A DNA stretch of 50,252 bases. It comes from Candidatus Methylomirabilales bacterium. GTDB taxonomy: Bacteria; Methylomirabilota; Methylomirabilia; Methylomirabilales; 2-02-FULL-66-22. Below, piece by piece: positions 1-50,252 of the stretch (position 1 is its first letter; each line of letters begins with the position of its first letter). Below the pieces are notes generated by a model. That model saw only the letters and a program-made list of their open reading frames with translations. It did not search any database and was not told the DNA's origin. The position numbers and the translations under genes were made by a program. The stretch is taken from contig JBHGAX010000003.1 of NCBI GenBank assembly GCA_041946635.1, positions 1-50,252 of the forward strand. The letters run 5' to 3'.

Positions 1-861
1 GCCCTCTGCGAGCCGTTCGTCCTGGGCCAGCAGTCCTGCGCGGCGCCGCGGTCGGTCGATCAGCCGTTGCCGACCGTGGCCACGGCGGGCGCGATCAGCC
101 TGGTCGAGCCGTTCCTGGTCCGCTACCAGGGCAGCCACAAAGGGAAGCAGGACGGCAACGGCCGGGTGCACTCCACCCGACAGCCGTTGCCGACTCAGGA
201 CACCTCGAACCGCTACGGCGTGGTGCAGCCGTTCGTTGTCCAGGTAGCCCACGGCCAGAATCCTCCGAACAGCGGACGGGCGAATGCCGTGCGCGCGCGG
301 ACCACCGAGGAACCGCTCTACACGGTGGATGGAAGCGGCGGAGGGCTCGCTCTCGTTCGGCCCTTCATCGTGCCTTTCTTCGGTGAAGCTCCTGGCCAGG
401 CTCCCCGCTGCCACTCCGTAGACGACCCCCTGCCGGCGGTGACCAGCCACGAGGCAGGCGCCTTGGTGCAGCCGTTCCTGACTGACCTCCGCGGTGCCGA
501 CTGGCCCAAGGCGCCCAGGACGGTGGATGAGCCGGTGCCGACGATCACCACGCACAACGGGCTGGCCCTCGTGGAGCCCTTCCTGGTGCGTTACTACGGG
601 AACGGCAACGGCTCGCAGCCGGTGACCGAACCGCTGGCCACCATCACGAGCCGCGACCGCTTTGGCCTGGTGACCGCCGAGGGGACGCGCTACGCGGTGG
701 ACATCCGCTTCCGGATGCTGCAGCCGCACGAGTTGGCGCGGGCCATGAGTTTTCCGGACGGCTACCAGTTCGCGGGGAACCGTGAGCATCGTGTGAAGCA
801 GATCGGGAACGCGGTGCCGGTCAGGCTGGCGGCCGCGCTGTGCCGGGAGCTGCTGAAGTGA
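1..861 (+). CDS. C5 DNA cytosine methyltransferase, C-terminal part (5'-truncated)
   Basis: Frame open from base 1; motif IX (RMLQPHELARAMSFP) and motif X (QIGNAVP); six PF(L/V)...P-x-T modules in the variable region. Confidence 0.9.
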   Translation, partial: ALCEPFVLGQQSCAAPRSVDQPLPTVATAGAISLVEPFLVRYQGSHKGKQDGNGRVHSTRQPLPTQDTSNRYGVVQPFVVQVAHGQNPPNSGRANAVRARTTEEPLYTVDGSGGGLALVRPFIVPFFGEAPGQAPRCHSVDDPLPAVTSHEAGALVQPFLTDLRGADWPKAPRTVDEPVPTITTHNGLALVEPFLVRYYGNGNGSQPVTEPLATITSRDRFGLVTAEGTRYAVDIRFRMLQPHELARAMSFPDGYQFAGNREHRVKQIGNAVPVRLAAALCRELLK

Positions 862-1661
862 CCGCGAACCTCTGCCAGTACTTCACGCCGGAGTGGGCCG
901 CGGCCGCGCTCGTCGAGCAGTTCTATGCGGGCCTCTCCGCGAGCGACCTCGTCGTCGAGCCGAGCTGCGGCCGGGGTGCCTGGCTGAAGGCGATCCCTGA
1001 CCACGTGCCGGCCATCGGCGTCGAGATCGACGAGGCGCTGGCCAGGCAGGCGGAGGCGGACACGGGCCGGCGGGTGTACGTCGGCGACTTTCGCACGGTC
1101 GCCATCACCGAGGCCCCAACGGTCGTCCTCGGGAATCCGCCGTTCGACCTGGACGTCGTCGAGTCGTTCCTGCAGCGCGCCGCGCGCCTGCTCCCGGAGA
1201 ACGGCCGGTGCGGCTTCCTGCTCCCTGCCTACGCGATGCAGACGCACGGCCGCGTGATGCGGCTGCACGAGACGTGGAGTATGGCGGCTGACCTGGTGCC
1301 GCGCCGGATCTTCCCGCGGCTGCGCGAGCCGCTGCTCTTCGTCCGCTTCCAAAAAGAGCGGATCCGGAGGTTCATCGGCTTCTCGCTCTATCAGGAGGCG
1401 ACCGAGCTGCGGCAGGTCGGCGCGCGCGCGCGCCTTGTCCTCGTGGAGGGGCGCCCGAGGATGGGCGTCTGGCGGGCGCTCGTCGAGGCGATGCTGCAGG
1501 ACCTGGGCGGGCGGGCCACGCTGCAGGAGCTCTATGCCGCCATCGAACCGAGGCGGCCGCTCACCAATCGGTTCTGGGAAGCCAAGGTCCGGCAGACCGT
1601 CCAGCTCTACTGCCGACGGCTGGACCGCGGCGTCTGGGCGCTGGCGGAGTCGGCGCAGTGA
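858..1661 (+). CDS. N6-adenine DNA methyltransferase (gamma-type order) with C-terminal winged-helix-like domain
   Basis: QYFTP, VVEPSCGRG (SAM binding) and NPPF (catalytic) motifs; GTGA overlap with upstream stop. Confidence 0.85.
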   Translation: MTANLCQYFTPEWAAAALVEQFYAGLSASDLVVEPSCGRGAWLKAIPDHVPAIGVEIDEALARQAEADTGRRVYVGDFRTVAITEAPTVVLGNPPFDLDVVESFLQRAARLLPENGRCGFLLPAYAMQTHGRVMRLHETWSMAADLVPRRIFPRLREPLLFVRFQKERIRRFIGFSLYQEATELRQVGARARLVLVEGRPRMGVWRALVEAMLQDLGGRATLQELYAAIEPRRPLTNRFWEAKVRQTVQLYCRRLDRGVWALAESAQ

Positions 1662-3118
1662 TCCGGGTCCTGGCCGGCGACAACCGGGAGAAGCTGCGCG
1701 AACTGCCGGACGCCTCCGTGCACTGCGTGGTGACGTCGCCGCCGTACCTCGGACTCCGTGATTACAAAGTCCCGCCGACGATCTGGGGCGGCGATCCGGA
1801 CTGCGCGCACGACTTCAGCGAGCTGGTCCCGTCGCGCAAACAGACCGGCGGCACCGCGTCATCCACGCTCGGAGAGGCGAGCGGCGGACATGCGATGAGC
1901 GACGCGGCGCGGCTGCGGTCCATCGAGCGGCAAACGCACGAAGGGCAGCCGTCGGCCTTCTGTGCCTCCTGCGGCGCCTGGCGCGGCGTCTTCGGCATGG
2001 AGCCGAATCCCGGGTTGTACGTGGAGCACCTCCTCGAGGTCTTCCGCGAGATCTGGCGCGTGGTGCGAACCGACGGCGTGGTCTTCTTGAACCTGGGCGA
2101 CTCCTACTGGTCCCACGCCGGCGGGCAGAACGGGCTGCACAGTTCGACCATCGCCGGCGGACAGCCGGCCTCGCTCGCGCGCCCGCACCCGAAGCCGTGG
2201 GGACCGCTCAAGACGAAGGATCTCGTCGGCATTCCGTGGCGCGTCGCCTTCGCCCTCCAGGACGCCGGCTGGTGGCTCCGTCGGGACATCATCTGGGCGA
2301 AGGGCGCCAGCTTCGGCCCGTACCACGGTAACCCGATGACCGAATCCGTGAAGGATCGGCCGTCCTCGTCGCACGAATACGTCTTCCTGCTGACGAAGTC
2401 CCCGCGCTACTTCTACGACCATGAGGCGGTCAAGGAGCCGCAAGCCGAGCACGAGCGGACGCGACGGCTGCGCGAGCAGGCCAGCGGGCTCGTGACGCGG
2501 TACATCCTGAAGCGGGACGGCCACGACATCGGCCAGCATGGGCCGGGCGCGAACGGCGTCGCGCGGAGCGTCGAGGCGCGCCATCGCCTCGCGGTCGCTG
2601 GCACGCGAAACCTGCGCTCGGTCTGGACGATTCCGACCGTACCCTCGGGCATCTCGCACTTCGCCACCTTCCCGCCCGACCTGGTCGAACCCATGGTCAA
2701 GGCAGGGACGTCCGAGCGCGGCTGCTGCCCGCGTTGCGGGGCGCCGTGGGAGCGCATCGTCGAAGAGCCCGACTTCTCCGAGGCGCCGAAGCGGAAGACC
2801 TCTCGCCTCGAAGGGCAGCTGAAATCTCACGGCGAGGGCTTCCTCACGAGCGCCGGCCAGGCCTGGCAGGAGTGGCGCAACGAGAACCCAAGCAGGACGG
2901 TCGGCTGGCGCCCGACCTGCGCGCACGAGGAAACGCCCGTGCCGTGCACCGTCGTCGACCCCTTCGCGGGCGCCGGCACCGTGGGCCTGGTCGCGGACCG
3001 CCTCGGGCGGGACGCCATCCTGATCGACCTGAACACCAGCTATATCGACATGGCGGCGGAGCGGATCCGGAAGGATGCCCCGCTGCTCGCCGACGTGCGA
3101 AAGGACGTGACGCCGTGA
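1658..3118 (+). CDS. N4-cytosine/N6-adenine DNA methyltransferase (beta-type order)
   Basis: TSPPY near N-terminus, HFATFP, DPFAGAGT near C-terminus; Cys-rich insertions; GTGA overlap. Confidence 0.9.
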   Translation: MIRVLAGDNREKLRELPDASVHCVVTSPPYLGLRDYKVPPTIWGGDPDCAHDFSELVPSRKQTGGTASSTLGEASGGHAMSDAARLRSIERQTHEGQPSAFCASCGAWRGVFGMEPNPGLYVEHLLEVFREIWRVVRTDGVVFLNLGDSYWSHAGGQNGLHSSTIAGGQPASLARPHPKPWGPLKTKDLVGIPWRVAFALQDAGWWLRRDIIWAKGASFGPYHGNPMTESVKDRPSSSHEYVFLLTKSPRYFYDHEAVKEPQAEHERTRRLREQASGLVTRYILKRDGHDIGQHGPGANGVARSVEARHRLAVAGTRNLRSVWTIPTVPSGISHFATFPPDLVEPMVKAGTSERGCCPRCGAPWERIVEEPDFSEAPKRKTSRLEGQLKSHGEGFLTSAGQAWQEWRNENPSRTVGWRPTCAHEETPVPCTVVDPFAGAGTVGLVADRLGRDAILIDLNTSYIDMAAERIRKDAPLLADVRKDVTP

Positions 3119-3213
3119 CGATGCCGCCGGCCTACGGTTCGCGACCGGAAAAGGGCCTCCCGGGCCCCTGGCCGGCGGTTCCCTCCGGGACTCCTGCGGG
3201 AGGAGTGGACACC

Positions 3214-5043
3214 ATGGCGACCCTTCGGATTGCGGACGGCTTATCGCTGCCGCTCGACTTCGCGACGCAGACGCTGCTCGTCGTGGGGAAGCGCGGCAGC
3301 GGCAAGAGCAACACATGCGTGCGGCTGGCCGAGCAGCTCTTCAAGGCCAAGGTGCCCTTCGTCGCCGTGGACCCGACCGATACATGGTGGGGACTCAAGG
3401 CGGCGAAGGATGGCAAGGGCCCTGGCCTCGGCGTCTACGTCTTCGGCGGGCGCCATGCGGACCTGCCGCTCGAGCCGACGGCCGGCGCGCTGGTGGCCGA
3501 CGTCGTGATCGACCACCGCATCTCCGCGGTCCTCTCCGTGAAGCACTTCTCGGGGCGGGAGCGCGGCCGCTTCGTCTCTGAGTTCGCCGACCGGCTCTTC
3601 CGCCGAAACACCGAGCCGCTGCACGTCTTCCTCGAGGAGGCGCACGAGGTCGCGCCGCAACAGCCGTTCAAGGGCGAGGAAGAGATGCTCGGCCGCGTCA
3701 CCCGGATCTGGAAGCTGGGCCGCGCCTCCGGCCTGGGCGGCTCGGCCATCACGCAGCGGCCGGCGTCCCTCTCGAAGAACATCACCACGCAAGCCGAGAT
3801 CCTGATCGTTCATCGGATGCTCGGCCCGCAGGACGTCGCCGCGGTCCGCGACTGGATCAAGTACCACGGCGAGAGCGACCAGGTCCTCTCCCAGCTCGCC
3901 GAGTTCAAGACCGGCGAGGCCTGGCTCTGGGCGCCGGACTTTCCGGAGGGCGACCCGATCGGGCTGCGGCGCGTGCGGATCCTCGAGCGGGAGACGTTCA
4001 ACTCGTCCGCGACGCCGAAGGCCGGGGAGCGGCAGGCCGAGCCGAAGGGCCTCGCTCCGGTGGACCTCGATGCCCTGCGGTCGAAGATGGCCGCCACCAT
4101 CGAGCGGGCCAAGGCCGAGGACCCGCGGGAGCTGCGCCGGCAGATCGTGGACCTCAAGGCGGAGCTGGCCCGGGCGAAGACCGTCGCGCCGGCGCCGCCG
4201 GCCGAGCCGAAGACCATCGAGGTCCCGGTCTTCACCGAGGCGGAGCGCCAGGATCTGCAGGACTGCGAGGCCAGGCTCGCCGAACTGCGGCGGACCTTCG
4301 AGGACGGCTGGCACCAGGTGCACGCCAAGCTGGACCTGCTCGTCCTGCGGGCCAGCGACCGGCTGCAGGTCAAGGCGCCGTCGCGGTTCGTGCGCCCGGC
4401 GCCGGTGCCCGAGCGGCGGATGGCGCAACCCGCCACGAGCCGGCCGGCGACCGCGAACGGGCACGTAGACCTCGGCAAGGGCGAGCGCATCATCCTGACC
4501 GCAGTCGCCCAGTACCCGGAGGGGGCGAGCCGGGAGCAGCTCACGATCCTCACCGGCTACAAGCGGTCCTCGCGAGATACCTACCTGCAGCGGCTTGCGC
4601 AGCGGGAACTGGTGGCGGTGAACGCGCGCGGCGACCTGGTGGCCACGGACAAGGGCATGGCCGCCCTGGGCCCGGACTTCGAGCCGCTGCCCACGGGACG
4701 GGAGCTGCAGACGTACTGGGTGAACCGGCTGACGGGCGGGGAGCGGGCGATCCTGGAGGCGCTGATCCGGGCCTACCCGAGGGCCGTGGACCGCGAGGCG
4801 CTGAGCGAGGCCACCGAGTACAAGCGGAGCAGCCGGGACACCTACATCCAGCGCCTGGCGGCGCGCCGGCTCGTGGTCGCGATCGGCCGCGGCGAGGTGC
4901 GGGACCTGGTGGAGGAGGTGGAGCGTGCACTGGCATCGGCAATCGGGCGCTTGGTGCCCATCGGAAGACCTGCCCAAGGCGCCAGGCCGGCCCCGAGGCA
5001 AGCCCCCCCCCTGAACTCCCGAAGTGCGGCGGCTGCCTCATGA
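3214..5043 (+). CDS. HerA/DUF87-like P-loop ATPase with coiled coil and two tandem winged-HTH-like repeats
   Basis: Walker A GKRGSGKS, Walker B VFLEEAH, GR and ITQRP motifs; duplicated GER.IL...YKRSSRDTY.QRL; GGAGGAG RBS before ATG 3214. Confidence 0.8.
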   Translation: MATLRIADGLSLPLDFATQTLLVVGKRGSGKSNTCVRLAEQLFKAKVPFVAVDPTDTWWGLKAAKDGKGPGLGVYVFGGRHADLPLEPTAGALVADVVIDHRISAVLSVKHFSGRERGRFVSEFADRLFRRNTEPLHVFLEEAHEVAPQQPFKGEEEMLGRVTRIWKLGRASGLGGSAITQRPASLSKNITTQAEILIVHRMLGPQDVAAVRDWIKYHGESDQVLSQLAEFKTGEAWLWAPDFPEGDPIGLRRVRILERETFNSSATPKAGERQAEPKGLAPVDLDALRSKMAATIERAKAEDPRELRRQIVDLKAELARAKTVAPAPPAEPKTIEVPVFTEAERQDLQDCEARLAELRRTFEDGWHQVHAKLDLLVLRASDRLQVKAPSRFVRPAPVPERRMAQPATSRPATANGHVDLGKGERIILTAVAQYPEGASREQLTILTGYKRSSRDTYLQRLAQRELVAVNARGDLVATDKGMAALGPDFEPLPTGRELQTYWVNRLTGGERAILEALIRAYPRAVDREALSEATEYKRSSRDTYIQRLAARRLVVAIGRGEVRDLVEEVERALASAIGRLVPIGRPAQGARPAPRQAPPLNSRSAAAAS

Positions 5044-5191
5044 CCGCCAACGCGGCCGAGAAGGCGCTGCTGACCAGCCTGATCCGCGGCGGGCTGGAGC
5101 TGGACGCGGCCGTGGCCACGCTGGGCCAGGCGCGGGCGGTGTACGGGGCGAGCGGGCGGTAGACCTCGCAGGACGAATAGGCGGCGGCGGC

Positions 5192-5347
5192 ATGCCAGCA
5201 CAGCGACTTGACCAAGCCACGTACCACCGGCGGGCCCTCCGCCTGCTGCAACGCTACCGGGACGCGCTCCCCGGCTCGATCCAGCGCGCCAGGCTGTACG
5301 CGCTGCTCCTGGCCCTCGATGCCCGCCGGGGGGTGCGCCGTGTCTGA
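5192..5347 (+). CDS. small hypothetical protein
   Basis: Short ORF overlapping the dnaB start. Confidence 0.4.
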   Translation: MPAQRLDQATYHRRALRLLQRYRDALPGSIQRARLYALLLALDARRGVRRV

Positions 5348-6647
5348 GGACCGCATCCCGCCATCCGCCATCCCCTCCGAGCAGGCCATGCTCGGCGCCT
5401 GCCTGCAGCTCCCCGAGGCGGCCACGTACACCCTGGAGGCCGTCCGGGAGTCGGACTGCTACAAGCAGGTGCACGCCAGGATCCTCGCCGCGATCCGGGC
5501 CGTCGTCTCCAAGGGGGACCAGCCGGACCTGCTCACCGTGGCCCGGCACCTGGAGGCCACACGGCGGCTCCAGGAGGTGGGCGGCGCGGCGTACCTCGCC
5601 GAACTGGTGGACGTGCACTGCCCGGCGCCGTCGAACTTCAAGGCCTACGTCAAGCCCATCCTGGACACCGCGGCGCGCCGGCGGGTGATCGAGGCGTGCA
5701 CCAGGGCCATGCAGGCGGCATATGACGAGAGCGGCAGCCTGCCGGAGGCCGTGCGGAGCCTGGAGGAAGACGTCGAGATCGCCACGGGCGAGGACCCGCA
5801 GGGCCCGGGCAAGTCCGCCACTGTCGTGAAGCTCGCCGATGCGCTGAACGTCTGGAGGCAGGCGTGGGAGGACGGAAGGCAGCCGGCCCGGGTGCGGACG
5901 CCCTCCGAGAAGCTCAACAAGAGCCTGGCCGGCGGGTTCGAGCCGGGCGACCTGATCTACCTTGGGGCCCGGCCCGGCGTGGGCAAGACTGCCTTCGCGC
6001 TGGAGACGGCCAGGACGGCCGCCGAGCAGGGCATGGGCGTGCTGGTGATCAGCCGCGAGATGGCCATCGAGCGCCTGGTGCGCCGCATCCTGGCCCAGAC
6101 CACCCGGATCCCAGCGACCATCATCCGCAACGGCCTGTTCGAGGACACCCAGTACGCCTCACTGGTGCACGCCTACGGCAAGCTCGCCGCCCTCCCGCTC
6201 TGGCTCTGCGACACGGCCGTCTCGCTCGAGCAGATCACGCGCCTGGTGGAGCGCTGGAGCTTCACCCCTGGCCTCGGACTGGTCATCGTGGATTACCTCC
6301 AGCTCGTCCGCGCGCCGGCCGGGATCCGGGATCGCCGCATCCAGGTCGAGACCGTGAGCCAGGGACTGAAGGGGCTCGCCATGTCGGCGCACCTCCCCGT
6401 GCTCTGCCTCTCCAGCCTCAGCCGGCCCGAGAAGGACAAGCAGGATCGGAAGCCCGGGCTGTCCGACCTCCGGGACTCCGGCGAGCTCGAGCACGACGCG
6501 GACATCGTGCTCTTCCTGCACCGCGGGTTCAACGAGGAGGAGACGCTCCTGATCGTGGCCAAGAACCGGGACGGGCGGGTCGGGGAGACGAAGCTCCGCT
6601 TCCGGTCGGAATACGTCGCGTTCGAGCAGGCCGAGGAGGGTGTCTGA
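5340..6647 (+). CDS. dnaB: DnaB-family replicative DNA helicase
   Basis: N-terminal EQAMLG, Walker A GARPGVGKT, IVDYLQL, DLRDSGELEHDAD, KNRDG. Confidence 0.95.
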   Translation: MSEDRIPPSAIPSEQAMLGACLQLPEAATYTLEAVRESDCYKQVHARILAAIRAVVSKGDQPDLLTVARHLEATRRLQEVGGAAYLAELVDVHCPAPSNFKAYVKPILDTAARRRVIEACTRAMQAAYDESGSLPEAVRSLEEDVEIATGEDPQGPGKSATVVKLADALNVWRQAWEDGRQPARVRTPSEKLNKSLAGGFEPGDLIYLGARPGVGKTAFALETARTAAEQGMGVLVISREMAIERLVRRILAQTTRIPATIIRNGLFEDTQYASLVHAYGKLAALPLWLCDTAVSLEQITRLVERWSFTPGLGLVIVDYLQLVRAPAGIRDRRIQVETVSQGLKGLAMSAHLPVLCLSSLSRPEKDKQDRKPGLSDLRDSGELEHDADIVLFLHRGFNEEETLLIVAKNRDGRVGETKLRFRSEYVAFEQAEEGV

Positions 6648-7180
6648 TGGCTGAGATTTCTCAGGTTCTCGATGCGCTGACGCCGGTTTGGCGACACACG
6701 ACCGCCCAGTTGGTGGCCTCAACCATCGAGAAGCACGCTGCGTTGATCCAGAGCCCGATAGAGCGAGAGTTTTTGATGTGGTGGGTGGCGGCAAAGGCCA
6801 CGGGGATCAACTGCGACGTGGATATCGAGCCGCAGTACGAGGTCTCAATCGGCGAGGCTCGCTACCGGCTCGATTTCAGGGTGTTCCTTGCCTGGCCAGG
6901 CGTGCTCAAGTTTGCCGCCCAGCATGGCATCGAATTTCCCAAGATCGCCGTCGAGCTCGATGGCCATGAATGGCACGAGCGCACACCGGAACAGGTGGAA
7001 TACCGAAACCAGCGAGATCGAGACCTCCAAAGGGCCGGCTGGAAGGTCTTCCACTTCTCGGGCCGAGAAGTCATGCGCGATGGATTCGGCTGCTTGAAGG
7101 AAGTCTTCAATTTCGCGCAGCGAAGCACCGAAGAGTTTATGTGCGCTGTCAAGAAGGTAAACCAGGGCCTTGATTTCTAA
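6647..7180 (+). CDS. DUF559/Vsr-like endonuclease
   Basis: SPIE...PQY...YRLDF...AVELDGHEWH...RDRDLQRAGWKVFHFSG; visibly lower GC. Confidence 0.8.
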   Translation: MAEISQVLDALTPVWRHTTAQLVASTIEKHAALIQSPIEREFLMWWVAAKATGINCDVDIEPQYEVSIGEARYRLDFRVFLAWPGVLKFAAQHGIEFPKIAVELDGHEWHERTPEQVEYRNQRDRDLQRAGWKVFHFSGREVMRDGFGCLKEVFNFAQRSTEEFMCAVKKVNQGLDF

Positions 7181-7194
7181 GACGGGTGACGAGC

Positions 7195-7899
7195 ATGCAG
7201 GGATGGATCAGGCTGCACCGGGCGGTCATGGATCACCCCGTCTGGTCATTACCGCCAGCACAGTACAAGGTCTGGGACGCCTGCCTACTTCTCGCGAACC
7301 ACAAGGACAGCGAATGGTGGGACGGACGCGAGCGGGTACCGATCCCGGCGGGCTCGTTTGTCACCTCGATCAACCACCTCGCCGAGAAGGCGAAGGTCAC
7401 GCGGCAGGTCACACGTGATGCGATACGAAACTTACAACGTCTTGCTTCGATCACAACACAGATAAGAACACAGCGCTGGACAATGATAACCGTAGTGAAT
7501 TGGCACACTTACCAAGGGGAGGAATGCGACGAGAACACAGAGGAGAACCCAACCGAGAACACAGTGAGAACACAGCGGGAACACAGTGAGAACACTAACG
7601 GAAGAATGAAAGAAGGGAAGAAAGAAACACTTGTCGATTTGGACGGCTTTGTTGCCTTCTGGTCGCTCTACCCGAGGCACGTCGCCAAGAAGGCGGCGAT
7701 CAAGGCCTGGACGAAGCTAAAGCCAGGCGACGATCTCCGGGCAACGATCATGCGGGCTCTGGCCCTCCAGGTGAAGCACGACTTCTCGAAGCGGGAACAA
7801 GACAAGATCCCACACGCGTCAACGTGGTTGAACGGCGAGCGCTGGAAGGACGAGGTGGCAGCCAAACGCGACACCGGCCCCAACTATGGGGAGCTGTGA
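7195..7899 (+). CDS. phage replication initiator protein
   Basis: GWIRLHR start, LLLANH, GSFVTS HTH, VVNWHTYQ; C-terminal FWSLYPRHVAKKAAIKAW...PHASTWLNGERWKDE; internal iterons. Confidence 0.85.
   Translation: MQGWIRLHRAVMDHPVWSLPPAQYKVWDACLLLANHKDSEWWDGRERVPIPAGSFVTSINHLAEKAKVTRQVTRDAIRNLQRLASITTQIRTQRWTMITVVNWHTYQGEECDENTEENPTENTVRTQREHSENTNGRMKEGKKETLVDLDGFVAFWSLYPRHVAKKAAIKAWTKLKPGDDLRATIMRALALQVKHDFSKREQDKIPHASTWLNGERWKDEVAAKRDTGPNYGEL
7453..7597 (+). repeat. iteron array, putative origin of replication
   Basis: GAGAACACAG-like 10-mers at 7464, 7531, 7543, 7555, 7566, 7577 and 7588 plus a partial copy at 7453; A-rich tract follows. Confidence 0.85.
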
Positions 7900-8318
7900 T
7901 GACCTTCCGCACCGTCGGCGCCGCCCTCCGCTGGTACGCCAAGGCCACCGCCCAGGCGGACGGCCTGAAGGCGATCTGGCCGGACAAGGACGCGGTCCAG
8001 CAGGCGCACGGGAAAGCCCGCGACCAGGAGGCGATGCTCCTGACGATCTGGGCCATCCGGGACGCGCTCGACCTCCTGGAGCCCAAAGACCAGGAGTTGC
8101 TCCTCCAAGTGCGCGTCTACGATCTGCCGCTCGCCACCCTGGTGGAGCGGCGCGGGCGCCGGATGGCGGATGCGGTCGCCGTCGCCGAGTGGCGGGTGGA
8201 CGAGGCTGAGCGGATTGTCGCTCGCCGGCTGCGCGCTGAGGGCTTGCTCGAATCGCGGGAGGGGGGAACCTACGGAGGGGGGAGGGCGACAGGGGTAGCA
8301 AGTACACAGGAGGAGTAA
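7899..8318 (+). CDS. putative late-gene transcriptional regulator (sigma region 4-like)
   Basis: IRDALDLLEPKDQELLLQVRVYDLPLATL resembles a region-4 HTH; lies between replication and packaging modules. Confidence 0.5.
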   Translation: MTFRTVGAALRWYAKATAQADGLKAIWPDKDAVQQAHGKARDQEAMLLTIWAIRDALDLLEPKDQELLLQVRVYDLPLATLVERRGRRMADAVAVAEWRVDEAERIVARRLRAEGLLESREGGTYGGGRATGVASTQEE

Positions 8319-8323
8319 GCGGG

Positions 8324-8533
8324 ATGACCGATGGGAGCGTGCTGAACGGGCGAAGGGCGATCCTGGCGTACCTCGGTCGCACCTCGAAGAGCACGTGGTT
8401 CAAGCTCTGCAAAGCCGGCCTCCCGCACTACCACGAAGCTGGCCGGGTCTGGGCGCTGGTGGCGGAGCTTGACGCATGGAGACTCCAACGCAGCCAAGGG
8501 CAGGGGAAAGCATGCGATACCGGGATTTCGTGA
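8324..8533 (+). CDS. small HTH DNA-binding protein
   Basis: LNGRRAILAYLGRTSKSTW...GLP...ELDAW pattern; AGGAG RBS. Confidence 0.6.
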   Translation: MTDGSVLNGRRAILAYLGRTSKSTWFKLCKAGLPHYHEAGRVWALVAELDAWRLQRSQGQGKACDTGIS

Positions 8534-8922
8534 AGCAGTGGCGGCCAGACGCCGACCCCGACCGCTACATCCGGTGGCGCCGCGCCGTGTTCCGCGCCTG
8601 CGGGTGCGTCTGCGCGAAGTGCGGGAAGACCGGAAAGCGGAAGGAGCTCCATGCCGATCACATCAAGACGTGGCTGACGCATCCCGAACTCCGCTATGAG
8701 GTGAGCAATGGCCGGGTACTCTGCCGGGACTGCCATGCGAAGCGACACGGCAAGGGTATCCCGGAGCCGACCAGGGAGAAACTGCGGCAGCAGCGCTCTG
8801 GTGAGCGGGCGGCATCGGCGTATCGGATCACCCGCGAGTTGGAACGCAATGACCTGCTGCTCAGCCGCCGCGCGCGCCGTCTGTCGAAACGGTTGTCAAG
8901 GGGTACAGAAGGGGTCCAATAG
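8512..8922 (+). CDS. HNH endonuclease upstream of terminase
   Basis: WRRAVF, CAKC, HADHIK, NGRVLCRDCHAKRH. Confidence 0.85.
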   Translation: MRYRDFVKQWRPDADPDRYIRWRRAVFRACGCVCAKCGKTGKRKELHADHIKTWLTHPELRYEVSNGRVLCRDCHAKRHGKGIPEPTREKLRQQRSGERAASAYRITRELERNDLLLSRRARRLSKRLSRGTEGVQ

Positions 8923-8942
8923 GGGTACAGAAGGGGTCCAAT
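8899..8942 (+). repeat. perfect 22-bp tandem direct repeat (AGGGGTACAGAAGGGGTCCAAT x2)
   Basis: Two exact copies at 8899 and 8921, followed by TGcGATACT (extended -10-like) near 8966-8974. Confidence 0.85.
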
Positions 8943-9317
8943 TGCCGTGGCTGACCAAAAACCTGTGCGATACTCCGGGCCACGATCGGAGAGGTGTCAG
9001 CGAAGCGCCCGCGCCTCCTCCTCGCCAGCGCCCCCGGCGGCCCGTCCAGCCCCGGGGGCGTCGCCGTTTGAGGGCAGCCATGGTGGACCACGATCCGATC
9101 AGCCGTGAGGTCGCCGCCCTGTTCCGCGCTGTTCGCGGTCCCGACCGCTGTGCCTTCCGCGAGCGGTACGCGCTGGTCGGGGGTGTGGGGCGTGCAGCGG
9201 CGTGCCAGGTACTGCCGATGCGCGCGGACAATCGGCGGGGGCCCCTGGGAGATCCGGAGAGTGCGGGTGACGCGGCACGCGGCTTTTGCCCCCCTCGCAG
9301 GTGCCCCTAAGGCTGCA

Positions 9318-9830
9318 ATGCAGGACACCGGCACTCCTACTCCGGTCCTGATCCGCCGCCCGGAGGCCTGCCGGCTCCTCGGCGGCATGGCGGAGCGGAC
9401 CTTCGCCAAGCTCGAGGCGGACGGCGTGATCGTGCCGACGGTACGCGGGAGCGGCCGGCGGCCCTCGGAGTACGACCCGTTCACGATCGTGCCGGCGTAC
9501 CTGGGGTACCTCAAGACGGGCAAGACGGCGAGCGGGGACCGCGAGGCCCGGGCCCGGCGGGATCGCTCCCAGGCCGACCTGAACGAGTTGCGGCTCCTGG
9601 AGGCCCGGAAGGAGCTACTGCCGCGCGCCCAGGTCGTCCGGGATGGCAAAGCCTTCATCGTCGCCGCCAAGGCCAAGTTACGCGCGCTTCCCCGCCGGAT
9701 GGCGCAGGCCGGCCTGGTCACGCTCGAGCAACAGCCGGCCGTGGCGGACCTGATCCGCGAGGCGCTGGAGGAAATGGCCCGGTGGCGCAAGGGGATCGAC
9801 CTGGTCGCGGCGGCCAAAGGCGATGCGTGA
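9318..9830 (+). CDS. terminase small subunit (Nu1-like)
   Basis: N-terminal winged HTH, then EARARRDRSQADLNELRL coiled coil; directly precedes large subunit. Confidence 0.85.
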   Translation: MQDTGTPTPVLIRRPEACRLLGGMAERTFAKLEADGVIVPTVRGSGRRPSEYDPFTIVPAYLGYLKTGKTASGDREARARRDRSQADLNELRLLEARKELLPRAQVVRDGKAFIVAAKAKLRALPRRMAQAGLVTLEQQPAVADLIREALEEMARWRKGIDLVAAAKGDA

Positions 9831-11875
9831 GGTACGGCGCCTCGCCGATCGCCGAGTGGGCGGAGGCCTGGGCCCCGCCACCGAAGCTCACTGTCAGCGA
9901 GTGGGCCGACGCGAACCGGGTGCTCCCGGAGACGAGCGCCGCGCGCGGGGCCCGGTGGCGCTCCGAGGACGTGCCGCACCTGCCCGGCATCATGAACGTC
10001 GTGCACGAGCCTGGCGTCCGGACGGTGGCGCTCATGAAGTGCCACCAGTCTGGTGGGTCGGAGGCCCTGAACAACGTGCTCGGCTACCACATGGAGCACG
10101 ACCCCTGCCCGATGCTGCTCGTGCACCCGACCGCGGCTGCGGCGCAGGCCTTCAGCAAGGAGCGGCTGGCCGATATGATCCGCTCGACGCCGGCGCTCCG
10201 CGCGTCGGTGCAGACACGGCGGATCTACGGCGAGGACCGGCGGCCGGAGTCCACCCTGGACCTCACGATGTTCCCGGGTGGCTTCCTGGCGCTGGGCGGG
10301 GCCAACACGCCGAACACCTTCGCGCGCTGGTCGGTGCGCCTGGCGATGGCGGACGACTGCGACCGGTTCCCGGCCGTGGTGGGGGAAGAGGGCGACCCGG
10401 CGCAGTTGCTCGCGAACCGCACCACGACGTTCCATGACCGGATCGTGTTTTTCGTCTCGACGCCGACGCTCATGGGCGGGCGGATCTCCGCGCTCTGGGA
10501 GCGGAGCGACAAGCGGCGGTTTCATGCCAGGTGCCCGCGCTGTGGCCGGGTGGATTACATCACGTGGAACGACGAAGAGCACTTCCGGGTGGTCTTCGCA
10601 GACCGGGATCCCGCGACGGCCCGGATCGAGTGCCCAGGCGAATCGAAGTGCGGCTGCGGCTGGATGATCTTCGAGCCGCAACGCATGGCATTCCTCAAGT
10701 CCCTGCCAGAGGACGAGCGGTGGAAGCCGACGGCCGAGCCGCAGGAGGCTGGGCTCGCCGGCTTCCACGTCCCGGGCATGTTGAGCCCCTGGGTCACCCT
10801 GCAGGAGATGGTCGAGAAGTTCCTGCTGGCGCGGGCCGGTGGCCGCGAGACCTTCAAGGTCTGGGTCAACACGTACCTCGGCGAGGGCTGGGACGACCGC
10901 ACCAGCCATATGGAGGCCTCGGACTTGGAGGTCCGCGTCGAGGACTACGGCACACTCGCCGATGGGACACCGATCGAGGTGCCGGCGCCCGCCGCCGCGC
11001 TCACGGCCGGCGTGGATGTCCAGGCCAGCGGGTTCCTGATGTCCGTCTACGGCTGGGGTCCAATGATGGAGCGCTGGCTCGTCGATTACCGCACGGTCCC
11101 CGGCGACCCGCGGAAGGGTGAGACGCAGGGCGCGCTCCTGGAGGCGTTGTCCAGGAAGTACCAGCACGCCAGCGGGCTGCAGCTCCCCATTCACGCCACG
11201 TGCATCGATACCGGCTGGGCGACGGAAGAGATCTACGAATTCGTCCGTCGCTATCAAGTGCGGCGCATCTACGCGATCAAGGGCGATGACAAGGGCGACG
11301 AGCAGCTCATCTGGCACGTCGCGCCGCCGATGCATGGGCAGACGACCGCATCGAAGACGCGGAGTGCGGCCGCGCGGGCGAAACGGCTGATTCGGCCCGT
11401 CGCCTTGTACGGGGTGAACACGGACGCCGGGAAGGCCCAGGTGATGGCGAGCCTCGCCCTGGCGGGGGACGGCGGCCCGTACTTCACACACTTCCCGGCC
11501 GGCCTGGACCTCGACCACGAATTCTTCGCGCAGCTCTGTTCCCACCATCGCGAGAAGCGCGTGAACCGGCGTGGCGAGGCCGTCGCGAGCGTGTGGATCC
11601 AGGACCGCGAGGCAGACCACGCGCTCGACCAGGCGGTGTATGCCCTCGCGGCCTTCCGGATCCTCCGGCCGAATCTGGCGGACATGGCGGCGCGGATCCG
11701 GGCCGCGGTGAAGCCGGCCGAGCCTGCCGCGCCGCCGCCGGCCGAGGTCCTGGTCGAGAACCTGAAAGCCGCCACGCAGGCGGTGAGCGGCAGGCCGGCG
11801 CCCCCAGCACCCGCGCCGACGCCCGCGCGCGCCACCAGCCGCCGCGTCTGGCGCTCGTCGTACCTGGGTCGCTGA
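9827..11875 (+). CDS. terminase large subunit (lambda GpA family)
   Basis: PPPKLTVSEWAD, MKCHQSGGSE, VSTPT, CPRC, WVNTYLGE, LTAGVDVQ, CIDTG, HALD. Confidence 0.95.
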   Translation: MRYGASPIAEWAEAWAPPPKLTVSEWADANRVLPETSAARGARWRSEDVPHLPGIMNVVHEPGVRTVALMKCHQSGGSEALNNVLGYHMEHDPCPMLLVHPTAAAAQAFSKERLADMIRSTPALRASVQTRRIYGEDRRPESTLDLTMFPGGFLALGGANTPNTFARWSVRLAMADDCDRFPAVVGEEGDPAQLLANRTTTFHDRIVFFVSTPTLMGGRISALWERSDKRRFHARCPRCGRVDYITWNDEEHFRVVFADRDPATARIECPGESKCGCGWMIFEPQRMAFLKSLPEDERWKPTAEPQEAGLAGFHVPGMLSPWVTLQEMVEKFLLARAGGRETFKVWVNTYLGEGWDDRTSHMEASDLEVRVEDYGTLADGTPIEVPAPAAALTAGVDVQASGFLMSVYGWGPMMERWLVDYRTVPGDPRKGETQGALLEALSRKYQHASGLQLPIHATCIDTGWATEEIYEFVRRYQVRRIYAIKGDDKGDEQLIWHVAPPMHGQTTASKTRSAAARAKRLIRPVALYGVNTDAGKAQVMASLALAGDGGPYFTHFPAGLDLDHEFFAQLCSHHREKRVNRRGEAVASVWIQDREADHALDQAVYALAAFRILRPNLADMAARIRAAVKPAEPAAPPPAEVLVENLKAATQAVSGRPAPPAPAPTPARATSRRVWRSSYLGR

Positions 11876-11876
11876 C

Positions 11877-12074
11877 ATGGCCGAGCGCCCGCTGTCGCCG
11901 CACACCCGGGCCCTGCACCTCTCGGTGCACCTGCACGAGCTGGAGCGGATGCGGACCATCGGGCGGTTCGAGGGGTCGCTCCGCGAGAAGCTCGAGGACC
12001 TGATCGACGCCGTGCGGCAAGAGATCGACGAGCTCAGCATCGAGGCGCGATTCGTGGATGGGGTCGCGCCATAG
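11877..12074 (+). CDS. hypothetical protein
   Basis: 65-aa ORF tightly packed after the terminase. Confidence 0.5.
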   Translation: MAERPLSPHTRALHLSVHLHELERMRTIGRFEGSLREKLEDLIDAVRQEIDELSIEARFVDGVAP

Positions 12075-12085
12075 GAGACCGCACG

Positions 12086-12442
12086 ATGGGCAAGCGATCA
12101 CGCGAGCGGAAGTCCTGGCCGCGGCGGCACGACGATGCCAGCGGCCGCTCCCACCGCCGGCCACACACGGTCCGGCGCTGGGTCTGCGCGGACAGCGTGG
12201 TGGACGGCAAGGTCCAGTTGGCCTGCGCGGACGGGATGCTGATCACCTGCTCTGACGGCCTACAGCGGTGCCCGCACCACAAGGTGCTGTTCGACAAGGC
12301 GCGGCTGGAGCAGCGGGCCCAGGCGGCCGCGGCCGCGAGGCACGCCCCGCCGGACCTGGTCGTGGTCCACAAGGGGGCCGCCGTCGGCCCGACGTCCGTT
12401 CAGCCCGCCGGGCAGATCGTCCACCCGCCCAGGGTGGGGTAG
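12086..12442 (+). CDS. hypothetical protein
   Basis: 118-aa ORF with AGGAG RBS and several Cys/His residues. Confidence 0.5.
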   Translation: MGKRSRERKSWPRRHDDASGRSHRRPHTVRRWVCADSVVDGKVQLACADGMLITCSDGLQRCPHHKVLFDKARLEQRAQAAAAARHAPPDLVVVHKGAAVGPTSVQPAGQIVHPPRVG

Positions 12443-12453
12443 GGGGGAGCGCC

Positions 12454-12660
12454 ATGCCCTTCACACAGGCGGACCTCGACGCCCTGGACGCCGCGATCGC
12501 GAAGGGTGAGCAGTCGGTTAGCTTCGCCGATCGCTCGGTGACGTACCGCTCTGTCTCGGAGATGCTCCGGGCCCGGGCCGCCATGGCGGCGGACATCGCA
12601 CGCTCCGCCACCCCGGCGCGGCCGCGGCAGTATTTGGGTCATTCGAGCAAGGGGCTGTAA
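12454..12660 (+). CDS. head-tail joining protein (gpW-like)
   Basis: MPFTQADLDALDAAIAKG...DRSVTYRS; immediately before portal. Confidence 0.85.
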   Translation: MPFTQADLDALDAAIAKGEQSVSFADRSVTYRSVSEMLRARAAMAADIARSATPARPRQYLGHSSKGL

Positions 12661-12664
12661 GGCC

Positions 12665-14206
12665 ATGGCGCTCCTCGACCAGCACGGGCGGCCAATCCAG
12701 CGGTCCGGCGAAGGTCTCGTGCCGTATCGCCATCGCACGACCGTCCGCGCCCTCGCCACCTACGAGGGGGCGAGCACCACGCGGCGCGCGCGCGGGATCC
12801 ACGCCCCGACGGTTGGCCCGAATTCCGGCTTGGTCTACTCCCTGGGCCTCCTGCGCGATCGTTCCCGCGCGGCGGTGCGCAACGACGGCCACGCCGAGGC
12901 CGGGATTGATTCCCTCGTGAGCAACATCGTCGGGACGGGCATCACGCCGAAGAGCCTGGCGCCGGATCCCGAGTTCCGGAAGCGCCTGCATCAGCTGTGG
13001 TGGGACTGGACGAGCGAGGCCGACGCGGACGGCCTGCTTGATTTCTACGGCCAGCAGTCGCTGGCGGTCCGAGGCTGGCTGGAGGGCGGCGAGGAATTCA
13101 TCCGCCTGCGCCCGCGCTTGCCGGGCGACGGGCTCACGGTCCCCCTCCAGGTGCAACTCCTGGAGGCCGAGCTGGTCCCACAGGACTACACCACGACGGC
13201 GCCGAACGGCAATCCCATCCGGGCCGGCATCGAGTTCGACAAGATCGGCCGGCGCGCCGCGTATTGGTGCTGGCAGCAACGGCCCGAGCAGCTCGATCCA
13301 TTCCAGGCCGGGGCCGCCATGGTGCGCATCCCGGCCGACCAGATGGTGCACCTCTACGCGCCCATCCGGGCAGGCCAGATCCGCGGGCTGCCGCAGCTGA
13401 CCCGCGCGATCATCCGCCTGCACGACATCGACAACACGGACGATGCCGTGCGCGTCCGGCACAAGCTGGCCAATCTGTTTGTCGGCTTCATCCGGCCGCC
13501 GGCTGTGGACAGCAGCCCCGAGGTGGACCCACTCACCGGGAAAGCGATCGAGACCGAGAACGACCGGGCCCTTGTCGGCCTGGAGCCCGGGCTCTTCCAG
13601 GAGCTGGCGCCGGGCGAGGATGTCACCTTCTCGCAGCCGCCCCAGGTGGGCGGCGATTACTCGGAGTTCCTGCGTCTGCAGCTCCGCGGCGCCGCGGTGG
13701 CCGTCGGCGTCCCCTACGAGCTGCTCACCGGCGACCTGGGCCAGGTGAGCGACCGCAGCCTCCGGGTAATCATCCAGGAGTTCCGGCGGCGCATCGAGCA
13801 GCGGCAGCACCACGTGGTCGCCCACATGCTGAATCGCCGGATCTGGCTCGCGTTCATCACGCGCGCGATCCTGGCCGGCGCCCTCGACGCACCGGCCGCG
13901 TACTGGGCCGACCCGAGGCCATGGACCCGCGTGGAGTGGACCCCGCCGGCCTGGCCTTACCTGCATCCCGTGCAGGACGTGGAGCACGAGAAGCTCATGG
14001 TGCGGTCTGGCTTCAAGAGCCGCCAGCAGGTGGTCAAGGAGCGAGGCTGGGACGTGGAGACGGTGGACGCGGAGATCGCCGCGGACCGGGCCCGGGCGGA
14101 CAGCCTGGGGCTGCAGTTCGACTCTGACGGCGGGCGCCCGTCTGGCGGCACCGTCAGCAACCAGGAGCCGGAGCCGGCGGCGCCGGCGCGAGCGAAAGGA
14201 GCGTAG
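12665..14206 (+). CDS. portal protein, lambda family
   Basis: YEGA, LRDRSR..VRND, VGTGI, GIEFD, GQIRGLP, GVPYELLTGD, HPVQDV. Confidence 0.95.
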   Translation: MALLDQHGRPIQRSGEGLVPYRHRTTVRALATYEGASTTRRARGIHAPTVGPNSGLVYSLGLLRDRSRAAVRNDGHAEAGIDSLVSNIVGTGITPKSLAPDPEFRKRLHQLWWDWTSEADADGLLDFYGQQSLAVRGWLEGGEEFIRLRPRLPGDGLTVPLQVQLLEAELVPQDYTTTAPNGNPIRAGIEFDKIGRRAAYWCWQQRPEQLDPFQAGAAMVRIPADQMVHLYAPIRAGQIRGLPQLTRAIIRLHDIDNTDDAVRVRHKLANLFVGFIRPPAVDSSPEVDPLTGKAIETENDRALVGLEPGLFQELAPGEDVTFSQPPQVGGDYSEFLRLQLRGAAVAVGVPYELLTGDLGQVSDRSLRVIIQEFRRRIEQRQHHVVAHMLNRRIWLAFITRAILAGALDAPAAYWADPRPWTRVEWTPPAWPYLHPVQDVEHEKLMVRSGFKSRQQVVKERGWDVETVDAEIAADRARADSLGLQFDSDGGRPSGGTVSNQEPEPAAPARAKGA

Positions 14207-14208
14207 CG

Positions 14209-15321
14209 ATGGCGAGCCCCGTCAAGGCGGCCCCCCGCGAGTGGTACCGGATCACCATGCAGGCGGACGCCAGCGTCGCCGAGATCTGGGTGTACGACTT
14301 CATCGGCGAGGACCCGTGGACCGGGGAGGGCGTCTCGGCCAAGAAGTTCCTGGACGAGCTGAAGGCCCTTCCCGAATCGGTCAAGACCCTCCGCGTCCAC
14401 GTGAACAGCCCGGGCGGCTCCGTCTTCGATGCGGTCGCGATCGCCAACATGCTCCGCGCGCAGAGCACGGAGCGGGGGCGCACGGTCGAGATGCTCATCG
14501 AGGCCCTGGCCGCCTCCGCCGCGAGCATCATCACGAGCGCCGGCGACAGCATCAAGATCGCCAGCAACGCGATGGTCATGATCCACAACCCGTCCGGCCT
14601 GGTCTGGGGCGAGGCGAAGGACATGCGGTCCATGGCCGACGCGCTCGACAGCATCCGCGACGCCATCGTGGCCACGTACCGGTGGGTCTCCCAGCTCTCG
14701 GCCGAGGCGGTCCAGGCGCTCATGGACGCCACCACCTGGATGGACGCGGAGGAAGCCGTCAAGAACGGCTTCGCCACGGAGATCATCGAGCCCGCCGCGG
14801 TGACGGCCGCGTTCGACCCGCGCTCGCTGAAGGCGCTCGGCGAGATCCCGGAGCAGTACCGCGAGCGCGTGGCGGCGCTGACGGCGAAGGCGGAAGCCAA
14901 GGTGGCGCCGGAGTCTCCCGCCCCGGCCGACCCCGCCGCGGTCCTGGCCGCCTGCCGCGAGGTCGGCTGCCTGGACCTGGCCGAGGAGCTGCTCGCCAGC
15001 AAGGCCACGCCGGAGCAGGTGACCGCCCGCGTCCAGCAGGAGCAGGTCACCCGCAAGGCCGAGGCCGACCGGCAGACGGAGATCCGGGGCCTCTGCGCCG
15101 CGGCCAAGCTCCCCGAGCTGGCCGAGGGCTACATCACGTCCCGCATGCCCGTGGTCGAGGTCAAGACCCACCTGACCACCATCACGGCCAAGATGGACAT
15201 GGTCGAGATCGACACCAAGCTGCCGGCGGACGGGCATGTGCCCGCCAAGCCGAAGGCCGCCCTGAACCCCTCGGCGATCTACGCCGAGCGCCGTGCCCGC
15301 GTCGGGCAGAAAGGAGCGTAG
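14209..15321 (+). CDS. ClpP-like prohead protease with C-terminal scaffold region
   Basis: VNSPGGSV, LAASAAS (Ser), MIHNP (His), WMDAEEA (Asp). Confidence 0.92.
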   Translation: MASPVKAAPREWYRITMQADASVAEIWVYDFIGEDPWTGEGVSAKKFLDELKALPESVKTLRVHVNSPGGSVFDAVAIANMLRAQSTERGRTVEMLIEALAASAASIITSAGDSIKIASNAMVMIHNPSGLVWGEAKDMRSMADALDSIRDAIVATYRWVSQLSAEAVQALMDATTWMDAEEAVKNGFATEIIEPAAVTAAFDPRSLKALGEIPEQYRERVAALTAKAEAKVAPESPAPADPAAVLAACREVGCLDLAEELLASKATPEQVTARVQQEQVTRKAEADRQTEIRGLCAAAKLPELAEGYITSRMPVVEVKTHLTTITAKMDMVEIDTKLPADGHVPAKPKAALNPSAIYAERRARVGQKGA

Positions 15322-15324
15322 GTC

Positions 15325-15723
15325 ATGCCGTACCTGGTGGAGGGAACGCACGCCGGCGAGTTCATCCTGTGGGAGCCGCACGCCAGCTACAGCCGGGAGA
15401 ACGTCACGGTCATCGTCCCGGCGGCGACCACCCTGCCAGCGGGCGCCGTCCTGGTCGAGGGCGTGCTCGGCTGGGCGCCCATGACGGCGGAGACCGCCGT
15501 GGAGGGGGCGAACCTGGGGATCCTCTACGCGCCGCTCACAAACGACGGCGCCGCCCCGGCCAACATGGCGGGCGTCGTGATCGACAAGGTCGCGTCCGTG
15601 CGTGGCGCCGACCTCGACTGGAACAGCCAGGCCCAGGCCGTGGTGCTCACCGCCATGGCGTTGCTGCGCGCTCAGGGTGTCCTGGTCCGCGACTACACGC
15701 CGCCGGCGGACGCGGGGAGCTAA
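15325..15723 (+). CDS. head decoration protein (gpD-like)
   Basis: HAGEFI..E..SYSRE, GAVL, GIL motifs; lies between protease and capsid. Confidence 0.85.
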   Translation: MPYLVEGTHAGEFILWEPHASYSRENVTVIVPAATTLPAGAVLVEGVLGWAPMTAETAVEGANLGILYAPLTNDGAAPANMAGVVIDKVASVRGADLDWNSQAQAVVLTAMALLRAQGVLVRDYTPPADAGS

Positions 15724-15755
15724 GCCGGCCACTCACACACCGCTGAACTGGAGTC

Positions 15756-15803
15756 AAACGCCAGCATCGCCACCCTGATGCTGGCGTTTTCGTTTGTCCT
15801 CAC
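15756..15803 (+). terminator. hairpin plus U-tract element upstream of major capsid gene
   Basis: AAACGCCAGCATC / GATGCTGGCGTTT 13-bp stem followed by TCGTTTGTCC. Confidence 0.65.
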
Positions 15804-15836
15804 ATCCCCGGCCTGCCCGGGAGAACGGAGACAAAA

Positions 15837-16865
15837 ATGCCCACCCTGGATGTCTTCAAGGCGGATGGCTTCTCCATGACAAGCCTGACCAAGGCCATCA
15901 TCGAGACGCCGTTCAGGCCCCGGCGCATCGCGCAACTCGGCCTGTTCAGCGAGATGGGGGTCCCGACGACGAGCGTCATGATCGAGTCCAAGAGCGGGCA
16001 GCTCTCGCTCATCCAGAGCTCGCCCCGCGGTGGCGTCCCCGACACGATCGGCGGGGAGAAGCGGACGATCCGCTCCTTCAACGTCATCCACCTCGCCCGC
16101 GAATCACGGATCAACGCCGATTCCATCCAGGGGCTTCGGGCCTTCGGCTCGTCCTCCGAGATGGAGGCCGTGCAGCCGGTCGTCAACCAGCGCCTCACCA
16201 CGCTGCGCAACATGCACGAGGTCACGCTGGAGCACCTCCGGATCGGCGCCCTCAAGGGCCTGATCCTCGATGGCGACGGCAGCACCGTGCTCTACAACCT
16301 CTTCACCGAGTTCGGCGTCTCGCAGCAGACCGCGGACTTCGAGTTCACGAGCGACACCCTCGACGTGCGGGCCGCCTGCGTGGGCGTGATCCGGCAGATC
16401 GAGGACGTGCTCGGCGGCGCGAGCTACGAGGGCATCCGCTGCTTCTGCTCGTCTGGCTGGTTCGACGCGCTGGTCGGGCACGCCGAGGTCAAGGAGAGCT
16501 TCAAGTACCAGGAGGGCATCGTCCTGCGGAGCGATCTCCGCAACGGCTTCCGGTTCGGCGGCATCGACTTCGAGGAGTACCGCGGCAGCGTCCTGAAGGC
16601 GGACGGCAGCGGCTCCGTCCCCTTCATCGATGCCGACTGCGCCTACGCGTTCCCGGTGGGCGTGCAGCTCGAGCAGGGCGATCTGTTCACCACGTTCTTC
16701 GCGCCGGCGGACTTCATGGAGACCGTCAACACGATCGGCCTCCCGCTGTACGCCAAGATGGCCTTCGACGAGAAGTACAACCGCTGGGTGGAGATCCACT
16801 CGCAGAGCAATCCGCTGCCGCTCTGCCTGATCCCGCGGGCGGTCGTGAAGCTGACGCAGAGCTAA
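15837..16865 (+). CDS. major capsid protein (lambda gpE family)
   Basis: DGFSMTSLTKAI, LGLF, PRGG, TLEHLRIGALKG, FAPADFMETVNTIGLPLYAK, QSNPLPLC. Confidence 0.95.
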   Translation: MPTLDVFKADGFSMTSLTKAIIETPFRPRRIAQLGLFSEMGVPTTSVMIESKSGQLSLIQSSPRGGVPDTIGGEKRTIRSFNVIHLARESRINADSIQGLRAFGSSSEMEAVQPVVNQRLTTLRNMHEVTLEHLRIGALKGLILDGDGSTVLYNLFTEFGVSQQTADFEFTSDTLDVRAACVGVIRQIEDVLGGASYEGIRCFCSSGWFDALVGHAEVKESFKYQEGIVLRSDLRNGFRFGGIDFEEYRGSVLKADGSGSVPFIDADCAYAFPVGVQLEQGDLFTTFFAPADFMETVNTIGLPLYAKMAFDEKYNRWVEIHSQSNPLPLCLIPRAVVKLTQS

Positions 16866-16878
16866 GCCGGAGCCGCCG

Positions 16879-17208
16879 ATGTCTGACCTCCGCCCGGACG
16901 TCGCGATCCCCTTCGCGGCGTTCGGCGTCCCCGCAACCGTCACCGTGCCCGGCGCAGAGCCAGTGGAGACGTCTGCCATCTGGCTCGCGCCGGTCGCCTA
17001 CGAGGTGCCGGGCGTGCTGCGGTCCACCAACGAGCCGCTGTACACCCTGGCCCTCATGCGCTCGGCCGTGCCCCGCGTGCCACGCGGGACGCTCGTCGCG
17101 TGCCCCGAGCGGGCCGGCGGCGAGGTCCTGACCTGGACCGTCGAGGCGATCCTCGGCAAGACCGCGGACGAGATCCGCGTCATCGTCATCCCGACCGAGG
17201 CCGACTGA
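16879..17208 (+). CDS. head-tail joining protein (gpFII-like)
   Basis: FGVPATVT, PRGT; size and synteny. Confidence 0.7.
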   Translation: MSDLRPDVAIPFAAFGVPATVTVPGAEPVETSAIWLAPVAYEVPGVLRSTNEPLYTLALMRSAVPRVPRGTLVACPERAGGEVLTWTVEAILGKTADEIRVIVIPTEAD

Positions 17209-17210
17209 CC

Positions 17211-17774
17211 ATGATGCCCACGATCAAGGTGTCGATGGACACCACGCAGCTCAAGCGCGCGCTGGACCAGCTGGGCAGGCGCGCCCCGCAGGCCATCATG
17301 CGCGCGCTGAACAAGACGGCCCGGACGGTGCGCACGCAGGTCCTCCGCGAGATCCGGAAGGAGATCCGCCTGCCGGCGAAGGACCTCCGGCCCATGCTAC
17401 CCATGATCCCGGCCACCAAGGACCACCTGGAGGCCAAGATCGTGGCGCGGGGCCGGGCGATTTCCCTGATGCGCCTCGGGGCCAAGCAGACCCGGCTGGG
17501 CGTGACCTACAAGGGGCCGAGCGGCCGCGAGCTGATCCGGTCTGCCTTCATCGCGACGATGCCCGGGCGCCGGCGGCCAAACGTCTGGGCGCGCGAGGGC
17601 AAGCCGCGCCTCCCCATCGAGAAGCAGGTGGGCCCGGTCCTCTCCAATGTCGTGATCGAGAAGGGCATCTTCGCCGCGCAGCAGGCCAAGGCCGCCGAGG
17701 CCCTGGCCAAGAATCTGGCGCACGAGACGGCGTACCTGCTGGGCCAGGTCGCCAAGCGGAAGCTCCATGCCTGA
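17211..17774 (+). CDS. minor tail protein (gpZ-like)
   Basis: Basic protein with RALNKTA, SAFIATM, RLPIEK. Confidence 0.8.
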   Translation: MMPTIKVSMDTTQLKRALDQLGRRAPQAIMRALNKTARTVRTQVLREIRKEIRLPAKDLRPMLPMIPATKDHLEAKIVARGRAISLMRLGAKQTRLGVTYKGPSGRELIRSAFIATMPGRRRPNVWAREGKPRLPIEKQVGPVLSNVVIEKGIFAAQQAKAAEALAKNLAHETAYLLGQVAKRKLHA

Positions 17775-18231
17775 CGATCCGATCCGCGAGCGCATCCTGC
17801 AGCACTGCGAGGCGAGTCTCGCGCTGATCGACGGCGCGAGCGCCTACCACCACGCGCTAGCGGCCGTGCACCGGGGCGCGCCGCCGGCCCCTGAGGACCT
17901 GACGCAGCTCCCCGCCGTCTGGCTCCAGGAGGGGGACGAGGACGAGCCCCCCGAGGACAACTGGCTCCTGACCTGGGAGCTGCCGCTCACGGTGGACGGC
18001 TGGTGTCGCGCGGCCGACGGGGCCAACCTGCCCACGCTGGCCAACCGCCTCCTCGCCGACATGGAGCGCGCGCTCATGGTGGACCAGACGCGGGGCGGCC
18101 TGGCCAGGCGGACGCGGATCACGGGCCGGAGCATCACGGTGGACGCGGTGCCCGGCACGATGGCCTCCGCGCGGCTGCAGGCGGTCATCACGTACCACAC
18201 CCGCCGGGGCGATCCGGCGAATGCCGGCTAG
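17767..18231 (+). CDS. tail terminator protein (gpU-like)
   Basis: IRERIL, LPAV, DQTRGGLA, ITYHT; synteny. Confidence 0.75.
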   Translation: MPDDPIRERILQHCEASLALIDGASAYHHALAAVHRGAPPAPEDLTQLPAVWLQEGDEDEPPEDNWLLTWELPLTVDGWCRAADGANLPTLANRLLADMERALMVDQTRGGLARRTRITGRSITVDAVPGTMASARLQAVITYHTRRGDPANAG

Positions 18232-18344
18232 GGGAGTCTGAGAGTGGCAACGCGGATCTACAGCGCATCCTCGCGTTAGCAGCTCCCATCCTGGTAGGGC
18301 TGGTAGCGCTGTACTTCACGCTGTGAATGAAAGGAGAAGCCAAC

Positions 18345-18641
18345 ATGCCTCCCACGCAGGTGCTCCCCGCGTCCCGGTTCAATGTCGACATGCCCGCGAC
18401 CGGCGGACTTGCCTCATCCGTGCGCTTCAAGTGGGGCGCCAGTCCCGGTGAGTACACCGGGCACAGGGACTTTCCCATGGAGCCGAACTTCAGTAAGCCG
18501 ATGGGCGAGGTGCTGCCGGAGCCTGGCGTGTACTACGTGGCGGCCTGTGGCGTCAACGACCTGGGCGAGGGCGCGCTGTCGAATGAAGTGAACGTGGACT
18601 ACCGCGTGCCGGATGCCCCGTCCCTTGGCCTCAGCGTCTAG
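18345..18641 (+). CDS. small fibronectin type III/Ig-like protein
   Basis: FKWGASPGEYT...YYVAACGVNDLGEGALSNEV; AAGGAG RBS. Confidence 0.65.
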   Translation: MPPTQVLPASRFNVDMPATGGLASSVRFKWGASPGEYTGHRDFPMEPNFSKPMGEVLPEPGVYYVAACGVNDLGEGALSNEVNVDYRVPDAPSLGLSV

Positions 18642-18706
18642 GCGAGACTGAGCGCGTCCAGGAGGGCAGTGACCCTGCTCTCGTGGACGCGCATAGGGAG
18701 CGGCAC

Positions 18707-19513
18707 GTGATCCTTGCTCCATTAAGCGGCCAGTTGAGCCCGTTGGGAGTTGCATCGCGGAGCGTCCTTCCTGCGGGCGATGATCCGTGGGTGCCCACGA
18801 GCGTGCCCGGTTGCCGGCTCTGGCTGGACTCCGGGAGGATCACTGGGAAGGTGGACGGCAATCCGGTAGAAGCCTGGCAGGACGAGAGCGGCCAGGCGAA
18901 TCACGTGAACCAGGTCGAAGAAACGAGGCTGCCGGTCTACAAGACCAACGTCTTGAATGGGCAACCCGTTGTACGGTTCGACGGCGCGGATGACTTCCTT
19001 GCCAGTGCCGGATATCAAACGGGCGAAGCCCTGACGGTATTCTTTGTATGTGCCAGACCGTGGAACGTCGCGAGCTACCGCGCCGTGTTTGCGAAGGGGT
19101 ATGGGGCCGCCCCTTATCCTGGAGTCGCTGTGTATCAGGTAGGCGGCGCGTTCGAGGATTGGCAGCCCAAAGACATTGTGGTTTTGGGGAATGGGTATCC
19201 CAATACACGGTATCCCCGTGCAGTGGGAGCGCCTGGACTGCTTGTAGATGGCACGTTCTACATTGTCGCGGTTCAGCTAGGCGCCGCACTCTCGCGGTTT
19301 TGGCTGAACGGCGCCGTTCAGAGCGTCATTGAGCGGACTGCAGCCGTTCCCGTTGACACGAATCCGTTTACCATCGGCGCGAAACAGGGCGGGAGAGACC
19401 ATTGGGATGGCGACATCGCCGAAGTGATCTACTACGACCGCGCGCTGACGGTTGAGGAAATGGCACAGGTCGAACAGTACTTGGCCACTAAGTACGGGAT
19501 CGCGCTTGCGTAG
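18707..19513 (+). CDS. LamG/concanavalin A-like domain virion protein
   Basis: LWLDS, WQDESG, NGQPVVRFDGADD, TIG..WDGDIAEVIYYDRALT, VEQYLATKYG; lower GC. Confidence 0.8.
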   Translation: MILAPLSGQLSPLGVASRSVLPAGDDPWVPTSVPGCRLWLDSGRITGKVDGNPVEAWQDESGQANHVNQVEETRLPVYKTNVLNGQPVVRFDGADDFLASAGYQTGEALTVFFVCARPWNVASYRAVFAKGYGAAPYPGVAVYQVGGAFEDWQPKDIVVLGNGYPNTRYPRAVGAPGLLVDGTFYIVAVQLGAALSRFWLNGAVQSVIERTAAVPVDTNPFTIGAKQGGRDHWDGDIAEVIYYDRALTVEEMAQVEQYLATKYGIALA

Positions 19514-19522
19514 GAGGCGTTC

Positions 19523-20644
19523 ATGCTGGAGCAGGTCTCCCAAGACGTCACGTTCTACGCGTTCTTTACGGCGAGCAAGCAGGGCAAGACGGGCCTCTCG
19601 CCCACTGTGGACGTATACAATCCGGCCGGCACCAAGATCGTGTCGGACGGTGTGGTCACGGAGTTGGGCGGCGGGCTGTACTCCTATGTCCTGGCGAGCG
19701 GGAGCACCGCCACGGAGGGCGAGTACACGGCGGTCTTCAAGACGGCCGACAGCACGGTGGATCAGCAGCACGTGCCCTCGCTGTGGGTGATTGGCCGTGC
19801 GGGCATCGAGGATCTGGACGCGCTGGTCTCCTCGCGGTTGGCGGCTGCGAGCTACACGGCCCCGGACAACGCGACCATCGCCGCCATCGCCGCCGCCATC
19901 ACCACCAACCTTGACGTGGCTATCTCGACCCGGCTCGCGGCGGCAGGCTACACCGCACCGGACTCCGCGGCGACCATCGCGGCGGCGGTGTGGGCCTCCG
20001 GCGTGCGGACGCTCACCAGCTTTGGGACCCTCGTGGCGGACCTCGCGGCGGCGGTGTGGGCCTACGTGACCCGGAGCCTGACGGACAAGGTGGGCTTTGC
20101 GCCCAGCGCGACCCAAAACGCGTCGGCAGTCCTCGATGTCTCGGCGGCTGACCATAAGGTGCCCGGGACCGTCGGCGCGAAGATCAATCAGGCCGGCAGC
20201 GCGGCGGACCCACTGGAAAACCTAGTGCCGGGAAGCTACACCGCAGGAACCGCGGGGGCGGCGCTTGGCCGGATTGGCTCCGGGCAGATCGTCACGTCGT
20301 CCCCCGTCGCATCGTCCGGCGCCGTCACCATCGTCCGGGGCAATGACTACGCGGCGGCCGACGGCCGGGCCCTCACCTGGACGGACGCCGGCGGGACCTG
20401 GCCCAACCTCACGGGCGCGACTGTGCGCCTCCGCGTGGCGGGCCTCAGCGTCACGGGGACCGTCGTCCAGGCGACCGGACCGGGGATCGTGCGGGTGGAG
20501 CTCACAGCCGAGCAGACCGCGGCGCAGACGCCGCGCGTCCGGGCCCCCTATGACCTGGAGGCCACGCTCAGCTCCGGGCGCGTGGTCACGCTGGTCCGCG
20601 GGCACTGGACCGTCCTGGCCGACGTGCCGGCCGCGGGGGCCTGA
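19523..20644 (+). CDS. Ala/Thr/Ser-rich putative virion structural protein
   Basis: AGGAGG RBS; repeats LD..SSRLAAA.YTAPD x2 and AAAVWA...R.LT x2; beta-rich C-terminus (YDLEAT). Confidence 0.65.
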   Translation: MLEQVSQDVTFYAFFTASKQGKTGLSPTVDVYNPAGTKIVSDGVVTELGGGLYSYVLASGSTATEGEYTAVFKTADSTVDQQHVPSLWVIGRAGIEDLDALVSSRLAAASYTAPDNATIAAIAAAITTNLDVAISTRLAAAGYTAPDSAATIAAAVWASGVRTLTSFGTLVADLAAAVWAYVTRSLTDKVGFAPSATQNASAVLDVSAADHKVPGTVGAKINQAGSAADPLENLVPGSYTAGTAGAALGRIGSGQIVTSSPVASSGAVTIVRGNDYAAADGRALTWTDAGGTWPNLTGATVRLRVAGLSVTGTVVQATGPGIVRVELTAEQTAAQTPRVRAPYDLEATLSSGRVVTLVRGHWTVLADVPAAGA

Positions 20645-20650
20645 CGCGCC

Positions 20651-21769
20651 ATGCGCTCTGCGATCATCTCCGCGCCGGTCCGGATCTTCCGCCGGCATGC
20701 CACGGTGGACCCGCATCAAGGCGCCTGGCTGGCCCTCCGCCGGCGCGTCGGGGCCCGGCCCTCCGGCATCGTGCAGTTTCCCACGCGGCGCTCCCGGCTG
20801 GACGAACTCCAGCCCGGGGAGTCGCTGCTCATCGTGCGGAAGTACGGTGGCCTCGGAGACATCCTCATCAGCTCCATGCTGTTCCCGATGCTGGCCGCCC
20901 AGTACCCGGAGATCCGCGTCACCTACGCCGTGCCGCGGCACTATCACCCGCTGTTCGAGCGGAGCGGCCTCCAGTTGCTCGCCTACGAGGATGTGTTCGC
21001 GGTTGGGACGGATTACCACCGCTCGGCCGTGCGGGACGCAGTCGTCCAGGCCTATGACCTGATCGAGGACATTTCGATCGGGTGCCACGTCTGGGAGAAC
21101 TTTTTTGTCGCGTACGGCGGGGTGGACGGGGACGGCCACGGACTCCGCTGGCGCAACCGCCTGGACATGTGGGGCCGATGGTTCGGCCTGCAGGTCGCGG
21201 CGCCGCGGACCTGCATCGTGATCCGGGAGGAGGAGCGCGCGGCCGCGCGGCGGCTCCTGGCACAGACGCTCCGCGGGATCGGCCCGGTCTGCCTGCTGGC
21301 GCCGTTCACGGCATCGCCGACGAAGAACTACCCGTGGTTCGCGGAACTGGTCGCCGGCCTCGCGGGGCGCGGCTACCGGGTGGGCCTCCTGCACAACGCC
21401 CCGGTGCCGGGACCCGTGCCCACACTCACCGGCCTCTCCCTCCGGGAGATGGGCGCGGCCTGCGCCGCGGCAGACCTGATCGTCGCGGCCGACACGGCAG
21501 CCTTCCACTGGGGCGGGATCCTCGGCACGCGGACGGTCGGGATCTTCAACGTCAACGACGGGGCGGCCTACTGCCGCTACTACCCGACGGCCGTGCCCGT
21601 GCAGACGTGTGCAAGCCCCTGCATCAACGTCCGGTATCGGGACTGCGCGCGGCACCTGTCGGCGGCCCAGCTGCCCACCGTGCCGGGGGTGGCGCTCTCC
21701 CGCTGCTACCCGCGGGCGACGGTGGACCAGATCCTGGAGGCGGTCCCGTGCATCACTGCTGCCTCCTGA
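20651..21769 (+). CDS. glycosyltransferase, GT9 (heptosyltransferase-like) family
   Basis: LIVRKYGGLGDIL, KNYP, LSLREM..ACAAADLIVAADTAAFHWGGILGTRTVGIF, PC. Confidence 0.85.
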   Translation: MRSAIISAPVRIFRRHATVDPHQGAWLALRRRVGARPSGIVQFPTRRSRLDELQPGESLLIVRKYGGLGDILISSMLFPMLAAQYPEIRVTYAVPRHYHPLFERSGLQLLAYEDVFAVGTDYHRSAVRDAVVQAYDLIEDISIGCHVWENFFVAYGGVDGDGHGLRWRNRLDMWGRWFGLQVAAPRTCIVIREEERAAARRLLAQTLRGIGPVCLLAPFTASPTKNYPWFAELVAGLAGRGYRVGLLHNAPVPGPVPTLTGLSLREMGAACAAADLIVAADTAAFHWGGILGTRTVGIFNVNDGAAYCRYYPTAVPVQTCASPCINVRYRDCARHLSAAQLPTVPGVALSRCYPRATVDQILEAVPCITAAS

Positions 21770-22740
21770 CCCCGGCGGCCCGCGATGTGTGGCGGAACAG
21801 CGGCCACGCGCTCATCGTGGCCGGGATCAAGCACCTGGTGCGCGAGGCGCAGCCCGACGCCGTGTTTCACGTGATCGACCTGATGCAGCGGGACGCCGAC
21901 TGCTGGGGCTGGGCCAGGGCGCACGCGGACAGCCTGGTGCTCTGCGGCATCCCGCGGCTGGGCTCCGACCTGCGGCGCTACCGGGACTTCGGATTCTGGG
22001 AGGATGTCCTCGCGGTCAAGGCGGCCGGCGTCAAGGTCGCGGACCTGTTCCCCGGCGTGCACGTCGCTTGGCAGCCGACCGTGGAGGCGGCCCGGGACCT
22101 GGTCCTCGTGGCCGACTGCAACCGGACCGTCCTGGCATACGAGCGCAGCCTGGACCTCGTCCTGCCGCGGGATGCCATCTTCGCGGCCGCGGCGGAGGCC
22201 CTGGGCGACCAGTACCCCGTCATGCCCTGCGGCTCCTGGTGGGCGCGGTACTGGTGGGGCATCGAGCCACGCGCGCCGGACTGCCACGTGATCGTCGTGC
22301 GGGCCGACGAGCGGGTGCCCGCCGGGGCCCTCGTGGCGTTGGCTCGGCACCAGCGGGCGCTCGCCGAGACGCGCCCGACCGTGGCCGTCACGCGCAACGC
22401 GGGGGACTTCCACCACGCGCAGGACGCCGGCCTGCAGCACGTGGCGCTCGTGACCGAGTCGGACGACCTGCTGAGGCTCCTGGCCCGGGCGGACGTGCTC
22501 GTGTCCCTCTGCGTGCACGCCACCATCCCGGCGCTCGCGTTCGGCGGGATCGGCGTGGTCAACGTGGCGATCGATTCGCGGGCGGCCGCCGTGGACGCCT
22601 TCGGGGTCGTGTCGCATCCCCTGGAGGCGCTGCAGGCCGAGCGGCTGCCAGAGGCGCAGCGGGTGTCCGGCGGCCTGGCGGCGCAGATGCATCTCTACCA
22701 GGAGCGATTCTGCCGGCTGTGGAAGGAGCGCATGTGCTGA
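21748..22740 (+). CDS. polysaccharide pyruvyl transferase-like protein
   Basis: NSGHALI (cf. NxGD), PRD, SLCVHATIPALAFG (cf. RLHxxIxA); GGAGG RBS before GTG. Confidence 0.6.
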   Translation: MHHCCLLTPAARDVWRNSGHALIVAGIKHLVREAQPDAVFHVIDLMQRDADCWGWARAHADSLVLCGIPRLGSDLRRYRDFGFWEDVLAVKAAGVKVADLFPGVHVAWQPTVEAARDLVLVADCNRTVLAYERSLDLVLPRDAIFAAAAEALGDQYPVMPCGSWWARYWWGIEPRAPDCHVIVVRADERVPAGALVALARHQRALAETRPTVAVTRNAGDFHHAQDAGLQHVALVTESDDLLRLLARADVLVSLCVHATIPALAFGGIGVVNVAIDSRAAAVDAFGVVSHPLEALQAERLPEAQRVSGGLAAQMHLYQERFCRLWKERMC

Positions 22741-23291
22741 CGCGTGAGCTGAGCCTCGAAGAGAAAGCCGCGCTCGCCCCGAAGAACGGGGGGCGGGTGA
22801 TCCCGCCCCTACGCCTGAATCTCGGCTGTGGCGCCGATTGGATGGGCGGGGGCGTGGTCAACATGGATTGCAGGAACCTCCTGCCCCCGGACGGCATGAC
22901 CTTTCTCCGAGCCGACGTCGCCGACCTCCGGGACATGTTCGCGGACGGCGCGGCCGCGGAGATCTGGGCCAAGGACGTGCTGGAGCACGTCCCCCAGGTG
23001 AAGGCCGGTGCCGTCCTGGACGAGTGGATCCGGTTGCTCGCACCGGGCGGGCTCCTCCACCTCAAGACGCCGGACCTGCAGGCGCTCGCGCGGTTCATCC
23101 TGGAGGGGCGGGCGTCGGATGAGGTCAAGGCGTACCGGGTCTATGGCGGCCAGGATTACGCCGAGAACTTCCACCGGGCCGGGTTCACGGTCGCCATGCT
23201 CTCCGCGATGCTCACGGTCCGGGGGATGGAGATCGTGTCGGCGAAGGGCCACGAGGGCACGAACCTGCTGATCACGGCGCGCAAGCGATAG
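22734..23291 (+). CDS. class I SAM-dependent methyltransferase
   Basis: LNLGCG, VNMD, DVLEHV, EWIRLLAPGGLLHLKTPD, YGGQ...H. Confidence 0.85.
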   Translation: MLTRELSLEEKAALAPKNGGRVIPPLRLNLGCGADWMGGGVVNMDCRNLLPPDGMTFLRADVADLRDMFADGAAAEIWAKDVLEHVPQVKAGAVLDEWIRLLAPGGLLHLKTPDLQALARFILEGRASDEVKAYRVYGGQDYAENFHRAGFTVAMLSAMLTVRGMEIVSAKGHEGTNLLITARKR

Positions 23292-23314
23292 CAGCACCGT
23301 ATCTGCCACAGACG

Positions 23315-23356
23315 ACGCCAGCGGAGAGTCCCGCTGGCGTTTTTCTTTGTCCACAC
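23315..23356 (+). terminator. hairpin plus U-tract element upstream of tail tube gene
   Basis: ACGCCAGCGG / CCGCTGGCGT stem followed by TTTTCTTTGTCC. Confidence 0.65.
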
Positions 23357-23383
23357 GCCGCGGGGCGAGAGGAGGGCCGAGAG

Positions 23384-23911
23384 ATGCCGCCGAGCAGCGA
23401 CAACCTGGAGCTGGGCCCCTGCAACGTCTACCTCGAGGAGAGCGCGGTCGACGTGAACGTCGGCTACCTCGGCAACGTCACGCTCAATCTCGGCTCCGAG
23501 GCCGCGCCGCTCACGGCCTCGCAGCGCGGCACGAGCCCGGTGGACAAGGTGCTCACTGGCGGCAGCGTGCAGCTGACGATCGAGTTCAAGGAGCTCACGC
23601 TGCAGAACTTCGCGCGCGCCTTTCCGCATGCGGTCTTGACCGGCGACAACGGCCGCGTGGACTTCACCAACCGGGTCGGCCTCTCGCTGCGCAGCCTCGC
23701 CAAGAAGCTCACGCTCAAGAAGATCGTGGGCGGCGTGGAGAGCGCCCTGGCCAAGGACATCCTCGTCATCCCGGAGGCCTCGCCGGTGGAGGGGGAGCTG
23801 AGCGTCGAGTTCAACGCGGAGACCCAGCGCGTCCTGGCCGCGACCTTCGAGGCCTGGCCGAACGACACCACGGGGCGCTGGGGGTACTTCGGCGACGAGT
23901 TGGCGTCGTAG
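23384..23911 (+). CDS. major tail (tube) protein
   Basis: LELGPCNVY...VGY...GTSPVD; strong RBS; precedes chaperones and tape measure. Confidence 0.75.
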   Translation: MPPSSDNLELGPCNVYLEESAVDVNVGYLGNVTLNLGSEAAPLTASQRGTSPVDKVLTGGSVQLTIEFKELTLQNFARAFPHAVLTGDNGRVDFTNRVGLSLRSLAKKLTLKKIVGGVESALAKDILVIPEASPVEGELSVEFNAETQRVLAATFEAWPNDTTGRWGYFGDELAS

Positions 23912-23944
23912 GGCGCGCCCTCACCGCCACGCAAAGGAGATCCG

Positions 23945-24343
23945 ATGCCTCCGCAGGACGAGTACCTCATCGACCTGGACGCCTTCGCCCCGGCGCCCGG
24001 GCGGACCATCAAGTTCCGGGGCCGGCTGTACCCGGTCCGGAACTTCAACGACGTGCCGCTGGACGATGCCCTCCTGCTGCTCCGGGCGGAGCAGGAGCTG
24101 CAGGGCAAGACCCCGCGCGAGCAGCTCGAGCTCGGCCTCCGCTACATGCAGATCCTCGTCCCCGACATGGACCGGGCCACGCTCGGCACCCTCTCGGCGA
24201 GTCAGATCCTCCTGGTCGTGCAGGGCGCCATGGGGGCCGCCGAGGTCCCTCCGATGGCCGGCGCGGCGCCCTCCGCCTCGGGCACCAATTCGCCCGCGTC
24301 GGCCGGTTCTACGGGTGGGGATGGTCCGAGATCCGCCGCCTGA
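23945..24343 (+). CDS. tail assembly chaperone (gpG-like)
   Basis: AAAGGAG RBS, IDLD start; low-complexity tail after VPP. Confidence 0.7.
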   Translation: MPPQDEYLIDLDAFAPAPGRTIKFRGRLYPVRNFNDVPLDDALLLLRAEQELQGKTPREQLELGLRYMQILVPDMDRATLGTLSASQILLVVQGAMGAAEVPPMAGAAPSASGTNSPASAGSTGGDGPRSAA

Positions 24344-24570
24344 GCCTCCGCCAGCTCGGGCGGTTCCTGGAGCTGATCCCGGAGATCCACGCGCAGGAGC
24401 AACTCGACCAGGCGGCGGTCGCGCTCCTGCCGATCCTGAAGGACTCGCTGCGCCGCGACCTGTTCCGTGCCTGGACGCGGGCGGCCCGGGCGGCCGAGGT
24501 CACCCCGCGCCAGGTCAATCATGACCAGGCGTGGGACAGCCTCCGCAGCATGGTGGGAGCGAGGCGTTAG
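24250..24570 (+). CDS. tail chaperone frameshift extension (gpT-like, -1 frame; start approximate)
   Basis: -1 frame reads RFYGWGWSEIRRLSLRQL with no evident RBS/start of its own; ends adjacent to tape measure ATG. Confidence 0.65.
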   Translation, partial: SDGRRGALRLGHQFARVGRFYGWGWSEIRRLSLRQLGRFLELIPEIHAQEQLDQAAVALLPILKDSLRRDLFRAWTRAARAAEVTPRQVNHDQAWDSLRSMVGARR

Positions 24571-26247
24571 ATGGCCACGCGCATCAAGTTCGCCGAGGCG
24601 CTGCTCAAGATCGTCGCGGACGACTCGGCGCTCAACAAGCAGCTCGCGGGCATCGAGAAGACCGTCGGCGAGGCGGGCAAGCGCATGGCGTCCGGCATGA
24701 AGACCGCCATGCTGGCCGTCACGGGCGCGATCACGGCGGGCGCCGGGGGCCTCGCGCTGGTCCTCAAGACGACGGCGGACGCCGGAGACCAGCTCGCGAA
24801 GATGAGCCAGCGGGTCGCGATCGGGACGGAGATCCTGTCCGGCTACAAACTGGCGGCCGACCTCGCCGGCGTGGAACTGGCGGAGTTCGGCAAGGGCCTG
24901 CAGATCCTCTCCCGCAACATCGTGGAGACCTCGCAGGGGACGGGCACGGCCAAGGACGCCTTCGCCGCCCTCGGCATCAAGGTCACCGACTCGGGCGGGA
25001 AGCTGAAGACCGCCGAGCAGATCATGCTCGAGGTCGCCGACAAGTTCTCGAAGATGGAGGACGGGGCCAAGAAGACGGCCTACGCCATGGACATCTTCGG
25101 GAAGTCGGGCGCCAACATGATCCCCATGCTGAACGCCGGCCGGGCCGCCCTGGAGGCGCAGCGCAAGGAGGCGGAGCTGTTCGGCGCCACGTTCAACACG
25201 GTGCAGGCCAAGGCGGCGGAGGAGTTCAACGACACCTTGACCAGCATCGGCGGGGCGGTCAAGGGCTTCGCCACGATGGTCGGGAACTACCTCATCCCGC
25301 TGGCAAACGAGGTCCTGGGCCGGCTCCTGGCCAAGTTGAAGGAGCTGGCCGAGTCCGGGCAGCTCCGGCTCTGGGCGGTGCAGACCGCGGAGGCGATCGT
25401 CAAAGGCTTCGTCTGGGCGGCGCAGGCCGTGGCCAAGCTGGCCGAGGCGAGCATGTTCGTGGTCAACACGTTCCGCCTGATCATGGCCGCCGCCGAGACG
25501 CTGAACGCCACGGTGATGGCTGTACTCCGCGAGCTGATGGCGATGATCGGCAAGGTCATCCAGGGGGCCGCCTGGACCGCGGAGAAGCTGGGCCTCTCGA
25601 TCGCGCAGCCACTCCGCGACGCCCAGCGCGTGATGGAGGACTGGAGCACGACGTTCGGGCACGCCGCGACCCAGGCAGCCGACAAGGCCATCGGCTGGTG
25701 GGATGCGATCGGCAAGGGCAACAAGCAGGCCGAGGAGTTCGCGACCCGGGTCAACAGCATGGCCGAGGCCTTCGAGGCTTGGGCGGGGAAGGCCATCGCC
25801 GCGAGTGTGGCGGCCGCGGCCGGCCTCGACCTGCAGACCGGCGCGATGAAGAAGGCCGCCGACCAGGCCGCCCAGATGGAGACCATCACCTATGAGGTGA
25901 ACGGCCAGACGCGGACCATGCAGGTGCCGAAGACGCCAACGTCCATCTGGTCCGGGACGGGCACCCCGCCGGCCGCGGCGGCCGCAGCGAGCGCCTTAGC
26001 CACGCCGGCGAAGGCTGCACCCGTCGCCGCAAGCCCTGCGGCGGCCGCGGCCGCGAGCGCCTCGCCCGAGGCCTTCGCGGGCAACTACCTCAAAGCGTGG
26101 GAGAGTGTGGAGACGGCGGCGACCCGGATCCTGGATGGCCTCAAGGCCAAGGCCCGCGACGCGCACAGTCAGGTGGTCGAGAGCCTGTACGACGTGGTGA
26201 AGCGCCGGCTCATCGAGGACCTGCAGGACGAGGCGGCGAGGAGCTGA
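24571..26247 (+). CDS. tape measure protein
   Basis: Helical Ala-rich sequence; DAFAALGI, AMDIFGKSGANMIPMLN; synteny. Confidence 0.9.
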   Translation: MATRIKFAEALLKIVADDSALNKQLAGIEKTVGEAGKRMASGMKTAMLAVTGAITAGAGGLALVLKTTADAGDQLAKMSQRVAIGTEILSGYKLAADLAGVELAEFGKGLQILSRNIVETSQGTGTAKDAFAALGIKVTDSGGKLKTAEQIMLEVADKFSKMEDGAKKTAYAMDIFGKSGANMIPMLNAGRAALEAQRKEAELFGATFNTVQAKAAEEFNDTLTSIGGAVKGFATMVGNYLIPLANEVLGRLLAKLKELAESGQLRLWAVQTAEAIVKGFVWAAQAVAKLAEASMFVVNTFRLIMAAAETLNATVMAVLRELMAMIGKVIQGAAWTAEKLGLSIAQPLRDAQRVMEDWSTTFGHAATQAADKAIGWWDAIGKGNKQAEEFATRVNSMAEAFEAWAGKAIAASVAAAAGLDLQTGAMKKAADQAAQMETITYEVNGQTRTMQVPKTPTSIWSGTGTPPAAAAAASALATPAKAAPVAASPAAAAAASASPEAFAGNYLKAWESVETAATRILDGLKAKARDAHSQVVESLYDVVKRRLIEDLQDEAARS

Positions 26248-26251
26248 GCCG

Positions 26252-26656
26252 ATGGCCATCTCGGCGCGTGGCACCGTCTACCTGGGGGGCGTGCGATTCA
26301 CGACCGACCCCGCCGTCTACGAGCGGCAGTGGCCGATCCGCAAGAGCGTCCACGAGGGACTGCAGGGCGCCGTCACGGTGCAGGACTTCGGGCGGTTTGC
26401 GAAGGACCTGGTGCTTCGCTTGGAGTCGGGCGAGCAGCAGCTCATGGAGCGGACGACGGTCGCGGCGCTGGACGTCATGGCGGGGACGCGCGGCGCCAGC
26501 TACACGCTCACGGACTGGACCGGCCTGGAGGCCACGGTCGTCATCCTGGCGTTCGACGCGGACCCGACGTTCGTCGGCACGCTCTACCGCTACCGCTTGA
26601 GTCTCCGGGTCCTGAGCCTCGCGAAGCTCTACGGCGCAACCTACACCGGTAGCTAG
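26252..26656 (+). CDS. putative distal tail protein
   Basis: 134-aa beta-rich ORF directly after tape measure. Confidence 0.55.
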   Translation: MAISARGTVYLGGVRFTTDPAVYERQWPIRKSVHEGLQGAVTVQDFGRFAKDLVLRLESGEQQLMERTTVAALDVMAGTRGASYTLTDWTGLEATVVILAFDADPTFVGTLYRYRLSLRVLSLAKLYGATYTGS

Positions 26657-26666
26657 GGGGGACGCG

Positions 26667-27404
26667 ATGGGCGTGCTCCTGCAGCACTTCGACAAGACCG
26701 GGGCCCTGCAGGTCACCGGGAAGAGCTGGCCGATCGCCTATCCCGGTGTGGCGAACACGCCGGAGAAGTTCTACATCCGGAACGCCGGCGACGAAGCGTC
26801 ACTGGCGCTCACGCTCACGATCACCCAGGTCGGGTCCGACGACGGCGCCAGCATGATCCGCTGTGCGCTGGACACTGCGACCGTGCTGCCCCCCTACGGG
26901 CTGGCCGCCGCGCTCTCCGCGGCCGGGGATGGCGGGGTGTGGGCGGCGACGGGGATGCAGTACTACGTGCTCACGGCCTACAACGCCACCGGGGAGACGG
27001 TCGCGAGCCTCGAGGTCGCGGTCAACGTGGACATCGCCACCAAGCGGGTGACGCTGACGTGGTCCACCGTCCCGGGCGCCACGGGGTACAAGTTGTATCG
27101 CACCACCGCCTCGGGCAGCTACGGGGCGAGCAGCCTGCGCGCCACGATCAACGGCGGGGGCACGAACACCTACGTGGACGATGGCTCCGCGACGGGCGCC
27201 GGCAGCCCGCCCACCGCCAACACGACCGCCGGCGGCGCCCCGAACTACGGCAGTGCACCGGCACTCGGCACCGGACCGCTGTCCCTGGGCGTGCTCGCCG
27301 TGGGGCAGTGGGCCTGCTACTGGATCAACCGCGTCGTGCCGGCGGGCACCCCGGGACGGGTGACGGCGCGGCAAGCGCTGCGCCGCTTCAGCGAGGCCGC
27401 CTAA
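26667..27404 (+). CDS. tail-associated protein with FN3-like insert
   Basis: YYVLTAYNATGET...VTLTWSTVPGATGYKLYR...YVDDG. Confidence 0.6.
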   Translation: MGVLLQHFDKTGALQVTGKSWPIAYPGVANTPEKFYIRNAGDEASLALTLTITQVGSDDGASMIRCALDTATVLPPYGLAAALSAAGDGGVWAATGMQYYVLTAYNATGETVASLEVAVNVDIATKRVTLTWSTVPGATGYKLYRTTASGSYGASSLRATINGGGTNTYVDDGSATGAGSPPTANTTAGGAPNYGSAPALGTGPLSLGVLAVGQWACYWINRVVPAGTPGRVTARQALRRFSEAA

Positions 27405-27419
27405 CCGGAGGGCTACACC

Positions 27420-28385
27420 ATGAGCGTCCTGGCTTCCGAGTTGGTCATGTACGGCTGCGCGGTCATGTCCGAGACGGACGCGACCGAGAACATCGGCGGC
27501 GCGATCGACACGTCAAAGAAGCTGGAGTTCTTCGACTGGGACGGCGGCACCCGCATGCTGTCCATGGACGCGGGCGACGACGCGAACGTCACGCTGACCT
27601 ACCGGGACGCCGCCGGCGTGAAGCAGACGGAGGTCCAGCAACTCAACGGGCAGTCGCCCGTGGCCTTCACCGCCACCCCTGAGCGGGTGCTCAAGGCCGT
27701 GAAGGCCGCGAGCTGCGCCGGAGATGTGGTTGTGGAAAAGACGACCGCAGAGCTCACCGGCACCGCGCAGGCGGGCGCGGCCGAGACGGTCACCCTCCCG
27801 GCCGGGGCCTCGGCCGTTGATGACGCCTACCTCGGAATGGTCGTCCAGATCACCTCCGGGACGGGCGCAAACCAGGCCCGCATGATCATCCGGTACAACG
27901 GGACGACCAAGGTCGCGACCGTCAACCGCGTGTGGGCCACGCCCCCCGACGCCACGTCCGGCGTGCGCGTGTCCAAGGGGCTGATCTTCGACAAGTTGCC
28001 GGCGGAGATCATGACCGTGCAGCGGCCGTTCTACGAGGCGGCTGCCAACGGGCCCGGCGGCGACGCGAAGGTCCTGCACGAGAAGGTCTGCCTCAAGAAC
28101 ACCAACGGCTCCACGGACCTGACGAATGCCGTGGTCAAGGAGACGCTGGACCCCTCGGGCCTCCTGGACTTCGGCGTCGGCACGATCGACGGGACGGCCA
28201 CGGCGGCCAACCGCCTCACGGCACCCGCCGGCGTGACCTTCAACGGCAGCGACAAGGCCGTCCCGGGCGGCGGCGTCCTGGGGGCTGGCGAATACATCGA
28301 GGTCTGGCTCCGCCTCACACTGGCCGCCGGCGCCGCGGCCGTGAACAGCTACTACCTGCCGACCCTCGACGGCAACACGATCTAG
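27420..28385 (+). CDS. tail-associated virion protein
   Basis: GTAQAG..TVTL...DDAY.G..ITSGTG.Q.R motif; C-terminal VWLRLT. Confidence 0.55.
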   Translation: MSVLASELVMYGCAVMSETDATENIGGAIDTSKKLEFFDWDGGTRMLSMDAGDDANVTLTYRDAAGVKQTEVQQLNGQSPVAFTATPERVLKAVKAASCAGDVVVEKTTAELTGTAQAGAAETVTLPAGASAVDDAYLGMVVQITSGTGANQARMIIRYNGTTKVATVNRVWATPPDATSGVRVSKGLIFDKLPAEIMTVQRPFYEAAANGPGGDAKVLHEKVCLKNTNGSTDLTNAVVKETLDPSGLLDFGVGTIDGTATAANRLTAPAGVTFNGSDKAVPGGGVLGAGEYIEVWLRLTLAAGAAAVNSYYLPTLDGNTI

Positions 28386-28397
28386 CGCGGAGCACCC

Positions 28398-30266
28398 GTG
28401 GCCTATACCGTTGCGGATATCACCGGCAGCGCCTCGACGCTCGCCCACGAGACGGTGGGCCGACCGCTTGGGGTGCTGAGCGACGGCTCGCTGGTGGCCG
28501 TGGGCCGGAAGACGGACTACAGCATCGTCGTCTTCCGGTCCACCGATGGGGGCGAGAGCTGGGCGGAGGCCCTGACCGTCTGCAACGACGGGAACGTCGC
28601 GTTCGAGGCGACGGTCTGGGGCGATGAGGTCGCTGTCTCGACCGGCGCCTGGGCCCTGAATACCGCGGTGAAGTTCTACCGCGCGGCGTTCAGCGGGGGC
28701 AGCTTCTCGCTGGAGGTCAACGGCGCCACGCTGGCGTCCGGGGATGCCGCCTACAAGTACTCGCGCCGCCGGTTCATCAAGGATCCGAATGGCCGCTGGT
28801 GGTGCGCCGCCCTGCGCGATGACGGCGGCACCGGCAAGGCCATCGTCACCAAGTACTCGACGGACGGCGGCTCGAGCTGGGCCGCGACCTGGACGGTGCA
28901 CTACAACGCGAACACGCCACTCGGGCCGGTCCTGCTGTCGGGCACGACGAACCTGTTCCTGATGTTCAACGACAGCAACGGCGTGCGCTCGATGCACCGG
29001 CCGCACGCGAACGCGCCCGACCAGGGCTGGACCGCCTCGACGCAGCGGCGCGCGACGGCCGCCCGGAGCTACAACCACCAAGCGGCGCCGCTCCACGGCG
29101 ACACGAGTACCTGGCTGTTCGTCGGGGCGGAGTACGGCAACGGCGATCTGTACGCGATCAAGATGGTCGACGGGGTGAACCCGACCTTCACGGACCACGG
29201 GAAGTACACGGACGTCTCGCCGGAGACCTGCGACTGGCAGTGCGTGATGGGGCTCGCGGACGGCTGGATCATGCCGTACCTCCGTACCGGGAGCCTGGGG
29301 ACGCTCCGCTGGAAGACCTGCGACCTGTCAGGGAACTACTCGGGCGAATCGACGTACGCGCTCGCTACCGCGGCCCCGAACCAGTACAGCTTGCAGGTCG
29401 CGCACAGCGGGCCTGGCACGATCGCGAATGAGAATTTGTTCGCCGCCTGGGACCATGCCACGGCGACGTGCAGCTCCCTGGTATCGCTGCCTGCCCCCGC
29501 GATCGAGGTCGCCCGCCTGTTCCGGGTACCGGTTGAGGTCGGGGTCCACGTCGCTCGCCTGTTCCGCGTGCCGGTCGAACAGTGGCAGCCCTACGTCGCG
29601 CGCCGCTTCCGGGTACCGGTCGAAGCCCGAAAGCGAGTCGGCCTGCGCTTCTGCGTCCCGGTCGAAACGCGGATCACGCAACCAGTCACCCATCTCTTCC
29701 GGGTGCCGGTCGCGATCGCGCAGAACGCAGGGCGCCGCTTCCGCGTCCCGGTGGAGATCGCGGGGACGGCCCGCCTACAGCGGCAGTGCTGGATCCCCGT
29801 GGAGCACCGGGCAACCCGCCGCCGGGGCGTCCTCGTGCCGATCGAGTGGGAGATGGGCCGGATCCGCCGCTACGCCATGGTGCCGATCGAGGCGGGGGGC
29901 GGGCTGGGCCGGCCCATCCGGATCCCGGTGGAGGCCGCCGGCACTCTCCGTCCCGGGCACGCCTTCCGCGTGCCGCTGGAAATGGGCCGGCGCGTGCAGC
30001 GCGCCTTTAGGCTCCCGGTGGAGATGGCCGGCGAGGACTCCACGGCGTTCCTCGACACGTTCGTGGTCCGCGCGACGGTGCGCGAGTCGTTCCTGGATGA
30101 ATGGCTGGTCCTGCCGGGGCTGGTCGAGGACTTCCTGGACGAGTGGGTCGTGCGCTCCGTGATGGGCGGGGACTTCGTGGATACCTGGGACGTCGTGCCG
30201 GCCGGCATCCTGACCGACTTCGCGGACGACATCCAGCTCCCGGTCGGGACCGTGGAGGGGGATTGA
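28398..30266 (+). CDS. putative tail fibre/receptor-binding protein with Asp-box N-domain and repeat shaft
   Basis: Asp boxes RSTDGGESW and YSTDGGSSW; about 12 FRVPVE-like and 4 FLDxW-like repeats. Confidence 0.6.
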   Translation: MAYTVADITGSASTLAHETVGRPLGVLSDGSLVAVGRKTDYSIVVFRSTDGGESWAEALTVCNDGNVAFEATVWGDEVAVSTGAWALNTAVKFYRAAFSGGSFSLEVNGATLASGDAAYKYSRRRFIKDPNGRWWCAALRDDGGTGKAIVTKYSTDGGSSWAATWTVHYNANTPLGPVLLSGTTNLFLMFNDSNGVRSMHRPHANAPDQGWTASTQRRATAARSYNHQAAPLHGDTSTWLFVGAEYGNGDLYAIKMVDGVNPTFTDHGKYTDVSPETCDWQCVMGLADGWIMPYLRTGSLGTLRWKTCDLSGNYSGESTYALATAAPNQYSLQVAHSGPGTIANENLFAAWDHATATCSSLVSLPAPAIEVARLFRVPVEVGVHVARLFRVPVEQWQPYVARRFRVPVEARKRVGLRFCVPVETRITQPVTHLFRVPVAIAQNAGRRFRVPVEIAGTARLQRQCWIPVEHRATRRRGVLVPIEWEMGRIRRYAMVPIEAGGGLGRPIRIPVEAAGTLRPGHAFRVPLEMGRRVQRAFRLPVEMAGEDSTAFLDTFVVRATVRESFLDEWLVLPGLVEDFLDEWVVRSVMGGDFVDTWDVVPAGILTDFADDIQLPVGTVEGD

Positions 30267-32038
30267 TGGCCGACCTCGGCGCCACCAGCTTTGCGATCGA
30301 CCAGAGCCTCGCCCTGGCCTCGGACGGCTACACGGCCGACCTCGCCGCCTCCGCCCTCGTGCGCTCCGCGACGCTCCCCGAGACGGTCACCCTGGGCGCC
30401 GGCCTGCGCAACCGCGCCACCGGAGTCGTGGACGCGGTCGGCCAGATGGAGGCACGAATCGACCGGCTCACCCTGCGGAAGGCGGGGGATAGCGTCCGGG
30501 CCTCCGTCCGCGGCCGCGACCAGCTGGCCCTGCTCCTCGAGCGGCCGTTCCGCAAGCTCTACCTGCGCCAGCGGCCGGAGGTCGGTAGTGAGCCCACCAC
30601 CCCCTATGCCGTGGGCCTCTTCACCGCACAGGAGGTGGCGCGGGAGGTCGTGGAGGCGGCGGGGCTCACTCTGTCTTGGCAGTGCCGGGACTACCGCCTG
30701 CTCGCCGACTTCGAGGCCGTGGGCCGCTCGATCGACGTGCTCGCGAAGCTCGTGGAGCCCTGGTGTCAGGTTGAGGCGCTCAAGGTGGACATCTTCGCCC
30801 AGGGGAGCACGGTGTTCTGCCGGCCGCGCGTCCTGGCCATGACCCCGGACTTCACCTACACGATCCAGGGCGCCCGCATCTCTGACTTTGAGATCGACGT
30901 GGAGCGGGGCCCGATCTATGGGACCGTGACCCTCTCGGGCCGGCAGGTGCCGCGCTACGGCTACGGCGTGCAGCAGCCCGCGGCGCCGGAAGAAGAGGAG
31001 GAGCCGCCGCCGCCCGGCGTGCCGATCGTGCCGTGGGAGCTGACGACCGCACGGTGCGCGGAATCCAGGGATGCGCACCGCACGACGGCGCGGGTCCTCA
31101 CCGAGACGACCTACCGGATGCCGGACCAGCTGGTGCTCCGGATCGTGGAGACGACCCTGCAGCGCGACGGCGAGGCGGCGTCGAGCCCCCTCCGGATCGT
31201 CAGCGAGCGCGAGACGGTCAACGAGTGGGAGGACTCGGTCTACAACGACCAGGGGCGGACCAATAACCCGCGCCAGTTGCGGCAGGTCGTGAATCTGTAC
31301 GGCATCCACAAGAACGACCCGGACAAGTTCTGGCGCCACCTGGCCACCGAGGAGACGACCTACGGCCGCGACGAGGCGGGCTACCGGGAGATCACGACCA
31401 CCGTCAAGAAGGAGCTGAACCTCAGCCGCCGGATCATGGAGTGCACGGAGAAGGTCGTCCGGACGCTGCGGGAGAAGGATTACCTGAAGGTCGAGCAGGT
31501 GACGACCACCTACAAGCCGGTCTCGGGGAGCCGCAACTTCGGCGACCAGGACACCATCGACTGGTACGCGGCGCACACGGACACGCAGGAGCAGGCGGGC
31601 CTCCGCCCGGAGGGCCCCCCGCCCCCGCCCCAGCCGGAGCGCGTGCAGGACCCCGCGAGTCACACTGGCGGGGCCCAGGGCGCCATGGAGGCGATCGCGC
31701 TGGAGGAGACGATCTCCACTGACCCCCGCGCCGTGGACGTGCGCTACAGCAACCCCCACCTGGCCGAGGAGGACCTGGCGTTCATCCTGGACCAGTTCCG
31801 CGCCGTCTCCGGCCTCTGGCACTACGTGATTCGCTTGACAGGTGTGGCCATGCCCTGGCTCCGCAAGGGGAACGTCCTGCACCTCACCGGCCTCCTGGCC
31901 GAGGACGGCGTGACGGAGATCCCGCTCCAGCCGGCACTCATCACCGAGGCGAAGCTGACATACAACGAGAGCGGGAATCCACCGGCCATGCTGCGGACCA
32001 TGACGCTCGAGTACTGGGGGCCGCTGTGGCCCGCCTGA
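30266..32038 (+). CDS. putative tail tip/hub protein
   Basis: VRGRDQLALL; C-terminal PWLRKG...LITE; synteny. Confidence 0.55.
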   Translation: MADLGATSFAIDQSLALASDGYTADLAASALVRSATLPETVTLGAGLRNRATGVVDAVGQMEARIDRLTLRKAGDSVRASVRGRDQLALLLERPFRKLYLRQRPEVGSEPTTPYAVGLFTAQEVAREVVEAAGLTLSWQCRDYRLLADFEAVGRSIDVLAKLVEPWCQVEALKVDIFAQGSTVFCRPRVLAMTPDFTYTIQGARISDFEIDVERGPIYGTVTLSGRQVPRYGYGVQQPAAPEEEEEPPPPGVPIVPWELTTARCAESRDAHRTTARVLTETTYRMPDQLVLRIVETTLQRDGEAASSPLRIVSERETVNEWEDSVYNDQGRTNNPRQLRQVVNLYGIHKNDPDKFWRHLATEETTYGRDEAGYREITTTVKKELNLSRRIMECTEKVVRTLREKDYLKVEQVTTTYKPVSGSRNFGDQDTIDWYAAHTDTQEQAGLRPEGPPPPPQPERVQDPASHTGGAQGAMEAIALEETISTDPRAVDVRYSNPHLAEEDLAFILDQFRAVSGLWHYVIRLTGVAMPWLRKGNVLHLTGLLAEDGVTEIPLQPALITEAKLTYNESGNPPAMLRTMTLEYWGPLWPA

Positions 32039-32283
32039 TCGAGGTCCTGCGGCGGCTCGCCGTCCAGCGGCCGAGCACCACCGCGGAGCCGGCGAGCGCC
32101 ACCCCTTTCCGGCAGGCCACGGTCGTGTCCGTGAACCCGGACGGGACCGTGGGCGTTCAGGTGGACGGCAAACCGGGTGAGTCCCGCGCCGCGCGCGCCA
32201 CGGACGAGCCGCTGCAGCCCGGGCACCGCGTGTGGACCACGGAGACGGAGCGCGGCGTGCTGGTGATCGGAGGGGTCCGCTGA
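32026..32283 (+). CDS. small OB-fold-like tail tip protein
   Basis: ATVVSVNPDGTVGVQVDG...PGHRVW. Confidence 0.5.
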   Translation: MARLIEVLRRLAVQRPSTTAEPASATPFRQATVVSVNPDGTVGVQVDGKPGESRAARATDEPLQPGHRVWTTETERGVLVIGGVR

Positions 32284-34451
32284 TGCGCCTCGCCGACGCA
32301 TTCCGGGCCGCCATGGGGACGGCCCGCAACCGGCTCGCGTCCACCGAGCACCCCCTCACGGGGGTCCGGCATGTCACCTGGGAGGTCATTCAGGCGGCGC
32401 TGGCCGAGAACCGCTACCAGGTCCGCGACACGGCGCTGCCGGTCTGCGGCCTTCGCACCTACCGCGCCGGCGACCGCGTCCCGGTCGGCTGGGTGGATGG
32501 CGCGCCGCGGTTCATCCTGGGGCACCTGTGGCGCAAGGCGGCCTTCGCGCCCGTCCGCCGGCTCGTGGCTGTGGGCATCGTGGAGGAGTTGCTGGTCGGC
32601 GACCTGGACGGCCAGGGGGCGGACGTCTGGTACCGCACGCACGACCGCGCGGAGCGGCTGGAGGTGCGAGGACTCCTGCGGGGGGCCATCCCCACGGCCG
32701 TCAAGTGGGGGCACGACGGCTGCTCGTTCGGCGTGACCGCCACGGGGGGCGTGTACGCCGTCTGCGCGCTGGACCGCGAGGACCCCAACGTCCTGTCGGA
32801 CGCTCCCCTGGGCCCGGCGACGCTCGTCTGGATGGGCCGCCCGCTGGAGCAGACGGCCCCGCTCACCACGGCGACCGTCCAGAACATCGTCACGCGGCGG
32901 GTGCAGCAGTTCATCGGCGGCGTGACCTCGTCGATCGTCTACAAGGCCCTCTGGGTCGCCTGGCACTGGGTCGGCAATCCCCTGGGCCCCTGGTGGCAAT
33001 ACGTCCCGGACTACCCGAATTGCCCGACGGTGATCGCGTGGGAGGGCACGCCGTCATCGACGGGGGTGGCGGTGGCCTCCGGTGCACAGGCGTTCCCCCT
33101 GCGGGACGTGCTGAACGGGAGCATCCGGGACTTCTACGGCAACGCGACCTGCGCCGGCGGCATCGTGGATTGGTACGTGGACGCCGAGCGGCGCCTGATC
33201 CTGGTAGTGCACGTGCACTGGGACTATCACTACATCGGCGCCGCCGCTGGCGGGTACGGCAGCGTCACCTGGCCGGTGGGGATACGCGACAACGCCGCGG
33301 GCCACCAGGAGACCTACACCCGCACGGAGCAGGTCTACGCGCCGCCGAGCACCGGCGTGCTCGGGGCCAAGAAGCAGAGCGACAAACAGACCGTACCGGA
33401 ATCGCACGTCTTTCTGGTGCAGGCCGATACCGGCGCAGTGGTCTGGGCCACGGCGGGGCCCTCGGTCGCATTTGGCGTCAACGCCATGGGCTACGCCTCC
33501 GGGATGCTGGAGCACTACCGCTACAGCGACCCCGGGTACAACGAGACCGAGCTGCCGGCGCCGAACCGGGGCAGCGTCAAGGCGCCCGTCGAGATTGAGT
33601 GGTACAGCACGGCGTCCTCCGCCTGGTCGCTGACGGAGCGGGAGGAGTGGACCGAGGCCGAGGCCGAGATCCGGGTGCGGCTCGTGTCGAGCACGGGGAC
33701 GCACCAGCTCTTCGACCCGACGCGCCTCGCCGCGATCGAGGGGCCGTACGAGGACGAGCCGACGGACGAGTCCACCGGCGTCGCGACGCTCGTCACCGGC
33801 AACGCGCGCTGGCACGTCACGCTGCGCACCAAGACGGGGAGCGTCGCGCGCCGCTGGCACTACCGCGTGGCCGGCGTCCAGGTCTTCTCGGCGCGCGTCC
33901 TGCTCGGCGCGGGCGAGGAGGCGCGGGCGGTGGATGCACCGCGCCTATTCCTCGTCCTCGAACGCTACCCCTACCTGCCCGGGACGAACTACATCGCGGA
34001 CACCCCGCAGACCTGGGTGGGCGTGGTCGACGCGGACGGCACCGTAGTCCGCGTGCTCCGCGGCTGGCAGCCGGGCCTGAACGCCGGCGTGACGGAGCGG
34101 GTTACCGGCAACGGGCACAGGCTGGTGTGGACCCTGGGGACCGGCGCGGCCGTGCCCATCCAGACGGTCCTCGTCACCGACCTGGACACCGGCGCGGAGC
34201 GGGTTGTCACGCCGGCGGACTGGGCCGCCTGGTGGGAGCGGTCGGCCAAGCTCTACCCGCCGGACTTCCTCTGGGACCGCCAGGCGCCCGAGGCCTTCCT
34301 GCAGCCGGCCGCGCTGCCCGCGCTCACGGAGGACGCGGCGCTCGCCGAGCTGGCGGGCCTCGTCCCCCTCGCGCAGCGGCTCGAGGGTAGCGTCCGGATC
34401 GTTAACGACCAGGACACCCTGGCGCCGCTCGACCGGTACCGTGAGACCTAG
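32283..34451 (+). CDS. putative tail spike/host-recognition protein
   Basis: 722-aa Trp/beta-rich ORF with N-terminal OB-like segment (AGDRVPV); last tail gene. Confidence 0.5.
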   Translation: MRLADAFRAAMGTARNRLASTEHPLTGVRHVTWEVIQAALAENRYQVRDTALPVCGLRTYRAGDRVPVGWVDGAPRFILGHLWRKAAFAPVRRLVAVGIVEELLVGDLDGQGADVWYRTHDRAERLEVRGLLRGAIPTAVKWGHDGCSFGVTATGGVYAVCALDREDPNVLSDAPLGPATLVWMGRPLEQTAPLTTATVQNIVTRRVQQFIGGVTSSIVYKALWVAWHWVGNPLGPWWQYVPDYPNCPTVIAWEGTPSSTGVAVASGAQAFPLRDVLNGSIRDFYGNATCAGGIVDWYVDAERRLILVVHVHWDYHYIGAAAGGYGSVTWPVGIRDNAAGHQETYTRTEQVYAPPSTGVLGAKKQSDKQTVPESHVFLVQADTGAVVWATAGPSVAFGVNAMGYASGMLEHYRYSDPGYNETELPAPNRGSVKAPVEIEWYSTASSAWSLTEREEWTEAEAEIRVRLVSSTGTHQLFDPTRLAAIEGPYEDEPTDESTGVATLVTGNARWHVTLRTKTGSVARRWHYRVAGVQVFSARVLLGAGEEARAVDAPRLFLVLERYPYLPGTNYIADTPQTWVGVVDADGTVVRVLRGWQPGLNAGVTERVTGNGHRLVWTLGTGAAVPIQTVLVTDLDTGAERVVTPADWAAWWERSAKLYPPDFLWDRQAPEAFLQPAALPALTEDAALAELAGLVPLAQRLEGSVRIVNDQDTLAPLDRYRET

Positions 34452-34537
34452 CGCAGAGTGCCCCCTGTGGGCACATTCACCGACGCCCCCGGCAATGACC
34501 GCTGGGGGCGGTCCTGTTCTCCACGGCGGAGGACGTC

Positions 34538-34807
34538 ATGCCTGAGACGGATGGTGAGTTCCGCGGGGCGACCCGGGAGCAAATCAACACGCTCTTCCAT
34601 GCCGTCGAGCGCGTGGAGCGCGGGATGGAGGCGCACTGCCGAGAAGAGAAGGAGACCTGGCGGGAGTTCGGCATCCGGCTGGATGCCATCCAGGCGCAGC
34701 TCGTGGAGATGCAGCGCTGGCGCTCGCGCGTCGTCGGCTACGCCGCGGGCATCTCGACCGGTGCCGGCTTCGTCCTGCACTACCTCTGGGACAAGGTCAC
34801 CAAGTAG
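34538..34807 (+). CDS. putative holin-like membrane protein
   Basis: Coiled coil plus C-terminal TM (VVGYAAGISTGAGFVLHYLW); upstream of endolysin. Confidence 0.5.
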   Translation: MPETDGEFRGATREQINTLFHAVERVERGMEAHCREEKETWREFGIRLDAIQAQLVEMQRWRSRVVGYAAGISTGAGFVLHYLWDKVTK

Positions 34808-34820
34808 CGGGCGCGACAGC

Positions 34821-35009
34821 ATGGATCCAGGAATCGTCGTCCACGTTACGCAGGACCGCTTCGGCGCCATCACGGCCGAGGACCTCGAGGCCGCGCTCCG
34901 GGCCGTAGCCCTGCGGCGGGTCGACGCCGCGGTGCAGCTGTACGTGGACCTGCAACGGGCGGCGCTCCTGCGCGAGCGGGATCAGCTGCGGAAGATGCTG
35001 GAGGAGTGA
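34821..35009 (+). CDS. hypothetical protein
   Basis: 62-aa ORF filling the gap in the lysis cassette. Confidence 0.45.
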   Translation: MDPGIVVHVTQDRFGAITAEDLEAALRAVALRRVDAAVQLYVDLQRAALLRERDQLRKMLEE

Positions 35010-35012
35010 GCC

Positions 35013-35423
35013 ATGGGCGACCTCCGGTCCATGCTGATCCGGCACGAGGGGCGACGGCGCCGCCTCTACAGGTGTACCGCCGGCAAGTGGAGCATTGGGA
35101 TCGGCCGGAACCTGGAGGATGTCGGCCTCTCGGACGACGAGGTCGAGTACCTCTTTGCGAATGACCTGCGGCGGATCCGCGGAGAGCTGCTCGCGGCGTT
35201 CCCCTGGGTGGCAACCCTCGATCCGGTGCGGCAGGATGCGCTGCTCGACATGGCCTTCATGGGCGTCGGCACGCTGCGAGGCTTCACGAAGTTCCTGGGC
35301 GCGCTCCAGGCTAAAGACTACCTGACCGCCTCGGCGGAAATGCTGCAGTCGAAATGGGCCGACCAGGTGGGCGACCGCGCGCGCGAGCTGGCGGCCATGA
35401 TCCAGACGGGGGAATACCAGTGA
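35013..35423 (+). CDS. endolysin, GH24/T4-like lysozyme
   Basis: HEG...YRCTAGKWSIGIGRNL, RQDALLDMAF, EMLQSKWADQVGDRA. Confidence 0.92.
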   Translation: MGDLRSMLIRHEGRRRRLYRCTAGKWSIGIGRNLEDVGLSDDEVEYLFANDLRRIRGELLAAFPWVATLDPVRQDALLDMAFMGVGTLRGFTKFLGALQAKDYLTASAEMLQSKWADQVGDRARELAAMIQTGEYQ

Positions 35424-35848
35424 CCCCGATCCTCTACACGGACGGCTACAAGTACCAGCTTGCGAAGGACTATGTCCTCGCCCTGGACATCCGTCCGGCG
35501 GCGCAGATCGTCACCCCCTACATCGCCCTCGATCTGGACGGCACTCTGACCATCCGGGCCGGCTACGCCTGGGACGGGCCGAGCGGGCCGACGATCGACA
35601 CGGCCAACTTCATGCGCGGTTCGCTCGTGCACGACGCGCTCTACCAGCTCCTGCGCGAGCGGTACCTGCCAGCCGAGCTGCGCGAGGCGGCCGACCGCAT
35701 CCTGCAGCGCTGCTGCCTCGAGGACGGGATGTCCCGCCTCCGGGCCTGGTGGGTGTACTGGGGCGTGCGGCTGGGGGGCGGTCCCGCGGCGGACCCCGCC
35801 CACACGAAGCCGATCCTCTCCGCGCCGCGGAAGGAGCTGATGTCATGA
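35420..35848 (+). CDS. DUF1353-like protein
   Basis: GYAWDGPS, SLVHDALYQ, ADRIL, YWGVRLGG. Confidence 0.8.
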   Translation: MTPILYTDGYKYQLAKDYVLALDIRPAAQIVTPYIALDLDGTLTIRAGYAWDGPSGPTIDTANFMRGSLVHDALYQLLRERYLPAELREAADRILQRCCLEDGMSRLRAWWVYWGVRLGGGPAADPAHTKPILSAPRKELMS

Positions 35849-36195
35849 CGCGCGTCGGTCTGTTGCTCCTGGTGGCTCTCGTGTCCCTCGTCGCCTGCGC
35901 CACCCCGCAGGTCACCATGCCCGCGGGCGCCGCCGCCGTCCTGTACGCAAACGCTCGGGCCGACTACGCGGTGGCCAAGGTGCTGGCCGGGCAGGCGTGC
36001 AAATCTGGGAAGCTGGAGGGGGAGGCCTGCGAGGCGCTGGCCCAGGTGGACGTCAAGGCCAAGATCTACCGGGACGCCATCGAGCGCGCCCTCCTGGACC
36101 CGACGCAGCCGGTGGACTGGGCCCAAGTCGTCCAATACAGCGGGAGCGTGGTGGAGCTGCTCGTCAAGATCGGCGTGCTGCCGGCGGCGCCGTAG
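35845..36195 (+). CDS. lipoprotein (possible spanin component)
   Basis: Signal peptide with lipobox LVAC; in lysis module. Confidence 0.65.
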   Translation: MTRVGLLLLVALVSLVACATPQVTMPAGAAAVLYANARADYAVAKVLAGQACKSGKLEGEACEALAQVDVKAKIYRDAIERALLDPTQPVDWAQVVQYSGSVVELLVKIGVLPAAP

Positions 36196-36214
36196 TCGGC
36201 AGGAGGGGGACGCC

Positions 36215-36331
36215 ATGCCGCTGCGCGTCAAGCTCTGGCTGCTCTGCGGGGCGGCCATCCTGGTCGTGGCCTGCCTTTTCGTCGGCCTGGTCGCCGCCGC
36301 CGAGTGGATTCTCCGCGCGCTCGCCCAGTAG
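36215..36331 (+). CDS. 38-aa single-TM protein
   Basis: AGGAGG RBS; MPLRVKLWLLCGAAILVVACLFVGLVAAAEWILRALAQ. Confidence 0.55.
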   Translation: MPLRVKLWLLCGAAILVVACLFVGLVAAAEWILRALAQ

Positions 36332-36605
36332 TCCCGACCGCCCCTTTTCCCCAGCGCCGCTCGCCACCGCTCGGGCGCCGCTGGGCGATCCAGGGCGAGC
36401 GGCTAGGGTGGTAGCCGGGGAGTGCCTGCGGCGATTCTGGGGCAACGTGGCGTTCGGGACTCCGGCAGTCCGGAAATGCGGGTACGAAACGGGGTACAGT
36501 GAACCGACGAAAAGGGGTGAAACCGAGTGAAAGCCGGTGAGGCTTTTACGGGGTGCGTAAAGCGGTAAAAGCGGCGTCACTGCAGAGGGAATCGCTGTAA
36601 ATGCT

Positions 36606-36661
36606 TGGTGCCGGGGGAGGGAATCGAACCCTCATGGGGTTGCCCCCGCGGGATTTTGAGT
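36606..36661 (-). mobile_element. attP core: 3' half of tRNA-Leu(CAA)
   Basis: Reverse complement ACTCAAAATCCCGCGGGGGCAACCCCATGAGGGTTCGATTCCCTCCCCCGGCACCA gives anticodon loop, long variable arm, T arm and CCA; 5' half absent; next to integrase. Confidence 0.92.
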
Positions 36662-36755
36662 GAGCAGCCAGGTCGCTACAGCATCGCGCTCAAGAAAAGT
36701 CTCCACGAACGCCGCCGCCACCTCGCCTACTGTCACCCGATCGTGCTCTTCCATG

Positions 36756-37778
36756 TCACACCCCCAGGTTATCCGCCAGCGCCTGCGCAGCCGCCAGGAG
36801 CCCCGCCTCCTGCGGTCGCGTGTAGATCTCTGTCACCTGGCCCGAGCTGTGGGCCAGCCACGCCTGGATGGTGCGCTGCGGGACGCCGGCCTCGGCCAGG
36901 ACGGTCCCGCAGGTGTGCCGGAGCCGGTGAAACGTGAGCCAGGGCAGCTTGGCGTCTGCGCGCGCCTTCTCCCAGCGCTCCCGCGGGAACCGCCGCATGG
37001 GCTTCCCATCTGGGCCCCGGAAGAGCGGGCCCTTCACGACGGCCAGTTCCTTCACCAGTGCGGCCAGCGGGGCGGCCACCGGGAGGAAGTACTCCTTCTC
37101 GCCCTTCTCGTCTGTGCAGCGGAGCCAGCCGGACCGAGCCCGGAAGTCCTCGGCCTGGATCCGGACGATCGCGCCCTCGCGCAGCCCGGTGTAGAGGGCG
37201 GTGAGGATGAGCGGCCGCACAACTTGGTCGGCGTTCGCCAGGAGCTGCTGCCGCTCAGCCTTCGTCGGGATCCGCGGCGCCGTCCGCTTGACCTTCGGCC
37301 AGTCCACCTCGAGGACTGGGTTCGCGCGGAGCAGCTTCCACCGCCGCACGGCCAGATTGCAGAGCGTCCGAAGCACGGCGAGATACCGCTGGAGGCTGGC
37401 CTCTGAAAGCCCCTCCGCCCGGAGTTGCGCCTTCCCTTTATCCACGAGCGATGGCGTGACCTGCTGGAGCGTGGTGCACGCGTGTGCACTAAGGAAGGTG
37501 CCCCACCAGGTCAACCGCCGGCGGTCCCACGCCAGGCTGGCCTTGTGCGCCTTCGCCTCCTCGTATTTCTTCACGGCGTCGGCCCAGCTCGTGGCCACCG
37601 GCTTCAACGGACCCCACTGCGCCTCAAAGGCGGCCGTGTCGAGCCGGGCCCGCTCCCGCTCTTCGGCCTTCTGGGCGAGGGCCTTCGAGCCGACGCGCTT
37701 CTTGTAGAGCACGCCGTTTTTCCAGAAGCGATACCCGTACCGGATGCCCTTCTTGGTCTTGTAGGCGACGATCGTCAC
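36756..37778 (-). CDS. tyrosine integrase
   Basis: YTGLR, FHRLRH, LAHSS, TEIYT catalytic residues; N-terminal arm-binding-like segment. Confidence 0.95.
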   Translation of the reverse strand: MTIVAYKTKKGIRYGYRFWKNGVLYKKRVGSKALAQKAEERERARLDTAAFEAQWGPLKPVATSWADAVKKYEEAKAHKASLAWDRRRLTWWGTFLSAHACTTLQQVTPSLVDKGKAQLRAEGLSEASLQRYLAVLRTLCNLAVRRWKLLRANPVLEVDWPKVKRTAPRIPTKAERQQLLANADQVVRPLILTALYTGLREGAIVRIQAEDFRARSGWLRCTDEKGEKEYFLPVAAPLAALVKELAVVKGPLFRGPDGKPMRRFPRERWEKARADAKLPWLTFHRLRHTCGTVLAEAGVPQRTIQAWLAHSSGQVTEIYTRPQEAGLLAAAQALADNLGV

Positions 37779-38197
37779 GGGCGGGCCTCGCGCCGCGTCT
37801 TCTCGCGGTGCACCGCCGCGGGCAGCCACTGCATGTTGCTCGGATGATCCGGGCCGCCGCGGTGGAGCGGGATAATATGGTCGACCTCACAGTCGGGGCA
37901 GCCCGCCGGCTTGGGGTGCGTGCGCTGGAACTCCCGGAGCGCCTTCTCGTCCCGGTCGATCCGGCCGTGCGCGTCGCGGGGGCAGGTGGGGCACTTCACG
38001 CCCGATGCCGGCGAGCTGGGCAGCGGGCGCGTCTCGCTGGGCACGGAGGGGGCGGCGCTGGAGCCAGGCGCGCTCCGGTAGTGCGGCCGGACGTAGGTGC
38101 CGTCCTTCCGCGTGTAGCCGCGGACCTGGGCGGCGTCGGCGAGATTGGCGAAGAGCGTGAGGAGCACGAGCGCAGCGGTGACCAGGGCGCGGACCAT
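37775..38197 (-). CDS. signal-peptide-bearing HNH protein
   Basis: MVRALVTAALVLLTLFANLADA signal, VRGYTRKDGTYVRPHYRS, EVDHIIPLHRGGPDHPSNMQWL...H; GGAGG RBS. Confidence 0.8.
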   Translation of the reverse strand: MVRALVTAALVLLTLFANLADAAQVRGYTRKDGTYVRPHYRSAPGSSAAPSVPSETRPLPSSPASGVKCPTCPRDAHGRIDRDEKALREFQRTHPKPAGCPDCEVDHIIPLHRGGPDHPSNMQWLPAAVHREKTRREARP

Positions 38198-38255
38198 GGC
38201 GTACCTCCCCCTGCTCCAGATCGGCGGCGCCCCCATGGCGCGGCCGTGAGAGCCT

Positions 38256-38750
38256 TCAGCGGGCCGCCGTGGCCTGATTCGCCAACCGCTCCAACTGCAT
38301 CTGGACGCGCTTTCGAAAGGCGAGCGGGTCGGCGATTTTCGGGAACCGTGTCCCGGTGCCGCCAGTCCCGCGCACGATGACCGTGCCGAAGTCCAGCAGG
38401 CGCCCGAGGATGCCTTGGCTGACATCCAGGGCTTCCACCTTCCCGAGCAGGATTTCTTTCGAGTGTCGGCTGATGATGCCGACCTTGGCCACGACACGGC
38501 GATCGGTGAGGGCGAATTCTGCGGTGCGCCAGTTGAGGAACACGAGTAACGCCCATATGCCGGCGACACTCCAGGAGAGGAACGTGGCGGTACCCGTCAC
38601 GCTCCGCGCCTCTGCGTAGGCGATGGCCATAGCAAAGTAGAGGAGGCCCATCCCGACGAAGATGAAGGGGCCGAAGAAGATGATCCAGTGCAGCCGCGCG
38701 ATGTAGAGCACGCGCTCGCCAGCCAGGAGGTTTTCGCGAACGTAGCTCAC
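38256..38750 (-). CDS. membrane protein with bacterial PH (bPH_2-like) domain
   Basis: LLAGERVLY..RLHW, two TMs, LTDRRV..KVGIISR, QGILGRLLDFGTV. Confidence 0.85.
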   Translation of the reverse strand: MSYVRENLLAGERVLYIARLHWIIFFGPFIFVGMGLLYFAMAIAYAEARSVTGTATFLSWSVAGIWALLVFLNWRTAEFALTDRRVVAKVGIISRHSKEILLGKVEALDVSQGILGRLLDFGTVIVRGTGGTGTRFPKIADPLAFRKRVQMQLERLANQATAAR

Positions 38751-38846
38751 GACCGTCCTCCTCTCGTCAATCTGCTGCCATCCGATCCCGATCCCACACC
38801 AACCGGAGCGGGGGCCGCGCTGGTGGTGGGCGCACGGCCCCCCACG

Positions 38847-39221
38847 TTAACTGACGGCTCGGGTGCGCCCCTTCCCCCTCCATCGCTCCATGTAGTCTGG
38901 GACCATCATTTCCAAGCGCTTCGATTCCTCGGCGCACCCGGGAACGTGGGCGACGAGGCCATAGATATTCACCAGGAAACCTCGCACCAGTTGCTCGTCG
39001 CCGTCCATGAGGATCTTCTCACACGCGACGAGGTAGGGGTCCCGCTCCGCTTCCCGCTCCAAACGCTCCAATTCCTTCACGACTCTCGCCGACGGGCTCC
39101 GTTTGTCTGCCAATAGCATCGAGACGTACGACCGCCCTACCCCCAACCGGCGGGCAATCTCAGCAGGATTGACACCCTGCGAGGTCGCATAGTTACGGAG
39201 ACGGTCGGAAAAAGGTGACAC
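38847..39221 (-). CDS. XRE-family HTH repressor (cI-like)
   Basis: FSDRLR...EIARRLGVGRSYVSMLLADKRSPS; divergent from cro-like gene. Confidence 0.8.
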   Translation of the reverse strand: MSPFSDRLRNYATSQGVNPAEIARRLGVGRSYVSMLLADKRSPSARVVKELERLEREAERDPYLVACEKILMDGDEQLVRGFLVNIYGLVAHVPGCAEESKRLEMMVPDYMERWRGKGRTRAVS

Positions 39222-39290
39222 AGTGAACTTTTATGCTTGACTTCTGTTCACACAGTGAATAGCATGCGCTTGCTCAGTGAACGTTCACTG
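39215..39290. promoter_or_regulatory. lysis/lysogeny switch: rightward sigma70 promoter and operators
   Basis: TTGACT (39237) - 17 bp - TAGCAT (39260); CAGTGAA-containing sites at 39215-39228, 39246-39260 and 39275-39290. Confidence 0.85.
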
Positions 39291-39307
39291 ATGGGAGGTC
39301 ATATCAA

Positions 39308-39529
39308 ATGCCGAGCAAGCGGGTCAAGCGAAAGTTCTTCCGCGCCGACGGCCGGCCGATTCGCGGACGACAGGCGCAGTTCGCGGTTCTGGCCGGCGTC
39401 TATCGGAGCGCGGTGAGTCAGTGGCTGTCCGGCAAGTCTCCGTCGGAGCGCCTTGATCGGCTGGCGAAAGATTGGAACCCGAACACCCCGGCGGAGCCAC
39501 CCGCCAGTACCGAACACCAAGCCGCGTGA
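39308..39529 (+). CDS. Cro-like HTH protein
   Basis: QAQFAVLAGVYRSAVSQWLSG; GGAGG RBS; first rightward gene. Confidence 0.75.
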   Translation: MPSKRVKRKFFRADGRPIRGRQAQFAVLAGVYRSAVSQWLSGKSPSERLDRLAKDWNPNTPAEPPASTEHQAA

Positions 39530-39554
39530 CCGTGGTGGAGCGCGAGGGACGACC

Positions 39555-39920
39555 ATGAACGCCCTCCTTGACGAGACCCGTTCGGAGCGATTGCCGGTCA
39601 ACCTGCCCTTCCTGCTCCAGCTCCGCGTCTCGCCCACCATCCGGGAACTGCTCGAACGCGAGAAGCCCGCGAACGAATCCTGGGCTGACTTCGCCATGCT
39701 CTCGATGATCCAGCGCGCCGTCCATGCCCGCACAGTACGCCTCGACTTCGACGGCGCCAAGAGACTGCTCGTCACGGTGGGCGGGAGCGGTTCTGACGAA
39801 ACGGCGGGCGCAGTGACACCCGTCACACCGTATGACGAAGCGCATAAACGGCGGATCGCCGAGGCGCAACAGATGGGACTCGGTACCGGGCTGGTGAAGG
39901 TCGGGAAGCGGAGGTCCTGA
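39555..39920 (+). CDS. hypothetical protein
   Basis: ORF with RBS, coupled to next gene. Confidence 0.5.
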   Translation: MNALLDETRSERLPVNLPFLLQLRVSPTIRELLEREKPANESWADFAMLSMIQRAVHARTVRLDFDGAKRLLVTVGGSGSDETAGAVTPVTPYDEAHKRRIAEAQQMGLGTGLVKVGKRRS

Positions 39921-40612
39921 TGGCGACGAAAGTGGAGTTCCTGGACGCGGTGCGCGAACTGCGGGGCGCCCTCGGTATCGGCCCCGGCCGCGGGGGCGAG
40001 CGGGACCGGAAGCGGATCGCCCTGATGGTGACGGACGCCTTCCTGCGCCTTCACGGGGACGACGTCCGCGCGCTGACCGCCGCCCCGGTGCTGGAGTGGC
40101 AGCTCTACACCGCGACCGCCGGCCTCGGGCTCTCCTGCGATCCGACGCCGGCGGAGGCCAAGTGCGAGGAGAACCCGCGCGCTTTCGCCGGCTGGGAGCC
40201 GCTCAAGATGCACCCCAAGCCGGCCGACCGCTTCCTCGCGCCGTGCGCCCTGGTGAAAGAAGTCCTCAACGTCCTGATGGAGGAGACGCCCGATGGAGGA
40301 GCCGAAGAGCCTGGCCGAGTTCCTGGCCGCCGACGTGCTGCGCAAACACTTGGGCATCAGCCGCGAGGTCTTGCTGGCCTGGACCGCGAAGGGGCTTCCT
40401 TACATCCGGGTCGGGACGCGGCTCTACTTCCACGAACCGGCCGTGGCCTCCTGGCTGAAGCGGCAGGAGACGACGCGGCAGCCGGAGTGAGCCCCGCCAG
40501 ACGGCGCGGGGCCGGCGCGGCACGGCGCGGGACCGGCGCGCGCCTGCGCCAGACGGAGGCGGGCCGCCCACCACGGGGGAAGCATCCTCTTTCCGCCCCG
40601 GAGCCCCGCTGA
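39920..40612 (+). CDS. hypothetical protein (3' part overlaps HTH gene; true end uncertain)
   Basis: First ~125 aa look coding; remainder is Arg/Gly/Ala-rich read-through. Confidence 0.4.
   Translation: MATKVEFLDAVRELRGALGIGPGRGGERDRKRIALMVTDAFLRLHGDDVRALTAAPVLEWQLYTATAGLGLSCDPTPAEAKCEENPRAFAGWEPLKMHPKPADRFLAPCALVKEVLNVLMEETPDGGAEEPGRVPGRRRAAQTLGHQPRGLAGLDREGASLHPGRDAALLPRTGRGLLAEAAGDDAAAGVSPARRRGAGAARRGTGARLRQTEAGRPPRGKHPLSAPEPR
40293..40490 (+). CDS. excisionase-like HTH protein
   Basis: HLGISREVLLAW...GLPYIRVG...FHEPAVASWL. Confidence 0.75.
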   Translation: MEEPKSLAEFLAADVLRKHLGISREVLLAWTAKGLPYIRVGTRLYFHEPAVASWLKRQETTRQPE

Positions 40613-41271
40613 TGCCCACACACCTGCCCACCGCCGCCCTCGCCGCCCTGTGCCGCCGCGCCCACGTCAGCGCGGACGCGCGGCGGGTGCTCGCTTGGCT
40701 CGTGGGCGCCGTGCAGCAGCGCCTTCAGGATCTGCCGCCAGGGGAGCGGGCGGACCTTCGGTTTGCTCTGACCATCTACGCGCATCTGGATCCCGGGCCC
40801 CAGCTGACGGAGCTCGCCGTGAAGTGGTGGGCCGGCAGCGGCGCGGAAGACTTCCCACGGCAGTTGACAGACCAGGAGGCTCAGGAACTCTTGCGGTATC
40901 TCGAAAGCATCCTGCGTGCTGCAGCACGGCGCGAGAGGATCACCGCGCCAAGCCGGGGGAGAGAATCGGAGTACTTGGAGTGGAACAAGCAGACGGGACG
41001 CTACTTCTTCGGCGAGCGGTACAGCAAGCGGACATCGAAGGAAGCTGCGAGGGTGGCGCTCTGGCGCCAGCTCGCCGTGTACGGGCATCTGATCCGAGAG
41101 TGCCCTGCGCCCGCGCGCCGCGGGAAGGTCGGCGAGACGTGCGGCCTCCTGTTCATGGCAAAGCGCCCAGACCAGGAGTTTTGCAGCAGCACGTGTCGGA
41201 GCCGCGCAGGCGTCCGCAAGGTCCGCGACGAAGAGAAGCGCCGCCGCAGGATGCAGGGAAAGGAGGGCTAG
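40612..41271 (+). CDS. CGNR-type zinc-finger-like protein
   Basis: IRECP...CGLLF...QEFCSSTCRSRAGVRKVR at C-terminus. Confidence 0.65.
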   Translation: MPTHLPTAALAALCRRAHVSADARRVLAWLVGAVQQRLQDLPPGERADLRFALTIYAHLDPGPQLTELAVKWWAGSGAEDFPRQLTDQEAQELLRYLESILRAAARRERITAPSRGRESEYLEWNKQTGRYFFGERYSKRTSKEAARVALWRQLAVYGHLIRECPAPARRGKVGETCGLLFMAKRPDQEFCSSTCRSRAGVRKVRDEEKRRRRMQGKEG

Positions 41272-41273
41272 CC

Positions 41274-41340
41274 ATGGGCGTCCTCAAGATCAAGGGCAAG
41301 TGGGGCATCGAGTGGTACAACGCGGACGGCCAGCGCAGGC
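41274..41340 (+). pseudogene. possible N-terminal fragment of a second integrase
   Basis: AGGAGG RBS; MGVLKIKGKWGIEWYNADGQRR resembles an integrase arm-binding start, then the sequence degenerates. Confidence 0.45.
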
Positions 41341-41470
41341 TCCTGGCCATGCTGACGGCGCCGGGCCGACGGATCTGGAGCGGACCCCTCACGCCGCCCG
41401 CGCCGCCCGCGCACTCTCCGTCGTGTAGAGACCGCGGGGAAGGCGCGGCGCAATGCCGGAGGACGAGCGG

Positions 41471-41689
41471 ATGAGCCAGCCCGCCCCCGTCCGCGAGGCC
41501 ACGCTCTCGCTCGAGGACGCCGCAGCCGAACTGGGCATCAAGGTCTCCACGCTCCGCAACTGGATCTGGCTCAAGAAGATCGGCTCGATCAAGGCGGGCC
41601 GGGTGCGCATCCCGGTGTCCGAGGTCCTCCGGATCAAAAGGAAGGGTTGGCGGCCGGCGGACCCGGCCAGAGAGGAGCAGGCCGCATGA
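41471..41689 (+). CDS. excisionase-like HTH protein
   Basis: LSLEDAAAELGIKVSTLRNWI...RVRIPVSEV. Confidence 0.8.
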   Translation: MSQPAPVREATLSLEDAAAELGIKVSTLRNWIWLKKIGSIKAGRVRIPVSEVLRIKRKGWRPADPAREEQAA

Positions 41690-41964
41690 CCCCCACCGAC
41701 ATGATCGCCACGCTCCACGCGGCAACCGACTTGCGGCTCGCCACGGCGCACGAGGCGCTGGACTGGCTGTCCGAGGTGGAGCCCCTCAAGCCGCTGTACC
41801 GGCGCTACATGGACGAGATGCACACCCAGTTCGGCCGGGCGATCGCGCTGTCCGAGGCGCTGAGTCTGCTTCACGGCGGCCTGCACGCGGCCGAGGTCGG
41901 GCGCCAGTACGAGATCACCGCGAGCCGCGACCGGCTGCGGGATCTGGAGCAACTCGCCGCCTGA
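41686..41964 (+). CDS. hypothetical protein
   Basis: ATGA-coupled helical ORF. Confidence 0.5.
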   Translation: MTPTDMIATLHAATDLRLATAHEALDWLSEVEPLKPLYRRYMDEMHTQFGRAIALSEALSLLHGGLHAAEVGRQYEITASRDRLRDLEQLAA

Positions 41965-42041
41965 TCCCGCTCAACGGCGCCCCGCGCACGTGCCCGGGGT
42001 CGCCGGTGCGATGAACGCACCCCGCAGCATGGAGACGGTCC

Positions 42042-42452
42042 ATGCCATCACCCAAGCGCCTCGCCCCCGAGATCCTGCTCCAGCTCCACCAGGATATCCG
42101 CCACGAGCACGGCACGCTCGCTGAGATCGCCGCGCGCTACGGCGTGACGCTCCAGAGCGTCTGCTACCACCGCAAGCGCCTCCGCGACCCCTACTACACG
42201 CCGGCCGGCACGCGCCGCCCGCGCGCGGTGGAGGGGGTCCGGCCAGTCCTGCGCGAGCGCACCAACCTGGTCGAGGCGGTGGAGGCCTCGGCTGAGCGGT
42301 TGGAGGAGGAGCATGTGCAGCGCGTGGCCGCGACCAGGCGGGTGCTGGCTGGGGACCGGGGTGCGGTCGCCGAGGTGGTCAAGCGCGTGCCCGGGCTGCT
42401 GCGGTGGCAGCGGGGCGGGGAGACGCTGTACGCGAGAGAGGAGGCGGCGTAG
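42042..42452 (+). CDS. HTH-containing protein
   Basis: TLAEIAARYGVTLQSVCYHRKR. Confidence 0.6.
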   Translation: MPSPKRLAPEILLQLHQDIRHEHGTLAEIAARYGVTLQSVCYHRKRLRDPYYTPAGTRRPRAVEGVRPVLRERTNLVEAVEASAERLEEEHVQRVAATRRVLAGDRGAVAEVVKRVPGLLRWQRGGETLYAREEAA

Positions 42453-42454
42453 CC

Positions 42455-42802
42455 ATGGCGAGGATCCTGGTCGCCGACGATGACGAGGCGTGCCGCGAGA
42501 TGCTGGCGGCCCTCTACGGGCGCACCCACGAGGTCGTGACGGTCGAGAGCACCGAGGCCGCGTGGCTCAAGCTCCAGGAGCCCGTGCATTTCGACGCGCT
42601 GGTCTGCGACGGCTTCGACGGCGACGGCCCGCGGCTCCTGCGCGCGGTGCGCAACCACTACCCGCGGATCCGGACGCTCCTGTACTCCGGGCGCCAGGCC
42701 CTCGTGCTGCTGGAGGCGAGCCACGGCGGGCGGGCGCTACTCAAGCCGGCCTCCGTGGAGGCGCTCCTGGCGGCCGTGGCGCCGGCGGAAGCGGCGGCAT
42801 GA
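42455..42802 (+). CDS. stand-alone response regulator receiver domain protein
   Basis: ILVADDD, LVCD (phosphoacceptor), LYSG, LLKP. Confidence 0.85.
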   Translation: MARILVADDDEACREMLAALYGRTHEVVTVESTEAAWLKLQEPVHFDALVCDGFDGDGPRLLRAVRNHYPRIRTLLYSGRQALVLLEASHGGRALLKPASVEALLAAVAPAEAAA

Positions 42803-43068
42803 CGCGGCTCCTGGTCCACAACGACTTACGCCAGGACATCGCCCAGCTCATCGCCGTGTACGACGTGGCCGCGGGCATGTCGGGGCGCGTCCAGATCGAC
42901 CGCCACCTCCGCCGCGCCTGCCGGATCCTGGCGAACGGCCTCATGGGTGGGGCGGATCACGCGTTCCTCGACACGACCGCCGTCCGCCTCGTGCAGACCG
43001 ACGCCCCGGAGCCGGAGCAGCTGCGCGGCTGGCGGCGGTGGTTCCGCTGGGTCCGGAGGGCCAGGTGA
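42799..43068 (+). CDS. hypothetical protein
   Basis: ATGA-coupled ORF. Confidence 0.5.
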   Translation: MTRLLVHNDLRQDIAQLIAVYDVAAGMSGRVQIDRHLRRACRILANGLMGGADHAFLDTTAVRLVQTDAPEPEQLRGWRRWFRWVRRAR

Positions 43069-43175
43069 TGCGTGCGGTGCTCACGGCGGCCGCCTGCTTC
43101 GTGTTCTGCCTCGCCAGCATGGCAGCCTTCGGCGTGGCGCTCTTCCTGCTCCTGGCGGCCCTGGAGGCGTTCTGA
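43068..43175 (+). CDS. 35-aa hydrophobic peptide
   Basis: GGAGG RBS, TGATG coupling, single TM. Confidence 0.5.
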   Translation: MRAVLTAAACFVFCLASMAAFGVALFLLLAALEAF

Positions 43176-43176
43176 C

Positions 43177-43308
43177 ATGACGACCATCGCGGTCTCCGCC
43201 CTGGCGTTCCTCTTCGGGTACCTGCTCGGGATGGTCTCCGTCGTCTGGCTGATCCTGTCCCGCGTGGGCGAGCGGTGGGCAAACCGGGCGAATCGGGGGG
43301 TGCTCTGA
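43177..43308 (+). CDS. 43-aa single-TM peptide
   Basis: GGAGG RBS; MTTIAVSALAFLFGYLLGMVSVVWLIL. Confidence 0.5.
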   Translation: MTTIAVSALAFLFGYLLGMVSVVWLILSRVGERWANRANRGVL

Positions 43309-43421
43309 TGCTGTACGCCATCTATTTCCTGCTCGGCACCCTGTTCGGCGTGGTGGTCATGGGCGTCCTGCACGTGGCCGGCGAGGAGGCGCGGCAGGAG
43401 GAGCGGAGGGGCCGATGTTGA
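43308..43421 (+). CDS. 37-aa single-TM peptide
   Basis: TGATG coupling; MLYAIYFLLGTLFGVVVMGVL. Confidence 0.5.
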   Translation: MLYAIYFLLGTLFGVVVMGVLHVAGEEARQEERRGRC

Positions 43422-43708
43422 CGTCGCCTCCCTCGCCTCCCTCACGGTTGGCTTCGTGGCTGGTGTGGCGGTCTGCCTGTGGAAGCTGCCGACGCTCTGC
43501 GGCTACTGCGCGCAGGCGAGACAGGAGTCGGTTCGCGCCAACGACACGACCGTGCCGCTGCAACGCGTCCCACCCGTGCGGGGATGATACGGCGGGCGCC
43601 AGTCGGAGGCGTGATTCCGTCTTGGCGTGGACAACAGCTTCCCCTCTCAACGCGCGAACCACACCCGGCGGCACAACACGAGGCCGCCGGGGCAACCAAA
43701 GGGAGGTG

Positions 43709-43936
43709 ATGCCAATGGCGGCTGCGACCGAGGAACCTGCGGTGCTCACAGCGGAGGACTCGATCCCGCTGAGTCGGGCGGCCCTCTGCCTCGAAAGCGG
43801 GTGCGAGCGCGTCTTCCGGATCGAGCGCCGATCGTGCCCGACGTGCGGGAGCCACGCGATCATCCCGCTGCAGCGGTTCCTGGTGGCGCGGGCCCGCGGG
43901 GCGGCGGACCCGGTAAGGGCGGCGGTGGGGCTCTAG
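43709..43936 (+). CDS. small zinc-ribbon protein
   Basis: CLESGC...CPTCGS; GGAGG RBS. Confidence 0.6.
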   Translation: MPMAAATEEPAVLTAEDSIPLSRAALCLESGCERVFRIERRSCPTCGSHAIIPLQRFLVARARGAADPVRAAVGL

Positions 43937-43958
43937 GCGAGGAGCGGAGGAGGTGAGC

Positions 43959-44636
43959 ATGGGGCGCACGTTCGACGGGCGGGACATCAGCAAGACGATT
44001 CTCAACATCGGCGTCGCCGGCGAGATCGAACTCACCGACGCGCTGCCCTCGCTGAGCGTCGTCACCTTCCAGGGCAAGGGGCGGGTGACGGCCGTGAAGC
44101 ACGTCTTCAAGGACGACGGATGCGTGAAGGAGCAGGTGATCATCGCCGTGGATCCGGACTCCTTTGAGGTGCTCGACATCAAGAAGGCCGCCGAGCAGCC
44201 GGACCTGCCGCTCGCGGGCGCGCCGAAGCTGCCGGAGGTGAAGCGGCAGGAGAAGACCGAGCGCCCGCTGCTGGTCTCCTGCGAGACCTGCGGCCACGGG
44301 AAGGCCGACCACGAGGACGGCGCGGCCGCCTGCCGGGTGCCGACGTGCCCGTGCCAGGAGTACACCCCATTCCCGGGCAACCAGGGGACGGTGAGCCCGG
44401 AAGAGACGGACCAGGTGGCAGAGAGCATGAACCTGCAGCCGGCCGATGAGGAGGAGCAGGAGCCGGAGATCGACGATGGCATCGGCGGCCACTGCGGCAA
44501 CTGCGAGGCGCCGCTCCCGAGCTACCAGGCGGACGGGAGCCTCTGCCCGACGTGCGAGGCGGAGCACGTGGCGCCGCCCGAGCCCGAGCCGGCACCGAAG
44601 AAGCGCGGGCGGCGGAACGGGAGGGCGCGGGCGTGA
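43959..44636 (+). CDS. hypothetical protein with Cys/His metal-binding motifs
   Basis: CETCGH...H...C..C.C and CGNC...CPTC. Confidence 0.55.
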   Translation: MGRTFDGRDISKTILNIGVAGEIELTDALPSLSVVTFQGKGRVTAVKHVFKDDGCVKEQVIIAVDPDSFEVLDIKKAAEQPDLPLAGAPKLPEVKRQEKTERPLLVSCETCGHGKADHEDGAAACRVPTCPCQEYTPFPGNQGTVSPEETDQVAESMNLQPADEEEQEPEIDDGIGGHCGNCEAPLPSYQADGSLCPTCEAEHVAPPEPEPAPKKRGRRNGRARA

Positions 44637-45046
44637 GGTTTAGTCGTTTCCCGCGATCCTTTCAGCGACCGATCACCGCGCGCCGTCTGGCGGCCGCCAG
44701 GAAGGCCATCCAGCGCGAGCGCGACAAGGCGGGGCTCTTCGCGTTCGAGTTGCCCAAGGTAACGCCAGAGGAACGGTGCAAAGCCTGGGACAAGGGTGCT
44801 GATGAGTGGTGGACGCATCTCCGGGACTTCAACGCGAAACAGTGGCGGGAGGGCCGGCGCATCCTCTTCGCCATGCCGGCGGAACGGCGGAGAACAATCG
44901 TGGAGCGGTGGAACGCGGCGCCGTATCCAGGAAGCTCCGAATACTTCCTTGAGTTCATGAATGGGCGTTGTGCCGAGACCAGGACCCTCCACGATCCCCA
45001 GGACGCCGACGGCTACGAGCTCGCGTGGGCGGGAGATCAACTGTGA
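44633..45046 (+). CDS. hypothetical protein
   Basis: GTGA-coupled on both sides. Confidence 0.5.
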   Translation: MRFSRFPRSFQRPITARRLAAARKAIQRERDKAGLFAFELPKVTPEERCKAWDKGADEWWTHLRDFNAKQWREGRRILFAMPAERRRTIVERWNAAPYPGSSEYFLEFMNGRCAETRTLHDPQDADGYELAWAGDQL

Positions 45047-45534
45047 CGACGATCTCTTTTCAGATCCCGGGCACCCCCGTCCCCCAGGCCCGCTCGCGGC
45101 ACCGGGTGATGAAGCTCAAGAGCGGCAAGGTGTTCTCCGCGCAGTACGACCCGGCAGAGAGCCGGATCTGGAAGGGCGTCGTCGCCGAGTTCGCGGCCCG
45201 GGCGATGGCGGGGGCGGCGCCGCTGGAGGGGCCGATCGTCCTGGAGGTCGTGTTCGTGTTCCTGCCGCCGGCCAGCCTCCCGCGCAAGCGCATGGCGCAG
45301 CTCATCGCGGCGACCGGCGGCGAGATCCCGAAGACCACCAAGCCCGACCTGAAGAACCTCATTTCCGGCTGCGAGGACGGCATGAACGGCATCGTCTTCC
45401 GCGATGACGGCCAGGTGTGGAGCTACGGGAACAGTCGGAAGATCTTCGGCCCTGCCGCCGAGACGCGGATCACGGTGACGGCGGTGGACATCCAGGCCCG
45501 GCCGGCAGCACAGCCAGCCCTGGCGCTGGCGTGA
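45043..45534 (+). CDS. rusA: RusA-family Holliday junction resolvase
   Basis: PGTPVPQARSR, KPDLKNL...DGMNGIVFRDDGQV. Confidence 0.9.
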   Translation: MTTISFQIPGTPVPQARSRHRVMKLKSGKVFSAQYDPAESRIWKGVVAEFAARAMAGAAPLEGPIVLEVVFVFLPPASLPRKRMAQLIAATGGEIPKTTKPDLKNLISGCEDGMNGIVFRDDGQVWSYGNSRKIFGPAAETRITVTAVDIQARPAAQPALALA

Positions 45535-45541
45535 GGCGGCG

Positions 45542-46153
45542 ATGATCGAGCGGACGTGCGAGCGGTGCGGCGCAACCTTTCACGCTTACCCGTCAATCGT
45601 GAAAGCCGGCCGCGGCCGGTTCTGCTCCCGGACTTGCGGGCAGCGGAGGATCCCGCTTCCCATCGGGCAGCGGTTCGGGCGGCTGACCGTGCTGGAGGAG
45701 GCGCCGAGCGTCGACCATCGCTGGCTCTGGCGTTGCCGCTGTGACTGCGGCGCGACGGTGGACCTCTGGAGCCGACAAGTTCTCACCGGTACGGCCAAGT
45801 CCTGCGGCTGCTACCGGCGGGACTTCTCGCGCGCGAAGGCCACCACGCACGGACAGGCAGCGTGCCGATCCAACGGGCGGACGCGCGAGTATCAGTGTTG
45901 GGGTGCGATGAAGCGGCGCGTAATGAACCCGCACTGCAAAGACTACCCGGACTACGGCGGCCGCGGGATCACGATCGACCCGGCGTGGGTCGAGAGCTTT
46001 GAAGCGTTCTTCCGGGACATGGGCCGGTGCCTGGCCGGCCATACGCTGGACCGCAAGGACAACGACGGCCCGTATTGCAAGGCGAATTGTCGTTGGGCGA
46101 CCCCCAAGGAGCAGGCCAACAACCGCAGGCCCAGAAGGAGGCAGCGAGCATGA
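45542..46153 (+). CDS. HNH homing endonuclease-like protein
   Basis: GQRFGRLTV, CRCDCG, SCGC, YGGRGI, TLDRKDNDGPY...NCRWAT...QANN. Confidence 0.88.
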   Translation: MIERTCERCGATFHAYPSIVKAGRGRFCSRTCGQRRIPLPIGQRFGRLTVLEEAPSVDHRWLWRCRCDCGATVDLWSRQVLTGTAKSCGCYRRDFSRAKATTHGQAACRSNGRTREYQCWGAMKRRVMNPHCKDYPDYGGRGITIDPAWVESFEAFFRDMGRCLAGHTLDRKDNDGPYCKANCRWATPKEQANNRRPRRRQRA

Positions 46154-47079
46154 CGACCGCGACGCAAGAGCAGGCCCTCGCACGGACCGCCGTGCAGGAG
46201 ATCAGCCTCGGGGCGTTTCACTCCATGGACATCCGGGAGCTGGGCCAGATCCTGGTGAAGTCAGGGTACTTCCAGGACGCCAAGGAGGCCTCCCAGGCCA
46301 TGGTGAAGGTGCTCGCCGGCCAGGAGCTGGGCTTCCCGCCGATCGTCTCGATGATGAACCTCTACATCGTCAAGGGGAAGATCAGCCTGGCCGCCAACCT
46401 GGTGGCCACGCAGATCCGGCGGAGCGGCCGGTACGACTACCGGGTCAAGAGCATCACAAACGAGGGCTGCACCCTCGCCTTCTACCAGGGCAACGAGCTG
46501 CTCGGCGAGTCGACCTTCACCGTCGAGGACGCGAAGAAGGCCGGGGTCCTGGGCGGCGACAACTATCAGCACTACCCGCGCAACATGTTCTTCGCCCGCG
46601 CGCTCACGAACGGCGCCCGCTGGTACTGCCCCGACGTGTTCGGCGGCCCCGTCTACACGCCGGACGAGCTGGGCGCCCGGGTGAACGACCTCGGCGAGCC
46701 GATCGACGTGACGCCGGCGCAGGCTCCCATCGCCGAGCCGCTCTCCGTAGCCGAGGCGGCCGCGCAGGCGGCCGGCGGGAACGGCACCGCGACAGCGGCC
46801 CCCGCGACCGAGACGTCGGCCGCACCCTCGGCAGAGGAGCAGGAGGCCATCCGGCAGCAGGAGCGCCACGAGGCGGCGGCCGAGCAGGCGCCTCCACCGA
46901 CCCCGGCTGGCCCGAAGATCGACCGGCAGGCCCTCTGGACGGGCGTCCTGAAGTGGGCGAAGGCCAACGGCAAGAAGCAGGGCGAGGCCCTGTCCACCCT
47001 CATGGGCCGGAACGTGCCCGGGCTGGCGGCCCTCACGGACGCCGAGTGCGTTGAGCTGATGGGGAAGCTGAAGGGGTAA
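46150..47079 (+). CDS. RecT-like single-strand annealing protein
   Basis: KVLAGQELG, FTVEDAKKAG, YPRNMFFARA...CPDVFGG.YTPDELG; upstream of exonuclease. Confidence 0.7.
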   Translation: MTTATQEQALARTAVQEISLGAFHSMDIRELGQILVKSGYFQDAKEASQAMVKVLAGQELGFPPIVSMMNLYIVKGKISLAANLVATQIRRSGRYDYRVKSITNEGCTLAFYQGNELLGESTFTVEDAKKAGVLGGDNYQHYPRNMFFARALTNGARWYCPDVFGGPVYTPDELGARVNDLGEPIDVTPAQAPIAEPLSVAEAAAQAAGGNGTATAAPATETSAAPSAEEQEAIRQQERHEAAAEQAPPPTPAGPKIDRQALWTGVLKWAKANGKKQGEALSTLMGRNVPGLAALTDAECVELMGKLKG

Positions 47080-47212
47080 CCGTTGCCCGCCCTGCGGCGT
47101 GAGCCGAGGACGCGAGGTTTCCGGCTGGGGGCGACCGGCGCTGGCCAACGCCGACCCCAGTACTCGCCGGGGGAAGAACCGGCCAGGGTGGGCAGCACCA
47201 CCAGAGCGAGCC

Positions 47213-47824
47213 ATGCAGATCGAGACCACCGACACAACCTACCGCATCGACGGGCGCGAGTTCCCTAGGGTGACGTCGGTCCTCGGAATCGTTCGGCCGG
47301 ACCTCAAAGAGATCCCGGCCGACGTTCTGGCCCAGGCCGCGGCGCGGGGGCGGGCGGTGCACAAGGGCGTCTGGGCACTCTGCGGGGGCGGCGGCGGGCT
47401 CTACTGGCCGAGCGTCCAGGCGGAGCTGGTGCCGTACCTCCGGGCCTTCGAGGCCGCCCAGGCGGCCCTCGGCTTCACCGTGATCGGCAAGGAGCAGCTC
47501 GTCGTCTCGGCCGTCTTCGGCTACGCGGGGCGGGCGGACCTCATCGTTGAGTGGGGCGGGCGGTTCGGGATCCTGGACCTGAAGACCTCGGCAGAGCCGC
47601 ACCCGGCGTACCGGCTGCAGGTGTCGGCCTACGTGGAGGCGTACCGCGAGACGAGCGGCACCCGGAAGCGGCTCCACCGCTGGATTCTCTACCTCAAGGG
47701 CACCGGGCGCTATCGCCTGGACGCCTGCGAGGACACGACGCACGAGGCAGATTTCAAGGTCTTCACCAACGTCCTGGCCGCCTGGCGGTGGCTGCAGGCG
47801 CAGAACGGGAGGAAGGCAGCATGA
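47213..47824 (+). CDS. PD-(D/E)XK exonuclease (phage recombination type)
   Basis: PRVTSVL, RGRAVH, E, YAGRAD, ILDLKT, QVSAY. Confidence 0.85.
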   Translation: MQIETTDTTYRIDGREFPRVTSVLGIVRPDLKEIPADVLAQAAARGRAVHKGVWALCGGGGGLYWPSVQAELVPYLRAFEAAQAALGFTVIGKEQLVVSAVFGYAGRADLIVEWGGRFGILDLKTSAEPHPAYRLQVSAYVEAYRETSGTRKRLHRWILYLKGTGRYRLDACEDTTHEADFKVFTNVLAAWRWLQAQNGRKAA

Positions 47825-48816
47825 GCAACGGCAACGGCGAGACGACGGTCCTGGAGGCGTCGGAGATCCTCACCCCGTCCGACATCCAGGTCCCGGCCAT
47901 CACGAACACGGCGGAGATCGAGGCCCTGGCGCAGCGCTACGCCGTGGAGGCGCAGGGCGACCTCCGCTTGGCCGAGGCCTGCACCGTCACGGACGACGCG
48001 AGCTACGAGCAGGCCGGGCAGCTCCGCGTGGCCATCGACCGCAAGAAGAAGGGCGGCGAGGGCGTGGTGGAGCTGGTCTGCGGGCCGCTCTACCAGCGCT
48101 GGAAGGCCTTCCGGGAGCTGCTCACGGCCCCCGTGAAGACCCGCGAGCAGGCCGTGAAGCTCCTCTCGGACAAGCGCCTCGCCTACCAGCGGGAGCAGGA
48201 GCGGAAGGCCGAGGAGGCCCGGCTGGAGGCCGAGCGGCGGGCACGCGAGGAGCAGGAGCGGCTGGACAAGCTGGCGAAGGATCGGGCGGAGGCCGCCGAG
48301 CGGAAGGCCCGCGAGGAGGCCGAGAAGGCCGAGGCGATCCGGCGCGAGGCGGAGGCGGCGGCGGCGCGCGAGAAGGACGCCGCGCGGGCCGCGGAAATCC
48401 GACGGCAGGCCGAAGAGGCGGCGGTGAAAGCCGAGGCGAAGGCGGCAGCGGCCATGGAGAAGGCGGAGGCCATCCTGGAGAGCGTGCCCCAGGTGACGCC
48501 CCAGCCGGCGATGGTGTTCAACGTGCCACAGAAGACGGCCGGGATCGCGAAGAACGTCTACTGGCACGCCGCCATCATCGGGACGAACCATGGCAAGTAC
48601 GCGGACGCCATAAAGGGCGCCGGGCCGATGGCGGAGCGGGCGCGGCAGAGCTTCCTGCAACTCGTGACGGCGGTGGCCGCGGGCGAGGTGCCGCTCGACG
48701 CCCTGCTGCCGAACGAGTCGTGGCTCAACAAGACAGCCGCGAGCCTGAAGAAGGCCATGAAGTACCCGGGCGTGGAGGTCTGGGACACCGAGCAGGAGAA
48801 GAGCACGGGCCGCTGA
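47821..48816 (+). CDS. coiled-coil hypothetical protein
   Basis: VTDDASYEQA, long E/A/R/K coiled coil, C-terminal YPGVEV. Confidence 0.6.
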   Translation: MSNGNGETTVLEASEILTPSDIQVPAITNTAEIEALAQRYAVEAQGDLRLAEACTVTDDASYEQAGQLRVAIDRKKKGGEGVVELVCGPLYQRWKAFRELLTAPVKTREQAVKLLSDKRLAYQREQERKAEEARLEAERRAREEQERLDKLAKDRAEAAERKAREEAEKAEAIRREAEAAAAREKDAARAAEIRRQAEEAAVKAEAKAAAAMEKAEAILESVPQVTPQPAMVFNVPQKTAGIAKNVYWHAAIIGTNHGKYADAIKGAGPMAERARQSFLQLVTAVAAGEVPLDALLPNESWLNKTAASLKKAMKYPGVEVWDTEQEKSTGR

Positions 48817-48911
48817 CGGGCCCGAGAAAGGAGGCGAGCGAACCCGACCCAACAGCCCAGCCCCGGGGCAGCCGTGGCAGGCGCCCCGGGGCGCTTCCAC
48901 CAGGAGAGAGC

Positions 48912-49364
48912 ATGCGAGGCGGGAACAGACGGCCAATACGCCCGGTCGCCGAGCGGTTCGAATCATTCGTCGAGCGCATCGCCGGCGTGGATTGCTGGAT
49001 CTGGATGGGCGCGCTCATGGGAGGCGAGCGTGGTGGCTACGGCAGTCTCTCCGTGAATGGTCGGATGAGACCGGCACACCACGTCGCCTACGAGCTCTAC
49101 GTCGGCCCCATCCCGCCGGGGAAGCAACTCGATCACACGTGTCGAGTGAGGTGCTGCGTTCGCCCCTCGCACCTTGAGCCGGTGACGCAGAAGGAGAATA
49201 TCCGGCGCGGTGTCCTGCTAAGGCCGACGGTCTGCCGCAATGGGCATCCACGCACCCCGGACAACACGGAGTGGCGACCAGGGGTCAACGGCCCGCTCTG
49301 CAAGGTCTGCAAGGCCGCCAGGAACCGGAGGTGGTACGCCAACAAAAAGGGGGTGGCAGCGTGA
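48912..49364 (+). CDS. HNH endonuclease
   Basis: CWIWMG, GYG, AHHVAYE, LDHTCRVRCCVRPSHLEPVTQKEN, CRNGH. Confidence 0.9.
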   Translation: MRGGNRRPIRPVAERFESFVERIAGVDCWIWMGALMGGERGGYGSLSVNGRMRPAHHVAYELYVGPIPPGKQLDHTCRVRCCVRPSHLEPVTQKENIRRGVLLRPTVCRNGHPRTPDNTEWRPGVNGPLCKVCKAARNRRWYANKKGVAA

Positions 49365-50038
49365 GCGTCTTGATTTTCGACTGCGAGACCACAGGAGTGA
49401 AGGAACCGCGGCTGGTGGAGGCCGCCTGGGTTCGGCTGTCCCCGGGCCCCACGAGCATCCTGCCGCTGCAGAAGTTCTCCCAGCGCTACAACCCCGGCGT
49501 GCCGATCGAGTGCGGCGCGATGGCCACCCACCACATCATGGACGAGGACGTGCGGGACTGCCCGCCGGCGAGCGAGTTCACCCTGCCGGCGGACACCGCC
49601 TACCTGATCGGGCACAACATTGATTTCGACTGGGAGGTGGCCTGCAGCTGCGGGCCGCAGCCGACACCCAAGCGGATCTGCACGCTGGCCCTCGCGCGGC
49701 ACCTCTGGCCGGACGCCGACTCGCACAGCCTGGCGGCCCTCGCCTACCGCCTGGATCCGCCGCGGGCCCGGATCCTCTGCCCGCACGCCCACGGGGCCGA
49801 GGCGGACGTCCAGCTCGTCCGGGTGATCCTGCTCTTCGCGATCCTGGCCCAGCTCAAGCCCTCGAGCTGGGAGGCGCTCTGGGAGATCTCGGAGCGGGCC
49901 CGGATCCCGGTCTACATGCCATTCGGCAAGTACCGCGACACCGGCATCAAGATCGTGGACATCCCCCGCGACTACAAGGCCTGGCTGCTGCGCCAGGACG
50001 ACGTCGACCCGTACCTGCAGCTGGCGCTGAGGAGATAG
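49361..50038 (+). CDS. DEDDh 3'-5' exonuclease (exonuclease X-like)
   Basis: FDCETTG, GHNIDFD, AHGAEAD, C-terminal MPFGKY. Confidence 0.9.
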   Translation: MSVLIFDCETTGVKEPRLVEAAWVRLSPGPTSILPLQKFSQRYNPGVPIECGAMATHHIMDEDVRDCPPASEFTLPADTAYLIGHNIDFDWEVACSCGPQPTPKRICTLALARHLWPDADSHSLAALAYRLDPPRARILCPHAHGAEADVQLVRVILLFAILAQLKPSSWEALWEISERARIPVYMPFGKYRDTGIKIVDIPRDYKAWLLRQDDVDPYLQLALRR

Positions 50039-50046
50039 ACCGCGCC

Positions 50047-50252
50047 ATGGCGCGACGGATCAGGGCAGCGGATCTCTTCTGCGGCGCGGGCGGGACGTCG
50101 ACGGGGCTCGCTCAGGCCTGCGCCGATCTGGGCCTCGGCCTGGAGCTTCTGGCGATCAACCACTGGTCCGTGGCCATCGAGACGCACACCGCGAACCACC
50201 CGTGGGCCGAGCACCGCTGCGAGAGCCTGGACAACGTGGACCCGCGCAAGGC
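50047..50252 (+). CDS. C5 DNA cytosine methyltransferase, N-terminal part (3'-truncated)
   Basis: MARRIRAADLFCGAGGTSTG (motif I), AINHW..AIETH.ANHP. Confidence 0.9.
   Translation, partial: MARRIRAADLFCGAGGTSTGLAQACADLGLGLELLAINHWSVAIETHTANHPWAEHRCESLDNVDPRK

What the first reader, a model, noticed from the sequence alone, without database searches (positions are those of the whole stretch)
20651..23291. GT9 glycosyltransferase, pyruvyltransferase-like protein and methyltransferase inside the virion operon: candidate virion glycan-coating system
Seen: three overlapping genes sit between the tail terminator and tail tube on the late strand, and none shows an obvious signal peptide or TM segment. 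Known: GT9 enzymes transfer heptose in LPS core synthesis; pyruvyl and O-methyl groups cap glycans; some mycobacteriophages glycosylate capsid and tail proteins using glycosyltransferases in structural operons. Inference: this lambdoid phage builds a sugar (possibly heptose) chain on its own virion proteins and caps it. Late placement favours this over lysogenic serotype conversion. I do not know of this enzyme trio being characterised.
Basis: partly seen in the sequence, partly recalled or inferred. Interest (0 to 1): 0.8.

Follow-up and report, generated by a model that had tools for sequence, protein, structure and literature searches.

The report
Glycan enzymes inside phage virion operon
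A soil phage carries, among its particle-building genes, a heptosyltransferase-like enzyme, a pyruvyltransferase-like enzyme and a methyltransferase that probably decorate the virus particle with capped sugars, a habit so far shown only for phages of mycobacteria.

Summary
They overlap by 22 and 7 nt, between the tail terminator and the tail tube of a lambda-like temperate phage.

The trio is not the conserved unit. Of 34 related loci, 26 reach far enough downstream. In 24 of those 26 the A-type gene is followed by a methyltransferase. This pair always lies inside the structural operon, either terminator-to-tube or capsid-to-adaptor. B is a rare accessory gene that travels with a LamG/fibre-like gene pair.

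More distant phages, including Pseudomonas phage D3 (orf12/orf13), carry an analogous GT9-like + methyltransferase pair in the same operon. Others pair the GT9-like gene with a pyruvyltransferase-like gene.

A is phage-specific. It has native codon usage, a conserved catalytic Asp and sugar-nucleotide motif, and four invariant C-terminal cysteines that recall the iron finger of the protein heptosyltransferase TibC.

Best reading, at about 0.5: a late-expressed system that glycosylates a virion protein. No acceptor is shown. Modification of host LPS or of DNA remains possible. I rate it a new variant of a known kind, and it is directly testable in phage D3.

The parts
20651..21769 (+). Gene A: phage-specific GT9-like GT-B glycosyltransferase (372 aa). 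The catalytic Asp lies in the GGLGD motif (D70) and the sugar-nucleotide motif is D281-x4-H286. C145, C320, C324, C332 and C352 are invariant.
   Evidence: PF01075 E 5.1e-6, 26.4 bits, above the cut-off of 22. The family profile hits WaaF 1psw at E 4.1e-5, with the GD and D..H motifs aligned. The AF2 model has pLDDT 84.8. VIA Z is 21.3 for 3tov, 20.6 for TibC, 20.1 for WaaF and 18 for WaaC, against 11 or less for non-GT9 GT-B enzymes.
21748..22740 (+). Gene B: divergent member of the polysaccharide pyruvyltransferase family (PF04230), GT-B-like fold, 330 aa. It is an accessory gene, not part of the conserved core.
   Evidence: It has no Pfam, PHROG or NCBIfam hit of its own. The ESM Atlas gives structure TM 0.85 to PS_pyruv_trans clusters. 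There are 89 relatives by phmmer, and 40 of the 43 I aligned hit PF04230. The AF2 model has pLDDT 95.7. Pvg1p scores Z 14.9, tied with generic GT-B enzymes whose top Z is 16.1. The start codon is fixed by homologues.
22734..23291 (+). Gene C: small class I SAM-dependent methyltransferase (185 aa), the conserved partner of A.
   Evidence: Methyltransf_11 scores 23.4 bits, above the cut-off of 21.2; Methyltransf_23 gives E 1.2e-5. The motif LNLGxG is invariant in 8 homologues. A methyltransferase follows A in 24 of 26 informative loci.
23314..23351 (+). Terminator-like hairpin plus the GCTGGCGTTTT..TTTGTC tail, between C and the tube gene. A twin lies at 15756-15798, in front of the major capsid gene.
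   Evidence: 11-pair stem, 8 G-C. (2 matches in the window, 0 in 100 shuffles)..
17767..18231 (+). Tail terminator (gpU-like), the upstream boundary of the inserted block.
   Evidence: phrog_4204 E 1.3e-11. Its homologue lies 80 nt or less upstream of A in 14 related loci.
18327..20644 (+). Accessory genes u104 (18327-18641), LamG-domain protein (18683-19513) and Ser/Thr-rich p373 (19523-20644). They are absent from most relatives, but the order LamG-p373-A-B recurs in L055.
   Evidence: Laminin_G_3 E 7.6e-12; phrog_10356 'virion structural protein' E 5.4e-28; phrog_1084 for p373. LamG and u104 are codon-usage outliers.
23384..23911 (+). Tail-tube-position gene (175 aa). It is co-inherited with the A+C pair across two different head/neck module types, and is a candidate acceptor only.
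   Evidence: phrog_2175 E 5.9e-18. It is followed by a chaperone-like gene and the tape measure. Homologues of 45-83% identity occur in loci with A+C.

Best explanation
The window is a lambda-like temperate siphophage. Its late structural operon carries a phage-specific glycan-building module.

Proposed mechanism:
- Gene A is a GT9-type GT-B glycosyltransferase. It takes a nucleotide-activated sugar from the host pool, most likely ADP-heptose, and transfers it in the cytoplasm onto a component of the assembling virion.
- Gene C then O-methylates the sugar using SAM.
- In this phage, gene B adds a further cap, most likely a pyruvate ketal from PEP.

The result would be a virion protein bearing short, capped sugars. 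This is analogous to protein heptosylation by TibC/AAH and to virion glycosylation in mycobacteriophages.

Shown here: the gene structure, the folds and families, the conserved catalytic motifs, the conserved A+methyltransferase pairing, and its constant location in structural operons.

Inferred: the donor sugar, the order of reactions, late expression, and above all the acceptor. The tube protein, a head protein or the fibre-like p373 are only candidates.
For: 1. A is a genuine GT9-type enzyme.
- The Pfam score is above the gathering threshold.
- VIA Z is 20-21 to GT9 structures, against 11 or less for other GT-B enzymes.
- The GxGD Asp and the D-x4-H motif are invariant and align to WaaF.

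2. The pairing with a methyltransferase is conserved.
- There are 34 related loci, which form 21 clusters at 95% nt identity or more.
- 24 of the 26 loci with at least 250 nt downstream of A have a methyltransferase within 800 nt. By cluster this is 16 of 21.
- Extra sugar-type Methyltransf_24/TylF-like methyltransferases stand beside C or are fused to it.

3. The pair always lies among structural genes, in two different architectures.
- The terminator gene lies 80 nt or less upstream of A in 14 loci; in 11 of them the tube gene is also seen downstream.
- HK97 capsid, a small ORF, A and C, with the head-tail adaptor seen downstream in 5 of these 9 loci.

4. There is non-orthologous recurrence.
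- A phage with a related tube (L022) has a GT4-type glycosyltransferase in its structural operon.
- Nine loci with distant B relatives all have an adjacent GT9-like 'p338' gene. Three of the four I annotated lie between head and tail genes.
- p338 relatives include Pseudomonas phage D3 orf12, which sits next to the methyltransferase orf13, between head closure and tail completion genes.

5. A, B and C look like long-resident late genes.
- The genes overlap, and I found no sigma-70-like promoter.
- Their codon usage is indistinguishable from the structural genes, whereas LamG is an outlier.

6. A is phage-restricted.
- Only 2 loci turned up in one genome for each of 185,579 species. L011 is phage-like; L012 is a 3.3-kb contig.
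- There is no close copy elsewhere in the binned genome.

7. Four invariant C-terminal cysteines occupy the same general place as the 4-Cys iron finger of the protein heptosyltransferase TibC. TibC ties for best structural match (Z 20.6, rmsd 2.9-3.6).

8. The binned genome has an RfaE domain I gene above the cut-off, a GmhA-like gene and 12 other GT9 hits. A heptose donor is therefore plausible.

9. Virion glycosylation by phage-encoded glycosyltransferases is reported for mycobacteriophages Che8 and Rita. I saw this only as a passage in PMC11256854.
Against: - No acceptor is identified and no glycosylated protein is shown. All evidence for a virion target is positional.
- Characterised GT9 enzymes mostly act on the LPS inner core.
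- A is basic (39 K+R against 29 D+E). That would equally suit a membrane/LPS or DNA partner.
- A lacks TibC's N-terminal beta-barrel (secondary structure). Its cysteine spacing also differs from TibC's.
- A terminator-like hairpin separates C from the tube gene.
- One tube-homologue locus (L028) shows no glycosyltransferase in 5.8 kb upstream.
- The link from family A to the D3-type family is weak (hhalign E 0.0027, probability 11%). D3 orf13 barely resembles C (E 0.025).
- B's structure does not separate pyruvyltransferases from ordinary GT-B glycosyltransferases.
- The host is assigned only by binning.
Confidence: 0.5

Rival explanations
1. Host envelope modification. A adds a sugar to the host's LPS core or another surface glycan, and C and B cap it. 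This would change the receptor, giving lysogenic conversion, superinfection exclusion, or protection of progeny from re-adsorption to debris.
For: GT9 enzymes classically heptosylate the LPS inner core, and WaaF and WaaC are close structural matches (Z 18-20). The phage is temperate, with an integrase at 36756-37829. A is basic and soluble, like peripheral LPS transferases. A survey of P. aeruginosa prophages lists GT9 + SAM methyltransferase genes under 'viral defense proteins' (PMC10449497, passages seen). Pyruvyl and methyl caps are typical of polysaccharide termini; this is established knowledge of PF04230 and O-antigen capping.
Against: The genes are translationally coupled inside the late operon, far from the integrase and immunity region. 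Their codon usage is native and I found no promoter of their own. The pair keeps to structural operons across two architectures, and in D3-type phages as well. Family A is almost absent from cellular genomes and unlike the 12 GT9 genes of the binned genome. No flippase, polymerase or membrane protein accompanies it.
Confidence: 0.2
2. DNA hypermodification. A glycosylates a hydroxymethylated base in phage DNA and C and B elaborate the sugar, protecting the genome from restriction.
For: Phage GT-B enzymes that put heptose, Kdo and other sugars on 5hmC are described, some in neighbourhoods with structural genes (bioRxiv 10.1101/2023.12.21.572611; abstract and passages seen). The window encodes a C5-cytosine methylase at 1-861 plus two other DNA methylases. 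A is basic.
Against: Those clusters are defined by a C5-methyltransferase and a 5mYOX/TET enzyme next to the glycosyltransferase. Here the C5 methylase is 20 kb away. No TET/JBP-like or hydroxymethylase family was found among the window ORFs I scanned. Every flank of the A+C pair in related loci is structural. T4 beta-glucosyltransferase is not among the 50 entries listed by the VIA re-alignment of A.
Confidence: 0.07
3. Another cytoplasmic target. The enzymes would modify a host protein or small molecule during takeover, as EarP rhamnosylates EF-P. Alternatively, A serves a mainly structural or chaperone role in assembly without catalysis.
For: EarP appears among the lower GT-B matches. The acceptor is unknown. 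TibC-type enzymes recognise folded protein substrates (PMC4358343).
Against: The catalytic and donor-binding motifs are invariant, which argues for catalysis. The constant pairing with sugar-type methyltransferases points to a glycan product. The position in the structural operon is unexplained by host takeover.
Confidence: 0.15

Closest known systems
Bacterial autotransporter heptosyltransferases (BAHT: TibC, AAH)
   Same: Both have a GT9-like GT-B catalytic domain. TibC ties for best structural match (Z 20.6, rmsd 2.9-3.6 over 270-276 residues). Both are soluble cytoplasmic enzymes encoded beside their protein substrate. Both have four conserved cysteines late in the C-lobe; in TibC these are Cys339/342/358/370 binding iron, and in A they are C320/C324/C332/C352.
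   Different: A has no N-terminal beta-barrel. The cysteine spacing differs. No autotransporter is nearby. There is no sequence-level hit to TibC. The oligomeric state is unknown.
LPS heptosyltransferases WaaC/WaaF (CAZy GT9, PF01075)
   Same: A scores above the Pfam gathering threshold. The GxGD catalytic Asp and the D..H donor motif align. VIA Z is 18-20.
   Different: Identity is only 15-18%. NCBIfam equivalog scores are far below cut-off (17 against 185 bits). A has a family-specific conserved insert (WRNRLD, C145) and a Cys cluster. It is phage-restricted and sits in a virion operon.
Virion glycosylation of mycobacteriophages (Che8, Rita; Freeman et al. 2023)
   Same: Phage-encoded glycosyltransferases are thought to coat virion proteins with glycans. 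Capsid glycosylation forming a 'glycan shield' is stated in PMC11256854.
   Different: I could not read the primary paper. By recall, those enzymes are not GT9 and the hosts are actinobacteria. In Maravista the glycosyltransferase genes lie near the 3' end of the genome, not between tail genes.
Pseudomonas phage D3 orf12-orf13 and relatives (PAJU2, PMG1, PP9W2, vB_PaeS-D14C/O/Q)
   Same: A GT9-like gene is followed by a methyltransferase inside the head-tail operon of a temperate siphophage of a Gram-negative host. Both have a C-terminal Cys/His motif.
   Different: The relationship is only remote (p338 profile against the A profile: E 0.0027). The D3-type proteins are shorter (about 275 aa). 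They lie between head closure and tail completion genes. Their function is likewise unknown.
Polysaccharide pyruvyltransferases (PF04230: Pvg1p, CsaB, WcaK)
   Same: 40 of 43 aligned relatives of B match PF04230. The ESM Atlas structure TM is 0.85. Pvg1p scores Z 14.9 with 14% identity.
   Different: B itself is below Pfam detection. Its structure is equally close to nucleotide-sugar GT-B enzymes. It is phage-encoded and lies next to a GT9-like gene.
Phage C5-MT/5mYOX/GT DNA-glycan clusters
   Same: Both involve a phage GT-B enzyme and possibly heptose, sometimes near structural genes.
   Different: There is no adjacent C5-methyltransferase or dioxygenase. A is GT9-like rather than T4-BGT-like.

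Membership tests
CAZy GT9 / Pfam PF01075 glycosyltransferases | Match to the family profile above the curated threshold | tested here: met
   PF01075 scores 26.4 bits against a cut-off of 22, E 5.1e-6. By precomputed Pfam domains, 43 of the 58 listed proteins carry PF01075.
CAZy GT9 / Pfam PF01075 glycosyltransferases | GT-B fold closest to solved GT9 enzymes | tested here: met
   VIA Z is 21.3 (3tov), 20.6 (TibC), 20.1 (WaaF) and 18 (WaaC). The next non-GT9 enzymes score 11 or less.
CAZy GT9 / Pfam PF01075 glycosyltransferases | N-lobe GxGD catalytic Asp and C-lobe D-(S/T)-x-x-x-H donor motif | tested here: met
   G69, D70, D281 and H286 are invariant in 22 sequences. They align to WaaF VGD and NDSGLMH. 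The assignment of residue roles is recalled from the WaaC literature.
CAZy GT9 / Pfam PF01075 glycosyltransferases | Transfers heptose from ADP-heptose | not testable with these tools
   Only the availability of a pathway in the binned genome was checked.
BAHT (TibC/AAH) protein heptosyltransferases | Four-cysteine iron-finger insertion in the C-lobe | tested here: inconclusive
   Four invariant cysteines lie at 320/324/332/352 of 372, against 339/342/358/370 of 406 in TibC. The spacing differs, and no residue-level structural alignment or model coordinates were available.
BAHT (TibC/AAH) protein heptosyltransferases | N-terminal beta-barrel domain (TibC residues 1-97) | tested here: not met
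   In the model, residues 1-56 are low-confidence with one helix (21-32) and no strands.
BAHT (TibC/AAH) protein heptosyltransferases | Encoded next to an autotransporter substrate | tested here: not met
   The neighbours are virion genes.
BAHT (TibC/AAH) protein heptosyltransferases | Dodecameric ring | not tested
   No oligomer prediction was run.
Polysaccharide pyruvyltransferase PF04230 (gene B) | Match to the family profile | tested here: inconclusive
   B itself has no hit at E 0.01 or better. 40 of 43 aligned relatives hit, best E 1e-20. Those relatives are tied to B by phmmer at E 6e-54 and weaker.
Polysaccharide pyruvyltransferase PF04230 (gene B) | Fold like a solved pyruvyltransferase | tested here: inconclusive
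   Pvg1p scores Z 14.9, rmsd 3.6, 240 aligned residues, at rank 11. It is tied with many nucleotide-sugar GT-B enzymes whose top Z is 16.1. The ESM Atlas gives TM 0.85 to PF04230 clusters.
Polysaccharide pyruvyltransferase PF04230 (gene B) | PEP-dependent ketal pyruvylation of a sugar | not testable with these tools
   This needs a biochemical assay.
Class I SAM-dependent methyltransferases (gene C) | Profile match and glycine-rich motif I | tested here: met
   Methyltransf_11 scores 23.4 bits against a cut-off of 21.2. L28-N29-L30-G31-x-G33 is invariant in 8 homologues. No structure was predicted for C.
Phage DNA-glycan hypermodification clusters (C5-MT + 5mYOX + GT) | GT adjacent to a C5-cytosine methyltransferase and a TET-like dioxygenase | tested here: not met
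   The C5 methylase is at 1-861, 20 kb away. No TET/JBP-like family was found in the scanned ORFs. Related loci have structural genes on both sides.
Prophage moron / serotype-conversion cassette | Autonomous unit with its own promoter and atypical composition, usually near the att/immunity region | tested here: not met
   Codon-usage scores for A, B and C (-0.66 to -0.77) fall within the structural-gene range (-0.58 to -0.82). The genes overlap. No sigma-70-like site was found, though this is a weak test in a 70% GC genome.

The most novel reading that the evidence does not exclude
Siphophages of Gram-negative bacteria, including the classical Pseudomonas phage D3, encode a phage-specific branch of GT9 enzymes with a metal-finger-like Cys motif. 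These enzymes, like TibC/AAH, would heptosylate folded proteins. Here the targets would be the phages' own tail tube or head proteins, after which partner enzymes methylate and sometimes pyruvylate the sugars. That would be the first virion glycan coat described outside actinobacteriophages, built from the host's LPS precursor pool.
Probability: 0.3. Interest if true: 0.85.

Novelty: new variant of a known kind. Interest (0 to 1): 0.63.

Why it matters
As far as the papers I saw state, virion glycosylation has been demonstrated for mycobacteriophages, where it shields particles from antibodies.

If GT9-like + methyltransferase modules do the same in phages of Gram-negative hosts, three things follow:
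- Many 'hypothetical' genes in structural operons gain a function. D3, PAJU2, PMG1 and numerous metagenomic phages are examples.
- Phage surface chemistry becomes a variable for therapy, affecting stability, adsorption and immune recognition.
- Protein heptosylation, so far a trait of autotransporter adhesins, would extend to viruses.

The hypothesis can be tested directly in a cultured phage (D3) with standard deletions and mass spectrometry.

Tried and rejected
- tblastn of A, B and C against 50,697 phage records: no match.
- PHROGs and PADLOC-type explanations: there are no PHROG hits for A, B or C. PADLOC was not searched.
- Sequence search of A's C-terminal 98 residues against PDB sequences, to align the Cys cluster with TibC: no hit at E 10 or better.
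- Search for longer, fused forms of A: none found, which is weak evidence.
- The A-family HMM and C by phmmer found nothing in the loci carrying B-like genes or in L022/L028. The partner of B-like genes there is the remote p338 family, not family A.
- p373 against PDB sequences: nothing. There is no meaningful tandem repeat in p373 DNA.
- The look-up of sequencing runs: no RNA holder was listed. The only holder is the likely source DNA run.
It never ran, so there is no result.
- The search of earlier findings was not open.
- Freeman et al. 2023 (PMC10527164) is not held.
- A 1-861 / 49178-50038 terminal repeat, suspected from equal ORF lengths, is not real.
- Foldseek against PDB for B did not list a pyruvyltransferase among its top rows. 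The wide VIA search did list one.
Full report
**What is there**

The window is 70% GC and is the whole of one 50,252-bp contig of a binned genome. A third-position GC frame plot separates real genes from the many spurious ORFs.

In the finding's span, three genes follow each other in three different frames:
- A, 20651-21769 (372 aa).
- B, 21748-22740 (330 aa).
- C, 22734-23291 (185 aa).

A and B overlap by 22 nt, and B and C by 7 nt. B's GTG start is fixed by five homologues that begin with the same eight residues. None of the three has a membrane-like segment.

**The phage**

The contig is a lambda-like temperate siphophage. Its genes, in order, are:
- gpA-type terminase, lambda-family portal, ClpP-type protease, gpD-like decoration protein and gpE-type capsid.
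- Head-tail attachment protein, gpZ-like tail completion and a gpU-like terminator (17767-18231).
- Then u104, a LamG-domain protein, p373, and A, B, C.
- Then a tube-position gene (23384-23911), a chaperone-like gene, the tape measure and distal tail genes.
- Finally lysozyme, an integrase on the other strand, and replication and recombination genes with three DNA methylases.

The one correction is that three more genes share the interval between terminator and tube.

**Gene A**

Pfam PF01075 (GT9) is matched above its gathering score. NCBIfam equivalogs for LPS heptosyltransferases I and II score far below cut-off.

The word-indexed search listed 58 proteins, of which 57 are at E 4.3e-33 or better. 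An alignment of 22 shows an invariant GD (G69, D70), an invariant D281...H286 motif, a family-specific W-R-N-R block, and five invariant cysteines: C145, C320, C324, C332 and C352.

The family profile hits E. coli WaaF (1psw, E 4.1e-5). The GD and D..H motifs align to their GT9 counterparts.

An AlphaFold model (pLDDT 84.8) matches GT9 structures far better than other GT-B enzymes:
- VIA Z 21.3 for 3tov.
- Z 20.6 for TibC (rmsd 2.9-3.6).
- Z 20.1 for WaaF.
- Z about 18 for WaaC.
- Z 11 or less for the rest. Foldseek agrees.

TibC is the protein heptosyltransferase of an E. coli adhesin. It carries a four-cysteine iron finger (Cys339/342/358/370 of 406) that is needed for assembly and substrate recognition (PMC4358343, passages read). 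A's four C-terminal cysteines lie in the same general region but are spaced differently. I could not superpose residues, so this remains a lead. A lacks TibC's N-terminal beta-barrel.

**Gene B**

B has no hit in Pfam, PHROGs or NCBIfam, and the word-indexed search found only three other proteins. An exhaustive phmmer search found 89 relatives. Of the 43 I aligned, 40 match PF04230, polysaccharide pyruvyltransferase.

The ESM Atlas places B with PF04230 clusters by features (0.96) and by structure (TM 0.85). Two of those clusters are viral.

The AlphaFold model is confident (pLDDT 95.7) and has a GT-B fold. Yeast pyruvyltransferase Pvg1p scores Z 14.9, but ordinary nucleotide-sugar glycosyltransferases score up to 16.1. 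Family membership therefore rests on the sequence chain, not on the fold.

**Gene C**

C matches Methyltransf_11 above threshold and has an invariant LNLGxG motif I. The best solved relative is only a generic methyltransferase (3bus, E 0.009). No structure was predicted for C.

**Recurrence**

Scans with the A alignment gave 10 viral, 2 genomic and 22 metagenomic loci. These 34 loci form 21 clusters at 95% nucleotide identity or more.

Downstream of A:
- 26 loci have at least 250 nt downstream of A, and 24 of them carry a methyltransferase within 800 nt.
- By cluster this is 16 of 21.
- L012 has a partial hit at E 2e-4.
- L053 and L060 end too early to tell.
- L055 has a B-like gene next and then ends.
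- L057 shows nothing in 643 nt.

The methyltransferase is C-type. In some lineages there is also a Methyltransf_24/TylF-like enzyme, which may lie before C (L001), after C (L003) or fused to C (L004, L007). Two lineages carry two tandem A paralogues (L004, L007).

Upstream of A:
- 14 loci have the gpU-like terminator 80 nt or less upstream, the lambda-like arrangement seen in the window.
- 9 loci have an HK97-type capsid gene and/or a small 88-aa ORF upstream. The adaptor is seen downstream in 5 of them.
- 1 locus has an adaptor-like hit upstream, 1 has p373, and 9 have no recognised upstream gene.

The tube protein (45-83% identical) is shared by both architectures, although the capsids differ.

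B, u104, LamG and p373 are absent from all of these loci except L055. There the order LamG-like, p373-like (51% identity), A (47%), B-like (36%) repeats the window's order. Two contigs also seem to hold both A and B homologues, judged only by equal contig lengths.

**Wider pattern**

A locus with a related tube but no A or C (L022) has a GT4-type glycosyltransferase after its head genes. Another such locus (L028) has none in the 5.8 kb upstream.

Nine viral loci encode distant B relatives at 27-33% identity. Four of them look like copies of one phage. All nine have an adjacent 'p338' gene, which shows:
- a GMGD motif and a C-terminal C-x-C...H...C motif;
- a collinear but weak profile match to family A (hhalign E 0.0027, probability 11%);
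- ESM Atlas neighbours that are mostly viral hypothetical-protein clusters, two of them with PF01075 on 45% of members.

Of the four loci I annotated, three lie between head and tail genes, one of them with a Methyltransf_24 gene alongside. The fourth lies elsewhere.

p338 finds 28 cultured-phage records, 22 of them from Pseudomonas. These include D3 orf12, PAJU2 ORF011, PMG1, PP9W2 and vB_PaeS-D14C/O/Q, at about 31% identity and E about 1e-22.

In D3, orf12 is followed by the methyltransferase orf13. The pair sits between head closure and the gp10-like, terminator and major tail genes. D14C has the same layout. In PAJU2 the two genes are annotated 'hypothetical protein', while two nearby ORFs (ORF010, ORF015) are annotated 'structural protein'.

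BFVD also holds many viral GT9-like models, mostly unnamed.

**Is it a moron?**

A, B and C use codons like the structural genes, with scores of -0.66 to -0.77 against a structural range of -0.58 to -0.82. LamG (-1.43) and u104 (-0.98) are outliers.

No sigma-70-like promoter was found in 15500-25000. This is a weak test at this GC content.

A strong terminator-like hairpin follows C (23314-23341). Its twin, with the same 19-nt tail motif, precedes the capsid gene. There are 2 matches in the window and 0 in 100 shuffles.

A and B have no close copy elsewhere in the binned genome. That genome does have 12 other GT9 hits, an RfaE domain I gene above cut-off and a GmhA-like gene.

**Reading**

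The best-supported explanation is a late, cytoplasmic glycan-building module whose product ends up on the virion. A transfers a sugar, probably heptose. C methylates it. B, where present, adds a further cap, probably pyruvate.

The families, motifs, pairing and location are shown. The donor, the order of reactions, the timing and the acceptor are inferred. I put this at 0.5.

The rivals are:
- Host LPS or envelope modification (0.2). This is favoured by GT9 precedent, and by how a prophage survey files such genes (PMC10449497).
- DNA glycan hypermodification (0.07). The required C5-MT/5mYOX neighbourhood is absent.
- Another cytoplasmic target or a non-catalytic role (0.15).

**Novelty**

Six literature searches, plus one on PP9W2, turned up no study of GT9-like, methyltransferase or pyruvyltransferase genes in phage structural operons among the listings and passages I saw.

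Virion glycosylation itself is reported for mycobacteriophages (passage in PMC11256854; the primary paper is not held).

I therefore rate this a new variant of a known kind. It has a concrete experimental handle in phage D3.

Noticed in passing
window 15756-15798 and 23314-23351 (+): There are two copies of a GC-rich hairpin followed by the identical tail GCTGGCGTTTT(NN)TTTGTC. One lies directly upstream of the major capsid gene and the other directly upstream of the tube gene. There are 2 matches in the window and 0 in 100 shuffles. It may be a read-through terminator or an mRNA-stabilising element in front of the two most abundant virion proteins.
   Followed up: partly
window 18327-20644: u104, a LamG-domain 'virion structural protein' and the Ser/Thr-rich (19.6%) p373 form an accessory block that is absent from most relatives. 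LamG and u104 are codon-usage and GC outliers. The order LamG-p373-A-B recurs in L055, so p373 is a possible dedicated acceptor or fibre.
   Followed up: partly
L022:4636-5682: A phage with a related tube protein (47% identity) carries a GT4-type glycosyltransferase (Glyco_trans_1_4, E 6.5e-12) in its head-tail operon instead of the GT9-like gene.
   Followed up: no
L038 (Pseudomonas phage D3) 7001-8396; L039; L040: D3 orf12 (annotated hypothetical) is a remote GT9-like protein with a C-terminal CxC...H.C motif. It sits next to the methyltransferase orf13 inside the structural operon. The same pair occurs in vB_PaeS-D14C (annotated) and at the same position in PAJU2 (ORF011/ORF012, both 'hypothetical'); the GT9-like gene alone was found in 22 Pseudomonas phage records.
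   Followed up: partly
P0006, P0029, P0034, P0036, P0058; L007:9264-9560: Some A homologues carry an N-terminal extension of about 45 aa with faint DUF7210 similarity (E 0.073). In L007 a separate small ORF with DUF7210 (E 0.0021) precedes A.
   Followed up: no
window 29508-29756: Three diverged 72-nt direct repeats, spaced 87-90 nt apart, lie inside the fibre-like gene 28398-30266, which has faint BNR/Asp-box hits.
   Followed up: no
G000, other contigs: The binned genome holding the phage contig has 12 further GT9 profile hits, an unusually large set. It also has an RfaE domain I gene and a GmhA-like gene.
   Followed up: no
window 1-3118: Three DNA methyltransferase genes stand in a row at the contig start: a C5-cytosine methylase cut by the contig end, a DUF6094-like gene, and an N6/N4 methylase.
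   Followed up: no
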